Source: a virus (lineage: Duplodnaviria; Heunggongvirae; Uroviricota; Caudoviricetes). From it: a stretch of 64,000 nucleotides of DNA. Positions within the stretch are counted from its first letter, which is position 1, and the number at the start of each line of letters is the position of its first letter. A program made the translations under genes and the position numbers. Of the stretch, positions 1 through 64,000 are shown piece by piece. A model generated the notes under the pieces. It was not told the origin of the DNA. It was given only the letters and a program-made list of their open reading frames with translations, and ran no database searches. The stretch is taken from IMG/VR virus record IMGVR_UViG_3300013099_000019; one strand, 5' to 3'.

Positions 1-246
1 GACTGTACTATTTTTAAAAAGATTAGAAGGAAAGTGACTAAAACATATGGAGACCCCGTAACAGAACTTTTTGAAATCAAGGAAAATTAATATGACTACA
101 TCTGAAATAGGATTAAAACTATTTATGTTTATATTTGTAGTATTACCAGTGATTTTAGCAGGAACTTTAGCTATAATAATAACAACTTTAATTTGTCCAA
201 CGTTACTTTTTAAAAATAAGCACTAAAATATTTAAGGAGGAAAATC

Positions 247-438
247 ATGCATGAAAAAATATTAAAAACTATAGACACACTTGCAAAAGAACAAAATGTG
301 TCTAAAGATGTATTTCAATGGCGTCCTCTTTTTTCTTGGCTTAAATTTATAGAATATTCATACCACTGGAAAAAATATAAATATTTTAGTACTGATTGGA
401 AACTTGTTAGAATTTACAGACTTAGGAGAAATAAATGA
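247..438 (+). CDS. hypothetical small protein
   Basis: ORF has an AGGAGG RBS at about 231-238. It starts the + strand gene train. Confidence 0.4.
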   Translation: MHEKILKTIDTLAKEQNVSKDVFQWRPLFSWLKFIEYSYHWKKYKYFSTDWKLVRIYRLRRNK

Positions 439-620
439 AAGGATACACTTTTATACATAATAATGTTAAACATGAAATTATTTCAGAACCTTTAGTAATA
501 CGAAGTACTATTGAAGATGGGCCTGACTATACAGTGGTTTTTATTAGAAATTGTCAAAATGGACTCCTTAAAAAAATAAGTACTGATTTTATTAAAGGTC
601 CTATAGATAAGGTAAAATAA
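435..620 (+). CDS. hypothetical protein
   Basis: ORF overlaps the upstream stop (ATGA), which fits translational coupling. Confidence 0.35.
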   Translation: MKGYTFIHNNVKHEIISEPLVIRSTIEDGPDYTVVFIRNCQNGLLKKISTDFIKGPIDKVK

Positions 621-1141
621 TGAAAGAGTTTAAAGATGTTAAATATAAAGTAGAACGTAAGGGCGATCCTACTATAAATCATTGTTTATTATTAGCAGGA
701 AATAAAAGTGTAGTAGCCATTGATGTGGATATTGAAGAAAAACATTGTACTATTGCTTACACTGGGGCTAATGGAGATACACCTTTAATTGGACTTTTAA
801 AAGCTAGTTCTGACGATAAAAAGTATAACCCAACAGAAATAATTTTTCCAGAATATAGAGGTTGGTCACTTTGGACAGCAAATATTAGTAGATATACAGT
901 AGCCATTTGTCTTATAAATCTTGACTACCTTAATAAAGAGGATTCTAAAAAATTACAGCTTATTAAAGAAGAACTTATAGGTAAAGAAGTGTGTATCTAT
1001 AATAAAAAAGTAATGACACATGGTAAATTAGGAACTGTAGTTAAGTACTTAAAAGAAAAATCCAAGTATAAAGTAAAATTTGAAGCTTCTTGGATAGGTT
1101 ATTACAAAAGAGAAGAATTAAGAACTCTAGAGGAAAAATAA
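620..1141 (+). CDS. hypothetical protein
   Basis: 173-aa ORF that abuts its neighbours directly. Confidence 0.45.
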   Translation: MKEFKDVKYKVERKGDPTINHCLLLAGNKSVVAIDVDIEEKHCTIAYTGANGDTPLIGLLKASSDDKKYNPTEIIFPEYRGWSLWTANISRYTVAICLINLDYLNKEDSKKLQLIKEELIGKEVCIYNKKVMTHGKLGTVVKYLKEKSKYKVKFEASWIGYYKREELRTLEEK

Positions 1142-1144
1142 ATT

Positions 1145-1354
1145 ATGGCACTACTTAAATTAGACTGTGTACATTCTGAAAATTTTAGAAGAACTTACTT
1201 GCTTAAAGCAGACAAAGAAGAAGACTTTTTAGAAGATTTATGCAAAAATTTAATGGAAAAATGGGAATGGATAACTGTAAGTAATTCCATGCCAGTTATT
1301 ATGGAACACTATCTTTTTTATACAGTAACAGTTACTGCAGGAATGTTGGTATGA
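1145..1354 (+). CDS. hypothetical protein
   Basis: 69-aa ORF in the packed gene array. Confidence 0.35.
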   Translation: MALLKLDCVHSENFRRTYLLKADKEEDFLEDLCKNLMEKWEWITVSNSMPVIMEHYLFYTVTVTAGMLV

Positions 1355-1884
1355 ACTACTTTTTCTCTTCGGACCATCATTTTTTCCATACAAACGTGCT
1401 TAAATTTTGTAACAGGCCTTTTAAAAATGTAGAAAAAATGAATTCAGAATTAATACTACGTCATAATGCAGTTGTCGGAAAAGAAGACGTAGTAGTAATT
1501 GTTGGAGATTTTTCTTTTGCTGATAAAAAGAAGACTTATGAAGAAGTAATTTCAAAGATGAATGGACAACTTATTTTTCTTCGTGGAAGTCACGATAAAT
1601 GGATGGGTAAAAGGGGAGCAGGTTTTCATGAAATTTGGGAGAAAAAATTAGGTAACTATTACATAGTAGCATGTCATTATGCAATGGCAAGTTGGCCAAG
1701 AAGTCACTATAATAGTTATCAATTATATGGACATCATCATGGAAGTCTTTCTTTTCCAAATAAATCTATGGATGTAGGTGTAGATACTAATAATTTTTAT
1801 CCTTATTCTTTGGATAATATAATAGAAATTTTAAATAAAAAACCGGAAACATCCGGATTAATTAAAAAAGTATTTGGTGAATAA
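1351..1884 (+). CDS. calcineurin-like metallophosphoesterase
   Basis: Carries the SDHHF (DxH), VGDFSF (GDxx) and GSHD (GNH[DE]-like) motifs in the canonical order. Confidence 0.65.
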   Translation: MNYFFSSDHHFFHTNVLKFCNRPFKNVEKMNSELILRHNAVVGKEDVVVIVGDFSFADKKKTYEEVISKMNGQLIFLRGSHDKWMGKRGAGFHEIWEKKLGNYYIVACHYAMASWPRSHYNSYQLYGHHHGSLSFPNKSMDVGVDTNNFYPYSLDNIIEILNKKPETSGLIKKVFGE

Positions 1885-1886
1885 AA

Positions 1887-2678
1887 ATGAAAAAAATAAC
1901 ATTTTTAGATAAAGGTATGTATAGTATAGATACAAATGAGTGGGCTTTTGTTAAACAAATAAAAGGTGGTTATGTAACTTTAGGTGATACTCAAACTTGT
2001 AAAGATTATACTCATGAAGCTATTTGTAATTCAATACATAAAAATAAAATAAAATCATTTTGTGGTTATAACGGTAATGCTGGAGTAGTTGTAGATAAAT
2101 TACAATTTGTAATGTTTTTTAGTAGTGATGATGATACTAAAAAAAGAGTAATTAGCACTAAACGTATGTTAAATTATATTGAAAGAAAAAATGGTTTACC
2201 TACTACAACAATTACTGAAGTTAAGATTGTAAGTAAAAATCATATAGAAAAAAATAAATTAAAAAGTGCTTTTGTATTTACTGCAGATAAAACATATATA
2301 GAATCTCCTGCACTTATGCATGGAATGTTTGCTTTTTTAAGAACAATGCATCTATATGGAAAGAACATAACGTATAAAAATACTCTTAAAATTTTAAAAA
2401 GTAAAAACATTAAAGATGCAGCAGTGTTAAAATATGTTTTAACTAATGATATTATGGGAATTCTTATTAGGAACCATCCAGCAATTATTAAAGGATTAAA
2501 TCTTAAACGTATTTACCCTAAAAAAGTTACTAATATTGTAAAAGGTAAAGGTGTAGCCTCATATCACGGTGGTTTTGGTATGGGAGCCTTAAGTATACAG
2601 CGTTTTGCCGTTAAAGTGTATGCAAAAAGAGTCTTAAAAGTACTTGATGATAATAAAATACAAAAAATAAAATGGTAA
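1887..2678 (+). CDS. hypothetical protein
   Basis: 263-aa ORF with no recognisable motifs. Confidence 0.5.
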   Translation: MKKITFLDKGMYSIDTNEWAFVKQIKGGYVTLGDTQTCKDYTHEAICNSIHKNKIKSFCGYNGNAGVVVDKLQFVMFFSSDDDTKKRVISTKRMLNYIERKNGLPTTTITEVKIVSKNHIEKNKLKSAFVFTADKTYIESPALMHGMFAFLRTMHLYGKNITYKNTLKILKSKNIKDAAVLKYVLTNDIMGILIRNHPAIIKGLNLKRIYPKKVTNIVKGKGVASYHGGFGMGALSIQRFAVKVYAKRVLKVLDDNKIQKIKW

Positions 2679-2693
2679 ATTTAGGAGTTTCTA

Positions 2694-2990
2694 ATGAATG
2701 CACAACAAAAAGATTTGTACAATTCTTATATAGCAGAGTTTAATAAGGCTTTTATGGCTACTGATCTTAAATATCTAAGGTTTGGTCAAGCTTTTTATAA
2801 TTGTTTTTATGGTTCCATTTATACTAAACCTAAGCCAGAATTATTTTACGAAGAAGACCGTACAAAAATAATTAAAATTATCTGCGCTGATATTGAAAAG
2901 TACATTCTTACAGGAAAAGCTGGAAATCCTGTTACAATTATGAAATTGCCAGAGGCTTCTTATGTCCAAAAAAAGAAAGAAAAAGGATAA
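2694..2990 (+). CDS. hypothetical protein
   Basis: 98-aa ORF with an AGGAG RBS. Confidence 0.45.
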   Translation: MNAQQKDLYNSYIAEFNKAFMATDLKYLRFGQAFYNCFYGSIYTKPKPELFYEEDRTKIIKIICADIEKYILTGKAGNPVTIMKLPEASYVQKKKEKG

Positions 2991-3086
2991 AAAAATAAAA
3001 TTTAGGATACCTGTACCTCCTCCTAATCAGACACATAAAGATAAAAATAAATATGATAGAAAGAAAAAACATAAGAAATTAACTAA

Positions 3087-3362
3087 TTGTTTTTAAATAT
3101 TATGGAAAAAGAAATACTATCAACTAAAGTAACACGTATAGGGAAAAAATTCCATTGTCGCCTGTACAATAAAGAAACTATACTTGACGAAATGGCTTGT
3201 AATAGTAAAAAAGACATTGGTTTTTGTATAGCATATATGTTGAAGTGGTACGACAAACTTGGAGGAAATAGTCAGATGGCCATGAAATCCCGTTCACGGC
3301 AAAGAAGTAAGTCCTCTGAAACTTTTGGTAAAATTTGGTATAAAAAAGATTTGGAGAAATAA
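3087..3362 (+). CDS. hypothetical basic protein
   Basis: 91-aa ORF with a Lys/Arg/Ser-rich C-terminus. Confidence 0.4.
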   Translation: MFLNIMEKEILSTKVTRIGKKFHCRLYNKETILDEMACNSKKDIGFCIAYMLKWYDKLGGNSQMAMKSRSRQRSKSSETFGKIWYKKDLEK

Positions 3363-3527
3363 ATGCAGTTATTTATGGCAATAATGGCTTTATGTTTAGT
3401 AGTTTTAATGTGTCTATTCTTTATAGGAGTAGTATTACAACTATTAGGTGTAATGTTATCTGCACCGGTATGGGTTTATATAGTAATAGCTATTGGATTT
3501 GTACTATTTCCAAAAATAAAAAAATAA
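3363..3527 (+). CDS. small hydrophobic membrane peptide (54 aa)
   Basis: I translated an ORF MQLFMAIMALCLVVLMCLFFIGVVLQLLGVMLSAPVWVYIVIAIGFVLFPKIKK. It is absent from the ORF track because it is under 60 aa. It is strongly hydrophobic and fits the inter-ORF gap. Confidence 0.35.
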   Translation: MQLFMAIMALCLVVLMCLFFIGVVLQLLGVMLSAPVWVYIVIAIGFVLFPKIKK

Positions 3528-3536
3528 AGGAGAATT

Positions 3537-3917
3537 ATGTACACGCCAATAGTAGAAAATTTAAAAGGCATGGCTTATGTAGAAGATCTAGATGCCTTTG
3601 AAAATTTCGTTATGGATTTTTATATCATTGATAATGCTGTTTTTGAAACTATAGAAGATTGGTATGCTTTCTTTTGTGAAGGAGAAGATAATTTTAATTT
3701 TTTAAGCAATGACTTTGACATCCTTCAATTAATTGAAGATTTGAATGAAGATATAGTTCCAAAATCTTTTCCAGCTATGATTATGTTTGATTTTGAGGAG
3801 TATTCCATAATACACACAATGAGAGATGAAGTGTTATTTAAGTCTGTTTCTATGGCCGAATTAGATATTAAAAAAATAGAAGTAAGAGAAAATAGCTATT
3901 CTGTAGCTTTTGTTTAA
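3537..3917 (+). CDS. hypothetical acidic protein
   Basis: 126-aa Asp/Glu-rich ORF with a GGAG RBS. Confidence 0.45.
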   Translation: MYTPIVENLKGMAYVEDLDAFENFVMDFYIIDNAVFETIEDWYAFFCEGEDNFNFLSNDFDILQLIEDLNEDIVPKSFPAMIMFDFEEYSIIHTMRDEVLFKSVSMAELDIKKIEVRENSYSVAFV

Positions 3918-3981
3918 AGGTTAATTATGAAAACTTTATCTGAATTACAAAGTAAAATAGAACAAGAATTTAAATTAACAC

Positions 3982-4206
3982 TTGAATTTAAATTTAAAAA
4001 AAAATACTAAAGATTCAAGTAAAAAAATGTTAGACAATTTTATCAATAACTATCCTAAGTACGATGTAGTAAAACTTTTAATTTTTTATGGTTGGCATGG
4101 AAACAATACAAGTCTTGTTATAAAATCTGAAATGAGAGATAATTGTACAGATTGTGCTCTTGACTTTATACATAAATTTTCAAATAATTTAATATTTAAT
4201 TTATAA
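3982..4206 (+). CDS. hypothetical protein
   Basis: 74-aa ORF. Confidence 0.3.
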   Translation: MNLNLKKNTKDSSKKMLDNFINNYPKYDVVKLLIFYGWHGNNTSLVIKSEMRDNCTDCALDFIHKFSNNLIFNL

Positions 4207-4214
4207 GGCTATTT

Positions 4215-4625
4215 ATGGAAACAAAACAAGTTATAGTAGTAAGAAAAGATTTAAATATGCGAAAAGGTAAGATGTGTGCTCAGGTTGCACACGCATCTTT
4301 TGGAATATTTCATTCAATAATGACAGTTTCTTCTTGGGGACCAAAAGAAAGTAAGTGGAGAGACTATAGTTTTAAAGTTAAAGAAGACGAAGACATTGAA
4401 CATTGGTTGCTCACAGGTACAAAAAAGATAGTTGTAAGTGTAAATTCAGAAAAGGAGCTTTTAGAGCTGTACAACAAAGCTCTTGAAGAAAATATACTTG
4501 CTTATCTTGTAGTAGACGCAGGATTAACCGAATTTAAAGGTGTTTCTACAAAAACTTGTGTAGCTATAGGACCAGCTGAAGAATGGAAAATAGACAACAT
4601 AACAAAGCATTTAAAGTTACTTTAA
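4215..4625 (+). CDS. PTH2-family peptidyl-tRNA hydrolase
   Basis: N-terminal block VIVVRKDLNMRKGKMCAQVAHAS matches the PTH2 signature (VVRxDLxMxxGKxxAQxxHA). Confidence 0.65.
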   Translation: METKQVIVVRKDLNMRKGKMCAQVAHASFGIFHSIMTVSSWGPKESKWRDYSFKVKEDEDIEHWLLTGTKKIVVSVNSEKELLELYNKALEENILAYLVVDAGLTEFKGVSTKTCVAIGPAEEWKIDNITKHLKLL

Positions 4626-4635
4626 GGAGTAAGTA

Positions 4636-5001
4636 ATGAATGTAGAAAGTCCATCAAGTTGTATACATTTAGTAGAAGATAGTTATATAACAGTAGACAA
4701 AGAAAAAGTATATAGAACTGTATGTAACCATAAAAATTATTTTAAAAGTTTTAAAGATGCTTATTATCACAATTGAAAAGTAACCAAAAAAATAGTAACA
4801 TGTAAGCGTTGTCTTGCTATAAATAAAGAAACTATATTATACAGTGATACACAATTACTTGATTTTTTAGAAAAATTAGTTACTAATTTTAATGATATTC
4901 ATTTAGCAAAAGATAAAGAGGGATTCTATTTATACAATAAGCTTTGGATTAATGATAATAATTTACGTAATATTTTAACTAATTTAAAAAATAGAGAATA
5001 A
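4636..5001 (+). CDS. Cys-rich small protein interrupted by an in-frame TGA (readthrough, recoding or pseudogene)
   Basis: ATG at 4636 follows the RBS AAGGAG. An in-frame TGA sits at 4774-4776. The same frame then continues open to a TAA at about 4999-5001, one base before the next gene at 5003. The downstream half (KVTKKIVTCKRCLA...) has no start codon of its own. Confidence 0.3.
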
Positions 5002-5002
5002 C

Positions 5003-5802
<800 letters not shown>

Positions 5803-5803
<1 letters not shown>

Positions 5804-6159
5804 TGTCTATAAAAGATAGTATAAACGAAGTAGTACTTGAACTTTTGATTTTTTCTGTATTTGCTTTTATGCCTAATAATTTATTTTGTTATTATATAGC
5901 TATACTGCTTATTACATTATTAATAGGAGTTTGTATTTTTGATATGACTTTTGTTCCAATAATACAAAATATGGATGAAGATACACCCTTATTTTTAAAA
6001 ATTATTTCAAAAATTATACTATATAGTATTTTTATTATTTTGATTTACACAAAAGAATACGCTATGCTAACTTTTTTAACACTAGCTTGTTTATACATAA
6101 CTCTAACTTTAAAAATTGAGAGAAAAAGCCATGGAAATAGTACAACACCAAGTAATTAA
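5803..6159 (+). CDS. hypothetical multi-pass membrane protein
   Basis: Several hydrophobic stretches; starts on an ATGA overlap with the upstream gene. Confidence 0.45.
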
Positions 6160-6367
6160 TTTGACTTCCCGTAGTAAAAAAGGTAAAGAAAGGCTTAAAC
6201 GAGATGGAGAAAAACAATGGTATGTTTTAGGCATTGAAGATAGCGTACTATTTTCTACAGAAAAAGGGCCCTGGTTACATCTTGTAAAAGTTGGAGCTTT
6301 TAAAGCTAATACAGCACGTTGGGTTCATCAAACAAATGATCCAGATTTTAAAATTGTAAAAGAGTAA
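6116..6367 (+). CDS. hypothetical protein, tandem paralog A
   Basis: Shares K[EG]RLKRDG.K.W.VL....VLFS.EKGPWL....NDP.F.IV with the next ORF. The start may instead be the ATG at 6131. Confidence 0.45.
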   Translation: MREKAMEIVQHQVINLTSRSKKGKERLKRDGEKQWYVLGIEDSVLFSTEKGPWLHLVKVGAFKANTARWVHQTNDPDFKIVKE

Positions 6368-6370
6368 AAT

Positions 6371-6610
6371 ATGAAAATATTACGAAACCATATTTTAAAT
6401 CTAAAAACAAAAAACAAAAAAAGTAAAGAACGTTTAAAACGTGATGGAACTAAAGGGTGGCGTGTCCTTGAAGTAAAAAACACAGTATTATTTTCTTTAG
6501 AAAAAGGTCCTTGGTTACGTATCGAAAAAATTAAAAAAAATAATATTAGAATTACTCGTTGGATACATCAATATAACGATCCTAACTTTGGTATAGTTGA
6601 TGAAATTTAA
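6371..6610 (+). CDS. hypothetical protein, tandem paralog B
   Basis: Clear sequence similarity to the ORF at 6116-6367, indicating a tandem duplication. Confidence 0.45.
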   Translation: MKILRNHILNLKTKNKKSKERLKRDGTKGWRVLEVKNTVLFSLEKGPWLRIEKIKKNNIRITRWIHQYNDPNFGIVDEI

Positions 6611-6845
6611 CCAGTGTAAAGGTAACAGACTACATAAGCAATTTATATGGATAACTACTTTTAGTAATCTTTGGTGGAGTTATAAAGCTGACATGTGGGT
6701 AAAAGACCCTGTAGATTGTGTGTATAGTTCTACAAAAAGATGTAAAAGTTTAAAAGCTTTTAAAAGACACTTACGAAAACATCCTGAAATTAGAAGTAAA
6801 GCATTACTTGTTTCTAAATTTAAAGGGTATGATATTGAGGGGTAA
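6597..6845 (+). CDS. hypothetical protein
   Basis: 82-aa ORF. Confidence 0.35.
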   Translation: MMKFNQCKGNRLHKQFIWITTFSNLWWSYKADMWVKDPVDCVYSSTKRCKSLKAFKRHLRKHPEIRSKALLVSKFKGYDIEG

Positions 6846-6848
6846 TAA

Positions 6849-7037
6849 ATGCGAAGACAAGAAATGATGAATGCTTGTCCAGAAGAATTTAAAGAAGAAT
6901 TTGAAGAAATATTAAATTCTATCGAAAGCAGGGTAGTAGAAATACATGAAGGGCTGGAAATTAAAGGCGTAGAAGATTTACATCAAATTGAAAATGCTAA
7001 AACTCTTTGTGGAGACTTAGCCACAGATTTATATTAA
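6849..7037 (+). CDS. hypothetical protein
   Basis: 62-aa ORF. Confidence 0.3.
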   Translation: MRRQEMMNACPEEFKEEFEEILNSIESRVVEIHEGLEIKGVEDLHQIENAKTLCGDLATDLY

Positions 7038-7047
7038 AGGAATTAAA

Positions 7048-7611
7048 ATGCAAGAAATTATGAACATTAAAGATTTACCTAAAGAATGTATGTTTTTTGG
7101 CTATGGAAGTCTCATGTATTATTCAGGTATTAATGGTAGAGGCTTATGGCATCTTTATCGTAGTAATAAAGAATTAATACCTGTAACAGTAGAGGGTTTA
7201 AAAAGAACAATGTCTGCTGAAGCAGTAGTTAATCATTTTGGAGATACTGCTCGTTTTTATAGTGTTAGTATAAATAAAAAAGAAAAAGTATTCGGAACTA
7301 TCTTTAAAGTACACTCATTGTTTGATCTTAAAGCATTACTTTACAATGAAGGTGCCAGACCTATGCATAAATTTGGGCATTATCATTTATATGATATTAC
7401 AAAGCATGTTAAATTAGGAAAAGATAATAACTTAAGAGTATTTACATTAGTTTGTGAAGAACTTAAAGATGATCCTAAAAAATACTATCCTGGCTATATA
7501 GCAAGAGTGTATAAAAGTATGCCTAAAAAATATAGAGATGAATTTACCAAAACTGGGGGTATTCATCCAGATGCAATAGCTAAAGTTAATAATTATTATA
7601 TGTATGGATAA
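7048..7611 (+). CDS. gamma-glutamyl cyclotransferase-like (GGCT/ChaC-like) protein
   Basis: N-terminal MFFGYGSLM matches the YGSL motif of the GGCT/ChaC/AIG2 fold. Confidence 0.5.
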   Translation: MQEIMNIKDLPKECMFFGYGSLMYYSGINGRGLWHLYRSNKELIPVTVEGLKRTMSAEAVVNHFGDTARFYSVSINKKEKVFGTIFKVHSLFDLKALLYNEGARPMHKFGHYHLYDITKHVKLGKDNNLRVFTLVCEELKDDPKKYYPGYIARVYKSMPKKYRDEFTKTGGIHPDAIAKVNNYYMYG

Positions 7612-7614
7612 AAT

Positions 7615-7836
7615 ATGAAAATAAATAAATGGTTAAGTATTAAAAAAGAAAAAGAATATCCATGGCCATGTAAGGCTGAATCTGAAAGAACAATACTTTT
7701 ATTTAAGGATGATGTGTTAACAAAAAATGAAGAAGGTACTTACACAAAACATACTGGTTTATGTTGTTTTGGTATAGAAATTCCTGATAAAGACATTGTC
7801 AAACATGTTAAACCAGCACATTTAGTATTAATTTAA
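7615..7836 (+). CDS. hypothetical protein
   Basis: 73-aa ORF. Confidence 0.3.
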   Translation: MKINKWLSIKKEKEYPWPCKAESERTILLFKDDVLTKNEEGTYTKHTGLCCFGIEIPDKDIVKHVKPAHLVLI

Positions 7837-7850
7837 CTACAGGTAAAGTA

Positions 7851-8042
7851 ATGTTTGGAATTAATTTTGAAGAAAATACAAAAAATATTTGTGACGAAAT
7901 TAAAAAACAAAATGATGCTACCACTTCATTTGTTAAAGAAGTTAAAGAGTACTTTGAAGCTGTTCCGCCATGGTTTGTATGGGATGATAAATCAGATGCT
8001 TTAAGGACAAATATTTTAAATAAAATTGATACTTATTTATAG
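7851..8042 (+). CDS. hypothetical protein
   Basis: 63-aa ORF. Confidence 0.3.
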   Translation: MFGINFEENTKNICDEIKKQNDATTSFVKEVKEYFEAVPPWFVWDDKSDALRTNILNKIDTYL

Positions 8043-8063
8043 GACTAAAATATTTAAAAAAAA

Positions 8064-8128
8064 TAGACTTTACAACTGGTAGTTGTTCCTTAAAAATAAG
8101 GAGGTTGGTTCAATCCCAACAGGTCTAA
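8064..8128 (+). ncRNA. degenerate tRNA-like element (acceptor + D + T arms, aberrant anticodon arm)
   Basis: 5' tagactt pairs with 3' aggtcta (7 bp, one G-U). The T arm gttgg-ttcaatc-ccaac is identical to the T arm of the tRNA-like gene at 42823. The D stem is caac/gttg. The anticodon region (tcctt aaaaat aagga) has a 6-nt loop and the variable region is only 1 nt. Confidence 0.4.
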
Positions 8129-8144
8129 AAGAAAGAGGAAAATA

Positions 8145-9494
8145 ATGATAGAACAAGAAATAACATCAAAACTTGAAGAAGCAGGTTTTGAAGTATATAT
8201 TGTAGGTGGAGCAGTACGTGACTTTATTTTAGGAGAAATTCCTAAAGATTATGATTTTGCTACAAATGCTAAACCAAATGAAGTTATTAGAATTTTTAAT
8301 GATAAAAAAATATGTGTTGTAGGTAAGTCTTTTAAAGTAGTATTAGTTAATGATGTAGAAATTGCTACTTACAGGAAAGATTTACAGGAAGTAATGTTTA
8401 ACCCTAAACATTGTAAGCCTGAATATGCTAAAAATATTACAGAAGATCTTGAACGTAGAGACTTGACTATAAATGCAATGGCTATACAAGTGCATAAAAC
8501 GCTCCTAAATGAAAGAGTTATACTTGACCTACATGGTGGTATAAATGATTTAAATAATGGTGTTATACGCCTTGTAGGTGATCCTTACACTCGTTTAAAT
8601 CAAGATCCGTGTCGTATATTAAGAGCTTGTAGATTTCTTGCTAAAATAGAAGGAACATTTGAAGCAGAAACTTTTAAGGCTTTACAAGATTGTGCTCATT
8701 ATATTAAATCTTATGTTGAGCCAGAACGTATCCGTATAGAAATACTTAAAGCTATGGAACTTAAAGTACCTTCTTTATTTTTTAGTGCTCTACACTTAAT
8801 TGGTGGTTTAAAATATATTTTTCCAGAGTTAGACAAATGTTTTCAACATGATCACGGTAAATATCATAAAGAAAATATAGGCGAACATTGTATGCATGCA
8901 GGAGATGTAGTATCTTCTAGATTTCCTTTACTTCGCTTGGCCGCTTTTTTACATGATGTTGGAAAACCTAAAGCATTTAAGAAACAAGGTGATGGAAGTT
9001 TTATATGTCATGAACTTTATGGAGAAAAAATTGTTATAGAAAGATTACAAAATTTAAAATTTTCTAATAAAGAAGTAGCAACTATAGCCAATCTTGTAGG
9101 TTCACATATGCTTCAATGCAGAAGTTTAAAAGCTAAAGGTATTAGACGCTTACATAAAAAATTAGCAGATAAAAAAGTAGATTCACGTTCCTTTATCCGT
9201 TTAAAACTTGCGGATAGATCTTCTAATATGGCTAAAGATGCTAGTCGTTTTACACCAATTAAAGAATTAATAGTAAATGCCGGAATTCGTGGCTATAAAG
9301 AAGAAATACCTTTTACTGTGAAGGAATTAACAATTTCTGGTGGAGAATTAATTGATTATTTTAATCTAATACCTGGACCTATAGTAGGTAATCTTCAAAA
9401 ATATCTTTTAAACTATGTAATAGAAATGGGAGAAGAGTTTAACACTAGAGATATTCTATTAAAAGAAGCAAAATTAATATTAAAAACTATATAA
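8145..9494 (+). CDS. cca: tRNA nucleotidyltransferase (CCA-adding enzyme) with HD domain
   Basis: N-terminus YIVGGAVRDFILG...DYDFAT is the class-II nucleotidyltransferase head. Downstream HD-type His/Asp motifs (HDVGK) follow. Length is 449 aa. Confidence 0.8.
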   Translation: MIEQEITSKLEEAGFEVYIVGGAVRDFILGEIPKDYDFATNAKPNEVIRIFNDKKICVVGKSFKVVLVNDVEIATYRKDLQEVMFNPKHCKPEYAKNITEDLERRDLTINAMAIQVHKTLLNERVILDLHGGINDLNNGVIRLVGDPYTRLNQDPCRILRACRFLAKIEGTFEAETFKALQDCAHYIKSYVEPERIRIEILKAMELKVPSLFFSALHLIGGLKYIFPELDKCFQHDHGKYHKENIGEHCMHAGDVVSSRFPLLRLAAFLHDVGKPKAFKKQGDGSFICHELYGEKIVIERLQNLKFSNKEVATIANLVGSHMLQCRSLKAKGIRRLHKKLADKKVDSRSFIRLKLADRSSNMAKDASRFTPIKELIVNAGIRGYKEEIPFTVKELTISGGELIDYFNLIPGPIVGNLQKYLLNYVIEMGEEFNTRDILLKEAKLILKTI

Positions 9495-9501
9495 AGTAAT
9501 T

Positions 9502-9951
9502 ATGAACTATTTAATACTGACTTTAGTTGTACTTAATTTGTCCTCAAATTTTACTGATATAAATACTATTAATATTGAAACAGAGTTGGAATGTTTAACA
9601 AAAAATATATATTTTGAGGCGAGAGGAGAAGTAGAGGAAGGACAAACAGCTGTAGCACAAGTAACTCTTGAAAGAGTACGTTCCAAAACATATCCAAATA
9701 CTATTTGTGGTGTGGTTAAAGATCCAGGACAATTTTCCTGGTTATGGGATAAAAAATCAGATATAATGACAAATGAAAAAGCTAAAAAACAAGCTTACTC
9801 AATAGCTGTTGATACTTTACTTGGTAAATATCAAAATAAAGTTGTAGGAGCTCAATCTTATCATAATACTTCTGTAAAACCTTATTGGACAAAAAGTATG
9901 GTAAAAGTAGCACAAATAAATAATCATATTTTTTATAAAAAAAGAAAATAG
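9502..9951 (+). CDS. SleB-like cell wall hydrolase (candidate endolysin), secreted
   Basis: N-terminal hydrophobic signal. NIYFEARGE...GQTAVAQVTLERV...TICGVVKDPGQFSW matches the Hydrolase_2/SleB core. Confidence 0.65.
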   Translation: MNYLILTLVVLNLSSNFTDINTINIETELECLTKNIYFEARGEVEEGQTAVAQVTLERVRSKTYPNTICGVVKDPGQFSWLWDKKSDIMTNEKAKKQAYSIAVDTLLGKYQNKVVGAQSYHNTSVKPYWTKSMVKVAQINNHIFYKKRK

Positions 9952-9984
9952 TAGTGAATTAATTTAAATTTATAAGGAGATTTT

Positions 9985-10398
9985 ATGGAAATATTCTGGT
10001 TCCTACTTTTGGGACATCTTGTAGGGGATTATCTTTTACAAACATCTGTTATGGCTTATAATAAAAAAATACAGTTTTTACCTTGTTTTAATCATTGTGT
10101 AGTTTATACTCTAACTGTTAGTATAGCATTAGTAGTTTGTCCAGCAATAAATACAGTACCAATTTCTTTAATGTTTTGGATTTTTATGTCACACTGGATT
10201 CTTGATAGGTATGAATTACTTGATTGGTGGTTTAAACACTTAAATGTTAGATCTTGGAATAGTATAGATGCTAAATTAGATGATACAACTTTGGTACATC
10301 AAGCTGTAGCTATATCTTTTGGCTCTATCGTATATACTGTTGCTGATAACACTCTACATCTTATAATGATGACAGGTTTACTATATTGGTACTACTAA
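9985..10398 (+). CDS. hypothetical membrane protein
   Basis: Three or four hydrophobic segments. The GHLVGDYLLQ motif is typical of small phage membrane proteins. Confidence 0.45.
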   Translation: MEIFWFLLLGHLVGDYLLQTSVMAYNKKIQFLPCFNHCVVYTLTVSIALVVCPAINTVPISLMFWIFMSHWILDRYELLDWWFKHLNVRSWNSIDAKLDDTTLVHQAVAISFGSIVYTVADNTLHLIMMTGLLYWYY

Positions 10399-11141
10399 TG
10401 AAAGATATTATAGATACATCAAATTGTTATGTTTTAGGGGATATACATGGAGAATGGAAACATTTAAATACTTTTATTAATAAAAAACAACCAACTACAA
10501 TACTTCAAGTAGGAGATTTAGGCTTCTGGCCAGCTTTTCATAATAAAACTACTTTAGGTGATAGAGTAATGACTTCTAGTGGTATTATAAAAAAGAAATG
10601 GTACCAAGATGGAATGAAAATGGGAAGTACAAATCTTTATTGGTGTGACGGTAATCATGAAGATCATTGGGCACTTAGGGAAATTGTTGATAAGAATCCT
10701 GATGATATAATGTATGAAGTGTGTCCTAAAATATTTTATCTGAAAAGAGGAAGTATTGTAGGGACTACTGACGGAAGAAATATACTATTTATGGGAGGTG
10801 CTACATCTATTGATAAAAATTCTAGGACTTTGGGGTTTGACTGGTTTCCAGGAGAAGTGATTACTCAAAATGATATTTATAACCTTGAAGATAAAAAAGT
10901 TGATATAGTTATTTCACATACTTGTCCAAGAGAATTTTTGCCTGAAGTACTTAAGTCTGACTTAAGAAAATATAATGATTCTTGTTATGATGCTTTATCT
11001 TATATTTTACAAAAGTATAATCCTAAATTATGGTATTTTGGTCATTTTCATCATAATATTTCTGGCTTTTATAATAATACAAGTTGGTTCTGTTTAAATA
11101 TGGCAAAACACAGTGGATGGTTTGAAAAATTATTAAAATAA
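10386..11141 (+). CDS. Ser/Thr phosphatase-like metallophosphoesterase
   Basis: Carries GDIHG, VGDLGFW and DGNHEDH, matching the lambda-phosphatase-type GDxHG/GDxxDRG/GNHE motifs. Confidence 0.65.
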   Translation: MVLLMKDIIDTSNCYVLGDIHGEWKHLNTFINKKQPTTILQVGDLGFWPAFHNKTTLGDRVMTSSGIIKKKWYQDGMKMGSTNLYWCDGNHEDHWALREIVDKNPDDIMYEVCPKIFYLKRGSIVGTTDGRNILFMGGATSIDKNSRTLGFDWFPGEVITQNDIYNLEDKKVDIVISHTCPREFLPEVLKSDLRKYNDSCYDALSYILQKYNPKLWYFGHFHHNISGFYNNTSWFCLNMAKHSGWFEKLLK

Positions 11142-11151
11142 AGGTATTAAA

Positions 11152-11622
11152 ATGTTAAAAGAAGAATTTTATAAAATAAAATTAGGTGCTACAGTAGTAT
11201 GTTTTAAAGAAGAATGGGATATGAATTTTGGTTGGGAAGATGACATGTCTGACATGTTAGGTATAAACTTAATAGTTTTAGATATAGTTAAAACTCCTGA
11301 TAATTTGTTAGGTCTTACTCTTGAACATCCAGATACAGGTAGTAGATTTACTTTTGATTACAGAATACTAAATGTTATTGAAGAAAAAAAATACGGCCCT
11401 TTTATAGTTAATGGCTTTAAATATCAACAAAAAATAAAACTATCCTTTTCTAATTTATCTAATCACACTTTAGATCCTGATTTTGAGATTTTAAAAAAAA
11501 TGTATAAAAATGAAACACATGTAGTAATTAATAAGAATATTTATTTACAGATAAAAAAAGAGTGTCCAAGAATAATAGGTGTATTACTTGGTAATAATTT
11601 TTTAATCAAAACTAAGAATTGA
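11152..11622 (+). CDS. hypothetical protein
   Basis: 156-aa ORF. Confidence 0.45.
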   Translation: MLKEEFYKIKLGATVVCFKEEWDMNFGWEDDMSDMLGINLIVLDIVKTPDNLLGLTLEHPDTGSRFTFDYRILNVIEEKKYGPFIVNGFKYQQKIKLSFSNLSNHTLDPDFEILKKMYKNETHVVINKNIYLQIKKECPRIIGVLLGNNFLIKTKN

Positions 11623-11632
11623 GTGATTTAAC

Positions 11633-12430
11633 ATGGAAATTATAAAAGAAACAGAAAAAATTTTGAACCACAGTTGGGAACATGGGCATCATGAAGTAAC
11701 TTGGAGACTACATACATCTAAAAATAAAATTAGAGTTACAGATAGACTTGATATACGAAATATGAATACAGGTAAGTATCATAGTTCTATTTGTTATTCA
11801 GGTCTTAAACACCCTATAACTGCTAAATTTTATTCACATTTGACCACAGTTATACCTATAGATGAAAAAACTAGAAAAGTTTTAACTAAAAAAGAAATGA
11901 TTGATTGGTTAATACTTTCAAAAAAACATAAAATGTTACCCCATTATGTAGCTCCTACAAAAATTGTAACTAAAAAAGATTTAAATGTTACGTTTAAGTT
12001 AAGATCTGTAGTAAATATGCAACAATTGTATGTTTATTTAGCCACTGTTCGTTATACTAAAGAAGATCCTGGTTTTGTTAAAATCATGTTACATCTTGTA
12101 AATAATTTAAAAATGGACTATTTTTTAGCTATATGTGTCAGTACTTACCATGCCGCCCCACAAAAAGGTCATAACATACTTCCTATGAGTGCTGGTTACC
12201 CAGTGTCTGAAAAAGTAGATATTCATAAGTACGATGTTACATTAGCAAAAGCTCTTAAACTTTTTATAAATAATCCAAAAAAATATAATAAATATAAAAT
12301 ATTACAAGATGACTCTTGGAATATGCATGGCATGCTTGAAAATATTAAAGTAGGAGATAGGCTAACTTTAGCATTTAAAGAGCTTGATAATAAAAATATT
12401 AAAAAACACCTTACTGTCGAGGAAAAATAA
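11633..12430 (+). CDS. hypothetical protein; paralog of 5003-5803
   Basis: Shares the block LYVYLATVRY...DYFLA with the ORF at 5003 and has a similar length (265 vs 266 aa). Confidence 0.5.
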   Translation: MEIIKETEKILNHSWEHGHHEVTWRLHTSKNKIRVTDRLDIRNMNTGKYHSSICYSGLKHPITAKFYSHLTTVIPIDEKTRKVLTKKEMIDWLILSKKHKMLPHYVAPTKIVTKKDLNVTFKLRSVVNMQQLYVYLATVRYTKEDPGFVKIMLHLVNNLKMDYFLAICVSTYHAAPQKGHNILPMSAGYPVSEKVDIHKYDVTLAKALKLFINNPKKYNKYKILQDDSWNMHGMLENIKVGDRLTLAFKELDNKNIKKHLTVEEK

Positions 12431-12627
12431 TGGTAGAAGATACTCAATACGACAAAAAAATGAAATATAAAAATAAAGATGGTGAAAAAAAAGCCAGGCC
12501 TATTAAATTTAGTAAAAAAAATAAGCAACGAATAAAAATTGGACTGAATAATACAGATTTTAGCAGTTTACATGGGTCTCTCAAAGATATTGATAATGTA
12601 GATGATTTTTATTGGGATGAGGACTAA
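12430..12627 (+). CDS. hypothetical basic protein
   Basis: 65-aa Lys-rich ORF. Confidence 0.3.
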   Translation: MVEDTQYDKKMKYKNKDGEKKARPIKFSKKNKQRIKIGLNNTDFSSLHGSLKDIDNVDDFYWDED

Positions 12628-12628
12628 A

Positions 12629-13012
12629 ATGAAACAAATATTTATATTTGAATCTGCTTATCAAGATTTTAAACGTGAAATTGCTCTTCAGAGACAGAAT
12701 GGTTTTGCACATGTAACTGGCTCTACCTATATAAAATCAATAGAAACAGGTGCACCTGAAAAAAATAAAACTGCTGAATTAAATGATGTTTTAGAGTTTT
12801 ATTCTGTAAATTTGCATAATAATTATGGTGAGGAAAAATTAACTGTGCAAAATGATCCTGACAATTTTTATAATTTAGTTACTGAGTATTTAGAAAAAGA
12901 ATTTGAGGTAACCACAGGTTCTATATATATTGAAACTATTAAATTGGATGGATATTCAGATATTAAAAGATGCTATGCTACTTGGTTTTGTTGTGTGATG
13001 TATAAAAATTAA
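12629..13012 (+). CDS. hypothetical protein
   Basis: Internal ATG (MKQIFIF) chosen as the start to avoid overlapping the upstream gene. Confidence 0.4.
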   Translation: MKQIFIFESAYQDFKREIALQRQNGFAHVTGSTYIKSIETGAPEKNKTAELNDVLEFYSVNLHNNYGEEKLTVQNDPDNFYNLVTEYLEKEFEVTTGSIYIETIKLDGYSDIKRCYATWFCCVMYKN

Positions 13013-13061
13013 AATAATCTACCTTTATTATAATAGAGACTAAATTATAATGGAGGTAGTT

Positions 13062-13412
13062 ATGCATGCAACAGATAAATTAAGTTTGATGGCAGAACTC
13101 AGTAATGAAAATTGTAAATTAAGTCATGGTCCAGGTATTGATACTTCTAAAATACCAGCCATAAATTGGTTAATCATTCCACTCGGAGATTTAAAAACAC
13201 AAAAAGAAACAGACAAATTTGCTGTACCTATTTGTCAAGAATGTCAAGACGGAATAGAAGATACTAATTGGGTACTTCTTTACTGTATAGATTGTTTAAA
13301 ATCACAATGGGTGTATAAACCAGCATCAAAAATAAAATATGCTAAAAATATAGTATTAATTTCAGGCTGTCCAAAATGTAGTCGTAAGGCTGGCTCTGTT
13401 TTTTTAATATGA
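13062..13412 (+). CDS. Cys-rich (zinc-ribbon-like) protein
   Basis: Two CxxC pairs (CQEC...CIDC...CPKC). GGAGG RBS lies before the ATG at 13062. Confidence 0.45.
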   Translation: MHATDKLSLMAELSNENCKLSHGPGIDTSKIPAINWLIIPLGDLKTQKETDKFAVPICQECQDGIEDTNWVLLYCIDCLKSQWVYKPASKIKYAKNIVLISGCPKCSRKAGSVFLI

Positions 13413-13423
13413 CGAGGAATTAA

Positions 13424-13858
13424 ATGTTTAAGTGTTTAACAGATTTTGAAAAAGAGTATATGTTTAAAAATACAGCTATACGAATTTCAAAAAGAAATCC
13501 TAATGATAAAGCACGTTTATGGTTATCTGTTTATGATAAAGAAGATGTCAATAAAATTACTCATAATATATTATCATTTACAAGGTCCAGTAACTCTGAT
13601 GCTGTAGTAGTTTCTAGTTTAAAAAAAGCAGATTCTGGCATATCAGATATAAAAGATATATATGTAGCTATATGTGAGCAGGCTATAGAAAGATTTACAA
13701 AACTTGCTATGTTAAAAAAAGTAAGCAGACTTACTATTTTTACAGTAGACCCTTTTATTCAAGAAATAATGTTAGAAAAAGGTTTTTGTCTATCAAAAAC
13801 AGATAGTAATAATATAAATGAACAAAGTATTGTGGGTACTTTAACTATCAAGAATTAA
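13424..13858 (+). CDS. hypothetical protein
   Basis: 144-aa ORF. Confidence 0.45.
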   Translation: MFKCLTDFEKEYMFKNTAIRISKRNPNDKARLWLSVYDKEDVNKITHNILSFTRSSNSDAVVVSSLKKADSGISDIKDIYVAICEQAIERFTKLAMLKKVSRLTIFTVDPFIQEIMLEKGFCLSKTDSNNINEQSIVGTLTIKN

Positions 13859-13870
13859 GTAGGTAATAAA

Positions 13871-15526
13871 ATGCAAAAAATTAAAAAATTTAAAGTTTAC
13901 GATAAAGTACAATCTTTAAATGAAATTTATCAACAATCAGGCATGCGTTTTGCTTTAATGTCTGCTCCAAAAGATGGTAATTTACAAAGCTGTCCTTGGG
14001 TTAAGTGTCGTGATTATTTACATGATGCTTTTAGAGCTTTTATACATAAAAATTCATGTAAAATTTATGGTTTTAGTTATAATTATGAAACTGATCCTCC
14101 AATTGATACAAGACGTATTAGACTTTTAGTTAAAAATGAAAGTATTGAACTTAAAGACTTAGCTTTAGACGTTATACATGGAGTACGTCTTATAAATCAT
14201 TATGAAAATATTGCAGGTATTAAATTAAGAACAAAAAAGTATGAAGTTAATCCTGGAATTTGGGTAATTAATGGTCCTAATTTTTGGTTTAAATCTCCTG
14301 TATTAACCACTATGTTCACTTTCTTACTTCGTTTAGGTGAATTACGTATAAAATTTAAAGATACTTATGATTTAGAATTACAATTGAAAAAACATGCTGA
14401 TCCTGAAGGTAATAATGATGCTAAGTATCTAAAAGATACTTGGAATAAAATGTCTTTAATAGCGCAATACTACGATGAAATATTTCTAAATGGTAAACGT
14501 TATGAAAAATGTATTAGACAAAAGAAAAATGATATTACTGTATATGATTACCATAATTACATGGGTATAGTATCTTTATGTAAAAATAATTATAAATACG
14601 CACCTTCTTCAGTTAATTTTCAAAAACTTGTAAAAAAACATTTAAAAATACAAGAAAAAGAATTACCTGAAAAAATTGAACCTCTAGTTGAAAAAGTAAA
14701 ACCTAAGCCAAAAAAATTACTTAGAGTAGTTACACAATACAGTGTGCCAATATATAATAATTATGACGCTTCTTCTTTTGAAGCTTCTATCGTGTCTTCT
14801 GCCAAAGAAGGTAGGCGTCAATGTTTTTCTTTTACACAATGTAGAGAACATATGATAGCTTCTATTCGAGCTGGTTTATCTGATAATTGCGACAAAAAAA
14901 TTGCTTTTGCCTATAGAAAGGGTAATACTGCAAAAATAGATACTACAAAAACAAGACTTGTAGTACAAGTTGTTGGAGTTAATGAAGGCAAAGGAAAGTT
15001 GCATAAAGCTTGGCAAGAATTGTTTTTTGCTAAAAGAGTTTTAAATGCTTACGAACATGCATACGGTTTAGAAAAAAGTACAATTTCCACTGTAAAACTT
15101 AAACATCCAGAAGATTTAAGCACTGCTTGGTTATTTACAAGTTCTGCAGAGTGGATGGCAAATCCAGTAATGTTTAGCATATATGTACTTATTATTAGAG
15201 CTGCAAAAAATGCTGCTGCAACTATTGGGACTATAGATGCTATTTCTCCTATTAAACTTGGAAAATATTGGGAGAAATTTTATAATTATATTAAAGATGA
15301 TTCACATCAAAATGTATACATACATAAAAAACATAAGTCTATATGTAATGTTATAAATCTACGTAAAGATTTATTCATCAAAACTCCTGAACAAGCTTTC
15401 TTTGCTGATAATGGGGATCAAGATATAGATTTTTATAAAAAAGTAGGAATTACCTCTTTACTTGATAAAAAACATATGGATAAAGACTTAATAAATAAAG
15501 CAAAAAAACTTAATATACTACAATAA
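13871..15526 (+). CDS. hypothetical protein (551 aa)
   Basis: Long ORF with no motif I recognise. Confidence 0.55.
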   Translation: MQKIKKFKVYDKVQSLNEIYQQSGMRFALMSAPKDGNLQSCPWVKCRDYLHDAFRAFIHKNSCKIYGFSYNYETDPPIDTRRIRLLVKNESIELKDLALDVIHGVRLINHYENIAGIKLRTKKYEVNPGIWVINGPNFWFKSPVLTTMFTFLLRLGELRIKFKDTYDLELQLKKHADPEGNNDAKYLKDTWNKMSLIAQYYDEIFLNGKRYEKCIRQKKNDITVYDYHNYMGIVSLCKNNYKYAPSSVNFQKLVKKHLKIQEKELPEKIEPLVEKVKPKPKKLLRVVTQYSVPIYNNYDASSFEASIVSSAKEGRRQCFSFTQCREHMIASIRAGLSDNCDKKIAFAYRKGNTAKIDTTKTRLVVQVVGVNEGKGKLHKAWQELFFAKRVLNAYEHAYGLEKSTISTVKLKHPEDLSTAWLFTSSAEWMANPVMFSIYVLIIRAAKNAAATIGTIDAISPIKLGKYWEKFYNYIKDDSHQNVYIHKKHKSICNVINLRKDLFIKTPEQAFFADNGDQDIDFYKKVGITSLLDKKHMDKDLINKAKKLNILQ

Positions 15527-15565
15527 GTATACTTTCGGAAAAGAAGAAAATAGTTAGAGTTCTTG

Positions 15566-15598
15566 GGGATGATTGTTTAAATGATTATCCTTTTTTTT
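15566..15598 (+). terminator. putative rho-independent terminator
   Basis: Imperfect hairpin ggatgattg...tgattatcc followed by T8, directly after the 551-aa gene. Confidence 0.4.
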
Positions 15599-15623
15599 AT
15601 TAAATTTTTAGGAGAATTAACAA

Positions 15624-16511
15624 ATGAGTATTGGAACAGATCCCGAGTTCTTTATTAAAGATAAAGAAACTGGCAAATTTTTAAATGCCGAAACAATGTT
15701 CCCAGGCACAAAAGAGGAACCATTTATTATGAAAAGTGGTGCCGGTCTTCAAACAGACAATGTATGTGTAGAATTTGCAAGTCCTGTTGCAGAAGATGGA
15801 AAAGACATGGTTAATAAGTTAAAAGCTGTATTTGGAGAACTTATGTCTATGTTGCCTGAAGGTACAGATATTGATGTATCACCATCGGCAAATTTTGATA
15901 AAGATCAACTTCAATCAGATCAAGCTCAATTGTTTGGTTGTTCTACTTCTTATGATGCTTGGGAATTAAAAGCTAATGATCCTGCTGACGCCTCAACTAC
16001 TAATCTTAGAAGTTGTGGCGGACATATCCACATAGGCAAAAATGAAGATGATGGTAATGATTTTCTTTATGATCCATATGGAAAAGTTGATGTTGTAAAA
16101 ATGTGTGACACTTTCCATGGTATTATAAGTGTTATTCTTGATAACTCCGAAGCTTCTGTGGAAAGACGTAAAATTTATGGAAAAGCAGGAGATCATAGAG
16201 GAACTCCTTATGGTGTTGAGTATAGAACGTTAAGTTCCTTTTGGTTGAAATCACCAAGTCTTGTAATGCTTATTGCAAGTCTTACACAAAATATTCTTGG
16301 TATTATTAGAGAAAACAAGAATGAGGCAATTATTAAAACTATCGGTGCTGCTAAGATTCAAAACACTATCAACACAGGAGATGTAAAAGTTGCAAAAGAA
16401 ATTTTAGATAATTTTTTGATGGAACATTTATCTGAAGATTCTAAGTATTACTTAGCAGAATGTATGAAAATTGAGTATGATTTTAAAAAAGAATGGTCTT
16501 TATCTGTATAA
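15624..16511 (+). CDS. GCS2 / glutamine-synthetase-like amidoligase, paralog 1
   Basis: N-terminal GTDPEFF (the GS/GCS2 G.[DE]PE[FL]F motif) and a downstream CGGHIHIG (HxH metal site). It has three paralogs in this window. Confidence 0.55.
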   Translation: MSIGTDPEFFIKDKETGKFLNAETMFPGTKEEPFIMKSGAGLQTDNVCVEFASPVAEDGKDMVNKLKAVFGELMSMLPEGTDIDVSPSANFDKDQLQSDQAQLFGCSTSYDAWELKANDPADASTTNLRSCGGHIHIGKNEDDGNDFLYDPYGKVDVVKMCDTFHGIISVILDNSEASVERRKIYGKAGDHRGTPYGVEYRTLSSFWLKSPSLVMLIASLTQNILGIIRENKNEAIIKTIGAAKIQNTINTGDVKVAKEILDNFLMEHLSEDSKYYLAECMKIEYDFKKEWSLSV

Positions 16512-16545
16512 ATAAAATTAAATGTATTAAGAGAGGAATATTTAA

Positions 16546-17298
16546 ATGAAAATCGGAATTCCAGTAGCAAAAAGTAAAACTCAAGTATTTATTAATCAGG
16601 CTTATGTTAATTTTGTTAGTGAGTCAGGCTTTGATCCAATACTTATCAATGACTATAATGACATCACTTTTATGGCGCAAATTTGTGATGGTTTGCTTTT
16701 GCCTGGTGGTATTGATCTTGAACCTACTTTTTATGGAGAAGATAATGTAGGAAGTATAGGCTCTGATCCTGAACGTGATGATTTTGAACGTCAGGTTCTT
16801 CAAGCTTTTATCCTCGCTGGAAAAAAAGTATTTGGTATTTGTAGAGGCTTCCAATTAATGGTAAGAGAGTTTATTATTGGTCATGAAATAAAATGTGCAG
16901 TATTTCATCAACATGTTAGTAATCACTCTCTAGCTAGTGATAGAAATGCTAAAAGAAGTACTCCTACACATAGTGTTTACGCAAACATGCAAGAATTGTA
17001 TGGAGAAAAAAATCATACAGATATGTTTGTAAATAGTATGCATCATCAAGCACTTATTGCTACAAAAGTACTTAATATTGAATTTAAAAATGGAAATACA
17101 ATTAAAGAAACTGCCCAAACTATTTTTGGTCTTAAGACTAAAAATGTAAAGGAACATATTGTAGAAGCAGTAGATATTACTATAAATGGTTGTAAATTAA
17201 GAGGAGTTCAGTGGCATCCAGAAGAGCTTAATGATGTTAAATTACTGCAAACATTTTTTGCAGAAAATAATAAGGTTTTACAACATGGAAAAGGCTGA
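16546..17298 (+). CDS. class-I glutamine amidotransferase / peptidase C26 (gamma-glutamyl hydrolase-like)
   Basis: Catalytic GICRGFQLM (nucleophile Cys), then HHQAL and GVQWHPE, in the PuuD/C26 arrangement. Confidence 0.7.
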   Translation: MKIGIPVAKSKTQVFINQAYVNFVSESGFDPILINDYNDITFMAQICDGLLLPGGIDLEPTFYGEDNVGSIGSDPERDDFERQVLQAFILAGKKVFGICRGFQLMVREFIIGHEIKCAVFHQHVSNHSLASDRNAKRSTPTHSVYANMQELYGEKNHTDMFVNSMHHQALIATKVLNIEFKNGNTIKETAQTIFGLKTKNVKEHIVEAVDITINGCKLRGVQWHPEELNDVKLLQTFFAENNKVLQHGKG

Positions 17299-17533
17299 TA
17301 CAAAAAAAGCAAAATGGTTAAGTACCGTAACTTTTACTAATGGTGTTGCTATAAAACAGCATATTTTTTCAAAAGATATAGCTAATTTTATAAAGACTAG
17401 CAAAATAACATTACATTTAGAACTTGATAAAATACACTCTTATGTATTTCCTTATTTATTAAATGAAGCTAAAAAACAAATCTATGAAGTAAAAAAAATA
17501 GAGGTAACAATTTTAGACAATGAAAACAAATAA
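17295..17533 (+). CDS. hypothetical protein
   Basis: Internal start MEKADTKK chosen; the ORF overlaps the upstream stop. Confidence 0.35.
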
Positions 17534-17909
17534 ATTTTTTGTGTACGGTACTTTAAAAGTTGGAGGTCGTTTTGCAACCAAATTTGATGGTCATAGAACT
17601 TCTGTAAAAAAAGCTACTGCAAACGGCTCCATGTATTCTGTAGGTAATGGTAATTTTCCAGCAGTAATGTTCAATACTAACAATAAAATTTTTGGAGAAA
17701 TACACGAATATAAAAATGAAGAAGAAATACAGAAAGCTTTTAACCGTATAGAAGGTTTTTATGGTGAAGGTGACTCTGACAATTTATATAATATATTAAA
17801 AATAAAAGTAAAAGATACTGATGGAAATACTGTAGAGTGTTTAACTTATGAGTTTAATCATAGTGTAGATTGTCTACCAAAAATAGACTCAGGTATCTGG
17901 GAGATTTAA
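17520..17909 (+). CDS. AIG2-like gamma-glutamyl cyclotransferase
   Basis: N-terminal FFVYGTLKVGG is the AIG2/GGCT YGTL signature. Length is 129 aa. Confidence 0.6.
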   Translation: MKTNKFFVYGTLKVGGRFATKFDGHRTSVKKATANGSMYSVGNGNFPAVMFNTNNKIFGEIHEYKNEEEIQKAFNRIEGFYGEGDSDNLYNILKIKVKDTDGNTVECLTYEFNHSVDCLPKIDSGIWEI

Positions 17910-17912
17910 ATA

Positions 17913-18206
17913 ATGGAAATTATAAGTCTTGTAAGACAAAGTAATGATGTAGCACCTGAAACTTTTATTGTAGGTCAAAGTCCTATGAAAAATATTCAGG
18001 ATATGGGAGGACCTAAAATTTCTAAAATTAAATATTGGGCTATAAGTACTGTATATGATAAAGTATTTAGAGGTCCTGTATATGTAATAGAATTTAAAGA
18101 CTCTACCATAAAAAGAGTAATTCCTGCAGATTCTGGCATAATTGATATTGCTGTAGAGACTGCTATAAAACAAAAAGAAGCTGAGCTTCCAAATTTACCG
18201 GAGTAA
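17913..18206 (+). CDS. hypothetical protein
   Basis: 97-aa ORF. Confidence 0.4.
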   Translation: MEIISLVRQSNDVAPETFIVGQSPMKNIQDMGGPKISKIKYWAISTVYDKVFRGPVYVIEFKDSTIKRVIPADSGIIDIAVETAIKQKEAELPNLPE

Positions 18207-18208
18207 AA

Positions 18209-18910
18209 ATGAAAAAGAAAATTCTTGTAGTAAATGGTAATTATTATGTAAATGCTATTACAGCACTTGGAAATAAAGAAGATTTTGTATTTGATATTGA
18301 TATATTTATGCAAAATCCAAAAGATTTTAAACTTGTAATGTTTACTGGTGGAGCAGATGTAAGTCCTAGTTTGTATAACCATACAAGTCCTAAAGGTTTG
18401 TGTGGTACAAATGCTGCTAGAGATGCAGAAGAAGTACCTATCTATGAAATTGCCCTTAATTTAGGCATTCCCATGACAGGTATTTGTCGTGGTAGTCAGC
18501 TCTTAAATGTACTTAGTGGTGGTACCATGATTCATCATCTTGATAGTCATGGAATTGGTGGAGAACATGGTGCTATGTCAAACACCTCTAAAGAAGCATT
18601 TAACGTAACATCTACACACCATCAAATGAGTATTCCGGGGGAAAAAGGGTACGTAGTTGCATGGGCTTCTCCTAAACGTGCAACAATGTATGTAGGAGAC
18701 AAAGATAAACCTTACGCCTATTCTGGACCAGAAGTAGAAGCTATTTACTATCCAGAACATAAGGTATTTGCTGTACAATACCACCCAGAATATATGAATA
18801 AAGATAGTGCAGGTTATAAATGGTATGAGCAAGGTGTAAAAGACTTGCTTGAACTTTCTACTGAAGATTTTACAAAAAAGTATGTCTCTACACAAGTAGC
18901 AACTGTTTAA
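18209..18910 (+). CDS. class-I glutamine amidotransferase / peptidase C26, paralog 2
   Basis: GICRGSQLLNV, HHQMS and VQYHPE form the same catalytic triad arrangement as the ORF at 16546. Confidence 0.7.
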   Translation: MKKKILVVNGNYYVNAITALGNKEDFVFDIDIFMQNPKDFKLVMFTGGADVSPSLYNHTSPKGLCGTNAARDAEEVPIYEIALNLGIPMTGICRGSQLLNVLSGGTMIHHLDSHGIGGEHGAMSNTSKEAFNVTSTHHQMSIPGEKGYVVAWASPKRATMYVGDKDKPYAYSGPEVEAIYYPEHKVFAVQYHPEYMNKDSAGYKWYEQGVKDLLELSTEDFTKKYVSTQVATV

Positions 18911-18954
18911 ATCTTTTAGGGATTTTTGGGGTAGAGGTACTGTTTAATGACAAT

Positions 18955-18985
18955 TAATAAGTGCTCTTATGTAAATGTAAGGGCA
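18955..18985 (+). other. 11-bp near-perfect hairpin (aagtgctctta...taagggcactt) in intergenic region
   Basis: Inverted repeat with one mismatch and no trailing T-run. Confidence 0.4.
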
Positions 18986-18999
18986 CTTAAAGGTATGAT

Positions 19000-19518
19000 A
19001 TGACACTATTAGAAGAAGAAATTGGGAAAGAAGTTTATATAGGAGGTAGTAATGTAGACAACTTTACACCAATGTCAGTATTTATTGAAAAAAGTTTATT
19101 TGCTTTTAAAAATAAAATAGAAAAAATAGAAGTAGATATAACTGAAGAACTTATAGCAGCTCATGGTATTTTAACTACTGCTTTGAGTATTCCAAATAGT
19201 ATACCAGAAGATACTTCAATATTTATAATTCTTCCTGATGCAGATGAAGAAAGTAATAGTTATATTTTAGAAGTAGAATCTATATACCTATTACAAAAAA
19301 TTGTCGAAGCTTTAGTGGATAAACATGTAACCGAAAAAGATGCAGAAAATGTATCTGACTATATTTTAAATTTAAAAAATCAAAATATAGAAGATATTTT
19401 TATACTTTACGGTTATAACATAACACTATCCTATAGAATTATGGATACAACTTTAGAACAGTTAGTAAAAGAAAAAAATCATGCTTGTTTACAAAGTATT
19501 GTAAGGAGTCAAATATGA
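19000..19518 (+). CDS. hypothetical acidic protein
   Basis: 172-aa ORF. Confidence 0.45.
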   Translation: MTLLEEEIGKEVYIGGSNVDNFTPMSVFIEKSLFAFKNKIEKIEVDITEELIAAHGILTTALSIPNSIPEDTSIFIILPDADEESNSYILEVESIYLLQKIVEALVDKHVTEKDAENVSDYILNLKNQNIEDIFILYGYNITLSYRIMDTTLEQLVKEKNHACLQSIVRSQI

Positions 19519-19871
19519 AAAAGGTAGAGCTTACCTATTATTTAGAAAAAACAAAAACATATCAGGGCAGACTACTTGGACTTATAGATAAAGAACAATT
19601 TGCACATATTTATAATAGAGCTTCAGATGTTACTAGTAAAGTAAGTACTTGTCGAACAATAAATTTAACAGAGCTTAATAAAGCTAGTTATTTAAATAGA
19701 AGAATTGTTATGGCTGTTAAAAGTAAAAAAAACTCTGGTTTATTTATTTCAAGACCTTTAGCTGAAATTTATAACTGTATCATGACTCAAGAAGGTACAG
19801 AAAATAAAGAAGTAGAAAGTATAAGTTTTCTTGATAATGAAGATAATTGGTTAACTTTAGAATTAGTATAG
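19515..19871 (+). CDS. hypothetical protein
   Basis: Start set at the ATGA overlap (MKKVELTYY). Confidence 0.4.
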   Translation: MKKVELTYYLEKTKTYQGRLLGLIDKEQFAHIYNRASDVTSKVSTCRTINLTELNKASYLNRRIVMAVKSKKNSGLFISRPLAEIYNCIMTQEGTENKEVESISFLDNEDNWLTLELV

Positions 19872-19878
19872 GTACTAT

Positions 19879-20634
19879 ATGATTTATACAAATTTTCTTC
19901 CTGGTTATGAATTTAAAGTAAGAGATGACTTTCCTATAAAAAATTATGGTGCCTTACTTCCAAATTCAAAAGGGTTTGTAGCTTATTCTAACAACATGTT
20001 TGGTTTTAATACAGGAAATATATCAAGTAAAAATAAATTGGTATTAACCAGAAAAGGCAAAAAAGGAAAAGATAGACTTGAAATTATATCTTTAACCTCG
20101 CCTATTATATATGACGATGCATTTGCAAAAGAAGAACCGGAAATTTTTAAAAAAGTATACAAACAAAATACAGTTTTAAAAACAAATATTATTGTAACAA
20201 ATATTTTAGAAATGTCTAATTTATCTTTTATAGCTTGGTGTACAGCTTATAGATTATTTATTATTAACAGTTTTAATGCAAGTAATTATAATTTAAAAAG
20301 GTTACCAAAAAAAGAAAGTCATGCTTTTAATAAAATTAAAAATATTGGACATATTTTTAATATCGATCGTACAGCAGCTATATTACAAGTATCTGAAAAA
20401 ATTCAAAGACGTATTATTGTACAAGGATTAAGAGAAGTAGAAAGATTACTTTTTAATCATTTTATAAAAAATTTATTAGCAATTTCTTTTATGGATGAAC
20501 GGCCTGTGTTAAATTTATTAAATTATTATAAGCATGTAAGTGCATCAAAAAAAGCAATAAAAGAAGTAGAAATTTTAAAAAATATTATAGTTAAAGATGG
20601 TTTAAAAGCAATTGAAAAACACATAGACTTTTGA
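19879..20634 (+). CDS. hypothetical protein
   Basis: 251-aa ORF. Confidence 0.5.
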   Translation: MIYTNFLPGYEFKVRDDFPIKNYGALLPNSKGFVAYSNNMFGFNTGNISSKNKLVLTRKGKKGKDRLEIISLTSPIIYDDAFAKEEPEIFKKVYKQNTVLKTNIIVTNILEMSNLSFIAWCTAYRLFIINSFNASNYNLKRLPKKESHAFNKIKNIGHIFNIDRTAAILQVSEKIQRRIIVQGLREVERLLFNHFIKNLLAISFMDERPVLNLLNYYKHVSASKKAIKEVEILKNIIVKDGLKAIEKHIDF

Positions 20635-20641
20635 GGCAAAA

Positions 20642-21442
20642 ATGTTTTATATAGGGTCTGAAATTATAATTATAAGTTCAAATATAAAAAGAAAAAGTGG
20701 ACCAAGAGTAGGTAGTATAGGTACTGTTATAGGTGTTAAAAAAATACTTAATTACAAAAAAGATTTACATATACAACCTTTAAAAGTACTTTTTACACGC
20801 TATGGTTATGAAAAAAATAAAAGATTTGAAATTAAACGAATATATGTAAATACTCCAGATATGTTCTTAAATATAAATAATTTAAATTTTAATTATAAAA
20901 AATTTATAAATAAACTAAGTAGACAAGCCATTAAAAATGATTTTAGAGAGCCTTGTGTAGTAGCTTCTCCAATAAATGTTTTTAATAATGATGTAATTAA
21001 ATATTTATTTGTTTATCTTAAAAATAATAGTGTAAGAAATGAGTTAAATATTATAGCTTATGCAAGACATAAGGAGTATAAAAATATAATTAAAAATACC
21101 CCACCTTTAGTAAGAGAAATTATACGTAGATTATTACGTGATTTAGATAATAAAGCCCTTATGCTTAGGTTACACGATCTCCCTGAATCTGCTATACTAG
21201 ATCTTTTAAAACTTATACATTTACTTACAGCTTTATACACTAGAAATGAGAATTTGAATAGTAAATTTATGGATCATATATCTTCAAATTCAATTTGTAA
21301 AAATTTATTTATGGAGGTAGAGTATAATAATCTAAAAAATAATTTTAAAGGGCTGTATAATGCTTCTTTTAAATTTGCTGATACGTTTAAAAAAGTAGTA
21401 ATAAAACAAGGACAGTTAGTCTATAAAGCACATCAGGAGTAG
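20642..21442 (+). CDS. hypothetical protein
   Basis: 266-aa ORF. Confidence 0.5.
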   Translation: MFYIGSEIIIISSNIKRKSGPRVGSIGTVIGVKKILNYKKDLHIQPLKVLFTRYGYEKNKRFEIKRIYVNTPDMFLNINNLNFNYKKFINKLSRQAIKNDFREPCVVASPINVFNNDVIKYLFVYLKNNSVRNELNIIAYARHKEYKNIIKNTPPLVREIIRRLLRDLDNKALMLRLHDLPESAILDLLKLIHLLTALYTRNENLNSKFMDHISSNSICKNLFMEVEYNNLKNNFKGLYNASFKFADTFKKVVIKQGQLVYKAHQE

Positions 21443-21444
21443 TT

Positions 21445-24400
21445 ATGTCGGAGTTAGCAATAGAGTTGATGATTAAAAATATAAAAGCTGAATTTACTAA
21501 TCGTGTTATATTTAGTTATCTTAGATTTAATCCTGAACAAACTGGTGGTATTGAAGTAGATGTAAATGAAAAAAGTATAAATATAAATTTAACATTTAAC
21601 AATGAAATCAGTACTATTTATATACCTATTCCTTATATTCTAAATGGTGTAGAATTTCTTAATAAAAATGATGTTGTACGTCCTACTTGTAAATATCTGC
21701 ATAAAGAACTAAATAAAGAGTTTAGTTACTTAGAAATAATCAATGAAATATTTCTAGGAAGTGTAGATTTATTTTTACCAGAAATATACTGTAAAAGTAA
21801 AGCTAATACTATGCAATTAATTAAGTATGGTTATGAAAATAATAGCCTTGCTTATACAGTATACACTATTCAAAAACAAATTAATTATTTTGTTAATCTT
21901 CTACCTTTACATAATACTTTTATGAATTCTTGGGTAATGAATAAAAGAATTACTATTATAGACCCTAATTTTGATGAGATTCATGATCCAGAAAAACAAT
22001 ATGAATACCAAGTAGAAAAAAATAGACTTTATTTTGATAAAGGTTGGACATCTTTAGGCCTATCAGATGGAAGTTTAGCAAGTCATAATTATATATTATC
22101 TTATGACGTCCGTAATCTTACACCTTTTGGTCAAAAATTTCATAATCCTCAACGTAATTTATATTCTACTTTTGGTATGAAAGGCAGTGAACAGCCACTA
22201 TTACAAACACAATCTATGAAAAATTTGGCTGATGCTGGTATAAGTAGGACAGGTTGGAATTTACTCACTGTATTTGTAGATATACCTGATGTTTGGGAAG
22301 ATCAGATAATGGTAGATATATCTCATGCAGATAAATTTACTGAAGCAACAAAAAAGTATATTTGTTACGGTAAAACTAAAGCAGTAAAAGGAGATAAACC
22401 TTGGTATAATTCTATTTTATATACAGACCCTGAGGATAAAAAAGTAAGGTTTGATATAGTATGTGATGAGGCTACCGTAACTGATATAAAAGATAGTAAA
22501 TCTGTAGTAGGTGGTGTAGTATATGATGTAAAAGAAATTGTTGTTACGTATAAACGCTTTTTAAAAGATGGTGCTAAAATAACAAATTTAGCAGCTAATA
22601 AAGGAATTATACGTCTTAAAAAATTAGGTTATGCTATTCACCCAATTACAGGAGAAAAACAAAAAATAGACGTAATTGTTTCAAGTAAAGCTGTATTAAA
22701 ACGTAAAAATTATACACAAATACTTGAAGCACTACTTAATACTGTTAATGATAATTCTCCTATAATAATAGATGACTATGCTGAAACATCTGAAGCAGAA
22801 ATCAAAAGTACTATGAAAAGTAAAGGTTACAATGAAGAAGGTGTTTGGAAATGTAGTACTTACGCTGGAGAATATAAATGTGTTTGTGGTAAAGTATTTT
22901 GGGGAACAACTCATGATGCAGATGATACTACATGGACAAAAGAAAGACTCAATAAAACCAATACTCGTGGGCATAGAAGTTCAGGTTTAAAATTTTCAAC
23001 TATAGAATTTAGAGCATTAAACACTAGATTTGGTAATAATAATGCCATAGAAAAAGAAATTCTATCTTATGCTAGTGGTGCTAAAGACATAAGAGAATGG
23101 ATAAATGTACTCCGTTCAAAACTTGGAAAATTTATTTATAACTCTGGAACAATAGACATATATGATATTAAGCCTGCAATTACTAATGGCGTACTATATT
23201 CAAAAGAACAACTTAAAGATACCATTGCTGATTCAAATAAACATTTGGAAGGTTTTTATCTTAAGTTACCAGTAAAATATCAACTTGTTTTAAGTGAAGC
23301 TGGTGAGGTATTATCTGATGGATTTCCAAGTTCTGTAGGAGAGACCATTAATGGAATACCTGTTAAAGAAAAGATTGTTATTGACAAAATATATGTTCCG
23401 TATTATAATCTAAGAAAAAGTTGGAATCACTCTGTAGGTAAATACGGTTTAAGTGATACAAGTAATTTGCTTAATATTTTAATAACAATGTGTCATCGTT
23501 ATAAAGATGATCCAGAATCAGGCGTAGGATTATCACTTATCTATAAAGCTATTTATAATTACTTTAATTGTGTCAAAGAAAGAGTAAATTCAAAAAAAGG
23601 TGATATAAATAAATTAGGTATGTCTGTTCGTTATCCTTATTCAGTAAAAGCTGTTGCAACTTTAAGTAATAGTATACCTAAAAATACTGTTCAAATACAT
23701 AAAGATATGGCAAACAGTTTGAATGTTAAAGAGGGAGACGTAGTTTTAGTAGAAAGATTCCCTTGTTTAGGTTTTATGTCTATTCGTCCTCAAAAAATAA
23801 CTATAACTTCTGATAAAAGTTGTAAATTTACTATAAGGGCAAGTGGTAATAGTTTAGGATCTCTTACTCTTGACTTTGATGGTGATGTTATCTATTTAGC
23901 CTCATTCCATAGTCCTGCGGCAAAAAAGCTTTTAGTAAGTGAGTGGAATAATCCTAATAAGTATTGCATAGACTATATAAATAAATTTAATGCAAAAATG
24001 GGACATCCAAGAACAAAAGAGATGTCTCTATCTGATTACGACATTAAAATTTTTGAACCTTTAACAGTAGATTCTCATGCCGAAATTATAGGAAAGCTTA
24101 CAGGAGTAAAAAGTTTTACAGGTCCTATTGTAGCACTTGCTTATAATTTATTACGTATTATGGAAAATTCTCCTATTGAACACACAGATAAAGTAAAAGC
24201 TGGTATAGAAGTATTTATTGATACGGTTGCAAATTCTGTATTTAAACAAAAACATGGTAAAGAATCTTTACATAAAATAGTAATGGATGCAGTATGTACA
24301 GCAGATGAACAAGTACTTGTTGATAATGGTTTTGAACCCGAAATAGTACAAGTTGTGTGCTCAACTATTAGAAAAAGGGCAGTTGAACGTAAAATAACTG

Positions 24401-24729
24401 ACCTTTTAAGATACCATGCATACATACAAAAAATGGGTGGTTCTAACATTATTAACAGGATTGTTAGGGAAGAAAATAAACTTTATTTTGCTAGTCGTTC
24501 TAGTGTAGATTTAACAGTAGCATTAGATAGTATAGATAAATTTAAAGTAGTAGATATTCCAAGTAGTATTTTTTATAAGATTATGTCTTGTAAGTATAGT
24601 AATACTAAAACACAGCTTGATAAATTTAAAGAAGCTAGAATGTTAAAGGCTTTACATTACTATAATACTATGGAATATAGTATGGTTAAAGAGTTATTTC
24701 AATGTGTGGATAAAATGTTCACTACGTAA
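21445..24729 (+). CDS. single-chain multisubunit-RNAP-like polymerase (beta-prime-type DFDGD motif)
   Basis: 1094-aa ORF. The motif LTLDFDGDVIY near residue 810 resembles the Mg-binding DFDGD of a double-psi beta-barrel (DPBB) domain, as in the YonO/crAss-like phage RNAP group. Confidence 0.5.
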   Translation: MSELAIELMIKNIKAEFTNRVIFSYLRFNPEQTGGIEVDVNEKSININLTFNNEISTIYIPIPYILNGVEFLNKNDVVRPTCKYLHKELNKEFSYLEIINEIFLGSVDLFLPEIYCKSKANTMQLIKYGYENNSLAYTVYTIQKQINYFVNLLPLHNTFMNSWVMNKRITIIDPNFDEIHDPEKQYEYQVEKNRLYFDKGWTSLGLSDGSLASHNYILSYDVRNLTPFGQKFHNPQRNLYSTFGMKGSEQPLLQTQSMKNLADAGISRTGWNLLTVFVDIPDVWEDQIMVDISHADKFTEATKKYICYGKTKAVKGDKPWYNSILYTDPEDKKVRFDIVCDEATVTDIKDSKSVVGGVVYDVKEIVVTYKRFLKDGAKITNLAANKGIIRLKKLGYAIHPITGEKQKIDVIVSSKAVLKRKNYTQILEALLNTVNDNSPIIIDDYAETSEAEIKSTMKSKGYNEEGVWKCSTYAGEYKCVCGKVFWGTTHDADDTTWTKERLNKTNTRGHRSSGLKFSTIEFRALNTRFGNNNAIEKEILSYASGAKDIREWINVLRSKLGKFIYNSGTIDIYDIKPAITNGVLYSKEQLKDTIADSNKHLEGFYLKLPVKYQLVLSEAGEVLSDGFPSSVGETINGIPVKEKIVIDKIYVPYYNLRKSWNHSVGKYGLSDTSNLLNILITMCHRYKDDPESGVGLSLIYKAIYNYFNCVKERVNSKKGDINKLGMSVRYPYSVKAVATLSNSIPKNTVQIHKDMANSLNVKEGDVVLVERFPCLGFMSIRPQKITITSDKSCKFTIRASGNSLGSLTLDFDGDVIYLASFHSPAAKKLLVSEWNNPNKYCIDYINKFNAKMGHPRTKEMSLSDYDIKIFEPLTVDSHAEIIGKLTGVKSFTGPIVALAYNLLRIMENSPIEHTDKVKAGIEVFIDTVANSVFKQKHGKESLHKIVMDAVCTADEQVLVDNGFEPEIVQVVCSTIRKRAVERKITDLLRYHAYIQKMGGSNIINRIVREENKLYFASRSSVDLTVALDSIDKFKVVDIPSSIFYKIMSCKYSNTKTQLDKFKEARMLKALHYYNTMEYSMVKELFQCVDKMFTT

Positions 24730-24749
24730 AATTAAACGGAGGAAGGTGT

Positions 24750-25145
24750 ATGGCTAAAATTTTAGGACTCAGTGTAAATCGTTGGGCTGGGCTCGGAAGA
24801 GTTATGGGAAATCCAGAAATGACTGGGGAATGGTGTCGTTTGTACTTTAAAACAGTTGTTCCTGAAAATAACAATGGAGAATGGTCAGAAATAGAGTGTA
24901 TTGTACCACTTATGACTAGTAATCCTAAAACTATTAACACATTGCAACAGTTTGTTCAAGATGAACGACAGTTGTATGTTGAGGGTTATGTAAAAGGCTG
25001 GCAAGAACAGAATGGAACATTTAATTGTGGAGTTATTATTAATTCCATTAAACTTGGTTCCAAAACAATGTTTGATCCAGATGCTCAAGCAAGTCAAGGA
25101 GGCGGTAGTCCCCAAAGTAACATGCCTGGGTTTCCAGCAGGCTAA
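24750..25145 (+). CDS. SSB-like OB-fold single-stranded DNA-binding protein
   Basis: NRWAGLGRVMGNPEM resembles the SSB N-terminus (LIGRLGRDPEL). LYVEGYVKGW resembles the SSB core strand. The C-terminal tail is Gly/Gln-rich. Confidence 0.5.
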   Translation: MAKILGLSVNRWAGLGRVMGNPEMTGEWCRLYFKTVVPENNNGEWSEIECIVPLMTSNPKTINTLQQFVQDERQLYVEGYVKGWQEQNGTFNCGVIINSIKLGSKTMFDPDAQASQGGGSPQSNMPGFPAG

Positions 25146-25160
25146 TATTTAAAAAATTAA

Positions 25161-25186
25161 GGGCGTCTATAAGGCGCCCTTTTTAT
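25161..25186 (+). terminator. rho-independent terminator
   Basis: GC stem gggcg...cgccc followed by TTTTTATTT, directly after the SSB-like gene. Confidence 0.75.
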
Positions 25187-25203
25187 TTGGAGGTTTTGTA
25201 AGT

Positions 25204-25611
25204 ATGAGTGCACAAACACAAAAAATTGTAGATATAAAAGCAAATCCTACTAATATGCAAGAAGAAGTAGCAGATATGCGTTTTAAACTTGAGGCTATTA
25301 ATGAGATGTTTTATGCTTTAAGAAAACGTTTCAGAAAAAAGAACAAAAGTGAACAAAATATTGAAAAAGCAGAGGATATTTTTAATAAAGATGGTATACC
25401 TTTAAATAGTAGCTTTATAGGTTTTACAAAAAAATCTGTGTACCCTTTTGTACTTATAGTTGATGAAAACGGTCTTTATAAAGTAGGAAGTAAAAAATTT
25501 AAATCTTTATCCTCTTCTGCTGAATTTGTAAGTGGTGTAAGAAGAAGTGGTTGGACTTTTTGGAAACTATTTGATGGTAGAAATCTAAAAGAAGTATACA
25601 AGGTAAAATAA
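25204..25611 (+). CDS. hypothetical protein
   Basis: 135-aa ORF with a GGAGG RBS. Confidence 0.45.
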   Translation: MSAQTQKIVDIKANPTNMQEEVADMRFKLEAINEMFYALRKRFRKKNKSEQNIEKAEDIFNKDGIPLNSSFIGFTKKSVYPFVLIVDENGLYKVGSKKFKSLSSSAEFVSGVRRSGWTFWKLFDGRNLKEVYKVK

Positions 25612-26033
25612 TGCTAAAATTTGAAGAATTTAAACAAAGTATTTGTACAGTATGTAAGCATTGCCATGATTACCAATTAAATAGAGCCACTTCTACATTT
25701 TGTTATGAGGCTTATAAAATAAACAGCTCTATATTTATACAACATATTTATCAAAAATTAAGAAAATTACCTAATTGGCCAGTAGCTTACTACAAAGAAG
25801 AAGAGTGCTTTACTAATGTGTTTTGTAAATCTAAATTGTGTGGTAATACAGAAGGACAAGAATGTAAAAATTTTAAAAGTTGTTTAGATATTTTTACTTC
25901 TACACACGTTTCTTATGTTATTAAAGTTGTTAATTATAATACTTTACCTTTTAAAATTAAAATAGATAAACCTGCTATTATTTTTGGAGGAAGTGAAAAC
26001 TGGATAAAAACAGTTAAAAAAATGGGGGAGTAG
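25611..26033 (+). CDS. Cys-rich hypothetical protein
   Basis: CTVCKHCHDY plus further Cys residues; starts on an ATGA overlap. Confidence 0.4.
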   Translation: MLKFEEFKQSICTVCKHCHDYQLNRATSTFCYEAYKINSSIFIQHIYQKLRKLPNWPVAYYKEEECFTNVFCKSKLCGNTEGQECKNFKSCLDIFTSTHVSYVIKVVNYNTLPFKIKIDKPAIIFGGSENWIKTVKKMGE

Positions 26034-27433
26034 TGGAAATACTTATTGATAATACTATACAAATTAGTAATGAACATGAATTTATAGCTAAATTTATAGC
26101 TAAAGAACTTACTTTTCCTAATCCAAAATTTGAAGAAGCAGTAGCATCAGGTAGATCTACTTGGGGCTTACCTCCAGTAATAAAAAATTTCTTTATTGAT
26201 AATTCAGGTATAGCAAATTTACCTCGTGGTTATATTGATCGTTTAAAAGAAATTTTAAATTATAATAAAATATCGTACAACTTAATTAATACTTGTAGTA
26301 CAGTTCCTGTAAAGCCTTTATATGAGCATACAATCCAATTAAGAGACTATCAATACTTGGCCTTACAAAATCTTGCAAAACACACTGAAGGTGTCTTAGT
26401 GGCCCCAGCAGGTAGTGGTAAAACTATTATGGGTATAGGCATTACTATAATGTCTAATCAGAAGCTATTATGGATAACTCATACAAAAGTTTTGGCTAAT
26501 CAATTTATAGACCGTGCAAAACAATTTATAACAAATTTTGATGCAGACGATATAGGTTATATAGGAGCAGGTGATTGGTTAATAGGTGATAAAATAACAG
26601 TTGGATTGGTACAAACATTAATACGTTCGCCAGAAAAATTAAAAGAAATATCTAATGATTTCGGTATAGTAATTGTAGATGAAACACATCATATTGCAGC
26701 AGTTACATTTACTGAAGTAGTAAGACAATTTAATCCTTATTACTTATATGGTTTAACAGCTACACCCACAAGAAGGGATGGTTTACAAAGTCTTCTTTTT
26801 CAAAATATCGGTCCTATACGGCACACTGTGCCAAGAGAGGCCGTAGCTAAAGGTAATCGTGTTGTCACTCCTACAGTAATCCCTGTAGAGTTAAATACTC
26901 CTATAACTCATCTTGAAAATTACCAAAAGATATTAAAATTTTTGGTAGAAGATGAAGTTAGAAATAATACTATTATAAATGACATAGTAACTGAATACAA
27001 TAAGGGTAATGTGTGTATTGTAGTTACTGATAGAAAAGCTCATGCAGAAATACTACTTGAACTTTTAAAAAAATTAGAAGTTAAGGTTGGTATAGCTACA
27101 GGGCATTATAATGATAAATTTAGAAAAACCACACTTAAAGCTTTAGAAAATAAAGAAATTAGTGTTTTAGTTTGTACTACACATTTACTTGGTGAAGGGT
27201 TTGATCATGCACCGTTAAATCGTCTTTTTATATGTTTACCTTTTAGAGATGAAAATAAATGTGAACAAATTGTTGGTAGAGTACAAAGATCTTGCGAAGG
27301 AAAAAAAGATGCTTTTGTATTTGATTACGTAGATATACTACACGGTCTTACCAGACATCAATTTAGAAATCCTGGAATAAAAGGTTGTAGATATAATGTG
27401 TATAAAAAATTAAAATGTAACATTAAGGCTTAA
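26033..27433 (+). CDS. superfamily-2 (DEAD/DEAH-like) helicase
   Basis: Walker A APAGSGKT, DExH-type box IVIVDETHH, and C-terminal helicase motifs (TATPTRRDG...VGRVQR). Confidence 0.7.
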   Translation: MEILIDNTIQISNEHEFIAKFIAKELTFPNPKFEEAVASGRSTWGLPPVIKNFFIDNSGIANLPRGYIDRLKEILNYNKISYNLINTCSTVPVKPLYEHTIQLRDYQYLALQNLAKHTEGVLVAPAGSGKTIMGIGITIMSNQKLLWITHTKVLANQFIDRAKQFITNFDADDIGYIGAGDWLIGDKITVGLVQTLIRSPEKLKEISNDFGIVIVDETHHIAAVTFTEVVRQFNPYYLYGLTATPTRRDGLQSLLFQNIGPIRHTVPREAVAKGNRVVTPTVIPVELNTPITHLENYQKILKFLVEDEVRNNTIINDIVTEYNKGNVCIVVTDRKAHAEILLELLKKLEVKVGIATGHYNDKFRKTTLKALENKEISVLVCTTHLLGEGFDHAPLNRLFICLPFRDENKCEQIVGRVQRSCEGKKDAFVFDYVDILHGLTRHQFRNPGIKGCRYNVYKKLKCNIKA

Positions 27434-27496
27434 AAATATATTTCGGAAAAGACGAAGTATTGTAGTGAGTTCTAGTACTTAATCTTGGAGGTATAT

Positions 27497-28597
27497 ATGA
27501 TAGTAATAAAATCAAACATAATGAGTGGTAGATGGTTAGAGTACAAACTTGCCAGAATGTCCTTGAAGCTTAGAAAAGAATTAAATGTTAATTTAGGAGA
27601 ATTTATTAGGTTTAAAAATGATACTATTTTACAAGTAGATAGAGCATTTAATGAAGATATTTTAAAATACGGAGAAGATAAAATATTTGTTACCTCAGAT
27701 ACTTTTAATCTTATTGACAATAATAATGACATAGAAATTGTAGATACAATAACTATGGGTTGTGACCCAGAATTATTTATTGTTAATAGGTATAGTGGAA
27801 AACTTATACCGTCTTCTAATTTTTTTAAAAAATGGGATTCTATAGGTTATGACGGTTTATTATGCGAATTAAGACCTAATCCACATATAAAACCTGAAAT
27901 TGTAACTAACACTTTATTTGGTATGATTAATACTATACAAAATAAATATATCGAACAAGGACTTACACAACTAATGTCTTATGCCTCTTCTGCAGCTTTT
28001 GGGCTTACCGCAGGATTTCATTGTCATATGGGCATACCAAAAAATTTACTTAATAAACGTTCACCTAATTACCAAACATATGTAAATATGTTAGTAAAAA
28101 CTTTAGATTATTACGTGGGTGTTTTATCTATAATTCCTGAAGGTACAGCAGAAAATCAAAGAAGATGTGCACCTTTTGTAAGTTATGGTAAAGTATCTGA
28201 TTATAGAATAGATAATCGTACTTTAGAATATAGAGTACCAGGAGGAGCACTATTAAAATCTCCAGCATTGGCTTGTGGACTCATGAGTTTATGCTCATTA
28301 GTATCAACAGATGTTATATCTAAATTAAAAGATTATACAAATGATTTTAAACATACACAAATACCTGCCGAAAAAATATTACTAAAAGAATTATATCCGA
28401 ATGTACCAGAAATAAAAGAGTTGTACCAATTAATTTGTGTACCTGATACCACAAGTGCTGTAAAAATTTCAGAATCTATATTTGATGAATTATCCAACAT
28501 GTTGGATTATAAAAAACATAAAAAAAACGTTGTTGCTTTTAAAGATAGTATTTATAAAAATACAAGTAATGATATTTGGAATAATTGGAAAGAATAA
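27497..28597 (+). CDS. GCS2 / glutamine-synthetase-like amidoligase, paralog 2
   Basis: MGCDPELFIV and GFHCHMGIP give the same G.DPE[FL]F plus HxH architecture as the ORF at 15624. Start moved to the ATG that follows the GGAGG RBS. Confidence 0.5.
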   Translation: MIVIKSNIMSGRWLEYKLARMSLKLRKELNVNLGEFIRFKNDTILQVDRAFNEDILKYGEDKIFVTSDTFNLIDNNNDIEIVDTITMGCDPELFIVNRYSGKLIPSSNFFKKWDSIGYDGLLCELRPNPHIKPEIVTNTLFGMINTIQNKYIEQGLTQLMSYASSAAFGLTAGFHCHMGIPKNLLNKRSPNYQTYVNMLVKTLDYYVGVLSIIPEGTAENQRRCAPFVSYGKVSDYRIDNRTLEYRVPGGALLKSPALACGLMSLCSLVSTDVISKLKDYTNDFKHTQIPAEKILLKELYPNVPEIKELYQLICVPDTTSAVKISESIFDELSNMLDYKKHKKNVVAFKDSIYKNTSNDIWNNWKE

Positions 28598-28607
28598 TGG
28601 GGGCAGT

Positions 28608-30209
28608 ATGCGTAATAACAAATGGGTATTTTTCCAGGTACCTTCAAAACCAGCCTTAAGTCTAGAAGAAGTAAGATATTGGAAAAATAATCTGGCTAAA
28701 ATTTTAAAAGTAGGGCTTGAATTTGAATTTAATTTACCTAATAAAAAAGGTTCTTGTAAAGGTACAAGTAATCATTGTCCTTGTATTCATAAAGTAGATG
28801 AAAATGATTGTTGGGAAAAATGTGTAAGAGAACCTATATGTAGAAAAGAATTCGGCGACAAATTTGAAGAAGAATGTTCACAACAATTATGCACAGGTTA
28901 TATAATGTACTGTGCTGTTTGTAAAAATTTTACACTTGATTGTGAAACTTGTGAGTTTCGATATGATCCAGAAAAAGACCCAGATAATATTAGAAATCGT
29001 TTAAGAGATGATTTTATGCCATCACAAAATTATGGAAGAATTAACGCTTCTGGTGTTCATGATGTTGTTTGTGATGGTTCTTTACTGGGTAAAGGGGCTG
29101 AAGGTAGAGGAGCTGAAGTTATTACTACTGGCCGACGTATAGATTATTGGGAATTTTTCAAAATGATTACAAAAATTATGAAAGATTCTTCCGCTAAAGG
29201 CGCTTATTTTAATGAACGTTGTTCTATACATGTCCATATATTAGCTAGTTATTACGGTAGTGAAGGTTTAGGTGGAGGACGTGCAATGTCTGAACTTGAA
29301 AAACCTTTACCTGAGATAGTTATGGCTAATTTTCATCAACTTTGTCGTAAATATCAAAATGCTATTACTTGGATGAGTGCAGGTTTAGATGATTATGAGT
29401 ATTTTACTCGTTGGGAAAAATTTAGACAGTCCATTTTAAATGTCTCACCTGTTAGTAATAGTATGCCATCAGTAATTAATATTATGGAAGAAAAAACAGG
29501 TAAATCCCGAGGTAAATATGGTTGGGTAAATTACATGTTTTGTAGATTTAATGATGATAATGATTTAACTAAATTTCATCTTGAAATGCGTTCATTGGAT
29601 GGTATCATGTCTCCGAGTGCTGTAACAGCTATGTCTTGTTTATTTTATGCTATGGTAATTAAAGCTATTGAAATATCAAGATACGGGTTATTAGAAGTAG
29701 GTGATGAAAAATGGATGAAAAATGCTGTGAGTGTTAAAAGCAGACTTCTAAATGGTAATGGTAGTTATGATAGTGCTAGACTTTCTTGTACAGCAGATTT
29801 AACGGAAGAAGATTTTGATTATTTAAAAAGAGAATCTTATGAACTTAATAATCAATTAAAACATATTCTTTTAAAATTAGGCCCTGTATACGAAGTTATT
29901 GAAAAATTAGCATATTCGCCCGCAGCTATAAGAAGGTGTGCTGGTAAATCTTGGAAAGAAATTGAAGAAGAGCTATCTGTATATATTCCAAAAGAAACAC
30001 AGCTTGAAAAATTACTTGCATCTCATATTGATATGCGTACTTTTGTTAAATGTGCAAATGAAAAAGAATGGTGTATCAATGTTATTAAAGATATATCAAA
30101 AGAAGAAAAAGAGGACGTATCAGAAGCTTTACAAACTATCGTTACTGCTAATAAAAGTGACGGTGAATACATTTGGTCTGATAACCTTGGAACAATGCTA
30201 AAAGTATAG
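28608..30209 (+). CDS. amidoligase-like protein, paralog 3, with Cys-rich insertion
   Basis: VGLEFEFNL (ExE) and ERCSIHVHILAS (HVH) recall the GCS2 core. A Cys-rich segment of roughly 80 aa lies between them. Confidence 0.45.
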   Translation: MRNNKWVFFQVPSKPALSLEEVRYWKNNLAKILKVGLEFEFNLPNKKGSCKGTSNHCPCIHKVDENDCWEKCVREPICRKEFGDKFEEECSQQLCTGYIMYCAVCKNFTLDCETCEFRYDPEKDPDNIRNRLRDDFMPSQNYGRINASGVHDVVCDGSLLGKGAEGRGAEVITTGRRIDYWEFFKMITKIMKDSSAKGAYFNERCSIHVHILASYYGSEGLGGGRAMSELEKPLPEIVMANFHQLCRKYQNAITWMSAGLDDYEYFTRWEKFRQSILNVSPVSNSMPSVINIMEEKTGKSRGKYGWVNYMFCRFNDDNDLTKFHLEMRSLDGIMSPSAVTAMSCLFYAMVIKAIEISRYGLLEVGDEKWMKNAVSVKSRLLNGNGSYDSARLSCTADLTEEDFDYLKRESYELNNQLKHILLKLGPVYEVIEKLAYSPAAIRRCAGKSWKEIEEELSVYIPKETQLEKLLASHIDMRTFVKCANEKEWCINVIKDISKEEKEDVSEALQTIVTANKSDGEYIWSDNLGTMLKV

Positions 30210-30246
30210 TGAATAGGTTATAACAACCCTATTTTTAGGAGAATTC

Positions 30247-31530
30247 ATGAATATTAAAGATTTATTAACAGCAAAATACACTATTTGTAATAAAGCTGAC
30301 CCAAATGATTATATCATTCAAGGAACTTTAAAAACGAATGGTGTACCTGTTCTATTATCTAAAAATAAATATGTTAAAGGCGAGATTGTAACTTGTGTAA
30401 GACGTATGCCTCAAAAACTAGGAAAACCTTGGAAGATACAAAAATGTCGTAATAATATGATAAGTGTACCTTCTATTGAACCTTACTTACAACCTGTAAC
30501 TGTTTCAAATAAAGTTTTAAGTGTTTGGGATATGTATACATCAACTATGCATTACGGTTCCCATTCTTTTGTATTTTTAGATAAATTTACTTTTTTAAAA
30601 TCGTTTAAAAATATAGAAGGTTTATCTAAAAAGTTTAAATATAATACTTGTTTTGAACCTGGAGCAGATTATGGAGGTTTAGAATTTATTTTATCTGTAA
30701 ATCCAAAAGATGTTTATTTTATAATAACTATTCATAATATTAAATCTTTTTGTCCTATATTTAATGCTAAAAATGTAGATGGTTTAGGTATAGCAGTAGA
30801 AGTTATTAATATAAAAAAATGTCGTTATAAAAAAAGACCCTCTTTTAAACAAAATCTTTATTATATTTTAAGTAATTATAAAGATAATTTATTTTATGTA
30901 GACGGTGTAAATTTACAAGTAATAAATAAAAATTTAGGTATTATCCAATATCATGAAATTTACACGACTGTGTTTAAAAAAGCAGAGAATGCTTATAATA
31001 ATTCTAAATTAACATCACGTAATGATAAAAAAGTATTTACAGCAGTAGGTTCTATTAAAGCAGCTAAACCTACTGCAATACCAAAACAGGCAGGTACTTT
31101 TTACGCTAAATACCTTGAGTCAGAATCTGTAGGAGAAGATGTAGTAAATGTTGCTAGTCCAACACTACATAGTGTTAATGAACAAAAAGAATGGTCACAA
31201 AAAAAAGATATATGGGTTACAGCACGAACAAAAATGGGAGAAGATAAAAATAATGAAAAATACAGAAAACTTGCAAAACAGTACTCTGCTACAATAGATT
31301 TTAGTAGTGTAGAAGCAAGAATGCTTAAAACTTCTTATTATGAAATAGAAGAAGAGGTAGCTGATAAAGTTTGTTCTCCAATTCCTAAAATTAAATTTAA
31401 AACAAAAAACAGTTCAAAAGATTTACATTATATACCAGGAAAAAGAAAATTAGTAAATAAATCAAAAATTTCAGATATAGAGCCTCCATTGGAAAATGAA
31501 AAAGTATCTGATTCATGGTTGCCCTATTAA
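30247..31530 (+). CDS. hypothetical protein (427 aa)
   Basis: Long ORF embedded in the amidoligase island. Confidence 0.5.
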   Translation: MNIKDLLTAKYTICNKADPNDYIIQGTLKTNGVPVLLSKNKYVKGEIVTCVRRMPQKLGKPWKIQKCRNNMISVPSIEPYLQPVTVSNKVLSVWDMYTSTMHYGSHSFVFLDKFTFLKSFKNIEGLSKKFKYNTCFEPGADYGGLEFILSVNPKDVYFIITIHNIKSFCPIFNAKNVDGLGIAVEVINIKKCRYKKRPSFKQNLYYILSNYKDNLFYVDGVNLQVINKNLGIIQYHEIYTTVFKKAENAYNNSKLTSRNDKKVFTAVGSIKAAKPTAIPKQAGTFYAKYLESESVGEDVVNVASPTLHSVNEQKEWSQKKDIWVTARTKMGEDKNNEKYRKLAKQYSATIDFSSVEARMLKTSYYEIEEEVADKVCSPIPKIKFKTKNSSKDLHYIPGKRKLVNKSKISDIEPPLENEKVSDSWLPY

Positions 31531-31554
31531 CACAAGGTTAGAGAGGAAAAATAA

Positions 31555-33303
31555 ATGTGTGGAATTGTAGGAATATTTCCGTTTAATAATTTACAAGATA
31601 AACAAGAACAAGCAAGAAAAGAAGCTGCTTTATTTTTATTTACTGAGCTTTTACAGACTACCAGTGCCAGAGGAGAAGATGCTACAGGTGTAACTACATT
31701 ATTTGAAAATGGGGATTACATGATTCAAAAAATGGGTATCTCTTCTCCTAAATTTATTAGCCGTTTTGGAAATAAGGCAAGTGACTTTGAAGGCTATACA
31801 AGTTTATGTTTAAAAAATGAAAAACGTATAAAAGCTTTGATAGGTCATTGTAGAAAAAGCTCGGTTGGTAATACTTATGATAATGAAAATAACCATCCAA
31901 TTAAAGCAGGAGAAATTGTAGGTATCCATAATGGTACACTTAAAAATCATAATAAAATCTTTAAAAATTTAGAATGTGAAAGAGATGGTGTAGTAGATAG
32001 TGAAGCTATTTTTAGACTGATACAGCATTTCACTAATGATTGTAAAGAACCTCTTACACTTAATATTCTTGAAGAAACTGTACGTCGTTTGGATGGTTCT
32101 TACAGTTGTTTAACTTATAATGCTAATATTCCATATCAAATTGGTATTTTTAGAGATGCAAGACCTATGGAATTTGCTTTAATTAAAGGTTTAAACCTGT
32201 TAGTTGTAGCTTCAGAAAAGAAATTTATTGATAAAGCATTATATGATTACAATAAGTATGCTAAATTATATAAAACAAGTTTTAAAATGATTAAAGCTGC
32301 TGATGTGTCAAATGCTTCTTTTCTTAATAATTATGTGGGTATTATAGATCTTACCCAAAAAATTAATAAAGATACAATTATAAATGATTTAATAATTAAA
32401 AAAGATGTTTTTAAAACTGAAAAAATCTGGAAAAGTACTGATGTATATGATTATTATAATAGACGCAAACAAGTAAAAAATATTAATACAAAAAGTACTA
32501 ATGTAACCACTACTAAAACTACTGGTGTTACCGAAAAAAAGTCGGGTTTGACCTCCACTAGTTTTGCGGAGGGAGATACTACAAAACAAAGTGGTATTGA
32601 AGGAAAAATATTCTGTAAAGAGCTTAATAAGTATATTGATCCTGAATCTGTAGAGTATACTTCAAAAATAGGTTGTGTAGAAATTGCTAATACAGGTAAA
32701 AAAGTATTAAGAATTGAAGAAAATCCTATTATTGACGCTGAATTTATGAAAGTAGCTGATGTGACTCCTCCAAAGATTACTACTAAAGAAGTTGATTTAA
32801 ATGTAGATACAGATATAATTGAGGGTTCAAAAAATTCTAATGACTCTTTATTAAAATATAAAAGTAACGAAGATTTAGCAGAAGATATTGAAGCGAATGA
32901 TGTTAAATCCGTAGAAGCACTTCCAGCTTTCGCTCTAGCAAATAGGATAAGAAAACATGCTTATGAAGCTGCTTTTATAGACGGCGCAACTTTTTATAAA
33001 AAATTAGATGTTAATACTAAATTGGATAAACTGCAAAAAATCCTTAAGTTTTCTAAAAAAATTATAAGAATTTTAGCTTTAAACACTGAATTACGTTCTA
33101 TAAACAATAATAATGATCAATCTAAAAAGTATTGTATGGAAGAGTGTGTAAGAGAAGAAGATACTAAAAAAGAATTAACTACAGAAGATTTAAATAAACT
33201 GGTTTCTACAGGGGATAAAACTGATTGTAAATCTTTAATACTTTTAGAAAAAGCAATAAAAGAGGTTAATGATGGAAAGGCACATACTGCTGGTAAAATC
33301 TAA
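31555..33303 (+). CDS. class-II (Ntn) glutamine amidotransferase domain protein with long low-complexity C-terminal region
   Basis: N-terminal MCGIVGI has the Cys nucleophile at position 2, as in PurF/GlmS/AsnB, followed by ...GHCRKSSVG...HNG. The C-terminal half is Lys/Thr/Asp-rich. Confidence 0.65.
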   Translation: MCGIVGIFPFNNLQDKQEQARKEAALFLFTELLQTTSARGEDATGVTTLFENGDYMIQKMGISSPKFISRFGNKASDFEGYTSLCLKNEKRIKALIGHCRKSSVGNTYDNENNHPIKAGEIVGIHNGTLKNHNKIFKNLECERDGVVDSEAIFRLIQHFTNDCKEPLTLNILEETVRRLDGSYSCLTYNANIPYQIGIFRDARPMEFALIKGLNLLVVASEKKFIDKALYDYNKYAKLYKTSFKMIKAADVSNASFLNNYVGIIDLTQKINKDTIINDLIIKKDVFKTEKIWKSTDVYDYYNRRKQVKNINTKSTNVTTTKTTGVTEKKSGLTSTSFAEGDTTKQSGIEGKIFCKELNKYIDPESVEYTSKIGCVEIANTGKKVLRIEENPIIDAEFMKVADVTPPKITTKEVDLNVDTDIIEGSKNSNDSLLKYKSNEDLAEDIEANDVKSVEALPAFALANRIRKHAYEAAFIDGATFYKKLDVNTKLDKLQKILKFSKKIIRILALNTELRSINNNNDQSKKYCMEECVREEDTKKELTTEDLNKLVSTGDKTDCKSLILLEKAIKEVNDGKAHTAGKI

Positions 33304-33307
33304 TAGT

Positions 33308-34579
33308 ATGGATAATAATAAGAAGGAGGGTAGACAAGAAAATACCCTTCTTCGTGCAGCAAATACTACTAGAGATTACTTAAAACTAGACGCTGATGTT
33401 GTAAAAAATATTCATAGTTCAAAAAATGAATATTCTGATGACTTGTATCCTTTTAAAGCTTATGCTAGAGATATTAAAAGAGTAAAAGAACTACAAGAAG
33501 CAGGTATAATTAAAGAAAAAGATTTAAATAAAGTATGCTTCGTAACAACTAGTACTTTTAATAAATTTACAAAACAGCCTGAAAAACAATTTATTACTGC
33601 AATTTTAGATAAAAATTTTGATAAATTACTTATAGGAACAGACCCAGAATTACTTTTAATGCATAATAACGAAGTAGTTCATGCAAGTAATATACCTAAT
33701 TTCTCAAAACTTTCAAAATTCGGTAGTGACGGTGCCATGGCAGAATTACGCCCTGATCCAGCATTTACATCTAAAGGCCTTGTAGAAAATATACGTAAAT
33801 TATTAACAGATAATGAATTAACAGCTAGCATTAAAAAATATGATTGGTTATCTGCATGTTATTTTGAAAATGCTAATAGAGATTTTCCTGTAGGAACTCA
33901 TTTACATTTTGACAATCCTACAAAAATAAAAAATATTGATATGATGCAAAGAAAACGTTTATTTGCAGTAACCAATAAAATTATTGACGAACTACTTACA
34001 GTACCTATGATACGTTTAGATGGCCTTTCTGGACATAATAGAAGAGCTAAATGTAAAATGAGTCAGGTGGGCGGTTTTGGAAATAACTACGGTGTCGGTT
34101 ATGGATTTTTTGGAGAGTGGCGTGTCTGTGAAGGAAGATTAGAACACAGAAGTTTATCTGGATTAGTAATTTCTGATCCAAAAATTTGTGAGGCTGTGTT
34201 CGGTGTTGGACAAGCTATTGTTGAAGCAGTATACAAAGAAGCCATCAATAACGATTTAAACTCAGAATTTATTTTGCCCAAAAATTTTGATTCTAACACT
34301 ATATATTCAAAACTTTTTAAAGACTGGCAAAAAATTCCGCTAGCAAAGACTTTTAATTGTACAAAAACAACTAATTTTATGCGTAATATTATGGATAAAA
34401 GTTCCAGAGTAGATATTAGTGTTGAGTACATAAAAAGATGGTTAAAAAATATTAGAAAATTACCTACTTACGGAAAATATGAACACAGTGTAGAGTTTTT
34501 AGGAGAATTGTTATCTAAAAATTCAAAATCACTTGATAAATTAGATAAAAACATTAAACATAATTGGGGAATAATATGA
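33308..34579 (+). CDS. GCS2 / glutamine-synthetase-like amidoligase, paralog 4
   Basis: IGTDPELLLMH and VGTHLHFDNP. Start set at the ATG just after the upstream stop. Confidence 0.5.
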   Translation: MDNNKKEGRQENTLLRAANTTRDYLKLDADVVKNIHSSKNEYSDDLYPFKAYARDIKRVKELQEAGIIKEKDLNKVCFVTTSTFNKFTKQPEKQFITAILDKNFDKLLIGTDPELLLMHNNEVVHASNIPNFSKLSKFGSDGAMAELRPDPAFTSKGLVENIRKLLTDNELTASIKKYDWLSACYFENANRDFPVGTHLHFDNPTKIKNIDMMQRKRLFAVTNKIIDELLTVPMIRLDGLSGHNRRAKCKMSQVGGFGNNYGVGYGFFGEWRVCEGRLEHRSLSGLVISDPKICEAVFGVGQAIVEAVYKEAINNDLNSEFILPKNFDSNTIYSKLFKDWQKIPLAKTFNCTKTTNFMRNIMDKSSRVDISVEYIKRWLKNIRKLPTYGKYEHSVEFLGELLSKNSKSLDKLDKNIKHNWGII

Positions 34580-35625
34580 AAAAGACTTATGTATGGTATT
34601 CAGCAGCGACAGATGTTACAGGTAAAAAACTTGCAGAAGAGTTAGGGTGTGAGAGTGGTACTGCACGCCCTGCCGCAAAATTTGATAAAGTTATTTGTTG
34701 GGGAACAAAAACTAAAGATAATGTAAATTTGGCTCCAAAAAAAGTATTTAATCATCCAAATAATATTCAAGTAAACCGTAACAAATTAAGCGCTCTTGTA
34801 AAAATGAAAGATGTAAACTGTAACGTAGCTAGATTTTCTAAAAATGTAGCAGACCTTGAATTTCCTATGATTGCTCGTACAAAATATCATCAGGGCGGTG
34901 CAGGTTTCTGGCTTTGTTTAAATAAAACTCAAGTAACTCAAGCTGCAAAAGAAGGTGCCCAATATTATCAGAAATATATTGATATAAAAGATGAATATCG
35001 ACTACATGTAGTTGATGGTAAAGTAATTTATGCAGTAAAGAAGGTTGCACGTAAAAATCTTAAAGATGCTTTTGTAAATCATTATACAAATTACATTATT
35101 AATTATGCAGGTAAAAATAATATTAATGTAGATGCTGATTCACTTGCTTTTATTCTTAAAAGACTTGCACGTAAAATGGCTACAGGTGTTGATATGATCG
35201 TAAGATCTAACACTCGTGGTTGGAAATTTAGCAAAATTAATATTGAAAATCTTCCTGCTAACTTAAAGGCACAAGCACTTAAAGCTGTAGAAGCTTTAGG
35301 TCTTGACTATGCGGCAGTAGATTGCTGTATTACTGATGCTGATGATGCGTATATTATTGAATGCAATACTGGGCCTGGTCTTGAAGGAAGTTCTTTTGAT
35401 GCTTGGGTAAAAGCACTTATTAAGTTGATAAAACCTAAGGCTGATGCTAAAAAAGTTGTTTTGGCAAAGAAGAAGGTAGTTGGTGTTGGTAAGGAAATAG
35501 CAAAAGATGTTGTTAAAGGAAAACTTAAAGCCAAAGCTAAAATGATGGAAGCTATGGTAGATGCGGCTGATAACGCTCAACTTGAAGCATTAGAAAATCT
35601 TTGGAAAAAAATGGGTATGGCTTAA
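34576..35625 (+). CDS. ATP-grasp ligase (RimK/glutathione-synthetase-like)
   Basis: EYRLHVVDGKVIYAVKK (central ATP-grasp strand), then YAAVDCCITDADDAYIIECNTGPGLEG (the E-x-N Mg/ATP motif), then a Lys/Ala-rich tail. Confidence 0.6.
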   Translation: MKKTYVWYSAATDVTGKKLAEELGCESGTARPAAKFDKVICWGTKTKDNVNLAPKKVFNHPNNIQVNRNKLSALVKMKDVNCNVARFSKNVADLEFPMIARTKYHQGGAGFWLCLNKTQVTQAAKEGAQYYQKYIDIKDEYRLHVVDGKVIYAVKKVARKNLKDAFVNHYTNYIINYAGKNNINVDADSLAFILKRLARKMATGVDMIVRSNTRGWKFSKINIENLPANLKAQALKAVEALGLDYAAVDCCITDADDAYIIECNTGPGLEGSSFDAWVKALIKLIKPKADAKKVVLAKKKVVGVGKEIAKDVVKGKLKAKAKMMEAMVDAADNAQLEALENLWKKMGMA

Positions 35626-35644
35626 TATTTGATAGGGGTGTAGT

Positions 35645-36106
35645 ATGTGTAAATTTACTGTAGCTATAAATACAGAAAGTGTTGCAAAACAAGTAGCTAT
35701 ATTATTAAATAATAATAACAAATTAACCACTCATTACACTCCTTCAAAAATATTAAATAGCAGTACTTCTTATTGTTTAGAATATGGCGGATTTAATGAA
35801 AGAATTAAAGATGGTAGTAGAAAAGTAATAGGCGTAGTAGGTTACTCCTATTTATCTGAAGAAGTCACTTTAATTAAACATTTATGTATTGACAACATAT
35901 ACAGAAATAAAGGTGCAGCTACATCTTTAGTTAAAAAAGTTATAAGTATTTGTCCGACAATGTATGTACAAATGCATGTTAGAAGTAATAATAATGCTTG
36001 TTTATATTTAACTGAAAAACTTGGATTTATGTATATTTATCATAAAACAATGAGTAATTATTATATATTAGTGTTAGGGAGGGAAACGAGTGCTACGAAA
36101 AATTAA
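35645..36106 (+). CDS. GNAT-family N-acetyltransferase-like protein
   Basis: IDNIYRNKGAATSLVKKVI fits the GNAT motif A (R/Q-x-x-G-x-G/A). Length is 153 aa. Confidence 0.45.
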   Translation: MCKFTVAINTESVAKQVAILLNNNNKLTTHYTPSKILNSSTSYCLEYGGFNERIKDGSRKVIGVVGYSYLSEEVTLIKHLCIDNIYRNKGAATSLVKKVISICPTMYVQMHVRSNNNACLYLTEKLGFMYIYHKTMSNYYILVLGRETSATKN

Positions 36107-36125
36107 CTATGTAGAAGTAGAAATA

Positions 36126-36794
36126 ATGTCTACTAGTAATTTAAATTTTGAAAAAAAAGGTTTGCTAACAGGTTTAACAATAGATAATACAAAGGTGTAT
36201 GTTAGAATTTTAGAAAATGCAGTATCTAATTTATATTTTAACACAAGACATTATAGTGTAAAACGTTTAAAAATTGTTCATACTGAAGGTACAGAACAAA
36301 CTTTTTATATGTTAAATAAAAAGGATCAAACAAATGCTGTTAATAATATAAAAGATGTTATTTTAGAAATGCGTGAAAGCGGTCAAGTAGATAGAGAAGG
36401 AGCAGTTATTATGACTAAATATAATGGTTTACCCTCACAATACTTATCTGAAAGGGCAGAAAATTTTAAGAAAAAAACTAATGTATTTGGTCTTAACAAT
36501 CAATTACCTGCAACTACTAAACCTATTTTACCTGCTAAAACTATATATAATACAAAAATATACCAACCTCCTGTAAAAAAAGTTACCTATATTAGAAGAA
36601 AAACTAAGAAGCCTTCTGAAAAATTCTTAGTCTCTATGAAAAAAAAGGTTGCAAAAATTACTGAAGGTATGTATAAAGAAAAGAAATTACCAAAAACAGA
36701 TGAAGTGTATGAACATGTAAAATCTGTAGGACAAAGTATGTATGATGCTGATGATTATGAGTATATGGATGAAAGTAATAGGTTTTACGATTGA
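36126..36794 (+). CDS. hypothetical protein
   Basis: ORF next to the GNAT gene; the start is uncertain (36090 or 36126). Confidence 0.45.
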   Translation: MSTSNLNFEKKGLLTGLTIDNTKVYVRILENAVSNLYFNTRHYSVKRLKIVHTEGTEQTFYMLNKKDQTNAVNNIKDVILEMRESGQVDREGAVIMTKYNGLPSQYLSERAENFKKKTNVFGLNNQLPATTKPILPAKTIYNTKIYQPPVKKVTYIRRKTKKPSEKFLVSMKKKVAKITEGMYKEKKLPKTDEVYEHVKSVGQSMYDADDYEYMDESNRFYD

Positions 36795-36795
36795 A

Positions 36796-37794
36796 ATGGG
36801 GGATACGGTGGGTATTATAGGAAATAAAAATATGAAAAAGCAGATAGATGTAGCAATCGCTTCTGCTAAACAACGTAATACTGCACCTCCCCATATGTTA
36901 TTTTCAGGTCATGCAGGTTGTGGAAAAACATCTATGGCTAAAGAAGTATCTAAAATTTTAGGAGGAGATTTTATATCTGTAATACCAGAAGATATTAAAA
37001 ATCAAAAAACAGTTTTAAATTTATTAGATGCTCTTAATTATGAAGGTTACGACAATAAAGGTAATAGAAAAAATGACATAAAACCCACCGTTATTTTTTT
37101 AGATGAGTGTCATCGATTACCTATGTTTGGACAAGAAAAATTAGGTATAGCTATGGAAAATTTTACTATGGAAACTGGTCAAGCAAATAAATTGTTTTGG
37201 CTTCCTTATTTTACTATAATAGGTGCAACTACAATTGCTGGAGAATTGTCCAAACCATTTCTTGATAGATTTAAACTTAACTTTTTTTTTAATCCTTACG
37301 ATGAAAAAGAATCGTGTAGTATTGTCAAGTACCACGCTAATAAACTTGAAATAGACATAACAAATAAAGCAATACTGGATGTAGCTATAAGAGGTAGAGG
37401 CGTTCCAAGAGTAATGCTTAGGTATCTTGAGTGTTGTAGAGATATGATGTTTGCTGTAAATAGTAAAGTTATTACTAGTGGTTTATCTAGAATTACTTTT
37501 GATAATATGAGAATAGATAAAAAAGGTTTTAATATTGTTGAACTTAAAATATTGAAATCATTATATAATTCAGATAAAGCTGTAGGTTTAGAAACACTAT
37601 CTTTAATAACAGGTGAATCTGCTAAAACAATAAAAAATGAAATTGAAACCTATCTAATAAGAAATGAATACATGGTAAGATCTGGGGCAGGAAGAAGCAT
37701 TACTGCTAAAGGTAGAATGTATTTAGAAGAACAAGGTTATGTAGGTGTAAAGAACGGAAGAGAAACAATTACTGCTAATTATGAGAGGTATTAA
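36796..37794 (+). CDS. RuvB-like AAA+ ATPase (Holliday-junction helicase-like)
   Basis: Walker A GHAGCGKT, Walker B IFLDECHRL, and TIIGATTIAGELSKPFLDRF matching the RuvB sensor region (LIGATTRAG..L..PLRDRF). Confidence 0.7.
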   Translation: MGDTVGIIGNKNMKKQIDVAIASAKQRNTAPPHMLFSGHAGCGKTSMAKEVSKILGGDFISVIPEDIKNQKTVLNLLDALNYEGYDNKGNRKNDIKPTVIFLDECHRLPMFGQEKLGIAMENFTMETGQANKLFWLPYFTIIGATTIAGELSKPFLDRFKLNFFFNPYDEKESCSIVKYHANKLEIDITNKAILDVAIRGRGVPRVMLRYLECCRDMMFAVNSKVITSGLSRITFDNMRIDKKGFNIVELKILKSLYNSDKAVGLETLSLITGESAKTIKNEIETYLIRNEYMVRSGAGRSITAKGRMYLEEQGYVGVKNGRETITANYERY

Positions 37795-38140
37795 GGTGTT
37801 AACTCCTAAAATAGGGTACTTTGCCAAATATAAAGGTAAATGGCATGAAATTTTAAGATTTGATGAAGATTTAGGTACTCAATTACTTAATTTTAAATGG
37901 GTTTGTGCTTCTAAATTTACAGCTATAAAAAAAGCAAAACCTTACGCTTGTCCTGTTTGTGGAAGTCAAATAAAAGTAGACAGAATAGATGACGGAGAAA
38001 CTCATTACATTGTAGATAAAACTACTGGGTTACTCGTAGAAGAGGATAATTGTTCAGACGGATATACAAAAGTATTTTGCGGCAAAGAAGAATCACATGA
38101 ACTTGGAGACCTGGAAGATGGTATTCTTGATCAAATTTAA
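37781..38140 (+). CDS. zinc-ribbon protein
   Basis: CPVCGSQ plus a second Cys pair; 119 aa. Confidence 0.45.
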   Translation: MRGIKVLTPKIGYFAKYKGKWHEILRFDEDLGTQLLNFKWVCASKFTAIKKAKPYACPVCGSQIKVDRIDDGETHYIVDKTTGLLVEEDNCSDGYTKVFCGKEESHELGDLEDGILDQI

Positions 38141-38293
38141 TTAAATATATAGACATGTATTTTTACCATCAAAACTAATTACTAAGTACCGTCATAGATG
38201 AGGAAAAGAATTAGTTAAAAACATAAACATACGTTATAGTCAAGGGTAGTACGCTAACTTTATTTATACAAAAAATCCTATTTTTTAATACCT

Positions 38294-38302
38294 TGGTATA
38301 AT
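38294..38302 (+). promoter_or_regulatory. putative extended -10 promoter element (tggtataat) inside the 386-nt non-coding region
   Basis: TGnTATAAT-like element; no clear -35 box found. Confidence 0.3.
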
Positions 38303-38526
38303 AGGTTGGTAACCTCTCCATCATTGAAAAGAGGGCATATTATTTCTGACAACTATCAGGTAATATGTTAATTTGGTTTTGTTTAGTAGTTAATGTTTAT
38401 CCTAAAAATAGAAACTATTTATAAATAAAGATAGGGAATAATGTTCGAGTCATTATTGTTTATAGGTAAAAAACAGACCCAGTGTGGGGAGGGAAATATC
38501 CCTGCATACCAAAGGAGATTTAAAAA

Positions 38527-38898
38527 ATGCGTTATATTTATTTCGGAAAAGAGAATATTGGAAAAAAACACGGTGTTATCTGTGTCGGTTATAAATTTGA
38601 AGGAGAGCGTGGGCTTAAACTAAGTTTTTGTTTTTGTAGCCCTTTAGACATCTTTTCTAAAAAGAAAGCTCATGCAATTATTGAAGGTCGTATGGAAAAA
38701 GGAAACTCCATTACTGTAAATACTGAGGGTCCCGAAAAACTTAAGTACGAAGAGATTGCTAATATTGCAAAAGATGTTCTTAATGATGCTATGCCTTATG
38801 GTGTACCAAATGTTCGAGCCTATGTAGAAAGTGTTGAGCACAAGAGCACACCGGAAGTTGGTAATGTTAAACTACCCTGGTGGTTTACAGGTATTTAA
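38527..38898 (+). CDS. hypothetical protein
   Basis: AAGGAG RBS 8 nt upstream; 123 aa. Confidence 0.5.
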   Translation: MRYIYFGKENIGKKHGVICVGYKFEGERGLKLSFCFCSPLDIFSKKKAHAIIEGRMEKGNSITVNTEGPEKLKYEEIANIAKDVLNDAMPYGVPNVRAYVESVEHKSTPEVGNVKLPWWFTGI

Positions 38899-38905
38899 TG
38901 TTTAA

Positions 38906-38988
38906 GCAGGCGTGTTGGAATTGGTATACATCGGTGCCTTAGAAGCATCGGCCTATTAGGATTGGGAGTTCGACTCTCCCCGCCTGCA
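38906..38988 (+). tRNA. tRNA-Leu(UAG), type II with long variable arm
   Basis: Acceptor gcaggcg/cgcctgc (7 bp). Anticodon stem ggtgc/gcatc with loop cttagaa (anticodon TAG). Variable arm contains the cct-att-agg hairpin. T arm gggag-ttcgact-ctccc. The D arm is weak. Confidence 0.65.
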
Positions 38989-39011
38989 AAAATTTAATAA
39001 AGGAGTAAAAA

Positions 39012-39416
39012 ATGATTTATGATAAAATAAAAAAAGATATGGTTCAGGCTATGAAGGATCATAATAAGAGTCTTCAAAGTCTTTTAAAAGTTTTAGTATC
39101 AGATATTAATCGTGATCCTAATAAAGATTATTCTGATGTAAAAGCTATTAAAGTAATTAAACAAACTTCTGGAATGCTTTATAGTAATTATGACGCTTTA
39201 GGTATTAGTCAAGATTTAATTGATGCTGAGTATCTTGAACGTGTTTATCTTCCAGCTCAAATTTCAGATGAAGCTATAATTACATTTTTAGATACACTTG
39301 ATTTTTCAAAATTTAAAAATAAAATGCAAGCTATCAGTAAAGTAAAGGCTAATTTTCCTGATGGATCTATTGATGGAGAGGTAGTTAAAAATATTGTACT
39401 AAAGTATGAGTGTTAA
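39012..39416 (+). CDS. hypothetical protein
   Basis: 134-aa ORF with an AGGAG RBS. Confidence 0.45.
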   Translation: MIYDKIKKDMVQAMKDHNKSLQSLLKVLVSDINRDPNKDYSDVKAIKVIKQTSGMLYSNYDALGISQDLIDAEYLERVYLPAQISDEAIITFLDTLDFSKFKNKMQAISKVKANFPDGSIDGEVVKNIVLKYEC

Positions 39417-39985
39417 AAATGGAAGATTTTAAAAAAGAAACTACATTTACGCATTTAGAAATTTGTGAAAAATTAGGTAAAGCTTTAGTTGATCTTAATG
39501 CTGATCAAATAGCTTCTTTATACAATAAAATTTTTATGTCTTATAGTGATTTTGAGTATAAAGGTGATGATAAATATGTTTTAACTGAATATGCTCCTAT
39601 GAAAAAAGGTGAAGGAGACCACATAGTTGTTGGGGCTTATTATGAATTACCTAATGGAAAAATTGCTTATATCTACGGGTATCATGGGTTAAAAAGAGTT
39701 GTATCTTACTACTTTGATGATAATCAAGGTGGAAGAAGTATAAGCTTTGAAAAAGTAAAAAGCTGGAAAAAAAGAAATAAGTTGAAGGATTTTCCTAATG
39801 CTAAAGACCCAAAATTACCTTATGTTTTTGATTTGTTCTGGGATATTAAACATTATTCAGAACTTAAAAATTTAATAGCTGAACACAGTGAAGATTGGTT
39901 AGAACATGAAGGTGTTATTGAAGAAATTGTTAAAAATAAATTGTCAAATAAATTTTTAAGTAATAAAATTATTGACAATTTGTAA
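39410..39985 (+). CDS. hypothetical protein
   Basis: 191-aa ORF overlapping the upstream stop. Confidence 0.45.
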   Translation: MLKMEDFKKETTFTHLEICEKLGKALVDLNADQIASLYNKIFMSYSDFEYKGDDKYVLTEYAPMKKGEGDHIVVGAYYELPNGKIAYIYGYHGLKRVVSYYFDDNQGGRSISFEKVKSWKKRNKLKDFPNAKDPKLPYVFDLFWDIKHYSELKNLIAEHSEDWLEHEGVIEEIVKNKLSNKFLSNKIIDNL

Positions 39986-40006
39986 AAAAAGTAGTATAAT
40001 AAAGTT

Positions 40007-40084
40007 TAGAGATGGTGTATAGTACAGTTACTTCAACTTGTAAATTGACCTGTAAAACTGTACTAGTTTGTTCCTCTCTATTTT
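40007..40084 (+). ncRNA. conserved extended hairpin element, copy 1 (terminator-like; candidate small ncRNA / Y-RNA-like)
   Basis: tagagatgg-tgtat-agtacagt-tacttca...actgtact-agtttgtt-cctctcta-tttt. Two helices (tagagaNgg/cctctcta and agtacagt/actgtact) flank an internal loop. The element is near-identical to the copy at 44317. Confidence 0.6.
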
Positions 40085-40119
40085 ATATAATAAATTAACT
40101 AGGATAAAAGGTAATTAAG

Positions 40120-40314
40120 ATGGCTAAAAAACGAACTGGACCAAAACCTATTACAACTGCTAACATTAAAGATAAATCTTTTATTAAGAAAAAGAAAAAG
40201 ATTAATACTTATACTGTAAAAGAACTTATAGCTTTTGTAGCTTTTCTTAGCAGTAGTTGTCCTAATTCAAAAGTACATATTTCGGCAAAGAAGAGATTAG
40301 CTGAATTGGTGTAG
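40120..40314 (+). CDS. hypothetical basic protein
   Basis: 64-aa ORF. Confidence 0.35.
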   Translation: MAKKRTGPKPITTANIKDKSFIKKKKKINTYTVKELIAFVAFLSSSCPNSKVHISAKKRLAELV

Positions 40315-40316
40315 TA

Positions 40317-40505
40317 ATGATTGTAAAAATTATAGAAACAAACAAAGTGGAATTACATTTTAAATCTTCATGTGAAAATTGTGGAGGTATTACTGCTGGT
40401 GTTGATAATGTAAGTATAACTGATTTAATTGATACTGGTGTACCTATATGTCAAGAATGCGGTGATGATCTTGAACTTAAAGACTTATGTAAAATTAATA
40501 TTTAA
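40317..40505 (+). CDS. zinc-ribbon protein
   Basis: CENCGG...CQECGDD; 62 aa. Confidence 0.35.
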
Positions 40506-40511
40506 AATTAA

Positions 40512-40588
40512 GCGCCCATAGCTCAGCTGGATAGAGCAACGGCCTTCTAAGCCGTAGGTCGCAGGTTCGAATCCTGCTGGGCGTACCA
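40512..40588 (+). tRNA. tRNA-Arg(UCU) with encoded CCA
   Basis: Cloverleaf gcgccca / gctcagctggatagagc / acggc-cttctaa-gccgt / gcagg-ttcgaat-cctgc / tgggcgt-a-cca. Anticodon is TCT. Confidence 0.8.
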
Positions 40589-40742
40589 GTAGTATCATAG
40601 TCATAAAGTATTTTTTAATGAAAATTAATACTTGTAAAAGGCACTTGTAGTGCATGAACAGTAACTACATTAGTGAAAGTAGTACGTATTTCATAGTGAA
40701 ATTTAAAATTTGGCTTAACTCAACTAAATTTTATACTACTTA

Positions 40743-40812
40743 GAATATATAGCTCAATTGGAAGAGTGATAGGCTTTCCCCTATGACGTAGGTTCAATTC
40801 CTACTATATTCT
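40743..40812 (+). tRNA. tRNA-like gene with non-canonical anticodon arm (possibly Glu-UUC-like)
   Basis: Acceptor gaatata/tatattc (7 bp), D arm gctc..gagt, T arm gtagg-ttcaatt-cctac. The anticodon stem atagg/cctat only pairs if the loop is 6 nt (ctttcc). The variable region is 3 nt. Confidence 0.45.
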
Positions 40813-40822
40813 GAACAAACAT

Positions 40823-41151
40823 GGGCGTGTGGCGGAACGGCAGACGCATGGGAGGACCAGAAAGTCAGTCCCCTTTTATTAGAAATAGTAATCGAAAATT
40901 GGATGAATTCAAGGAAGGCTAAACCTAACTATTAGGTATGCTAACCCTGAGCGAAGCCTTAAGTACACTTAAGGAACGTGCAGAGACTACCTGAGAGATA
41001 TAGTTCTCTTAATAACAGGCAAGAGCGTCCGATACCTTAACAAATAAAGTTGCAGGTAATGAGATAGTCCATGCTACTATGAAAATAGTAGACACACAGC
41101 TTAAAATCCCTTGATCTTATGATCGTGAGAGTTCGAATCTCTCCATGCCCA
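40823..41151 (+). tRNA. tRNA-Leu(UAA)-like gene interrupted by a ~246-nt group-I-like intron
   Basis: 5' part gggcgtg-tg-gcg-gaacggcaga-cgc-a-tggga (Leu-type D arm). 3' part cttaaaa-tccct-[tgatcttatgatcgt]-gagag-ttcgaat-ctctc-catgccc-a. Acceptor gggcgtg/catgccc is fully paired. Confidence 0.6.
40854..41099 (+). other. group-I-like intron (IA-type R and S elements) within tRNA-Leu
   Basis: R-like cagagactac and S-like gagatagtcc match T4-type group IA consensus (UCAGAGACUACA / AAGAUAUAGUCC). A P9-like hairpin ctacta..tagtag is present. The intron ends with G (41099) directly before the anticodon loop cttaaaa. Confidence 0.5.
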
Positions 41152-41174
41152 AATTATTTTAAGTAGGAGTTTAT

Positions 41175-41360
41175 GTGAGAAGATTAAAATACTTAGAAAC
41201 ATCCACAATGAAAGTTGTTCTTTGTGATTGTCATCATACAACAGGTTTTGATAATTGTTTATTAACTAAAATAAAAAGCTTGCCTAAATTTGCTAATTGT
41301 GGTAGAGTACTATATATTAAAAGGTACTTTAAAAAATTAATGGTTTTGTGTAAAGATTGA
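41175..41360 (+). CDS. hypothetical small Cys/His-containing protein
   Basis: 61-aa ORF between tRNA genes. Confidence 0.3.
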   Translation: MRRLKYLETSTMKVVLCDCHHTTGFDNCLLTKIKSLPKFANCGRVLYIKRYFKKLMVLCKD

Positions 41361-41473
41361 CATAAGTGACTACATGACCCTCTCCATGTATGTCTGTATA
41401 GGAGCTGGCTGTCCCTACAAATTCGGTCTACGAATAACAGTTTTATTTTAAAATTTAATTAAAGGTAATTATT

Positions 41474-41590
41474 ATGACACCAGAATTTTTAAATGAAATT
41501 TCTTGGTATATAACCAGTGTTACATTTGCATTAGGTACATTTGTTATAGGTTTTGCTTTTGGTTACTGGGCAAAAAAACAAGAATATTAA
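41474..41590 (+). CDS. small single-pass membrane peptide (38 aa)
   Basis: I translated MTPEFLNEISWYITSVTFALGTFVIGFAFGYWAKKQEY. Confidence 0.3.
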   Translation: MTPEFLNEISWYITSVTFALGTFVIGFAFGYWAKKQEY

Positions 41591-41597
41591 GTATTAT

Positions 41598-41676
41598 AGG
41601 GTGATATTCTAACGGTAAGGAGCCAGGTTTTGATCCTGGTGCGAAAGCTCTGCAGGTTCGAATCCTGCTCACCCTG
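41598..41676 (+). tRNA. tRNA-Gln(UUG)-like with unusually long (12-nt) variable region
   Basis: Acceptor agggtga/tcaccct. Anticodon stem ccagg/cctgg with loop ttttgat (anticodon TTG). T arm gcagg-ttcgaat-cctgc. Confidence 0.55.
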
Positions 41677-41686
41677 AATAAAAAAT

Positions 41687-42003
41687 TTCTAATCTGGAAG
41701 GTTGGCTTAGAAGCAGCAATCCTTTAAAGAGTAGAGCAAGTACGGATCGCAAACGATGAAGCTACGAGTTGCCCAAAACACTTGTAGTGGAGATGAAGTT
41801 GGGCCAGAGTAATAAGTAAATGACGTCATACTTATAAGAGGTGATGCCTGTCTATACTACGACAAGACAACATAAAAGTATATAGATGGTAGATGCAGTC
41901 CTGCTCCTGATGAGGCGAACGAGTTGTACATGGTAAGTAGTGAAGTACCCCAGAAATGGTAAGGCGGCACTCTCTTTTGGCGTAATAGCACACCAGATTA
42001 GAA
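41687..42003 (+). ncRNA. candidate ~315-nt structured non-coding RNA in tRNA cluster
   Basis: No ORF on either strand. GC-enriched relative to flanks. An 11-bp terminal inverted repeat (ttctaatctgg / ccagattagaa) would close the domain. It lies between two tRNA genes. Confidence 0.45.
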
Positions 42004-42023
42004 TTTATTTTAAGGAGAATTAA

Positions 42024-42572
42024 ATGTTAATAACAGCATATATTGAGGAAGACTTTTTAAGTTTAGATTCAAAAAAATATGTAAATAAAAAAGAAACTGT
42101 GGTACAAGTATTACCTACAAAAAAAATGTTTGACCGGGTACAACAATTACAAATAGCTGTTAAAAATGTAAATGCAATGTACATAGATGATTTTAATTAT
42201 GCTCCTAAATGGGAAGAATTATATTTAGAAGACTCTAAAATTATCCCTGACATAGCAAGAATTGTTGTAGATAAAAGTACTATACATTGGACTTGTATTG
42301 TAAAACATACTAATATTATTGTAAGAACAGAAGTGGTAGATATTAATAAATTTTTTTCTAAATTTATTAATAAAGATGTAAAAAAGATTACTGGTACAAA
42401 TAATACTACGCCTTATGAAAAACTTAAAAGTATAGCTAATTTTGCTGTGGACGACTTAGATATTGAAGGTTTACAAGAATTATCTTATACAAGTATTCTT
42501 AATTTTCTTGATGACTGTACTAATGAGCAAATTGAACAGCAAATTGAATTTTATGGATATCCAACAAATTAA
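42024..42572 (+). CDS. hypothetical protein
   Basis: 182-aa ORF with a GGAG RBS. Confidence 0.5.
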   Translation: MLITAYIEEDFLSLDSKKYVNKKETVVQVLPTKKMFDRVQQLQIAVKNVNAMYIDDFNYAPKWEELYLEDSKIIPDIARIVVDKSTIHWTCIVKHTNIIVRTEVVDINKFFSKFINKDVKKITGTNNTTPYEKLKSIANFAVDDLDIEGLQELSYTSILNFLDDCTNEQIEQQIEFYGYPTN

Positions 42573-42582
42573 GGAGTTTTTT

Positions 42583-42804
42583 ATGTGTGATACTTGTAAA
42601 GAATTATTTAAATTATTAGAAGAATGTATAGAGTCATCTTGTGATGAGTGTAATTATCATGAGTACTCTACAGTTGCAATATCTGATTACTGTACAAATG
42701 ATGCCAGTCCTAAAAGTGCTGGATGGATGAGCGGTTCTTATGGGTGTAGTCATCATTCAAAGATAAAACAATTAAAAGAAAAATACTTGACATTAATTGA
42801 GTAG
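42583..42804 (+). CDS. Cys-rich small protein
   Basis: MCDTCKELFK...CDECNYHEY...CTND; start follows an AAGGAG RBS. Confidence 0.45.
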   Translation: MCDTCKELFKLLEECIESSCDECNYHEYSTVAISDYCTNDASPKSAGWMSGSYGCSHHSKIKQLKEKYLTLIE

Positions 42805-42806
42805 TG

Positions 42807-42815
42807 TGTTATAAT
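42807..42815 (+). promoter_or_regulatory. extended -10 promoter element (tgttataat) immediately upstream of tRNA-like gene
   Basis: TGnTATAAT lies 8 nt before the 5' end of the tRNA-like gene at 42823. Confidence 0.4.
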
Positions 42816-42822
42816 ACAAATA

Positions 42823-42953
42823 TTGGAAGTAGCTCAGTGGTAGAGCCTCAGCCCCCAAAAAATCTCTTTTCGCTTATTCCCTTAACTGTGGTGTAGAATA
42901 GAGATACTTCATACTCAAGCTGATGGTCGTTGGTTCAATCCCAACCTTCCAAT
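42823..42953 (+). ncRNA. tRNA-like gene with 66-nt conserved structured insert replacing/expanding the anticodon loop (insert family member 1)
   Basis: Acceptor ttggaag/cttccaa (7/7). D arm gctc-agtggta-gagc. Anticodon stem tcagc/gctga encloses 66 nt. T arm gttgg-ttcaatc-ccaac. The insert carries the TGCTTATTCC and GGTGTAGAATAGAGATACTTCA blocks. Confidence 0.55.
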
Positions 42954-42960
42954 TAAAATG

Positions 42961-43134
42961 TTAGAGATGGCGAAACTGGTATACGCGCTGGTAAAAAAAG
43001 CCTTTATTTGCTTATTCCCTTTATATGTAACCGTCTAGGATGGTTGCTATTTCAGTGGTGTAGAATAAAGATACTTCAAATGGGAACCGGTTAGGTTAAT
43101 CCTAGTGTAGGTTCGAGTCCTACTCTCTAGCCCA
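42961..43134 (+). ncRNA. tRNA-like gene (type II, CCA encoded) with 93-nt conserved insert (insert family member 2)
   Basis: Acceptor ttagaga/tctctag (t-g at 1:72). D arm gcg-aaactggtata-cgc. Stem ctggt/accgg encloses the insert. Variable hairpin tagg-ttaat-ccta. T arm gtagg-ttcgagt-cctac, then c-cca. The insert contains TGCTTATTCC and GGTGTAGAATAAAGATACTTCA. Confidence 0.5.
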
Positions 43135-43330
43135 TAAAAATTATTTATCGTTAGTAAGGAGCGAAACTAATGTACTTGTTGTCAAACCCTGGCAAGTATA
43201 CCGAACATATCCAATGTTTTTAAACTGGAGATATGGTACTTGAAGAATCTAGCGGTTCAAAACACCCAAGAGTAAAGGGATGTGAGGAGTGTTACGATAA
43301 ATATCTTAGTATTACTAAAAGGAAAAATAT

Positions 43331-43468
43331 ATGCCTGATACAAAAGACTTTTACTGTGTATTTAGTATTATGGGTTTAGTTTTTATAGCTACTACTGTAT
43401 GTGCTTGGGAAATTATAAAATTTGTATTTAAATTTATTGTAGCACATGTGTCAATTATATTTATGTAA
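43331..43468 (+). CDS. small hydrophobic peptide (45 aa)
   Basis: I translated MPDTKDFYCVFSIMGLVFIATTVCAWEIIKFVFKFIVAHVSIIFM. Confidence 0.25.
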   Translation: MPDTKDFYCVFSIMGLVFIATTVCAWEIIKFVFKFIVAHVSIIFM

Positions 43469-43542
43469 AGGAGTACAAATGAAACTATATCAAGAGTATG
43501 ATACCAAATAAGGAAATTTAAAAACTTATTAAGAGGTCATAC

Positions 43543-44115
43543 ATGAAAAATCAATTTTTTGTTTATACTAAAGAAGGAATTTATAAATCTTTTGTACATT
43601 ATTATCATTTACTTAATTTTTTAAGACTACGTAATTGGGGCAAATTTGGACATTCTTTTAAAGATAAACGTAGGGTCACAATAAAAGTTAAAGATACTTG
43701 GTCCTATAAGGGTAATGTATTTTTAATGGGTCCTACAAAACTTATAAAAATAAAATATATAGCTAAAGATATAAACGGTAAAGTACTTAATTGTAAAAAA
43801 CTTGAAGATGATGCTTATTACGCTGAAAATTTTAAACCTGATTATTCTAAAATAAGATATATAGGTTGGAAAGCAAGACATCAAAATTATCCTGGCTTTA
43901 GAAAAGGTCCTGTACCTTATACAGGTGGTTGGGGTAGATATTGTTGGTTAAGACATATTAAAACTACTCAAGAAAGAAGACTTAATTGTACTTATAAAAA
44001 GTATGTAAGAGCTAAAAGAAAAAATTTGCCAAGTTATTGGGACGATATAAAACGTTCAGACACAAATCGTACACAATCTTGGAAAAGAAGTAAAAAATGT
44101 AAACAATGGATGTAA
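43543..44115 (+). CDS. hypothetical basic (Lys/Arg/Trp-rich) protein
   Basis: 190-aa ORF with high pI, possibly nucleic-acid binding. Confidence 0.45.
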   Translation: MKNQFFVYTKEGIYKSFVHYYHLLNFLRLRNWGKFGHSFKDKRRVTIKVKDTWSYKGNVFLMGPTKLIKIKYIAKDINGKVLNCKKLEDDAYYAENFKPDYSKIRYIGWKARHQNYPGFRKGPVPYTGGWGRYCWLRHIKTTQERRLNCTYKKYVRAKRKNLPSYWDDIKRSDTNRTQSWKRSKKCKQWM

Positions 44116-44127
44116 AAAATAAATTAT

Positions 44128-44304
44128 GGTATATCTTGAATTAGAAAAAGTACTTAATACTTTGGTTAAAAATGCAACTAAAGAAAGTAATTTTTATCAA
44201 ACTGCTGACGCATTTAAAAAAGTTTTTGAAGATAGAACTACTACAGCAACTGACCAAGTAAATAAAATTATAAAAATTATTAAAAATAGAACTATAAGTA
44301 ACTA
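44128..44304 (+). CDS. hypothetical small protein (58 aa)
   Basis: I translated MVYLELEKVLNTLVKNATKE.... It fits the inter-ORF gap. Confidence 0.3.
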
Positions 44305-44316
44305 AATTTGTATGTT

Positions 44317-44391
44317 TAGAGATGGTGTATAGTACAGTTACTTCACTTTTAATGAAACTAACACTGTACTAGTTTGTTCCTCTCTATTTTT
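44317..44391 (+). ncRNA. conserved extended hairpin element, copy 2 (terminator-like; candidate Y-RNA-like), adjacent to tRNA-Met and the Ro60-like gene
   Basis: Same 5' arm tagagatggtgtatagtacagttacttca and 3' arm actgtactagtttgttcctctcta-ttttt as copy 1. The apical region differs between copies. Confidence 0.6.
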
Positions 44392-44393
44392 AA

Positions 44394-44468
44394 GGGCATT
44401 TAGCTTAGCTGGCCAAAAGCCATCGGCTCATAACCGATCGATCCGGGGTTCGACTCCCTGAATGCCCA
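44394..44468 (+). tRNA. tRNA-Met/Ile2 (CAU anticodon), elongator-type
   Basis: Acceptor gggcatt/aatgccc with a paired 1:72. Anticodon stem atcgg/ccgat with loop ctcataa (CAT). T loop ttcgact. Confidence 0.65.
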
Positions 44469-44512
44469 AGTATATTTATATAATTAATAATACCTTGTAA
44501 GGAGGAATTACA

Positions 44513-45889
44513 ATGGCGAGTTTAAACAAAAAACCAGTAGTAAAATTTACACATGAAGGTGGTAAAGCAAAACATATCAATGCTGCACTTGAACTTGAAA
44601 GGACAGTTATGGCTTGTATGCTTTGGGAAAGATCTTTTTATGAGTCTGGAGAATCTATTGTAGATAGAATTCAACAACTTGTAGCTAAAGTAGCCCCTAA
44701 AAAAGTAGCTGAGCTGGCAATAAAAGCACGTTATGATATGAAACTTCGTCATGTACCTTTATTACTTGTAAGTATTATGGTAAAATTACCAGCTTACAGG
44801 CCTTATGTTTCTGATACTTTATTTCAAATTATCAATAGACCTGATGAAATGGCAGAATTTTTAGCTATGTATTGGAAAGATGGAAAATGTCCTGTAGCTA
44901 ATTCTGTTAAAAGAGGTTTGGCCTCTTGTTTTCTTAAATTTAATGAGTATCAATTTTCTAAATGGAATAGACCTAATGCTATTAAACTAAGAGATGTAAT
45001 GTTTATTTGTCATCCTAAACCTGTAAATAAAAAGCAAGAAGATATGTTCAAAAGAATTGCTGATGATACTCTTGAAGTTCCTGATACTTGGGAAGTAGCA
45101 CTTAGTTCAGGAGCAGATAAGCAAAAAACATGGACAAGATTACTAGAAGAGAAAAAGTTGGGCGGTATGGCTCTTATCAGAAATCTTCGTAACATGGAGA
45201 ATGTAGGAGTAGATAAGCAATTAGTTAAAAAAAGTATTACAGAAATAAAATCTAATTTTATTTTACCCTTTAGATACATTGCTGCAGCAAAATATGCTCC
45301 TAAATTTGAACCAGAATTAGAGTATGCTATGTTTAATTCTTTAGTTACACACGATAAATTAAAAGGAAATACAGTTCTTTTGATTGATGTTTCTGGTTCT
45401 ATGTGGCAATCTCTTTCAAGTAAATCAGATATGTTACGAATTGATACTGCTTGTGGTTTAGCTATGTTACTTAGAGAAATTTGTGAAGATATAGATATTT
45501 ATACTTTCTCATTAGAATTAAAAAGTGTAGCTCCAAGAAGAGGTTTTGCACTTAGGGATGCGATTATAAATTCTCAAGATCATAGTGGAACATATTTAGG
45601 CCATGCAGTAAAAAATATTTATGCAAAGAAGGGTAGTAGTGACAGGTTTTCTGGTTATTACAGGGGACACCTTACGTTTAAAGGCCAAGGACTAAGTCCA
45701 GAACGTCTTATTGTTATAACTGATGAACAGTCCGCAGATAAAGTACCTAATCCAAAAGGTAAAGGTTATATGATGAATGTAGCCTCTTATCAAAATGGTG
45801 TAGGGTATGGCGCTTGGACACATATTGATGGTTTTAGTGAGTCATGTGTGAAATGGTTACAAGCTATGGAAAATTGTGCATTTTTATAA
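44513..45889 (+). CDS. Ro60-like (TROVE domain + vWA domain) RNA-binding protein
   Basis: The N-terminal ~300 aa resemble the Ro/TROVE fold (ERSFYESGESIVDRIQQLV...KLRHVPLLLVSIM). The C-terminus has the vWA MIDAS motif VLLIDVSGSMW. A TROVE+vWA pair is the Ro60/Rsr architecture. AGGAGG RBS is present. Confidence 0.55.
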   Translation: MASLNKKPVVKFTHEGGKAKHINAALELERTVMACMLWERSFYESGESIVDRIQQLVAKVAPKKVAELAIKARYDMKLRHVPLLLVSIMVKLPAYRPYVSDTLFQIINRPDEMAEFLAMYWKDGKCPVANSVKRGLASCFLKFNEYQFSKWNRPNAIKLRDVMFICHPKPVNKKQEDMFKRIADDTLEVPDTWEVALSSGADKQKTWTRLLEEKKLGGMALIRNLRNMENVGVDKQLVKKSITEIKSNFILPFRYIAAAKYAPKFEPELEYAMFNSLVTHDKLKGNTVLLIDVSGSMWQSLSSKSDMLRIDTACGLAMLLREICEDIDIYTFSLELKSVAPRRGFALRDAIINSQDHSGTYLGHAVKNIYAKKGSSDRFSGYYRGHLTFKGQGLSPERLIVITDEQSADKVPNPKGKGYMMNVASYQNGVGYGAWTHIDGFSESCVKWLQAMENCAFL

Positions 45890-46074
45890 AAATTAATTTA
45901 ATTAATAATTTATTGTAAGTTCTGTAAGCCGAAGATTACGGAGCTTAAAGTCTTTATTAGTATACTGTATATTTTTTACAACTAGACATGGGACTAATAC
46001 AAATTATAATACTAAGTATTTAATTATTATTAAACCATAAATGTTTGTGTTTATATACATTATATGAAGGCGAA

Positions 46075-46100
46075 AGGTTGAATGGGAAGGGGTGGGCTAG
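46075..46100 (+). repeat. G-rich motif AGGTTGAATGGGAAGGGGTGGGCTAG, copy 1
   Basis: Repeated at 46566 with 2 substitutions; lies upstream of the strong promoter. Confidence 0.6.
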
Positions 46101-46133
46101 TTATTAATTAAATAAATAAAAGTAAAAAAAAGA

Positions 46134-46162
46134 TTGACAAAATATTTTTAATGTGTTATAAT
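46134..46162 (+). promoter_or_regulatory. strong sigma70-type promoter (TTGACA-17-TATAAT with TGn)
   Basis: ttgaca(46134-39), a 17-nt spacer, then tataat(46157-62) preceded by tgt. The RBS AAGGAGG and the GTG start of the ORF at 46190 follow. Confidence 0.7.
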
Positions 46163-46189
46163 ATGTATATTAAAAATTAAGGAGGTTAC

Positions 46190-46462
46190 GTGTTAGATTT
46201 GTGTGATATGTTTGAAAGTAATGAAATTAAAGCAGTACAAGGAGTTGAAGATAGAAATCCTTTAGACTTTGCTGAAGCAGTAGGTTTAGCAGAAGCTATG
46301 ATGGACACGAGAGATGTAAATTTTGAAGATGTTGAAACTTTGTTTGATAATGATGAAGAAACACATCAAAAAGCAGAATTAGTAAGTTTAAATACAAGAC
46401 ATAATAAACAAAACATACCTCCTTTTGAACGTATGGTAATGCGCAAATGTGGATTACTTTAA
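46190..46462 (+). CDS. small acidic protein (GTG start)
   Basis: 90-aa Asp/Glu-rich ORF 6 nt after AAGGAGG. A candidate early gene expressed from the host-RNAP promoter. Confidence 0.45.
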   Translation: MLDLCDMFESNEIKAVQGVEDRNPLDFAEAVGLAEAMMDTRDVNFEDVETLFDNDEETHQKAELVSLNTRHNKQNIPPFERMVMRKCGLL

Positions 46463-46565
46463 TTTAAAAGGAAGTGTAATACTAACTATTTTAAGAGTAT
46501 GCTTTCGCGCTGCGATGACTAAAATATTTAGAATGTAAGAATGAAAGATCTTACAAGGTTGAATG

Positions 46566-46592
46566 GGTAGGGGTGGGCATAGTTTATTATGG
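46566..46592 (+). repeat. G-rich motif AGGTTGAATGGGTAGGGGTGGGCATAG, copy 2
   Basis: Near-identical to the copy at 46075; followed by tggtataac (an extended -10-like element). Confidence 0.6.
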
Positions 46593-46616
46593 TATAACAT
46601 TAAAGAAGAGATTAAA

Positions 46617-46826
46617 ATGCCAATTTATGAATATGAATGTTTAACATGTGGTACTATTTTTGAAGCACAATCTTCAATTAAAAATAGAAACACTAGAGAA
46701 TATGGCTGTACAAAATGTAAAGGCATAGGAAAACGTATTATTTCTAAATCTAGTTTTATTTTAAAAGGTTCAGGTTGGGAAAAAGACGGTTATTCGGGCA
46801 TTTCAAATAGAAGTAAATCAAAATAG
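46617..46826 (+). CDS. FmdB-family zinc-ribbon protein
   Basis: MPIYEYECLTCGTIFE...CTKCKG is the FmdB-type CxxC...CxxC N-terminus. Start chosen after the RBS rather than at 46563. Confidence 0.55.
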   Translation: MPIYEYECLTCGTIFEAQSSIKNRNTREYGCTKCKGIGKRIISKSSFILKGSGWEKDGYSGISNRSKSK

Positions 46827-46860
46827 TTTATATTAAACTAACTGTATATAGGTAAATCAA

Positions 46861-47268
46861 ATGAGAAAAAGAGTAGTTTGCTTATTGTTAGTCGTGTATT
46901 TAAGCCTTAGTGTCTTTGGTTGTTCTGAAAAACAGGTAAAGGTATCCGAGGGTTATGATTTTAAAATGTTTGGTAATGGTATAGAAGTTTATACGGAACT
47001 ATTATATAGTAATATTTATTTAAGTATTACTAATTCTAACAAAGTTTACTATCAAGCTTGGTTAGAGCATAAGTACAATAGTGACACTAAAAAAGGAAAC
47101 GAAAGACAACTTATATACAAAGGTAATAGTCATAATTACAATATTGTAATAACACTTCCAGATGATACTACCGATACTGAACATAAGTTTAAAATAAGAA
47201 TATTAAACAGTAATGGTACACTTTTGTATAAAACTCCATTACTAAATTTTAAAAAAAGGAGAAAATAG
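46861..47268 (+). CDS. lipoprotein
   Basis: Signal peptide MRKRVVCLLLVVYLSLSVFGC with a lipobox (VFGC). Confidence 0.55.
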   Translation: MRKRVVCLLLVVYLSLSVFGCSEKQVKVSEGYDFKMFGNGIEVYTELLYSNIYLSITNSNKVYYQAWLEHKYNSDTKKGNERQLIYKGNSHNYNIVITLPDDTTDTEHKFKIRILNSNGTLLYKTPLLNFKKRRK

Positions 47269-47269
47269 T

Positions 47270-47800
47270 ATGAAAAAAGTTTTAGTAGTACTTGCAGGAC
47301 TTGCTATGCTAGCCTGTTCTAGTGTAGTAGGAGCAGTAGAAAACCAACAGGATGAGTTCTACATCTCTGGTAATGTGGGTATCAACTTTGATACCGGAAC
47401 AGATGCCGGAGACATTAATTTTGATGAAGGTTGGCAAGGAAATCTTGCTATTGGTAATCGTATTCAAGAGCACATCAGACTTGAAGGTGAGTACCAGTAT
47501 CTTGATACTGATAATCTTTTGAAAGTTAACTCTCTTATGGCAAATGTTTATTACGATTTTCATAATTGGAACGGCTGGACCCCTTATGTAACTACAGGTA
47601 TTGGTATTGGTTGGTTTGATTACACCGATTCTAACGTATCTGGTGACGATCACTCATTTGTATGGAAACTTGGTGCCGGAATTGATTATGATATTAATGA
47701 CAACTGGAAATTAGGTGTTAGATACACTTATATGGATGCAGTTGATAACATCGACTGGGACAGTAATCTTGTAGGTGCTGTTGTAACTTATAATTTCTAA
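47270..47800 (+). CDS. 8-strand outer-membrane beta-barrel protein (OmpX/Ail/Lom-like)
   Basis: Signal peptide MKKVLVVLAGLAMLACSSVVGA. Alternating amphipathic strands rich in Tyr/Gly/Asp. C-terminal ...VVTYNF ends in Phe as in OMP barrels. About 155 aa mature. Confidence 0.6.
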   Translation: MKKVLVVLAGLAMLACSSVVGAVENQQDEFYISGNVGINFDTGTDAGDINFDEGWQGNLAIGNRIQEHIRLEGEYQYLDTDNLLKVNSLMANVYYDFHNWNGWTPYVTTGIGIGWFDYTDSNVSGDDHSFVWKLGAGIDYDINDNWKLGVRYTYMDAVDNIDWDSNLVGAVVTYNF

Positions 47801-47945
47801 TTAACAGGTATTATATGGAACGAAGGGGAGAAATTTTTCTGTTAGGGTGCTTTGTAAAGTTACAAAGTGGTCATCGTCCATATATTTTTTATAAAAGAGT
47901 TTCATATAGAAGCTCTAATTTATTAAATCTTATGGAGGATTTAAA

Positions 47946-48830
47946 ATGAAGAAAGTAATTTGTTTGGCAGCTGTCGCTGCAATGGTAGCTTGTGGAAGTG
48001 TAGCAATGGCTGACAGTTTTACTGTAGGAGTTGCTGGTAATATTCAAGACCAGTCTCAAGTAATGGGAGGAGTAGATCTTGGAGCTAATGGAGGCATTTC
48101 TGGTATCAACCAGACTCAAGCTGGTATTGGCGGTTCTGCTGCAATGGCAGGTTCTGCTGGTGCAGAAGGACAAGTACAGGGCGAAAATACTACTGTTTCT
48201 GCCACAAATGGTTTCGCTACGCATTCTTATAATTCAACTGCCGTAACTTTTGGCGGATCAGCTGCTGTAAATGGTGGCGTCGGCGCACAAGTTGAAGCAC
48301 AGTCTGTAGATGGTGGTATTGCAACTGTTGGTGATGGTTTAGGTACAGGTTCTATTTCTGGTTCTGCAATGCAGATTGATCAGGGAGCTGCTGCAGGTGG
48401 TTTAGGTTTTGCTGGTGGCGCTTCAGGTGCTGTAGCTGATTATAATTCTGATTACACTTACACAAATACTGGCGCAACTTCTAGTATTAGTCAGGCAGGT
48501 TCTCAGAATGCTATCATGGCTACTGGTGCTGGTGGAACTAACGGTGGTGGAATTGCTGGACTAGAGGCAACTCAAGTAGGTGGAACTGCTGCTACTAATA
48601 ACGGTGTCGGAACTTCTATGGCGGGCGCTGGAGCCTCTGCCGGTTCTATTGAAACAGCTAATGCTACTGCAACAGGTGCTGGTGGGACTGCTGCTGCTGG
48701 TTCTATTGGTCAACAAACACAAACTCATAGTTATACTCAGAGTGCTTCTAACGGCGCACAGTCACAATGGGCTGCTGGCTCTGTTATGACTGGCAATGCT
48801 GTTCTTGATGGTTCTGTTGTTCTTCCTTAA
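47946..48830 (+). CDS. secreted Gly/Ala/Ser/Thr-rich low-complexity protein
   Basis: Signal peptide MKKVICLAAVAAMVACGSVAMA, then about 270 aa of G/A/S/T/Q/N-rich sequence. Local GC is clearly higher than the rest of the window. Confidence 0.55.
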   Translation: MKKVICLAAVAAMVACGSVAMADSFTVGVAGNIQDQSQVMGGVDLGANGGISGINQTQAGIGGSAAMAGSAGAEGQVQGENTTVSATNGFATHSYNSTAVTFGGSAAVNGGVGAQVEAQSVDGGIATVGDGLGTGSISGSAMQIDQGAAAGGLGFAGGASGAVADYNSDYTYTNTGATSSISQAGSQNAIMATGAGGTNGGGIAGLEATQVGGTAATNNGVGTSMAGAGASAGSIETANATATGAGGTAAAGSIGQQTQTHSYTQSASNGAQSQWAAGSVMTGNAVLDGSVVLP

Positions 48831-48862
48831 GTAAAAAGAACAATAGTTAGGTAATAATGGGT

Positions 48863-48896
48863 GGGACAAGTAATGTGTACTTGTCCCATCTATTTT
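48863..48896 (+). terminator. rho-independent terminator
   Basis: 10-bp stem gggacaagta/tacttgtccc with loop atgtg, followed by atctatttt. Confidence 0.65.
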
Positions 48897-48922
48897 ATAA
48901 GAAGTACAGTAAGGAGGTTATA

Positions 48923-49456
48923 GTGAAAAAAAATATAATATTTATCACTGTACTTGGCTTAATGTTTGTTAGTTCTAATAGTATGGGTGATGGATTCACA
49001 TCATCCGAAGTTATAAACGCACAAAGACAAAACCAAGTATCAGTACCTATTCCTGTAGGTAATAGTAATAGTATATCCATAGGAATTCAAATGCAACAAC
49101 AAGTAGGTGTAGGTGCCAGTGATGTTAATAGTGTAGTAGGTGACGGCCAAGTTCAAAATAGTACCACAAATGGTTCATCTTTAACAGCTTATGCTGGTGG
49201 AGCATCCAATGGTGGCAATTATAGATATATGAATGAACAAGCTGCTATTACAGTTGATGCTACACTAGTTCAACCAAATTCAACACAGGAAGTATCTGGC
49301 GTTGTAGGTGGAATGGGCGCAATAACACATACAAATGGTAATGCCATATCTATTGCCGGAGGTGTGCTAGAAAATAATGGTTGGAGTATGTCCAATCAAG
49401 CTAATTCACAATTAAATCCGACAGCTGTTAATATTGATGGGTTTATTACATATTAA
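48923..49456 (+). CDS. secreted Asn/Gly/Ser-rich protein (GTG start)
   Basis: AAGGAGG RBS then GTG. Signal-like VKKNIIFITVLGLMFVSS. The ATG at 48857 lies within the terminator and was rejected. Confidence 0.5.
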   Translation: MKKNIIFITVLGLMFVSSNSMGDGFTSSEVINAQRQNQVSVPIPVGNSNSISIGIQMQQQVGVGASDVNSVVGDGQVQNSTTNGSSLTAYAGGASNGGNYRYMNEQAAITVDATLVQPNSTQEVSGVVGGMGAITHTNGNAISIAGGVLENNGWSMSNQANSQLNPTAVNIDGFITY

Positions 49457-49465
49457 GGAGGTACA

Positions 49466-50278
49466 ATGTATAAATTAATAAATGTTATTTTAATAACTAT
49501 GCTTATTTTTAGTGCAGGTGTAGTATTAGCTGCTGAAGTACCTTATAATACTTATGCAAATTCTTCTGCTGACCAAGCGCAGGGACAAGCACAAGAATTA
49601 ACAAATTCGGGTAATTCTGCAGTAGTATTTGAAAATTCTTTTAATGGCTCTCAACCTATTCGTTACTTGCCTGTAACAAGTGGTGTGTCTTATCAAGGCA
49701 TGTCACCTCAAATGTTTTCTAGGCCTCAACAAGATAAAGGAGAGAATTTTGTTTCTGCTTCTAATCTTATTTCAATGATGGGAGCTTGGAATTTAAATAA
49801 TCTTGCCGATGCTGATTTTAACCTTAAAGATGTAAAAATAGATATTACTACAGTAAATCTAGCTTCAACTGAAAAAACAAGCATTAAAAGACTTGGTACT
49901 AGAGATATGAGTAGAGTTAGTTTTAGTATTCAAGGATCAGATGTTGCAAAAAAGCTCAGATCAGCTCAAAGTAATCGTAGAGTACTCGCTTTAGGTACTA
50001 TAAAAAGTGATGATGATGATATCAACTCTTTTGAACTTTTTTATGCACTAGCAAAGAAAGCAAAAGAGATTGGTGGTACTAATATTATACTTATTGGTGA
50101 AGGTGTTAAGATTGAATTAAGTTCTAGTGGTTGGGGATTAGGTCTATCTTACAATATGGCAACAGTTAATTCAGATGCTTATGGTTCAGGACAAGTAGGT
50201 GCAGGTGGTACTGGTATTTCTGGTGGTTCCGCTTCTTATTCTAAAATGCCTTACTTATCTTTTGCTATTGTAGAATAA
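49466..50278 (+). CDS. secreted protein
   Basis: Signal peptide MYKLINVILITMLIFSAGVVLAA and a Gly-rich C-terminus. Confidence 0.5.
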   Translation: MYKLINVILITMLIFSAGVVLAAEVPYNTYANSSADQAQGQAQELTNSGNSAVVFENSFNGSQPIRYLPVTSGVSYQGMSPQMFSRPQQDKGENFVSASNLISMMGAWNLNNLADADFNLKDVKIDITTVNLASTEKTSIKRLGTRDMSRVSFSIQGSDVAKKLRSAQSNRRVLALGTIKSDDDDINSFELFYALAKKAKEIGGTNIILIGEGVKIELSSSGWGLGLSYNMATVNSDAYGSGQVGAGGTGISGGSASYSKMPYLSFAIVE

Positions 50279-50356
50279 TTTAAATATGATATAGCAGATG
50301 GCATTCATACATTCAATGTTCTTGGTGTTATGTGTTATATCGTTTTAATTTTAGTA

Positions 50357-50391
50357 GGATGTTAGGTGCAAACCTTACGTCCTATTTTTTT
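50357..50391 (+). terminator. rho-independent terminator
   Basis: Hairpin aggatgt...acgtcct followed by T8. Confidence 0.65.
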
Positions 50392-50455
50392 GTCTACAAT
50401 TATCGTGGTCTAAAAGTATTTTTTGTCGCAATTTAAAAAGTAAAATCGGTGTCTT

Positions 50456-50629
50456 ATGTGTAAAAAAACAGATGTTAGAATTGAATGTATTAAGTGTGGT
50501 TATCCTTATTCTGAAGCTCGTTACCCTGACAATTTAAATAATCCTTTACCTTGTAATGCTAGTAAAGAAGTTTTATTAGCACATATTAAAAAAGTTAAAA
50601 AGGAATTTGAAGAAGATGAAAGCATGTAA
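50456..50629 (+). CDS. small zinc-ribbon protein (57 aa)
   Basis: I translated MCKKTDVRIECIKCGYPYSE...PCNAS... Confidence 0.3.
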   Translation: MCKKTDVRIECIKCGYPYSEARYPDNLNNPLPCNASKEVLLAHIKKVKKEFEEDESM

Positions 50630-50810
50630 GTACTGCCAAACCCAAGAGGTAGAGTTAAAAAGTGGATATAGTGGCAGTTGGTGTAAAAAATTTAAAGGTT
50701 ATTATGTTTTTTGTCCTTTTTGTTACGCTAGCGGTCCTATTAGGCCTAAACAAGTAGAAGCCATTCAATTATGGGATGGTGAAAAAATACTTATAAAAAA
50801 TAAATCTTGA
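50607..50810 (+). CDS. small zinc-ribbon protein
   Basis: CKYCQT...CPFCYASG. Confidence 0.4.
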   Translation: MKKMKACKYCQTQEVELKSGYSGSWCKKFKGYYVFCPFCYASGPIRPKQVEAIQLWDGEKILIKNKS

Positions 50811-50833
50811 CATATTAAAATTTATATGTCAAG
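50806..50833. promoter_or_regulatory. perfect 10-bp inverted repeat cttgacatat-N8-atatgtcaag (operator-like / hairpin) overlapping a TTGACA box
   Basis: Palindrome directly upstream of the tRNA-like gene at 50850. A similar cttgacat also precedes the tRNA-like gene at 51375. Confidence 0.45.
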
Positions 50834-50849
50834 ATATATATATATACAT

Positions 50850-50974
50850 TGCGCTGTGATGTAATTGGTAACATGGAAAATCTCACTTTTTGCTTATTCC
50901 TCTTTTAGATGGTGTAAAAAAGTGTTACTTCATATCATAAATGGCCTCTCCAGGTTCGAGTCCTGGCGGCGCAA
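50850..50974 (+). ncRNA. tRNA-like gene with ~70-nt conserved insert (insert family member 3); anticodon stem not identifiable
   Basis: Acceptor tgcgctg/cggcgca. D arm atgt-aattggta-acat. T arm ccagg-ttcgagt-cctgg. The internal region carries TGCTTATTCC and GGTGTAAAAAAGTGTTACTTCA, with helix cacttttt/aaaaagtg. Confidence 0.5.
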
Positions 50975-51004
50975 AATAAAAGTTGTACTCAAGGAGTTAA
51001 ATTT

Positions 51005-51364
51005 ATGCAACACATAAAACCTGTAAATTATTTTTATAAAGGTGGTTATACTAGCACTACTATATGTACTGCTTGTGGAAAAATACGTATTTATGTAGAT
51101 CAACACCCGGACGGCCCTTGCAACTACTGTGGAGGAAAAATAAAAAATAATTGTGCTATGTGGTGGAGTGATAAAGATAGTTGTTGGCATTCTACAGGTA
51201 CTCCTGAAAATTATAGAAAACCCCCTAAACCAAAAGAGGAAGTTGTAAAATTAAAAAGAAAAGTATCTCCAGATATTAGTATAGAAAGATTACAAATCGT
51301 AATATTTGTATTTTGTATGCTTAGCTTTATTATGTGTTTTGTATTAGGAAAAATAAGTACTTGA
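51005..51364 (+). CDS. Cys-rich protein with C-terminal membrane anchor
   Basis: CTACGK...CNYCGG zinc-ribbon; hydrophobic C-terminus. Confidence 0.45.
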   Translation: MQHIKPVNYFYKGGYTSTTICTACGKIRIYVDQHPDGPCNYCGGKIKNNCAMWWSDKDSCWHSTGTPENYRKPPKPKEEVVKLKRKVSPDISIERLQIVIFVFCMLSFIMCFVLGKIST

Positions 51365-51374
51365 CATCTTACAT

Positions 51375-51482
51375 GGTAGTATAGGCATAAAATAACTCAA
51401 TTAATGAGTTGTACGGAGAGGATAGTACCGAAACCGTAGGAGTAATGTCGTACTGATACAGGTTCGAGTCCTGTTACTACCG
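51375..51482 (+). ncRNA. atypical 108-nt tRNA-like gene
   Basis: Acceptor ggtagta/tactacc (7/7). T arm acagg-ttcgagt-cctgt. The internal 76 nt include hairpin aactca-attaa-tgagtt and helix gtacg...cgtac. There is no canonical D/anticodon layout. Confidence 0.4.
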
Positions 51483-51506
51483 AATAAAAAATTTAAGGAT
51501 TAAAAT

Positions 51507-51713
51507 ATGAATATATCTAATTGTAGATTTCAACCACAAGCAAAACCAAAAGTATATTCTTCTTTTGTTATTATGGGTCCTAGCTATAGTAGTATTGAAC
51601 CAGCAATAAAAAAATGTAAGGAACTTGTTGATTACTGTAATACTACTAAGGTACTAATAATAAAAACAGAAACTACTGTAATTACACAAGAAGACTTAAG
51701 TATAGGAGAATAA
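51507..51713 (+). CDS. hypothetical protein
   Basis: 68-aa ORF. Confidence 0.35.
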   Translation: MNISNCRFQPQAKPKVYSSFVIMGPSYSSIEPAIKKCKELVDYCNTTKVLIIKTETTVITQEDLSIGE

Positions 51714-52019
51714 ATGGAAAAAAGAGACGGTGGTACAATAAAAAATTGGCAAGTACATAACTTATCTTTTACTAAAAAACAGCTTGAAGCTGTATATCCT
51801 GGAATGAATCTTAAACCACAAGTAGTTACTGGAACAGTAGTACATGATCCAGCAGGTAGATGGGAACCTGGACACCATATGCGTAGTTCTTTAATTGTAC
51901 AAATAGATAGGAAAAATAAAATACTAGAGACTAAAAATACTATCTATAAACTTGCAGGCAAAGAAGGTACAGATATGTTTAAAGATTCTGGTGATGCTGT
52001 TTTAAAATTATTTTATTAA
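51714..52019 (+). CDS. hypothetical protein
   Basis: 101-aa ORF. Confidence 0.4.
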   Translation: MEKRDGGTIKNWQVHNLSFTKKQLEAVYPGMNLKPQVVTGTVVHDPAGRWEPGHHMRSSLIVQIDRKNKILETKNTIYKLAGKEGTDMFKDSGDAVLKLFY

Positions 52020-52078
52020 TATGAATAGATTAGAAGATCAATGCAATATGATCCTGATAATAATATTATAGAAGTACA

Positions 52079-52372
52079 ATGAAAAATATAATTAAAAAAA
52101 TTAAAGAAGAGGTTATTTCTTGTATTAAACACACTGTAAAGAATACTTGTGAACCTCACCTTGAAAAAGACTGTTGGTTTGAATTAGTAACAATAGAACT
52201 TGGCAGTATAGACATAAATTTTTGGTCAGAGGATGGTATTACTTACCACATAAACTTGTATGATATAAAATTTGAACAAGGTCATGAGGTAACAAATTTA
52301 AAACCCTGTCTAACTATTTTTTCCGGAAAAAAAGATACTCTTGAAAAGTGGATGCAAGAAGACTACAGTTAA
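52079..52372 (+). CDS. hypothetical protein
   Basis: 97-aa ORF. Confidence 0.4.
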   Translation: MKNIIKKIKEEVISCIKHTVKNTCEPHLEKDCWFELVTIELGSIDINFWSEDGITYHINLYDIKFEQGHEVTNLKPCLTIFSGKKDTLEKWMQEDYS

Positions 52373-52381
52373 GGTGTAAAA

Positions 52382-52582
52382 ATGCAAAATTTTAAAAATG
52401 ATTTTAAGGTAAAAGAAGATTCAAATTGTAATAAGGAAGATACTTGTAAACACGAACCAGACTGGACAACTCTAGTAGTAAATTATGATAAAGGTATTAT
52501 TTATGTAGATGTAAATTGTATTAATTGTGGAACAAATGGTTGTGTAACTATGGTGTCTGATCCAGTAAATATTTCTTGGTAA
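52382..52582 (+). CDS. Cys-rich small protein
   Basis: 66-aa ORF with CINCGTNGC. Confidence 0.35.
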   Translation: MQNFKNDFKVKEDSNCNKEDTCKHEPDWTTLVVNYDKGIIYVDVNCINCGTNGCVTMVSDPVNISW

Positions 52583-52588
52583 TACTTT

Positions 52589-52936
52589 ATGAATAAAGAA
52601 GATATAGTATACAGATTAAGAAAAAGATCTGAGATACGCAAACAAATTAAAACACGTAAAAGTGTACAAGATGGTCAGCCAGACAGGCTTTGTGAGTTAT
52701 TAGAAGAAGCTGCTAATAAAATTATTGAATTAAAACATGAAACTAATACTATAAGTATAGATGTAGAAAAGGTAGCCCTAATGATGGTAGATACCTACGG
52801 GTATAATCCAAAAAGTGATGACTTTGAAGGATACACCTATGCACTAGTAGATGCATTAGAAAAGTTATACACACTTGAAACAGCAGTAACTAAACAATTA
52901 AAAGAAGGTATTCAAATTACAACATTAAAAAAGTAG
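52589..52936 (+). CDS. hypothetical protein
   Basis: 115-aa ORF. Confidence 0.4.
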   Translation: MNKEDIVYRLRKRSEIRKQIKTRKSVQDGQPDRLCELLEEAANKIIELKHETNTISIDVEKVALMMVDTYGYNPKSDDFEGYTYALVDALEKLYTLETAVTKQLKEGIQITTLKK

Positions 52937-52961
52937 TTTACACTTTATAATAAGGAGGGCT

Positions 52962-53261
52962 ATGATAGCGTACAAATTAATAAAGGAGAGAAAAGATGGT
53001 ACTTTAGGTCCTCTTTTTATAAATGCTAGACTTAGGGTGCCATATAACCAATGGATGCCTGCTGAACTTCATCCTAAAAAAGGTTATAAAATAAGAAAAG
53101 GTTGGCACTGTACTGCTAAGCCTGTAGCACCCCACTTAAGTATGAAAGGTAGAATTTGGATTAAAGTAGAAATTAAAGACTATATTGAACTTAAAAGACC
53201 TGAACATCAAGGCGGTCTATGGTACCTTGCCCAAGAAATGAAAGTTTTGGAGAAAATATAA
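52962..53261 (+). CDS. hypothetical protein
   Basis: 99-aa ORF with a GGAGGG RBS. Confidence 0.4.
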   Translation: MIAYKLIKERKDGTLGPLFINARLRVPYNQWMPAELHPKKGYKIRKGWHCTAKPVAPHLSMKGRIWIKVEIKDYIELKRPEHQGGLWYLAQEMKVLEKI

Positions 53262-53636
53262 ATGAAACAAGCAATTAACAATACATACACACTGTTATCT
53301 ACTATACTTGCAGCTTTTCTGTTTATATATGTTTGTATATTTATTTTATATTATGTAAAATCTTCAGTAATATTTATAGATTTTGATACTACACCTAAAA
53401 TATTTGCTGAATTTAAATATATTATTCCTATTTTTATATTAACTATTTCAAATACTTTATACTTAGGTAAATGTGCAGCTATAGATAATTTAAAAACTTT
53501 AAACTATAATTATATAAAAGCAATTGACGCAAAAAAACAAGAGTTAATTCGTTATATAGAATTATCAAGGATACTATCTAAAAAGAATACTGAAGACTTA
53601 ATACAAAATTTTATAAAAGATTTAGATAAGGGTTAA
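53262..53636 (+). CDS. hypothetical membrane protein
   Basis: Two hydrophobic segments. Confidence 0.4.
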   Translation: MKQAINNTYTLLSTILAAFLFIYVCIFILYYVKSSVIFIDFDTTPKIFAEFKYIIPIFILTISNTLYLGKCAAIDNLKTLNYNYIKAIDAKKQELIRYIELSRILSKKNTEDLIQNFIKDLDKG

Positions 53637-53638
53637 AT

Positions 53639-53947
53639 ATGTCTGCAAGAATGATATGGAGTTGTTTGCCTGAAGGTGTTGATCCTGATTGGAAAAAATT
53701 TGAATCTTTAGAAGTAGCAACATGTCAGCGAGAAAAAGAAGGTAACAATATTTTCTGGCAAAGAATTAAACAATTAGAAGCAGGAAAAGAAGTTATCCAT
53801 ACTATCTATGGACGGTATAAAAGAAATTTTGGTGGAGAAGTAATAGCTTTACATGATACAGAAACAGTTAAAGACTGCTTACGTAGAGTGGGAATTATTA
53901 TACGTAAAAATAAAAATCTTAAGTTTTATAACCACTTGATCTATTAA
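53639..53947 (+). CDS. hypothetical protein
   Basis: 102-aa ORF. Confidence 0.4.
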   Translation: MSARMIWSCLPEGVDPDWKKFESLEVATCQREKEGNNIFWQRIKQLEAGKEVIHTIYGRYKRNFGGEVIALHDTETVKDCLRRVGIIIRKNKNLKFYNHLIY

Positions 53948-53958
53948 AGGAGAATTAA

Positions 53959-55194
53959 ATGGGCTGTTTTAATGTAGCATGTTCTATTAGTAATTTAAGT
54001 ATAAGTCATAGAGAAGATGTAGTTTTTATCCCTCTTACCCCTCCTGTAAATAAGCATTTAGGTTTTGAAAATAGGATTATAACAGATTTACCTGGCTCAA
54101 ATGCTTCTATGCTTATCTATACTAATTGTTTTTATGATCCTTTTTGTCTGCCTATTTTTGGTGAATACAATGATTACGGATCACTTGAAAACATCAAAGA
54201 GGACGCTAATACAAAAGCTATAGAAAAATTTACTGGCTTAGAGGTAGAAGATTTCTTGAACATTGTAACTGAATCAAGGGGTGTTAATGATTACTTTAGT
54301 AATTTATTTAAACATTTTGCTTTAGAAAAAAAATCATTATCAAATACAAAAATTGAATTTGGTGCTATATTTCTTGAAAAAATTGGTTTTGAAGCTTTAG
54401 CTACAAAAAATTGGTATGATTATAAGTATAAAAATATTGATTGTTTGTTGCATGTTGAACGAACAGATGAAAATTGTGTATATTCTTTTGTATCTTCTAC
54501 CGGAAAAACTTTTTCTAATAACGCAGCAACTTACTCAGGTAAAGGACAATTTTTAAATGACTTTTTTAAATTTACAGGCTACCATCCTAATGTTGCAAAT
54601 AATAAGCAACAAATAGTTAATATTCTTAATAGTATGGCTGGTATGTTCATAAATAAAAAGGTTTATACTGCTATGATTCAAGTAGATCCTATAAGAATAT
54701 TTAATACTAATAGATATTTTAAAAATCTTACCAAAAATTTTAAAACTGCCCAAGAAAAAATTAAAAAAATAAAAGATAAAGAAGCTAATAACGAGTATTG
54801 TTTTATTAGTACTTATGATCTTAGAAATGAATTATTTGATGGCTACTTCAGAGATTGTTTCTTTTTTATGGATATTTACGAAGATGCCATTCTAAATGGT
54901 AGTATAGAACAACATATTAGTGACTTTCTAAAATTTAAAGTTATAATGATGTCTTCAAACCATTTCTTTTTTCCAGCCATGAACGGTGAGCAACATGGAA
55001 ATATAGAAGCTTCTAAAGTAGTAAGTGATATTACTTCTAAGATTATATATAAAAAAGTTCACACCTGTTCAGAATGTGAAGAATTTGCACAGACAGGTAC
55101 TGAGGTTAAAAATGAACACATGATTGGTAAAGATAAATACATATATACAAGTTATATTTGTGATAAATGTATTAAGTTTGACTATGGGCATTAA
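53959..55194 (+). CDS. hypothetical protein with C-terminal zinc-ribbon
   Basis: 411 aa; CSECEE...CDKC near the end. Confidence 0.5.
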   Translation: MGCFNVACSISNLSISHREDVVFIPLTPPVNKHLGFENRIITDLPGSNASMLIYTNCFYDPFCLPIFGEYNDYGSLENIKEDANTKAIEKFTGLEVEDFLNIVTESRGVNDYFSNLFKHFALEKKSLSNTKIEFGAIFLEKIGFEALATKNWYDYKYKNIDCLLHVERTDENCVYSFVSSTGKTFSNNAATYSGKGQFLNDFFKFTGYHPNVANNKQQIVNILNSMAGMFINKKVYTAMIQVDPIRIFNTNRYFKNLTKNFKTAQEKIKKIKDKEANNEYCFISTYDLRNELFDGYFRDCFFFMDIYEDAILNGSIEQHISDFLKFKVIMMSSNHFFFPAMNGEQHGNIEASKVVSDITSKIIYKKVHTCSECEEFAQTGTEVKNEHMIGKDKYIYTSYICDKCIKFDYGH

Positions 55195-55290
55195 AATAAA
55201 TTGTATCTATAATGATATGGGTACCTGGTGTACTAATAAAAATATTAAAACAGATTTACATGTAATAACATTAAATAAGGAGAATTAAAT

Positions 55291-56619
55291 ATGGAATTTT
55301 TTTCAGCAACAATGATTAGTATTGCAGTAGTCAGTATTGCAGTAGCACTTTGTATAACAATTTTAATAGCATCATTTATTTTTAGAGTAGTCGTTCCTAC
55401 TAATAAAGTACATACTGTACAATCAAAAAAGAAAACTACTTCTTACGGTAAAGGTTTAGATTATGGAAATGTATATTATCGTTGGCCTTCTTGGGTACCT
55501 ATTGTAGGTATTACCCGTATTATTATGCCTACGTCAATTTTTGATATTAATCTCAATGATTATAGTGCGTATGATCAGGACAGACTACCTTTTGTTGTAG
55601 ATGTAATGGGATTTTTTCAAGTAGATACTCCTGAAGTAGCAGCACAAAGAGTAGACAATTTTGAAGAGCTTTATAAGCAGCTTGAAAATATTTTAAAAGG
55701 TGCTATTAGAACTATCCTTGCTAACTCCCCACTTGAAAATATTTTGGGCAATCGTGGAGAATTTGGTGAATCTTTTACAGCAGAAGTTGAAGGGCAACTT
55801 TCAGCTTGGGGTGTCAAATCTGTTAAGAATATTGAACTTATGGATATTAGAGACGCTAGAGAGTCAAATGTTATTGACAATATTATGGCCAAAAAGAAAT
55901 CTGAAATTGAACGTGAAAGTCGTATTGAAGTAGCAAACAATCATAAAGAAGCAGAAATGGCTGAGATTGATGCTAAAAAAGAAGCAGATGTACGAAAACA
56001 AGAGGCCTTAAAAATTGTAGGAGAAAAGGCTGCTGAAAAAGAAAAAGCTGTAGGTATTGCTCAAGAAATTGCAGAACAAGAAATTAAAACACAGTCTAAG
56101 ATTACTGCAGAAAAAGACATGGCTGTTCTTAAAGTAGAACAAGAAAAACAGGCAGATATTGATAAGAATGTTGCTATTATCAATGCTGAAAAAGACAAAG
56201 AAGCTAAACGTCTTTCTGCTGAAGCTGATCTTATCCAACAAGAAAAAGAAGCTGAAGGTATCTTTGCTATAGGTAAGTCAGAGGCTGAAGCAGAAAAACT
56301 TATGCTTATGGCACCTGTAGAGGCACAGATTACTCTTGCACAAGAGATTGGTAGTAATGAAGGTTACATGGATTACTTACTTGGAACAGAAGGTATTAAA
56401 GCTGGACAGATAGTAGGTGAAGCTAAAGCAGAAGCTATGGCTACAGCAGACCTGAAAATTATTACTAATGCTGGCACTACTGAAGGTGGTATTAACAAAA
56501 TGATGGATGTGTTTTCAGCTAAAGGCGGTACAGAGCTAGGAAGCATGCTTGAAACACTAAGCCAAACTCCAGTGGGTAAGGCTGTTATGGAAAAATTGGT
56601 AGGTAAAAATATAAAATAA
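55291..56619 (+). CDS. SPFH/band-7 (flotillin/YqiK-like) membrane protein
   Basis: N-terminal TM helix. SPFH core (FVVDVMGFFQVDTPEVAAQRVDNFEELYKQLENILKGAIRTILANSPLENILGNRGEF...WGVKSVKNIELMDI). Long Glu/Ala/Lys coiled-coil tail. Confidence 0.6.
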   Translation: MEFFSATMISIAVVSIAVALCITILIASFIFRVVVPTNKVHTVQSKKKTTSYGKGLDYGNVYYRWPSWVPIVGITRIIMPTSIFDINLNDYSAYDQDRLPFVVDVMGFFQVDTPEVAAQRVDNFEELYKQLENILKGAIRTILANSPLENILGNRGEFGESFTAEVEGQLSAWGVKSVKNIELMDIRDARESNVIDNIMAKKKSEIERESRIEVANNHKEAEMAEIDAKKEADVRKQEALKIVGEKAAEKEKAVGIAQEIAEQEIKTQSKITAEKDMAVLKVEQEKQADIDKNVAIINAEKDKEAKRLSAEADLIQQEKEAEGIFAIGKSEAEAEKLMLMAPVEAQITLAQEIGSNEGYMDYLLGTEGIKAGQIVGEAKAEAMATADLKIITNAGTTEGGINKMMDVFSAKGGTELGSMLETLSQTPVGKAVMEKLVGKNIK

Positions 56620-56698
56620 CTTTTTACCTAGTAGCCTAGTAGTATAAGTACTACTAGGCTATCATGGTCAAAAGATATTTTTGAGAGGGATTTAAAAA

Positions 56699-57286
56699 AT
56701 GAATGTTGAACAAACTATTATACACAGTATTTTAGACCATCCACAACTTTATAAAGATACAAATTATAAATACTCAAAAGAAAAAGTACTTAATCATTTA
56801 TTTTTTACTAATGGTAATGGTTATGAGTGGGAAAACGGAGAACTTGTATGTCTTACAGAAGATATAGAAGGCATTGATAAAAAAATACCTGAAGATTACT
56901 TTAATATTCCTATAATGTCTGAAGAAAAAGATGAAACCAAATTTATGCGTGATTGGAGAATTGAAGATGGAGAACCGTTTACTCCTTATGAAATAAAATC
57001 TAACACAGCAGAACATCTTTATCCTATATGTGAATACGCTAAAATAATGAATCTTCCTAGTAATATTAAAAAAGATTGGTTGACATTAGCAGAAGAAGTT
57101 GTTACGATGGGTTTTGAATATTGGCATAACCCTTATAAACATGCTAATGATACTTACATTAGGGAATGGGTACAAAAAAGAAGATACGAGTCCATAAATA
57201 AATATACTGTGGAGCAACTTGGTTACCTAACTGGTGCTAAAAAAAGAATAAAACAACTTAAGGAGAAGTTGCATGAAACAGTATAA
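56699..57286 (+). CDS. hypothetical protein
   Basis: 195-aa ORF. Confidence 0.45.
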   Translation: MNVEQTIIHSILDHPQLYKDTNYKYSKEKVLNHLFFTNGNGYEWENGELVCLTEDIEGIDKKIPEDYFNIPIMSEEKDETKFMRDWRIEDGEPFTPYEIKSNTAEHLYPICEYAKIMNLPSNIKKDWLTLAEEVVTMGFEYWHNPYKHANDTYIREWVQKRRYESINKYTVEQLGYLTGAKKRIKQLKEKLHETV

Positions 57287-57650
57287 AGTATATGAAAAAT
57301 CTCAAAATCAATATGAAGCAGTTAAACAGGGCTTTTCTTGGCCTGGATTTTTCTTCTCGTTTTGGTGGTGCTTATTTAAGAAACTCTGGGTAATAGCTGT
57401 AATACTTGTAGGAAGTCTCCTTTGTTTAGGAATACTAGTAAATATAGTTGGATTAAATGCTACAGCTTCTAGTGCCGTAATTAATTTAGCTAGTGTAGGT
57501 ATTTCTTTTTATTTTGGATTTAAAGGTAATGAATTAAGAACTGATGATATTTATAACCGTGGAGGTAAGTTACTTACTACTATAACAGCCTCTAACCCTA
57601 GAAGTGCCATAACACTTGCTCTAATAAGAAAACATAGTAGTATAGTTTAA
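57273..57650 (+). CDS. small two-TM membrane protein
   Basis: GFSWPGFFFSFWWCLFKKLWVIAVILVG... has two hydrophobic helices. Confidence 0.45.
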   Translation: MKQYKVYEKSQNQYEAVKQGFSWPGFFFSFWWCLFKKLWVIAVILVGSLLCLGILVNIVGLNATASSAVINLASVGISFYFGFKGNELRTDDIYNRGGKLLTTITASNPRSAITLALIRKHSSIV

Positions 57651-57745
57651 TATGTATTACATACTTATAATTATTGCAACAATTATAGCAGTATATTTTA
57701 TAATATATAAATTGATTCCTTATTTATTTTATTTAATGTATACAA

Positions 57746-58861
57746 ATGGAGATAAATAAAATGAAATATAAAAAGATTCAAATTATAGGTGGTACATTTT
57801 CAAGAGATGTTAATAAACGTAAGGAATCCTCTATAGTAACAAAACTTAATTATTATTTAGGAGAAATATTTGAAGACGCTATACTTACTTACGGAGCAAA
57901 TGGTGGCGGATTAAAGGAGCTCGCAGAATTATCTAATAATATTAATTCTGATCTTTCTCTCTGGCTGCCTAATGTTTCTAACGAAGAATTAAAAATTTAT
58001 CCTAGAAAACCTGTAGGTAGTATTCTTATATGCTCTAAAGTACTTAGAAAAAATAGAACTATTTATGACGCAGTGGATAGAATTTTTAAGATGCATGGTA
58101 ATGCTGTATTAGCTATTGAAAAAGTTAATGATAGATTTGTTTTTACTTTATTAGACGCTCTTGGTAATGGTTGGGTAAGAACTTCTGATCTTAGAACTTT
58201 AGCTAAAGCTATTTTTAGATTTTATACTTGGACACAAAGTGTTAAGAGAATAGGAAGCACTTATACTGATTTAAAACATTCTATGTTACCAGAAGAGTAT
58301 GCAGATCTTAGACAGTTCTGTAAGCTTAATACTTTGGTAGCAGATAAAGTAGAAAATGGAAGCACTAACCGTTATTTTGGAAATTGTTCTACTCGTTGTG
58401 CTTTAATGTTTCCAAGTGTTCGAGCTGATAATGGACGTATCCTTGTATCAAGACGTAACAGTAACAAAAAACGTTTGGAAGCATCTGATATGGTTGTAGT
58501 TTATAAATCAAGTAAGATGGATACAATAAGATATGAGGGTGTTAAACAAATTAAACCAAGTGTTGATACACCTATTCAATTAGAGTTATATAATAAATTT
58601 CCAAAAATTAATTATATGATTCACGGGCATGCTTACATAGATGATAAGTACTCAATGATTCCTTTTACAAGTTCTTATTTTTCTTGTGGAGATTTAAGAG
58701 AAGCAGAAGAAGCATCCGAATATATAAAGAATGTTCCAGCTTATGCGATCAATCTTCGAAACCATGGTTTTCTATTGTATGCTGAAACTCTTATTGATCT
58801 TAAAAATTTTATAGATAAAGTAAATTTTATACCTAAAGAAGTAGGTAAAGAATTTATATAA
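57746..58861 (+). CDS. hypothetical protein (weak class-II aldolase/adducin-like C-terminal motif)
   Basis: MIHGHAYID...IPFTSSYFSCGDLREAEEA resembles the HxH...G..ELA pattern. Low certainty. Confidence 0.35.
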   Translation: MEINKMKYKKIQIIGGTFSRDVNKRKESSIVTKLNYYLGEIFEDAILTYGANGGGLKELAELSNNINSDLSLWLPNVSNEELKIYPRKPVGSILICSKVLRKNRTIYDAVDRIFKMHGNAVLAIEKVNDRFVFTLLDALGNGWVRTSDLRTLAKAIFRFYTWTQSVKRIGSTYTDLKHSMLPEEYADLRQFCKLNTLVADKVENGSTNRYFGNCSTRCALMFPSVRADNGRILVSRRNSNKKRLEASDMVVVYKSSKMDTIRYEGVKQIKPSVDTPIQLELYNKFPKINYMIHGHAYIDDKYSMIPFTSSYFSCGDLREAEEASEYIKNVPAYAINLRNHGFLLYAETLIDLKNFIDKVNFIPKEVGKEFI

Positions 58862-58872
58862 GGAGAATAGTT

Positions 58873-59079
58873 ATGGCCTTTAGTGATCTTACACCTATAC
58901 TTACTGTTATAAAAAATAATACAATTAACTCAGCAAAAATATTTAAATCAGCAGAGGAATTAGAAGAAGCATTTACAAAAGAATGTTCTGATCATGGAGT
59001 TGAGCCTAACGAAGCTAATTTTGATGATGGCTACTTAGAACTGGAAGATACTACTTCTATTAATATGACTTGGGCTTGA
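58873..59079 (+). CDS. hypothetical acidic protein
   Basis: 68-aa ORF. Confidence 0.35.
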   Translation: MAFSDLTPILTVIKNNTINSAKIFKSAEELEEAFTKECSDHGVEPNEANFDDGYLELEDTTSINMTWA

Positions 59080-59083
59080 TATT

Positions 59084-59290
59084 ATGTATGCTGATAAATC
59101 TGTATGTAAATACTGTGGAGAAGACAAATTAAATATACAAGGTGAAGGTTGGACTTGTTTAAATGAAACTTGTCCACAGTATTCAAAAGTTATAATTGTG
59201 GACAAGTTTGCTTCTCCAAAAGATGTTATATCTGAAGTATTATTTGACTTAGAAGAGGCTTTGAATAAAAATGGAAAAAAACATACTTAA
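59084..59290 (+). CDS. zinc-ribbon protein
   Basis: CKYCGE...CLNETCPQ. Confidence 0.35.
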   Translation: MYADKSVCKYCGEDKLNIQGEGWTCLNETCPQYSKVIIVDKFASPKDVISEVLFDLEEALNKNGKKHT

Positions 59291-59666
59291 AGTCTTACCT
59301 TTTAAAGCTCTAAATGAAAGACACAAAGCTTTAATAATAAGAGAAGGTAACAAGTACTATACTAAAATAACACCTAAGATAGGTAAAGATGGTTGGTACT
59401 ACAATAGGCATGAAGGTATAGCTTGGAAAGAATTAGACGGACAAGCCTGGTTGGATTCAAGGGTAGATGATTTTTTATACAACTTAGAATTATTAAATCA
59501 TAGACCATTACTACTTAAAGAAAAGAAAGCTTTAGTACTTTTAAAAAGAAATAAATTAACTTCTAAAGAACAGAATAGAATGCTTTACATAGACAACTGT
59601 ATAGCGGAGCTTAGAGATATTACTATACGAACTGTTTTGTTTAGAAAAAAAGTTATTAGTAAATAA
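59271..59666 (+). CDS. hypothetical protein
   Basis: 131-aa ORF. Confidence 0.4.
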   Translation: MEKNILKVLPFKALNERHKALIIREGNKYYTKITPKIGKDGWYYNRHEGIAWKELDGQAWLDSRVDDFLYNLELLNHRPLLLKEKKALVLLKRNKLTSKEQNRMLYIDNCIAELRDITIRTVLFRKKVISK

Positions 59667-59677
59667 AAGGAGTGTAG

Positions 59678-60175
59678 ATGTTTATAAAAAGATTTAAAAA
59701 TTACATAAATAATTTAGTAGAAATTAAATGTAATGACTATAAATTACGTATAGAAAAATTAGAAGCTAGATTTAATGACTTAGAACCTTTATTAGAAGAC
59801 AAAAAATTTATAATTAAAACATCCAATAAAATAATCGCGGCTGATAAGGGTGTAAACTTATTAAAAAAAGTACTAAAACATTTAGGTCATAAAAAAATAT
59901 ACGAAGCTAAACTTTCTTATCGTTCACATAAAAGTATACCTATGCCCCTAATTGTTTTAAAAAATGATAATTGCAAGGGATTAAATAAAAAATTTAAAGA
60001 CATTATACATGATAGCGGTACACCTATGTTTTCCAGTATTAATGATGAATATTATGTTTATTCTAATACTTCTACAAAAGTTAAGATGAGTATTATAGAG
60101 GACATACATTTTGAATTTGATATTGATTACGAAGTACTTAAGTATCAAGTCATAGAAAAAATTAAACAGAGATAA
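59678..60175 (+). CDS. hypothetical protein
   Basis: 165-aa ORF. It is the last + strand gene; its 3' end overlaps the end of the minus-strand map gene. Confidence 0.45.
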   Translation: MFIKRFKNYINNLVEIKCNDYKLRIEKLEARFNDLEPLLEDKKFIIKTSNKIIAADKGVNLLKKVLKHLGHKKIYEAKLSYRSHKSIPMPLIVLKNDNCKGLNKKFKDIIHDSGTPMFSSINDEYYVYSNTSTKVKMSIIEDIHFEFDIDYEVLKYQVIEKIKQR

Positions 60176-60908
60176 TTTCAGCATAATCTTTATGTATAAT
60201 TACTTGATGTTCAAAATGGGCTGAGTTGTTGCCGTTATAAGTAACAACTTCCCAACCATTATCTAAGGTTATATTTGTAGATGATTCAAAAACAAGCATA
60301 GGTTCTATACAAATACACATACCAGTAGTAAGTATTAAACCTTCTTCTACTTTACCATAGTTTTGTATTTGAGGAAACTCATGTAACTCTCTACCTATTC
60401 CATGCCCGACATAATTTTTTACCACATCAAAACCAGAAGCATTAGCAGTAGTTTCTATTATATTACCTAATGCTCCTGTAGTAGTACCCTCTTTAGCAAT
60501 ACCTATTGCTTCTATAAGACAGCTTTCTGTTGTCTTTACTAACAATGTATCAATCTTATTGTTAGCTTCCCCAACGATCATTGTAAAAGCTGCATCTCCG
60601 TGAAGGCCATTATAAGCCCCTACATCAAAACTTACTACATCCCCTTCTCGTAATACATATTTAGAAGGAAAACCATGTACGATACCCTTATTGATTGAAA
60701 TACAAGTAGTATAAGGGTAACCTTTGTATCCTTTAAAAGAAGGTATACAATTGTTACTAAAAATTATTTCATTTGCTACTTCTTCTAGTGCCAGGGTTTG
60801 TACTCCAGGTTTTATTATTTTCTTTACTTCCCTGTGTACTTCTCCTACTACCCTAGCACTAATTCTAAGTAAGTCTAAATCACTACTTGTATGTACTACT
60901 CCTAACAT
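60162..60908 (-). CDS. map: type I methionine aminopeptidase
   Basis: KPGVQTLALEEVANEII...CIPSFKGYKGYPYTTCISINKGIVHGFP...GDVVSFDVGAYNGLHGDAAFT...HGIGRELHEFP...ICIEPM matches the MetAP-1 pita-bread metal-ligand pattern. Confidence 0.8.
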   Translation of the reverse strand: MLGVVHTSSDLDLLRISARVVGEVHREVKKIIKPGVQTLALEEVANEIIFSNNCIPSFKGYKGYPYTTCISINKGIVHGFPSKYVLREGDVVSFDVGAYNGLHGDAAFTMIVGEANNKIDTLLVKTTESCLIEAIGIAKEGTTTGALGNIIETTANASGFDVVKNYVGHGIGRELHEFPQIQNYGKVEEGLILTTGMCICIEPMLVFESSTNITLDNGWEVVTYNGNNSAHFEHQVIIHKDYAEIISV

Positions 60909-60957
60909 TTTTTACTTCCTCTACTTTTAGTATACCTACTTGAACGAGAGCGCTAGA

Positions 60958-60976
60958 CTACTATAGACTATAGTAG
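60958..60976. promoter_or_regulatory. near-perfect palindrome ctactatag-a-ctatagtag upstream of map (operator-like)
   Basis: 9-bp arms separated by 1 nt, about 50 nt upstream of the map start on the minus strand. Confidence 0.35.
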
Positions 60977-61059
60977 TTGTTCTTTAATATGTATTTAAAA
61001 TTTTTTTGGGGCGAAGCGAGCCGTCTTATGAACCGCGACCTCATTTATTTCTGTGATGT

Positions 61060-62004
61060 TTACATATCAAATAAGTAGCTTAAACTATGTTCATTATGAA
61101 TACCTTTTATAGCTTCAGCGAATAATTCTGCTGCTGGCAATACAAAAATTTTACTTGTGTCCCTAACTCTTGGGTTATCTATTGTATCTGTAACGTATAA
61201 TTTTTTTAAGTCAGAGTTATTTAAATTATCTATAGCAGCACCACTAAGTATAGCATGTGTACAGTAAGCTTCTACTGACGCTGCACCATAAGTCATAACT
61301 AAATCTGTAGCTTTACAAATTGTTCCGCAACTATCTGCCATATCATCTACTATAATACAACTCTTGCCTGCTACTTCACCAATCAAATTCATTTCTTTGA
61401 TTTCGCCAGGAGCAGAACGGTTCTTGTAAATCATAGCTACTTCACAACCCAACCTACCAGCATACATCTTGGCAGCTTTAACACTACCTGCATCTGGAGC
61501 TACTATACATATATTATTGTTTGGGTACTTTTGTTTAATAAAAGGAAGGAATACTCTACTCATGTGAAGATTATCCACAGGCACATCAAAAAAGCCACTA
61601 ATTTGTGGGCTGTGTAACTCGGCAGTTAAAAACCTATCTGTACCTGAGGTTTGAATTAAATTTGCTACAAGTTTAGCTGAAATTGGAACTCTACTTTTTA
61701 TTTTTCTATCCTGTCTTGCATAAGGGTAGTTAGGCATAACAGTAGTAACTCTGTAACAACTTGATCTTTTTAAAGTATCAAGTATTAAAAATAATTCCAT
61801 TAAATGATCATTAGTTTGTTCGTTACTTGAAGATTGTATTACAAATACATCTTTATTTCTAACAGTTTCATTTAGTTCTATTTGTCTTTCACCATTACCA
61901 AAAGTTATCATACTTGAAGTTACAGGTTCTATATTTAATTCCTTACATATTTTCCTTCCTAAAATTTCATTAGAACTACCCAAAATTACAGCTATATTTT
62001 GCAT
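61060..62004 (-). CDS. prs: ribose-phosphate pyrophosphokinase (PRPP synthetase)
   Basis: VFVIQSSS, NYPYARQDRK (the PRPP synthetase signature), and IVDDMADSCGT (PRPP-binding loop). Length is 314 aa. Confidence 0.8.
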   Translation of the reverse strand: MQNIAVILGSSNEILGRKICKELNIEPVTSSMITFGNGERQIELNETVRNKDVFVIQSSSNEQTNDHLMELFLILDTLKRSSCYRVTTVMPNYPYARQDRKIKSRVPISAKLVANLIQTSGTDRFLTAELHSPQISGFFDVPVDNLHMSRVFLPFIKQKYPNNNICIVAPDAGSVKAAKMYAGRLGCEVAMIYKNRSAPGEIKEMNLIGEVAGKSCIIVDDMADSCGTICKATDLVMTYGAASVEAYCTHAILSGAAIDNLNNSDLKKLYVTDTIDNPRVRDTSKIFVLPAAELFAEAIKGIHNEHSLSYLFDM

Positions 62005-62043
62005 AACTACCCCTTAAACTTTTAGTTTTAAAAAATGTCATTT

Positions 62044-62175
62044 TATTTCTTAAGTTTTTTCTTTGCCTTTTTCTTTTTCTTTAATGCATACTTGGGTGTT
62101 CTCTTATCAAAAATAGAAGGGCCACAAGGACCCATACTACATTCATCACACGATTTTCCTTGTCCACACATTATA
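62044..62175 (-). CDS. small Cys-rich peptide (43 aa) with poly-Lys tail
   Basis: I translated the reverse strand: MCGQGKSCDECSMGPCGPSIFDKRTPKYALKKKKKAKKKLKK. A GGAGG RBS lies 7 nt upstream. Confidence 0.3.
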
Positions 62176-62195
62176 ATAACCTCCTGTATATGATG

Positions 62196-62438
62196 TTAAA
62201 AACTTATCAAATGCCCAGTACACTTAGTTTCCCCACAAGTAGCTTTAAAATCAAAGTACTTGCTTTTCTCCCAAAAAGCACATACCCAAAAACACACTTT
62301 AAGCCCTTGTATTGTAAGAGTATTTTCCATTTCTGCTCCAACGTATGTGCTATCTGACTCATCGTACAGTTCAATAGCCATAGATTCAGCAGCTTTTCGT
62401 ATTAAGTTTTGTTCTTGTTCATTAAAAGTACTCGCCAT
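62196..62438 (-). CDS. hypothetical protein
   Basis: 80-aa minus-strand ORF consistent with neighbour orientation. The two + strand ORFs overlapping it were judged spurious. Confidence 0.4.
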   Translation of the reverse strand: MASTFNEQEQNLIRKAAESMAIELYDESDSTYVGAEMENTLTIQGLKVCFWVCAFWEKSKYFDFKATCGETKCTGHLISF

Positions 62439-62441
62439 AAG

Positions 62442-63131
62442 CTACTCCTTATCATAATCTAATCTTTTGTGGTACATGTCTTTTATTTCTGTTATTAGTA
62501 CATTCTTTATGGTACGTAACTCTCCTAGTTTTAAAATGTCTAACTGTTCCCCATCCATAAGTTCATTAATTAAAGTGTCTACTAAAGCTTTATGGTCGTC
62601 TAGTTTTCCAGCATTATGCATAGCTCTGCTGGCACTTTCTACTACATCAGCGCACATAAGTATAGCTGCAGAAACACTTGAAGGTTTTACTGATTTATAC
62701 CTATAGTGATCTTCCACTGTACTTCCATTATATACATCTTTAGCTTTTTGATATATAGACTTTATTAAAGTGTCCCCATGATGCTCACTTACTATATGTA
62801 TAACCTCACTTGGCATACCTAGTTGAACTAATCTGAGTACACTATCAGAAACATGCCTAGAAATAAGTTGATAGGATATCTTAGGATCAAAATCGTCATG
62901 AGGATTTTGATCATCTCCTAAATTTTCAAAAAAGTACATTGGATTATTACATTTACCTATATCATGTAACGTAGCAGATACCACAAGCATCTCGTTATCA
63001 ACATCTAATTCTCTCCCAATACTCTCAGCCAGACTTGCTACAGCTAAACAATGATTATAAGTACCAGGTGTTACCTCTTTAAATCTTTCCATAAGAGGAC
63101 TTGAACTATTTATAATCTCTTTTAACTCCAT
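62442..63131 (-). CDS. HD-domain (HDIG-type) phosphohydrolase
   Basis: H...LHDIGK...D metal-binding signature, with a later SEHHGD. Confidence 0.65.
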   Translation of the reverse strand: MELKEIINSSSPLMERFKEVTPGTYNHCLAVASLAESIGRELDVDNEMLVVSATLHDIGKCNNPMYFFENLGDDQNPHDDFDPKISYQLISRHVSDSVLRLVQLGMPSEVIHIVSEHHGDTLIKSIYQKAKDVYNGSTVEDHYRYKSVKPSSVSAAILMCADVVESASRAMHNAGKLDDHKALVDTLINELMDGEQLDILKLGELRTIKNVLITEIKDMYHKRLDYDKE

Positions 63132-63231
63132 AATATTCTCCCTTTTTTACAAAAAAAGTATAATACCTAAACCGAAAGAGCATTATACTTTATTTTACAT
63201 TACTTGTCAACATTTAACATGTTATTTTATT

Positions 63232-63765
63232 CTAATTTGTAAAGTCTGAATAAATATCCGAGTCATTCCTGATTAAAGAGCACTCTAACGCATTATCAGT
63301 AAACGTATTAACTAATTGATTAAAAACGTTCCTTCTAAAAGTTTCATCTGTATCCCTAACACCGTCCTCCACATTGTAATTAAAATGATCTATATCTAAA
63401 AGATATAGTTTATGATAATATTTTTTTATATGTTCCACTAAAAATTTTTCTAAGTACGTGTAAGTCCAATGAGTACCTGGCTTATCTAGAACTTTGCCAT
63501 AACAAAAAGCATCTAAAACACTTCTATCTGTTATAACATACTCATACTTATCCATTAGTTCAAGTTCTCTTACTACTTGTTTGCATTGTAGCCATACCTG
63601 TGTATTATCATCTGCACCAGTATTAATAGTAAAAGGAGATTCTCTAGCTAATTCATCTAGAACAATGACATTCTTGCCTTGTTTCTTTAGGAAGATACAC
63701 AAATTGTAAGCTAAAAAAGTTTTACCTGTACCATGTGTGCTACTTATAGCAATTATTTTCTTCAA
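63232..63765 (-). CDS. P-loop NTPase (predicted small ATPase/kinase)
   Basis: Walker A ISSTHGTGKT near the N-terminus, Walker B-like VIVLDE; 177 aa. Confidence 0.5.
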   Translation of the reverse strand: MKKIIAISSTHGTGKTFLAYNLCIFLKKQGKNVIVLDELARESPFTINTGADDNTQVWLQCKQVVRELELMDKYEYVITDRSVLDAFCYGKVLDKPGTHWTYTYLEKFLVEHIKKYYHKLYLLDIDHFNYNVEDGVRDTDETFRRNVFNQLVNTFTDNALECSLIRNDSDIYSDFTN

Positions 63766-63957
63766 TTACTTTCCTATTTTTACTTCTATATTAGTTGAGT
63801 CACATTTGTCACATCTAATATGTTCGCCAAATATTTTATTCATTCTAGGCATAACATTCCCACAATCTAAGCAAATTGTTTGCTCAGTAGTTTCTTTACT
63901 TGCTGTTACTTTGTTAGGTTTTAATCTACCATTAGCACTAAACATTATTTTCTCCAA
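63766..63957 (-). CDS. zinc-ribbon protein
   Basis: CLDCGN...CDKCDS; starts on an ATGA overlap with the upstream gene. Confidence 0.4.
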   Translation of the reverse strand: MEKIMFSANGRLKPNKVTASKETTEQTICLDCGNVMPRMNKIFGEHIRCDKCDSTNIEVKIGK

Positions 63958-64000
63958 ATAGTTGTTTTATTTTTTTATTTTTTAGCCGTTTAAATCTACC

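What the first reader, a model, noticed from the sequence alone, without database searches (positions are those of the whole stretch)
42823..43134. tRNA-like genes whose anticodon loop is replaced or expanded by a conserved 66-93-nt structured insert, with compensatory base changes
Three genes (42823-42953, 42961-43134, 50850-50974) have perfect 7-bp acceptor stems and D and T arms. The anticodon stem (where identifiable) encloses a long insert. All inserts share TGCTTATTCC and GGTGTA(G/A)AA.A.AG.TACTTCA blocks. The flanking helix covaries between copies (atctcttt/aatagaga, ctttatt/aataaag, cacttttt/aaaaagtg). This implies a selected RNA structure rather than junk. The inserts are too short for group I introns and no BHB motif is obvious. 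They could be a new small intron class, a ribozyme or processing module, or tRNA-scaffolded non-coding RNAs.
Basis: seen in the sequence. Interest (0 to 1): 0.88.

Follow-up and report, generated by a model that had tools for sequence, protein, structure and literature searches.

The report
Phage Y RNAs with tRNA topology
The three odd "tRNAs with a long insert" are most likely not intron-bearing tRNAs but phage Y RNAs: tRNA-shaped RNAs whose anticodon arm carries the docking site for the Ro60 protein encoded 1.4 kb away, built in an arrangement (free acceptor end, capped Ro60 site) that I did not find described for this RNA family.

Summary
Three genes (42823-42953, 42961-43134, 50850-50974) have 7-bp acceptor stems and D and T arms. 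Each carries a conserved hairpin where the anticodon loop should be. The hairpin is not an intron. Its conserved blocks (CGCUUAUUCC, GGUGUAG, UUACUUC) and covarying stem also form two free-standing 74-nt hairpin RNAs in the same window (40008-40081, 44318-44391). All five genes lie on the strand of a Ro60/TROVE gene (44513-45889). The same blocks flank small RNAs beside 39 of 51 related phage Ro60 genes and appear in 0 of 72 unrelated viral loci. In those relatives most copies are linear, with their ends at the Ro60-site stem. Rfam's YrlA model matches them below threshold (E about 1e-8). The window's three RNAs are circular permutations of that design: the acceptor stem is open and the Ro60-site stem is capped by a loop. 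I found the same topology in crAss001 and its relatives, unannotated, and in a few environmental phages. Acceptor, D, T and P1 helices covary across 23 sequences. Verdict: Y RNAs of the YrlA kind in an unpermuted tRNA topology, a new variant of a known kind. Ro60 binding, processing and function are inferred, not shown.

The parts
42823..42953 (+). Y RNA copy 1, tRNA topology. Acceptor 42823-42829 pairs with 42946-42952; U73 at 42953. D arm 42832-42846. Anticodon stem UCAGC 42848-42852 pairs with GCUGA 42919-42923. 5' linker 42853-42863. V loop 42924-42928. T arm 42929-42945.
   Evidence: Rfam tRNA 50.2 bits with a 65-nt insert; ARAGORN with introns allowed; sequence read.
42864..42911 (+). 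Putative Ro60-binding module of copy 1. P1 5' strand CUCUUUU 42864-42870. Block B CGCUUAUUCC 42871-42880. Cap loop 42881-42889. Block A GGUGUAG 42890-42896. P1 3' strand AAUAGAG 42897-42903. AUACUUCA 42904-42911.
   Evidence: Model R1 65.7 bits (by construction); fold; the same blocks beside Ro60 genes elsewhere.
42961..43134 (+). Y RNA copy 2, tRNA topology with a class-II-like body. Acceptor 42961-42967 pairs with 43124-43130; C73 at 43131; encoded CCA 43132-43134. D arm 42970-42986. Anticodon stem CUGGU 42988-42992 pairs with ACCGG 43086-43090. Long variable arm about 43091-43106. T arm 43107-43123.
   Evidence: Sequence; ARAGORN with introns allowed; fold.
43002..43078 (+). Putative Ro60-binding module of copy 2. 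P1 CUUUAUU 43002-43008 pairs with AAUAAAG 43064-43070. Block B UGCUUAUUCC 43009-43018. 38-nt cap with its own hairpin 43019-43056. Block A GGUGUAG 43057-43063. AUACUUCA 43071-43078.
50850..50974 (+). Y RNA copy 3, tRNA topology. Acceptor 50850-50856 pairs with 50967-50973; A73 at 50974. D arm 50859-50874. Module: P1 CACUUUU 50884-50890 pairs with AAAAGUG 50918-50924; Block B 50891-50900; cap 50901-50910; Block A GGUGUAA 50911-50917; UUAC 50925-50928. Then an anticodon-like hairpin: UUCAU 50929-50933, loop AUCAUAA 50934-50940, AUGGC 50941-50945. T arm 50950-50966.
   Evidence: Sequence.
40008..40081 (+). Short linear Y RNA 1 (YrlB-like): AGAGA-U-GGUGUAU-AGUACAG-UUACUUC-apical hairpin-CUGUACU-AGUUUGUUCC-UCUCU.
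   Evidence: Motif and pairing scan; sequence; fold z = -2.75.
44318..44391 (+). Short linear Y RNA 2, same design. Its apical hairpin is UUCA-CUUUUAA-UGAA. It lies directly upstream of tRNA-Met (44394-44468) and the Ro60 gene.
44513..45889 (+). Ro60/Rsr homologue (TROVE domain, 458 aa), the presumed protein partner of the five RNAs.
   Evidence: Pfam TROVE E 1.9e-18. PHROG 850 'RNA-binding protein' E 6.8e-39 over the full length (one search gives the family context; the hit itself is). PDB 9KOP/9L5Y, Thermus phage Ro60, E 7e-22.
42787..42815 (+). Perfect sigma-70-type promoter (TTGACA-17-TATAAT, with TG upstream of the -10). It places the transcription start at or next to the first acceptor base of copy 1.
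   Evidence: 12 of 12 matches.
39972..40000 (+). Perfect sigma-70-type promoter immediately upstream of short Y RNA 1.
   Evidence: 12 of 12 matches.
8145..9494 (+). CCA-adding enzyme / poly(A) polymerase family gene. It is a possible accessory that would add CCA to copies 1 and 3. The link to the RNAs is inferred only.
   Evidence: Pfam PolyA_pol head 5e-30, RNA-binding domain, HD, tRNA_NucTran2_2.

Best explanation
The three genes encode Y RNAs, the non-coding RNA partners of Ro60, belonging to the tRNA-mimicking YrlA kind but circularly permuted relative to it.

Architecture. Each RNA is transcribed and processed like a tRNA and has a free 5'/3' acceptor stem and D and T arms. Its anticodon arm is extended into a hairpin made of four elements:
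- a variable, covarying stem (P1);
- a conserved imperfect helix with a bulge (CGCUUAUUCC opposite GGUGUAG);
- a variable cap;
- a conserved single-stranded UUACUUC on the 3' side.

Proposed mechanism. The conserved helix is the docking site for the phage Ro60 ring encoded at 44513-45889. The resulting RNP displays a tRNA-like module that tethers Ro60 to a tRNA- or RNA-binding effector. By analogy with Deinococcus, Salmonella and Thermus phage phiLo, the effector would be the host exoribonuclease PNPase, so the phage would redirect RNA decay or quality control, or counter a host defence.

The two short RNAs at 40008-40081 and 44318-44391 carry the same Ro60 site with ordinary Y-RNA ends.

Shown here: the sequence architecture, covariation, co-occurrence with Ro60 genes, the permutation relative to YrlA, and promoter position.

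Inferred: Ro60 binding, RNase P and CCA processing, the PNPase or other effector, and the biological role.
For: 1. A TROVE/Ro60 gene lies 1.4 kb downstream of copies 1 and 2 and 5 kb upstream of copy 3, on the same strand.

2. The module's blocks and pairing rule are found 5 times on the + strand of the window and never on the - strand. They occur 75 times in 39 of 51 loci holding related Ro60 genes and 0 times in 586 kb of unrelated viral loci.

3. In relatives the same blocks sit at the ends of linear RNAs that contain T arm, closed acceptor hairpin and D arm. Rfam YrlA (RF02553) matches these:
- L119 9137-9240, 44.2 bits, E 9.5e-9;
- Caulobacter phage CcrColossus, named as a Y-RNA-encoding phage in PMC12135203 citing Chen 2014, 42.3 bits, E 1e-7.

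4. The conserved features correspond to the published YrlA landmarks (PMC4201824): a GNCGAAN0-1G-like motif (GGCGAAG and GGCGUAG in relatives, GGUGUAG here) and YUAY (UUAC).

5. Topology. In relatives, P1 pairs with the next downstream Block B (7/7 in 39 of 62). In the window's three RNAs it pairs with the upstream Block B (6, 7 and 7 of 7).

6. Across 23 tRNA-topology sequences from the window, environmental phages and crAss-like phages:
- all 7 acceptor pairs show changes on both sides, with 98.8% of cells paired;
- D and T stems are 100% paired and P1 is 91.3% paired;
- the whole structure is 89.6% paired against 71.3% in shuffles (0 of 500 reach it) and at most 52% when the partner columns are slid.

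7. The caps are independent stable hairpins in other phages: CGC-UUCG-GCG in L097, ACA-GUAA-UGU and CCC-GAA-GGG in crAss001.

8. A perfect promoter ends 7 nt before the acceptor stem of copy 1.

9. Phage Ro60 binds phage Y-like RNAs and host PNPase in vitro (PMC12135203). A phage Ro60-like gene counters a defence system (PMC11482910).
Against: - There is no experimental evidence of transcription, processing or Ro60 binding for these RNAs.
- The Rfam YrlA model does not match the window at E <= 10. This is expected for a permuted molecule, but family assignment therefore rests on shared motifs and context, not on a model hit.
- The conserved helix P2 is only partly base-paired, and its inner pairs are not maintained across crAss-like homologues (helix 4 is 62% paired).
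- Block A differs from the published GNCGAA at two positions.
- Copy 3 has no recognisable sigma-70 promoter and no enclosing anticodon stem.
- MFE z-scores for the whole molecules are weak (-0.7 to -1.8).
- Copy 1's P1 3' strand pairs slightly better with copy 2's 5' strand (7/7) than with its own (6/7). An alternative fold of a dimeric precursor is therefore possible.
Confidence: 0.78

Rival explanations
1. They are intron-containing tRNA genes. The 60-90-nt insert is a new small self-splicing or protein-spliced intron, or a ribozyme, that is removed to give functional tRNAs.
For: - The insert lies inside the anticodon stem in copies 1 and 2.
- ARAGORN with introns allowed reports them as intron-tRNAs.
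- Removing 50876-50928 from copy 3 would leave a plausible tRNA with stem UUCAU/AUGGC and loop AUCAUAA, anticodon CAU.
- The phage does carry a real group I intron in a tRNA-Leu-like gene.
Against: - The same module forms free-standing RNAs and the termini of linear YrlA-type RNAs.
- Removal from copies 1 and 2 leaves UACUCAA and AAUGGGA, which lack U33.
- ARAGORN's anticodon calls for homologues are inconsistent.
- No Rfam intron or ribozyme family matches at E <= 10, whereas the real group I intron scores 79 bits.
- Occurrence tracks Ro60 genes.
- I did not search the window for RNA-ligase or splicing-endonuclease genes; the 29 larger ORFs scanned gave no such hit.
Confidence: 0.05
2. The functional RNA is a canonical, permuted YrlA that spans the copy 1 to copy 2 junction. 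It would run from GGUGUAG at 42890 through T arm, acceptor halves and D arm to GCUUAUUCC at 43018. The outer halves would be by-products.
For: - Copy 1's P1 3' strand pairs 7/7 with copy 2's P1 5' strand.
- Tandem arrays of linear YrlA RNAs in relatives have the same local order of elements.
Against: - The would-be closed acceptor hairpin CUUCCAA/UUAGAGA pairs at only 5 of 7 positions, against 7 of 7 for both tRNA-type acceptor stems.
- Rfam YrlA finds nothing in 42700-43300 at E <= 10, although it finds linear relatives.
- The promoter sits at the acceptor 5' end.
- Copy 3 stands alone.
- Acceptor covariation in 23 tRNA-topology homologues.
Confidence: 0.07
3. They are working (decoding or chargeable) tRNAs that have gained an extra Ro60-binding arm. 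Alternatively they are anticodon-arm decoys that bring Ro60 to, or soak up, host tRNA-targeting enzymes.
For: - Free acceptor ends, an encoded CCA in copy 2 and a phage CCA-adding enzyme gene.
- Copy 3 and many homologues have a 7-nt anticodon-like loop with U33 and R37 after UUAC: AUCAUAA, CUUUUAA, CUUGUAA, CUGUUAA.
- M. smegmatis YrlA receives CCA after RNase P cleavage (PMC4201824).
Against: - Copies 1 and 2 have no canonical anticodon loop.
- The anticodon-like hairpin is only moderately enriched: at least 4 of 5 stem pairs in 57% against 34% at random positions, and U33 plus R37 in 38% against 17%.
- A 50-80-nt arm at the D/anticodon junction would probably clash with the ribosome. This is inference.
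Confidence: 0.1

Closest known systems
YrlA (Y RNA-like A; Rfam RF02553; Chen et al. 2014, PMC4201824; structure in bioRxiv 10.1101/312249)
   Same: - Encoded on the same strand near a Ro60/TROVE gene.
- A Ro60-site motif of the GNCGAA type, followed by a stem, then YUAY.
- A tRNA-like module with D arm, T arm and acceptor stem.
- The Ro60 site extends the anticodon-stem position.
- Linear relatives with identical blocks match the Rfam model.
   Different: Published YrlA has its 5'/3' ends at the Ro60-site stem and a closed acceptor hairpin, described as a 'circularly permuted tRNA' lacking a free CCA end. Here the acceptor stem is open, with CCA encoded in copy 2, and the Ro60-site stem is closed by a loop. 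The Rfam model does not detect these RNAs.
YrlB, and the short Y RNAs Yrl1/Yrl2 of Thermus phage phiLo (PMC12135203)
   Same: The window's two 74-nt RNAs (40008-40081, 44318-44391) are of this simple stem-bulge-stem type. They sit next to the Ro60 gene. phiLo Ro60 binds such RNAs and host PNPase in vitro.
   Different: The three RNAs of the finding carry a complete tRNA body. No binding data exist for this phage.
Deinococcus radiodurans Yrn1 and metazoan Y RNAs
   Same: A bulged conserved helix as the Ro60 site plus an effector module. Yrn1 tethers Rsr to PNPase.
   Different: In Yrn1 the Ro60-site stem takes the place of the acceptor stem (PMC4201824). Metazoan Y RNAs have no tRNA-like module. 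The conserved helix sequence differs: GGUCCGA/UUGACC there, GGUGUAG/UUAUUCC here.
tRNA genes with group I introns in the anticodon loop (for example the tRNA-Leu(UAA)-like gene at about 40823-41151 in this window)
   Same: A long insertion inside the anticodon arm of an otherwise normal tRNA gene.
   Different: The group I intron is 273 nt and matches Rfam Intron_gpI at 79 bits. The modules here are 48-77 nt, match no intron or ribozyme family, and also occur outside tRNA bodies.
Circularly permuted tRNA genes (algae, archaea) and one-piece versus two-piece (permuted) tmRNA
   Same: The same RNA architecture exists in two circular permutations in different lineages.
   Different: Those are processed into canonical tRNA or tmRNA. 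Here both permutations appear to be end products that bind Ro60 (inferred).

Membership tests
Y RNA / YrlA | Encoded within a few kb of a Ro60 (TROVE) gene, on the same strand | tested here: met
   Copies 1 and 2 end 1.4-1.6 kb upstream of the gene at 44513-45889. Copy 3 starts 5 kb downstream of its end. All are on the + strand. Copy 3 lies just outside the 4-kb window used by Chen 2014.
Y RNA / YrlA | Conserved Ro60-binding motif GNCGAAN0-1G next to a stem | tested here: inconclusive
   The window has GGUGUAG, GGUGUAA and GGUGUAU. Relatives grade from exact GGCGAAG through GGCGUAG to GGUGUAG in the same position. The motif is homologous by position but differs from the published one at two bases. 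Binding was not tested.
Y RNA / YrlA | Conserved YUAY after the stem | tested here: met
   UUAC in copy 3 and in both short RNAs; AUAC in copies 1 and 2.
Y RNA / YrlA | tRNA-like module with D arm, T arm and acceptor stem | tested here: met
   Rfam tRNA 50.2 bits for copy 1. Covariation of acceptor, D and T helices in 23 homologues.
Y RNA / YrlA | 5'/3' ends at the Ro60-site stem, with the acceptor stem closed by a loop (permuted tRNA order T - acceptor - D) | tested here: not met
   The order here is acceptor 5', D, Ro60 site, T, acceptor 3'. P1 pairs with the upstream block. Rfam YrlA gives no match at E <= 10. These are therefore a variant, not canonical members.
Y RNA / YrlA | Physical binding to Ro60; tethering to PNPase | not testable with these tools
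   Needs EMSA or co-immunoprecipitation. The only support is analogy with PMC12135203 and PMC4201824.
Ro60/Rsr protein | TROVE (HEAT-repeat ring) domain; homology to solved Ro60 structures | tested here: met
   Pfam TROVE 1.9e-18. PDB 9KOP/9L5Y E 7e-22 over residues 13-369. PHROG 850 over the full length. The vWA/MIDAS domain was not separately confirmed.
Intron-containing tRNA (group I or other self-splicing intron) | Intron has a catalytic core; excision restores a 7-nt anticodon loop with U33 | tested here: not met
   No intron or ribozyme family at E <= 10. The residual loops of copies 1 and 2 lack U33. The module occurs outside tRNA bodies.
Canonical tRNA | Cloverleaf with a 7-nt anticodon loop, detected by standard tRNA finders | tested here: not met
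   Default ARAGORN does not report them. The anticodon loop is replaced in copies 1 and 2, or displaced by 53 nt in copy 3.

The most novel reading that the evidence does not exclude
The tRNA-topology Y RNAs are the unpermuted form from which YrlA arose, or the reverse, by tandem duplication and re-cutting. Because their acceptor end is free, they would be matured by RNase P and the phage CCA-adding enzyme and possibly aminoacylated.

Together with the anticodon-loop-like hairpins (CUUUUAA, CUUGUAA, AUCAUAA), they could let phage Ro60 RNPs engage tRNA-specific host factors rather than only PNPase. Candidates are anticodon nucleases of anti-phage systems, synthetases and EF-Tu. This would be a tRNA-decoy or tether mechanism used by crAss-like phages, which are reported as highly abundant in the human gut (PMC8375218), and by their distant relatives.
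Probability: 0.2. Interest if true: 0.85.

Novelty: new variant of a known kind. Interest (0 to 1): 0.6.

Why it matters
Y RNAs and Ro60 are conserved from bacteria to humans, yet Chen et al. 2014 state that the role of the tRNA-like module of bacterial and phage Y RNAs is not known.

A natural version with a free acceptor end makes several questions directly testable:
- Is the module processed, CCA-tailed or charged?
- What does it recruit?
- How did the tRNA mimic arise?

The finding also explains a class of "tRNAs with introns", odd tRNA calls and unannotated gaps in phage genomes. Examples are the unannotated 900 bp after the early TROVE gene of crAss001 and the YrlA of CcrColossus annotated as tRNA-Gln.

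It gives the early-expressed TROVE protein of crAss-like phages candidate RNA partners. It also shows that the Rfam YrlA model cannot detect this permuted form.

Tried and rejected
1. The exact-pattern scan of IMG/VR with GCTTATTCC-N8-38-GGTGTARAA gave 72 loci. All were chance or coding matches without TACTTCA. Those loci were later reused as a negative control.

2. blastn of 42600-43400 against INPHARED phages gave no match. tblastn of the 1094-aa RNA-polymerase-like protein also gave no match, so the phage itself has no close sequenced relative there.

3. I considered the conserved CUUCAUA/CUUCAAA as a UCA (opal-suppressor or Sec-like) anticodon loop and rejected it. No flanking stem closes it, and UUACUUC is equally conserved in the short, non-tRNA Y RNAs.

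4. Known small ribozymes (hammerhead, twister, pistol, hatchet, HDV-like) gave no Rfam hit at E <= 10.

5. Covariance model R1 of the capped module finds the three copies by construction, and also L097 and crAss001. It also scores junctions between tandem linear Y RNAs, so its bit score alone does not separate the topologies. P1 complementarity and acceptor pairing were used instead.

6. The metagenome scan with the Ro60 protein found no relative closer than 60% identity. Orthologous copies of the three RNAs could therefore not be compared.

7. The whole-molecule MFE z-scores are unremarkable. Thermodynamics alone would not have flagged these RNAs.

Full report
**1.

The three genes are at the stated coordinates. 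Copy 1 (42823-42953) aligns end to end with the Rfam tRNA model at 50.2 bits, E 8e-10, with 65 nt inserted in the anticodon loop. Copy 2 (42961-43134) has a class-II-like body with a long variable arm and an encoded C73-CCA. Copy 3 (50850-50974) has acceptor, D and T arms but no enclosing anticodon stem.

Default ARAGORN reports none of them. With introns allowed it reports copies 1 and 2.

The composite block GGTGTARAA-N5-12-TACTTCA occurs three times against 0.01 expected by chance.

The insert folds as follows:
- a variable stem, P1;
- a 2-3-nt (C/U)GC bulge;
- an imperfect conserved helix, UUAUUCC opposite GGUGUAG with a U.U mismatch;
- a conserved single-stranded (A/U)UACUUCA on the 3' side.

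**2. The surroundings change the interpretation**

The ORF at 44513-45889 is a Ro60/Rsr homologue:
- Pfam TROVE, E 1.9e-18;
- PHROG 850 over its full length;
- the solved Thermus phage Ro60, E 7e-22.

Ro60 proteins bind Y RNAs. Bacterial and phage Y RNAs of the YrlA class contain a tRNA-like module and are encoded beside Ro60 on the same strand (PMC4201824).

The window holds two further RNAs with the same blocks, at 40008-40081 and 44318-44391. Their layout is AGAGA-U-GGUGUAU-AGUACAG-UUACUUC-apical hairpin-CUGUACU-AGUUUGUUCC-UCUCU. They fold as classical stem-bulge-stem Y RNAs, with z-scores of -2.75 and -1.88.

Two perfect TTGACA-17-TATAAT promoters occur in 39900-45000. One lies immediately upstream of the first short RNA. 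The other ends 7 nt before the acceptor stem of copy 1.

**3. Related loci**

The Ro60 protein has 51 relatives in IMG/VR at 41-60% identity and 80 in metagenomes. Beside them lie arrays of small RNAs built from the same blocks: GG(C/U)G(U/A)AG, a 7-nt strand, UUACUUC, the complementary 7-nt strand, then CG(C/U)UUGUUCC.

A motif-plus-pairing detector gave these counts:

| Sequence set | Modules found |
|---|---|
| TROVE-relative loci (51 loci, 708 kb) | 75, in 39 loci |
| Unrelated viral loci (72 loci, 586 kb) | 0 |
| Window, + strand | 5 |
| Window, - strand | 0 |

I also paired the two blocks by motif alone, without using complementarity. The adjacent 7-mers then pair 7/7 in 39 of 62 RNAs and at least 6/7 in 50 of 62. 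Random partners give 2.5% and 13.5%.

**4. Link to the known family**

In most relatives the RNA is linear. It starts at GGYGNAG and ends at CGYUUGUUCC, and it contains either just a loop (YrlB-like) or T arm, closed acceptor hairpin and D arm (YrlA-like).

Rfam's YrlA model (RF02553, gathering score 69 bits) matches such RNAs below threshold but significantly:
- L119 9137-9240, 44.2 bits, E 9.5e-9;
- Caulobacter phage CcrColossus, 42.3 bits, E 1e-7. PMC12135203, citing Chen 2014, names this phage among those with reported Y-like RNAs.

The conserved GGYGNAG corresponds in position to the published GNCGAAN0-1G Ro60 motif, and some relatives have exactly GGCGAAG. UUAC corresponds to the published YUAY (PMC4201824).

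**5. What is different here**

Published YrlA RNAs have their ends at the Ro60-site stem and a closed acceptor hairpin. They are described as circularly permuted tRNAs that lack a free CCA end (bioRxiv 10.1101/312249).

In the window's three RNAs, P1 pairs with the block upstream (6/7, 7/7, 7/7), not with the one downstream. The Ro60-site stem is therefore capped by a loop and the acceptor stem carries the ends. That is the normal tRNA gene order. Rfam YrlA accordingly finds nothing in 42700-43300 at E <= 10.

The same topology occurs elsewhere:
- L097, with a CGC-UUCG-GCG cap;
- L088, L102/L247 and L230/L239;
- Bacteroides phage crAss001, where the unannotated 900 bp after the TROVE gene (Gp96) hold two short Y RNAs and two tRNA-topology ones. 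The latter have acceptors GGAGGGA/UCCCUCC and GGGGAUG/CAUCCCC and caps ACA-GUAA-UGU and CCC-GAA-GGG;
- most of the 54 crAss001-like IMG/VR loci, with one to three copies each.

I aligned 23 diverse tRNA-topology sequences, including copies 1 and 3:

| Helix or measure | Result |
|---|---|
| Acceptor stem | all 7 pairs change on both sides; 98.8% of cells paired |
| D stem | 100% paired |
| T stem | 100% paired |
| P1 | 91.3% paired |
| Whole structure | 89.6% paired |
| Shuffled control | 71.3% (0 of 500 shuffles reach the observed value) |
| Slid-register controls | at most 52% |
| Covariation score | 0.515 against 0.166 in shuffles |

The conserved helix P2 is kept mainly by sequence. Only its outer pairs are maintained (62% paired). 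That pattern fits a protein-recognition site.

**6. Why it is not an intron or a ribozyme**

- The module exists on its own (the short RNAs) and at the termini of linear RNAs.
- Excising it from copies 1 and 2 leaves UACUCAA and AAUGGGA, neither of which has U33.
- ARAGORN's anticodon calls for homologues vary arbitrarily.
- No intron or ribozyme family matches.
- The phage's genuine tRNA intron looks quite different. It is a 273-nt group I intron (79 bits) inside a tRNA-Leu(UAA)-like gene at about 40823-41151.

One rival reading is that a canonical YrlA spans the copy 1 to copy 2 junction. Copy 1's P1 3' strand does pair 7/7 with copy 2's 5' strand. Four observations disfavour it: the would-be closed acceptor pairs at only 5 of 7 positions, Rfam YrlA gives no hit there, the promoter sits at the acceptor 5' end, and copy 3 stands alone.

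**7. Most likely mechanism (inferred)**

- Transcription starts from the promoter at 42787-42815.
- 5' and 3' maturation proceeds as for tRNAs. CCA is encoded in copy 2. For copies 1 and 3 it may be added by the enzyme encoded at 8145-9494.
- The phage Ro60 binds the capped conserved helix.
- The exposed tRNA-like module tethers an effector. PNPase is the precedent (PMC4201824, PMC12135203).

A phage Ro60-like gene has been reported to counter the Ppl defence system, and its authors guessed that neighbouring "tRNA" genes might be Y RNAs (PMC11482910). In crAss001 the TROVE gene is an early gene (PMC8375218).

**8. Novelty**

I found no paper in the held library that connects crAss-like phages with Y RNAs or that describes an acceptor-open YrlA. 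The search is limited to that library.

I classify this as a new variant of a known kind. It is interesting to Ro60/Y-RNA and phage-RNA specialists and useful for annotation, but it is not a new class of intron or ribozyme.

**9. Caveats**

- Nothing here shows expression, processing or binding.
- E-values from my own model are rough, and the three window copies match it by construction.
- The alignment used for covariation is dominated by crAss-like sequences. Copies 1 and 3 are slightly misaligned in the Block B region.
- Copy 3 lacks a recognisable promoter.

Noticed in passing
window 40819-41151: A class-II tRNA-Leu(UAA)-like gene is split by a genuine group I intron (Rfam Intron_gpI 79.2 bits, 40819-41091). 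Acceptor GGGCGUG/CAUGCCC, T arm GAGAG-UUCGAAU-CUCUC, and the 3' exon begins ...CUUAAAAUCCC. Default ARAGORN does not report it.
   Followed up: partly
window 40743-40812: tRNA-like gene with a 6-nt anticodon loop. ARAGORN reports 'tRNA-???' with anticodon 'tt'; Rfam tRNA scores 53.8 bits. It lies immediately upstream of the intron-containing tRNA.
   Followed up: no
window 44342-44356 and 40031-40049; 50929-50945; many relatives: After the conserved UUAC, many Y RNAs of both topologies have a small hairpin with a 7-nt loop that looks like an anticodon loop (U33, R37). Examples: UUCA-CUUUUAA-UGAA (Lys-UUU-like) in short Y RNA 2, CUUGUAA in short Y RNA 1, AUCAUAA (CAU) in copy 3, and CUUUUAA, CUGUUAA, AUGCUAA in relatives. 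The enrichment over random positions is moderate. Chen 2014 calls this hairpin 'V'. It could be an anticodon-arm mimic.
   Followed up: partly
L125 (Bacteroides phage crAss001 NC_049977) 5517-6087: Four unannotated Y-RNA-like genes lie directly downstream of the TROVE gene Gp96: two short (5517-5600, 5612-5685) and two in tRNA topology (5694-5838, 5949-6087). The window also shares a TROVE plus SPFH/Band7 gene pairing with crAss001 (window 55291-56619).
   Followed up: partly
L124 (Caulobacter phage CcrColossus NC_019406) 3173-3240: RefSeq annotates a 'tRNA-Gln' that overlaps a YrlA-type Y RNA beginning GGCGUAG-AUGUCAC-UUACUUC. It is probably a mis-annotated Y RNA. Five or six Y RNAs precede the TROVE gene there.
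   Followed up: partly
window 8145-9494: The phage encodes a CCA-adding enzyme / poly(A) polymerase family protein with an HD domain.
   Followed up: no
window 21445-24729: A 1094-aa protein has weak matches to both RNA polymerase Rpb2 domain 6 and Rpb1 domain 2 (a fused beta/beta'-like polymerase?). tblastn finds no match in 50,697 INPHARED phage records.
   Followed up: partly
window 50804-50835: A 12-bp perfect inverted repeat (ATCTTGACATAT...ATATGTCAAGAT) lies just upstream of copy 3, followed by an (AT)n run. It could be a terminator for the minus strand or a regulatory hairpin. No sigma-70 promoter was found for copy 3.
   Followed up: no
window 31555-34579: Adjacent glutamine amidotransferase-like and phiEco32-like COOH-NH2 ligase genes (Pfam hits). 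They may form a nucleotide, tRNA or peptide modification module. I found no connection to the finding.
   Followed up: no
L082 8660-9053: A relative phage contig encodes a full tmRNA (113 bits) and more than 20 tRNAs next to its Ro60 gene and Y RNAs.
   Followed up: no

What the first reader, a model, noticed from the sequence alone, without database searches (positions are those of the whole stretch)
44317..45889. Ro60-like TROVE+vWA protein encoded next to candidate Y-RNA-like elements
The ORF at 44513-45889 has a TROVE-like N-terminal region and a vWA MIDAS motif (DVSGSM). This is the Ro60/Rsr architecture, a protein that binds misfolded structured RNAs and non-coding Y RNAs. Bacterial and phage Y RNAs are known to mimic tRNAs and are usually encoded within a few hundred bp of rsr. 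Here the gene is 120 nt downstream of a conserved bulged-stem hairpin ending in a U-run (44317-44391). It also sits in a cluster of tRNA-like RNAs with structured inserts that share the hairpin's GGTGTA..TACTTCA motif. Hypothesis: a phage Ro60/Y-RNA ribonucleoprotein module with novel tRNA-scaffolded Y RNAs.
Basis: partly seen in the sequence, partly recalled or inferred. Interest (0 to 1): 0.9.

Follow-up and report, generated by a model that had tools for sequence, protein, structure and literature searches.

The report
Phage Ro60 with tRNA-shaped Y RNAs
A large uncultured phage encodes a Ro60-type RNA-binding ring protein and five small RNAs carrying its likely docking site; this protein-plus-Y-RNA pairing is already known in phages, but three of these RNAs are built as ordinary-looking tRNAs with the docking site in the anticodon arm, a layout I did not find described.

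Summary
ORF 44513-45889 is a Ro60/Rsr-type protein (TROVE Pfam E 1.9e-18; MIDAS DVSGSM; the AlphaFold model matches phage, frog, human and Deinococcus Ro60 over its full length). The hairpin 44317-44391 and four other RNAs (40007-40084, 42823-42953, 42960-43134, 50850-50974) share one two-stranded module: stem1-U-GG | YGWA | 8-bp stem2 | UUACUUC ... stem2' | GYUURUU | CC-stem1'.

The 5' motif lies on the TROVE strand within 1 kb in 46 of 51 related phage loci. An RNA-first scan found a TROVE gene at 17 of 18 hits. Both helices covary strongly (72 modules, 16/16 pairs with double changes).

The module matches the published YrlA/YrlB signature (GNCGAAN0-1G plus YUAY), so these are Y RNAs of a known kind. 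Binding was shown experimentally only for the closest solved homologue, Thermus phage phiLo Ro60.

The layout is new as far as I could check. Three window RNAs, and eight elsewhere including two in cultured crAss001, are unpermuted tRNAs. They have an open 7-bp acceptor stem, sometimes an encoded CCA, and the Ro module capped inside the anticodon arm. That is the circular permutation of canonical YrlA. Binding and function remain untested here.

The parts
44513..45889 (+). Ro60/Rsr orthologue: TROVE (HEAT-repeat ring, about residues 10-280) followed by a vWA domain with MIDAS D292-V-S294-G-S296-M
   Evidence: Pfam TROVE E 1.9e-18. PHROG 850 E 7e-39. A profile of homologues hits PDB 9l5y/9kop at E 6e-41, human RO60 at 7e-8, Xenopus Ro at 1.5e-6 and D. 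radiodurans Rsr at 3e-3. The AF2 model has pLDDT 85 and pTM 0.82. Foldseek gives full-length matches at TM 0.73 to phage phiLo Ro60, 0.71 to Xenopus Ro and 0.61 to Rsr.
44317..44391 (+). Hairpin-type Y RNA H2 (YrlB-like). Layout: stem1 44317-22/44381-86, bulged U 44323, GG 44324-25 / CC 44379-80, internal loop UGUA 44326-29 / GUUUGUU 44372-78, stem2 44330-37/44364-71, UUACUUC 44338-44, U5 tail
   Evidence: Sequence. The MFE fold reproduces the structure, z -2.2. It fits the module consensus and covariation. Orthologues in L074 and L075 carry compensatory changes in stem1 and stem2.
40007..40084 (+). Hairpin-type Y RNA H1, a near-identical copy of H2 with a different loop, carrying its own promoter and a U-run
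   Evidence: Repeat families D2, D4 and D7. Fold z -2.7. A perfect 12/12 promoter ends 7 nt upstream.
42823..42953 (+). tRNA-topology Y RNA A. It is a complete tRNA body: 7-bp acceptor UUGGAAG/CUUCCAA, D arm, 5-bp anticodon stem and T arm. The capped Ro module (stem2' 42864-71, GCUUAUUCC, cap loop, GGUGUA, stem2 42896-903, AUACUUC) replaces the anticodon loop
   Evidence: Rfam tRNA 50.2 bits with a 65-nt insert. The MFE gives a cloverleaf plus the module. Acceptor 7/7 in tRNA register. No U33-containing 7-nt loop can be restored by any simple excision (read directly from the sequence).
42960..43134 (+). tRNA-topology Y RNA B. The body is class-II (tRNA-Leu-like) with a long variable arm and an encoded discriminator plus CCA. 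The Ro module has stem2' at 43002-09 and stem2 at 43063-70, and a 39-nt cap that contains its own hairpin
   Evidence: Sequence. Fold. Acceptor 7/7 with tail C-CCA. Its stem2 differs from that of A by compensatory changes.
50850..50974 (+). tRNA-topology Y RNA C: acceptor UGCGCUG/CGGCGCA, D-like arm, T arm, and a Ro module with stem2 CACUUUUU/AAAAAGUG and stem1 UCU/AGA closed by a UUU loop
   Evidence: The orthologue in L074 is conserved and carries a G.U to A-U change in the acceptor.
44394..44468 (+). tRNA-Met(CAU) lying between H2 and the Ro60 gene. This is context: Y RNAs and tRNAs are interleaved here as they are in relatives
   Evidence: ARAGORN. Rfam tRNA 62 bits. L074 shows the same arrangement, and L075 has the two in swapped order.
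39972..40000 (+). Perfect sigma-70-type promoter (TTGACA-17-TATAAT) that would start transcription at the first bases of H1
   Evidence: 12/12 match.
42787..42815 (+). Perfect sigma-70-type promoter with an extended -10 TG. It would start transcription at or near position +1 of tRNA-topology RNA A, so A and B are probably made as one dimeric transcript
   Evidence: 12/12 match. The spacing to 42823 is read.

Best explanation
The window encodes a phage Ro60-Y RNA ribonucleoprotein system.

Components. The 458-aa protein is a Ro60/Rsr-type ring (TROVE HEAT repeats plus a vWA/MIDAS domain). Five small RNA genes on the same strand, spread over 11 kb, each display one conserved two-stranded module: stem1 (variable, 3-6 bp) - bulged U - GG/CC - internal loop (5' YGWA, here UGUA; 3' GYUURUU) - 8-bp stem2 - UUACUUC. 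This is this lineage's form of the Ro60-binding module of bacterial YrlA/YrlB.

Two RNA types. Two RNAs are about 78-nt hairpins with nothing but the module and a loop (YrlB-like). Three are tRNA-shaped, with an open 7-bp acceptor stem, D and T arms, and in one case an encoded CCA. In these the module is capped and sits where the anticodon loop should be. That is canonical YrlA circularly permuted back to tRNA order.

Proposed mechanism (inferred by homology with D. radiodurans, Salmonella and phiLo).
1. The RNAs are made from strong host-type promoters or cut out of tRNA-cluster transcripts by tRNA-processing enzymes.
2. Ro60 binds the bulged module on its outer surface.
3. The hairpin RNAs act as gates or regulators of the ring.
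4. The tRNA-shaped RNAs tether Ro60 to a tRNA-recognising effector. Candidates are host PNPase as in RYPER, CCA-adding enzyme, RNase P/Z, or RtcB in relatives.
5. The resulting RNP degrades or repairs structured RNAs (tRNA, rRNA) during infection.

What is shown and what is inferred. Shown here: protein family and fold, RNA module structure and covariation, genomic linkage, and RNA topology. Inferred: physical binding, processing, the effector, and the biological role.
For: Protein.
- TROVE hit; profile hits to solved Ro60/Rsr structures.
- Full-length fold match, TM 0.6-0.73.
- Invariant MIDAS D292/S294/S296 plus D404.

RNA module.
- 5 copies in the window against 0.02 expected.
- Motif density 1.14/kb on the TROVE strand within 1 kb, against 0.05/kb elsewhere or on the other strand; present in 46 of 51 loci.
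- An RNA-only pattern scan of IMG/VR returned 18 stretches, and 17 carry a TROVE gene on the same strand within 1 kb.
- In 72 non-identical modules, 93.5% of cells are paired against 59% in shuffles. All 16 pairs show double changes. The covariation score is 0.877 against 0.218 (0 of 500 shuffles reach it) and 0.12-0.20 in slid controls.
- Stem1 and GG/CC were barely used for ascertainment, yet are 90.5% paired, with G-C to A-U 7 times and G-C to C-G 4 times.

Identity with Y RNAs.
- The published YrlA/YrlB motif GNCGAAN0-1G and the YUAY that begins the V loop (PMC4201824) correspond to GG-YGWA-N8-UUAC.
- 23 relatives have canonical YrlA order, motif then T arm then closed acceptor then D arm then 3' strand. 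Bacterial Acidobacteria loci do too.
- The closest solved homologue binds adjacent Yrl1/Yrl2 and host PNPase (PMC12135203).

tRNA topology.
- 11 examples with a 7/7 acceptor helix (one 6/7) in exact tRNA register, all with different sequences. CCA is encoded in 3 of them.
- RNA A scores 50 bits on the Rfam tRNA model.

Expression. Perfect promoters lie in front of H1 and A.
Against: - No binding, expression or processing data exist for this phage.
- The window's motif is GGUGUA rather than the published CGAA, so it deviates at two positions of the literature consensus. Both variants are common in the family, however (C/U 45:27, A/U 32:39).
- In the tRNA-shaped RNAs stem1 is capped and sometimes only 2-3 bp long, whereas known Y RNAs present open 5'/3' ends there. 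Whether Ro60 accepts a capped stem is unknown.
- Single-sequence folding z-scores are modest, -1.3 to -2.7.
- Stem2 covariation is partly circular, because partners were chosen by complementarity.
- No Rfam family matched these RNAs, so membership in YrlA rests on motif and architecture, not on a curated model.
- The phiLo Yrl region shares only CGAA, not the extended module.
Confidence: 0.85

Rival explanations
1. The three tRNA-shaped elements are ordinary phage tRNA genes interrupted by an intron or mobile insertion. After excision they decode codons, and the shared motif belongs to the intron, not to a Ro60 site.
For: They sit in a tRNA cluster in which another tRNA carries a group I intron. 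RNA A scores 50 bits as a tRNA with the insert in the anticodon loop. Window B, L202 and L258 encode CCA.
Against: - The inserts (65-95 nt) are far too short for group I introns and match no Rfam intron.
- No excision restores a 7-nt loop with U33 in A (sequence).
- L031, L026 and C have no anticodon stem at all; stem2 takes its place.
- The same module occurs without any tRNA body in hairpins, and in permuted order in canonical YrlA relatives.
- The module tracks TROVE genes, not tRNA clusters.
Confidence: 0.04
2. The repeats are DNA- or transcript-level regulatory elements of the phage (promoter-proximal operators, terminators, or a dispersed repeat/MITE) that merely happen to lie near the TROVE gene.
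For: Two copies end in U-runs, and one follows an ORF like a terminator. Two copies lie right behind consensus promoters. The family is dispersed over 11 kb.
Against: - Compensatory base-pair changes in two helices across 72 modules point to selection on RNA structure.
- Strict strand bias and 23-fold enrichment next to TROVE genes in unrelated phages.
- 17 of 18 RNA-first hits carry TROVE.
- The stems are AU-rich and weak as terminators, and none was called by the terminator scan.
Confidence: 0.03
3. The RNAs do bind Ro60, but they are cargo or decoys rather than tethers. For example, they could be tRNA mimics that soak up host anticodon nucleases or tRNA-targeting defence enzymes, with Ro60 only stabilising them. 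Alternatively they could be misfolded-tRNA-like substrates that keep the ring occupied.
For: Complete tRNA bodies with free acceptor ends would be recognised by tRNA-binding enzymes. The phage carries its own tRNA set and a CCA-adding enzyme. Relatives carry RtcB. The literature places TROVE proteins in RNA-repair and conflict contexts (PMC7824862).
Against: The anticodon loop, which is the usual target of anticodon nucleases, is absent. In the characterised systems Y RNAs act as tethers or gates (PMC4201824; PMC12135203). Nothing in this analysis distinguishes decoy from tether.
Confidence: 0.08

Closest known systems
YrlA (bacterial and mycobacteriophage tRNA-like Y RNA; Chen et al. 2014, PMC4201824; structure in bioRxiv 10.1101/312249)
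   Same: It is encoded within a few kb of the Ro60 orthologue on the same strand. It has the 5' Ro-site motif (GNCGAAN0-1G, corresponding to GG-YGWA-G here) followed about 8 nt later by YUAY (UUAC here). The effector module is a tRNA mimic with conserved D and T arms. Many relatives of this window's locus have exactly the canonical order.
   Different: Canonical YrlA is a circularly permuted tRNA. Its ends lie in the Ro stem, its acceptor is closed by a loop, and it has no free CCA and no anticodon loop. The window's three RNAs have the opposite arrangement: an open 7-bp acceptor, CCA encoded in B, and a capped Ro stem. A and B even keep a 5-bp anticodon stem. The window's motif is UGUA, not CGAA. 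No curated Rfam model matched.
YrlB (short Salmonella Y RNA) and Yrl1/Yrl2 of Thermus phage phiLo (PMC12135203)
   Same: These are short stem-bulge-stem RNAs lacking a tRNA domain, encoded next to the Ro60 gene. The phiLo RNAs are experimentally bound by the protein that is this ORF's closest solved homologue. H1 and H2 have this design.
   Different: Apart from CGAA, the phiLo upstream region lacks the extended UUACUUC / GYUUGUUCC module. H1 and H2 carry UGUA. H1 lies 4.4 kb from the gene and has its own promoter.
Metazoan and Deinococcus Y RNAs bound by Ro60/Rsr (Xenopus 1YVP; D. radiodurans Yrn1)
   Same: A bulged helix formed by two conserved strands. The 5' strand resembles GGUCCGA (quoted in PMC4201824). 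The protein fold is the same.
   Different: Protein identity is only 13-17%. The RNA loop and effector modules are unrelated. My comparison of the 3' strands rests on memory of the hY RNA sequences and was not tested here.
[quoted passage not shown]
   Same: It is a predicted tRNA-like RNA in normal tRNA order that is sometimes encoded next to Rsr. This window and crAss001 both carry a Band-7/SPFH gene a few kb downstream of the Ro60 gene.
   Different: It is described as strongly resembling an authentic tRNA, and no Ro-binding insert is mentioned in the text I could read. The original paper was not available, so overlap with the tRNA-topology class cannot be excluded.

Membership tests
Ro60/Rsr protein family | TROVE domain (HEAT-repeat ring) | tested here: met
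   Pfam PF05731 E 1.9e-18, above the curated cut-off. The predicted all-helical N-terminal 280 residues superpose on Ro60 rings.
Ro60/Rsr protein family | C-terminal vWA domain with a MIDAS motif (DxSxS...T...D) | tested here: met
   D292-V-S294-G-S296 is invariant, T360 nearly invariant and D404 invariant. An alpha/beta domain is predicted at 283-440. Full-length alignment to Ro60 structures, plus secondary vWA hits such as BatB 3ibs.
Ro60/Rsr protein family | Binds Y RNA on the outer surface and misfolded RNA ends in the central hole | not testable with these tools
   Only homology is available. phiLo Ro60 binds Yrl1/Yrl2 (PMC12135203).
YrlA/YrlB-type bacterial Y RNAs | Encoded near the Ro60 orthologue on the same strand (within 4 kb in Chen et al. 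2014) | tested here: met
   H2 lies 122 nt from the gene and A and B about 1.4-1.6 kb from it. H1 (4.4 kb) and C (5 kb) lie slightly outside 4 kb. All are on the + strand.
YrlA/YrlB-type bacterial Y RNAs | 5' motif GNCGAAN0-1G | tested here: inconclusive
   Relatives carry GGCGAAG or GGCGUAG. All five window copies read GGUGUA(G/U/A), which is C to U and A to U relative to the literature motif. Both positions are variable in the family alignment (C 45 / U 27; A 32 / U 39).
YrlA/YrlB-type bacterial Y RNAs | Conserved YUAY about 8 nt after the motif, beginning the V region | tested here: met
   UUAC or AUAC follows the motif in all copies. The Y at the first position is A in copies A and B.
YrlA (canonical) | tRNA-like domain in permuted order V-T-closed acceptor-D, with the RNA ends in the Ro stem and no free CCA | tested here: not met
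   The window's tRNA-type RNAs have the order acceptor5'-D-(AC)-Ro module-(AC)-V-T-acceptor3', with an open acceptor and, in B, an encoded CCA. They work like YrlA but are not canonical YrlA. 23 relatives do meet this feature.
YrlA/YrlB-type bacterial Y RNAs | Co-immunoprecipitates with Rsr; tRNA modifications (Psi55, D) present | not testable with these tools
   No experimental data for this phage.
Transfer RNA (decoding) | 7-nt anticodon loop with U33 and an anticodon | tested here: not met
   The loop is replaced by 66 nt (A), about 95 nt (B), or the whole arm (C). No excision restores a canonical loop in A. ARAGORN does not call A, B or C.

The most novel reading that the evidence does not exclude
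The tRNA-first Y RNAs form a distinct, recurrent class: an unpermuted tRNA body with a free, CCA-bearing acceptor end and a Ro60 site in place of the anticodon loop. Eleven were found in at least 8 phage lineages, including cultured crAss001. On this reading they are matured by RNase P, RNase Z and CCA-adding enzyme like tRNAs, and may even be aminoacylated. They would then couple Ro60 to tRNA-handling or translation machinery. They would also represent the ancestral form from which canonical, permuted YrlA arose through tandem dimers. The A-B tandem at 42823-43134 already contains the canonical order between A's 5' strand and B's 3' strand, and those two strands can pair 8/8.
Probability: 0.25. 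Interest if true: 0.8.

Novelty: new variant of a known kind. Interest (0 to 1): 0.55.

Why it matters
Ro60-Y RNA particles are conserved from bacteria to humans. Two questions about them remain open: what the tRNA-like half of bacterial Y RNAs does, and how it arose.

These phage RNAs show the same Ro module grafted onto a tRNA in its normal topology, with a free acceptor end. This bears on the origin question. Tandem copies of the tRNA-first form give the permuted YrlA order directly, which modifies the published 'dimeric tRNA' model.

It also makes the function question testable. One can ask whether these RNAs receive CCA, are charged, or recruit PNPase or RtcB.

The class is present downstream of gp96 in Bacteroides phage crAss001, so a cultured model of a very abundant human gut phage group is available for experiments.

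Finally, the extended module consensus is specific enough to annotate Y RNAs in phage metagenomes, where no Rfam model currently finds them: the one variant scanned gave 17 of 18 RNA-first hits next to a TROVE gene.

Tried and rejected
- Rfam. Gathering and E<=5 scans of the window, and a gathering scan of 12 related loci, found only tRNA, tmRNA and a group I intron. No Y RNA or YrlA family matched.
- Bacterial genome scan. The 14-base pattern GGCGAAG-N7-TTACTTC was too unspecific; on re-calculation about 4,400 chance matches are expected. Only 2 of 120 returned stretches had a TROVE gene and 3 had the full module. The scan is useful only for two bacterial examples with canonical YrlA order. 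It says nothing about prevalence.
- Partner assignment. Choosing the nearest or the best-scoring complement mis-paired neighbouring elements. I replaced this with a one-to-one assignment per locus.
- Acceptor test. A loose test (at least 6/7 pairs anywhere upstream) did not discriminate: 24 of 35 controls passed. I replaced it with an exact-register check.
- phiLo bridge. The Yrl region of phiLo shares only CGAA, not the extended module. It therefore supports function by protein homology only.
- Intron hypothesis for the tRNA inserts: rejected (see the first rival explanation).
- Promoter reading of GGTGTAGAAT as an extended -10 element: rejected on the evidence of covariation and linkage.
- Literature. 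Burroughs & Aravind 2016 and the 2020 Annual Review could not be read. No paper in the library links crAss-like phages to Y RNAs, but the library is incomplete.
- Window identity. The weak DNA hits to crAss-like phages mostly come from the group I intron. PHROG hits (RNAP beta-like, helicase, CCA enzyme) suggest only a large uncultured phage.
Full report
1. The observation

ORF 44513-45889 (+, 458 aa) is a TROVE protein. Pfam PF05731 scores E 1.9e-18, 67 bits against a cut-off of 23. PHROG 850 'RNA-binding protein' scores E 7e-39 over the whole length. It is invariant in 20-25 homologues and aligns with DVSGSM of PDB 9l5y/9kop.

The hairpin at 44317-44391 is exactly as described, and a near-identical copy lies at 40007-40084. 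The 121-nt gap between hairpin and ORF holds tRNA-Met(CAU) at 44394-44468. The motif GGTGTA-N9/10-TACTTCA occurs five times, all on the + strand, against 0.02 expected.

2. The protein

A profile of homologues reaches solved Ro60 structures:
- phage phiLo Ro60 (9kop/9l5y), E 6e-41
- human RO60, E 7e-8
- Xenopus Ro, E 1.5e-6
- D. radiodurans Rsr, E 3e-3

An AlphaFold2 model (pLDDT 85.4, pTM 0.82) has an all-helical N-terminal part followed by an alpha/beta domain. It superposes over its full length on phiLo Ro60 (TM 0.73), Xenopus Ro (0.71), Rsr (0.61) and human Ro60. It is therefore a Ro60/Rsr-type protein. The family is very large in metagenomes, with more than 8,000 hits. It occurs in 95 deposited phage genomes, including crAss001, Caulobacter, Xanthomonas and Rhizobium phages.

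3. The RNAs share one module

Related loci fetched through the protein (51 IMG/VR contigs; cr106_1 and crAss001) carry the same 20-nt motif, G-Y-G-W-A-N8-(U/A)UACUUC, next to the TROVE gene.
- Its density is 1.14 per kb on the gene's strand within 1 kb, against 0.05 per kb further away or on the other strand. 46 of 51 loci have it.
- The N8 pairs with an 8-mer that is always followed by G(C/U)UU(G/A)UUCC.
- The full module is: stem1 - U - GG | YGWA | N8 | UUACUUC ... N8' | GYUURUU | CC - stem1'.

I joined the two strands of 72 non-identical modules with an artificial AAAA linker (alignment A1) and counted pairs.
- 93.5% of cells are paired, against 59% in shuffles.
- All 16 pairs have double changes.
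- The covariation score is 0.877, against 0.218 in shuffles (0 of 500 reach it) and 0.12-0.20 in slid controls.

Stem2 partners were chosen by complementarity, so that helix is partly circular. Stem1 and the GG/CC pairs carried almost no weight in the selection, yet they are 90.5% paired, with G-C to A-U seven times and G-C to C-G four times.

As an unbiased reverse test, I scanned IMG/VR with an RNA-only pattern carrying 23 specified positions. It returned 18 stretches, and 17 carry a TROVE gene on the same strand within 1 kb.

Close relatives of the window (86% and 73% protein identity) have orthologous copies with compensatory changes.

4. What the module is

Chen et al. 2014 (PMC4201824) defined YrlA and YrlB by a 5' GNCGAAN0-1G motif, which resembles the GGUCCGA contacted by Xenopus Ro60. 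They also noted a conserved YUAY at nt 22-25 that opens the V region, and found the genes within 4 kb of rsr on the same strand in 254 bacteria and 22 phages. The module here, GG-(C/U)G(A/U)A-N8-UUAC, is that signature.

In 23 modules the order is the canonical YrlA one: motif, then a T arm about 20 nt later, then a closed acceptor hairpin, D arm and 3' strand. Two bacterial loci show the same order. Another 45 modules are plain hairpins, like YrlB.

The closest solved homologue, phiLo Ro60, binds two adjacent Y-RNA-like RNAs and assembles with host PNPase (PMC12135203). So a phage Ro60/Y-RNA module is a known kind of system, and this window contains one.

5. What differs

In three window RNAs the two strands of the module are in the opposite order, 3' strand first, and are joined by a short cap. 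The whole module is embedded in a tRNA.
- A (42823-42953) has a 7-bp acceptor, D arm, a 5-bp anticodon stem and a T arm. It scores 50 bits on the Rfam tRNA model with a 65-nt insert.
- B (42960-43134) has a class-II, tRNA-Leu-like body and an encoded discriminator plus CCA.
- C (50850-50974) lacks an anticodon stem.

The same topology occurs in cr106_1, twice downstream of gp96 in crAss001, and in L031, L026, L202, L258 and L074. All 11 have a 7/7 acceptor helix (one 6/7) in exact tRNA register, each with a different sequence, and three encode CCA. RNAalifold on seven of them recovers the acceptor, the T arm and the module, with covariation.

The literature I could read describes YrlA as a circularly permuted tRNA with a closed acceptor, no free CCA and no anticodon loop (bioRxiv 10.1101/312249). 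The RNAs here are the unpermuted counterpart.

They are not interrupted decoding tRNAs. The inserts are too short for group I introns, no excision restores a U33 loop in A, and several lack an anticodon stem altogether.

The A-B tandem is notable. The stretch from A's 5' strand to B's 3' strand has the canonical YrlA order, and those two strands can pair 8/8. Tandem tRNA-first Y RNAs therefore offer a direct route to the permuted form.

6. Expression

Three perfect TTGACA-17-TATAAT promoters occur in 12 kb. One ends 7 nt before H1 and one ends 7 nt before position +1 of A. H1 and H2 end in U-runs. B would need 5' processing from an A-B transcript.

7. Mechanism

Shown: the protein family and fold, the RNA module and its covariation, the linkage, and the topology.

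Inferred from D. radiodurans, Salmonella and phiLo: Ro60 binds the bulged module; the hairpin RNAs gate the ring; the tRNA-shaped RNAs tether it to a tRNA-recognising effector for turnover or repair of structured RNA during infection.

Context fits an RNA-repair or tRNA theme. The window has a tRNA cluster, a phage CCA-adding enzyme and a Band-7 protein. crAss001 also has a Band-7 protein, and a 73% relative has RtcB.

8. Caveats
- There are no binding or expression data for this phage.
- The window's motif is UGUA rather than CGAA.
- Whether Ro60 tolerates a capped stem1 is unknown.
- No Rfam model covers these RNAs.
- My bacterial genome scan was too unspecific to be informative.
- Burroughs & Aravind 2016, which described a tRNA-like 'b7a-tRNA' sometimes found next to Rsr, could not be read. 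Prior description of the tRNA-first class therefore cannot be excluded.

9. Verdict

The finding is real and correctly interpreted. The system is a known kind. The tRNA-first topology is, as far as I could check, a new variant. Interest is moderate (0.55).

Noticed in passing
window 41693-42002 (+): A non-coding stretch of about 310 nt closed by an 11-bp stem. Its two ends reproduce the 23S rRNA GTPase-associated centre / L11-binding domain (CUGGAAGGUUGGCUUAGAAGCAGCAAUCCUUUAAAGAG ... GGCGUAAUAGCACACCAG; the match to E. coli 1051-1108 is from memory), split by an insert of about 255 nt. The 5' part recurs at 87-95% identity in unannotated spots of jumbo phages (pf16, Milchi, XacN1, Aeromonas 4_4572). 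There is no Rfam hit and the fold z is only -1.0. It may be a phage-encoded mimic or decoy of an rRNA domain.
   Followed up: partly
window 40819-41140 (+): A group I intron (Rfam 79 bits, E 1.8e-18) interrupts a class-II tRNA, probably tRNA-Leu(UAA). The acceptor is GGGCGUG...CAUGCCC-A, and the 3' exon appears to begin CUUAAAAUCCC. I did not work out the exact splice sites. Weak DNA hits to crAss-like phages fall on this intron.
   Followed up: partly
window 40743-40812 and 41598-41676 (+): Two odd tRNAs. One has a shortened anticodon loop and ARAGORN cannot assign an anticodon ('tt'). The other is tRNA-Gln(UUG)-like with about 10 extra nt in the variable region.
   Followed up: no
window 8145-9494 (+): A phage-encoded tRNA nucleotidyltransferase (CCA-adding enzyme), PHROG 2244 E 1.4e-62. 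It may be relevant to maturation of the tRNA-shaped Y RNAs that lack an encoded CCA.
   Followed up: no
window 55291-56619 (+); L053 7691-8908: An SPFH/Band-7 protein (Pfam E 7.5e-16) lies 9.4 kb downstream of the Ro60 gene. crAss001 has one (gp91) 2.3 kb downstream of its TROVE gene. The literature links Band-7, tRNA-like RNAs, Rsr and RtcB in RNA-repair loci (bioRxiv 10.1101/312249).
   Followed up: partly
L075 10720-12326: The 73%-identical relative of the window's Ro60 locus carries RtcB RNA ligase as two adjacent ORFs, which may be split by an intein or intron, 7.5 kb downstream. The window itself has no RtcB by tblastn.
   Followed up: partly
window 27485-28597, 31555-35625 (+): A cluster of two phiEco32-like COOH-NH2 ligases, a glutamine amidotransferase-like protein and a RimK-type ATP-grasp enzyme. 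This looks like a peptide or amide-ligation module of unknown target.
   Followed up: no
L053 (crAss001, NC_049977 reverse complement) 5419-6325: The 900-nt 'empty' intergenic region after gp96 in cultured crAss001 holds at least five Y-RNA modules: three hairpin-type and two tRNA-shaped (5693-5838 and 5947-6087). None is annotated in the record.
   Followed up: yes
L074 6826-6905: The 86% relative has an extra hairpin-type Y RNA directly after its copy of RNA C. That hairpin is absent from the window, which points to rapid gain and loss of Y RNA copies.
   Followed up: no
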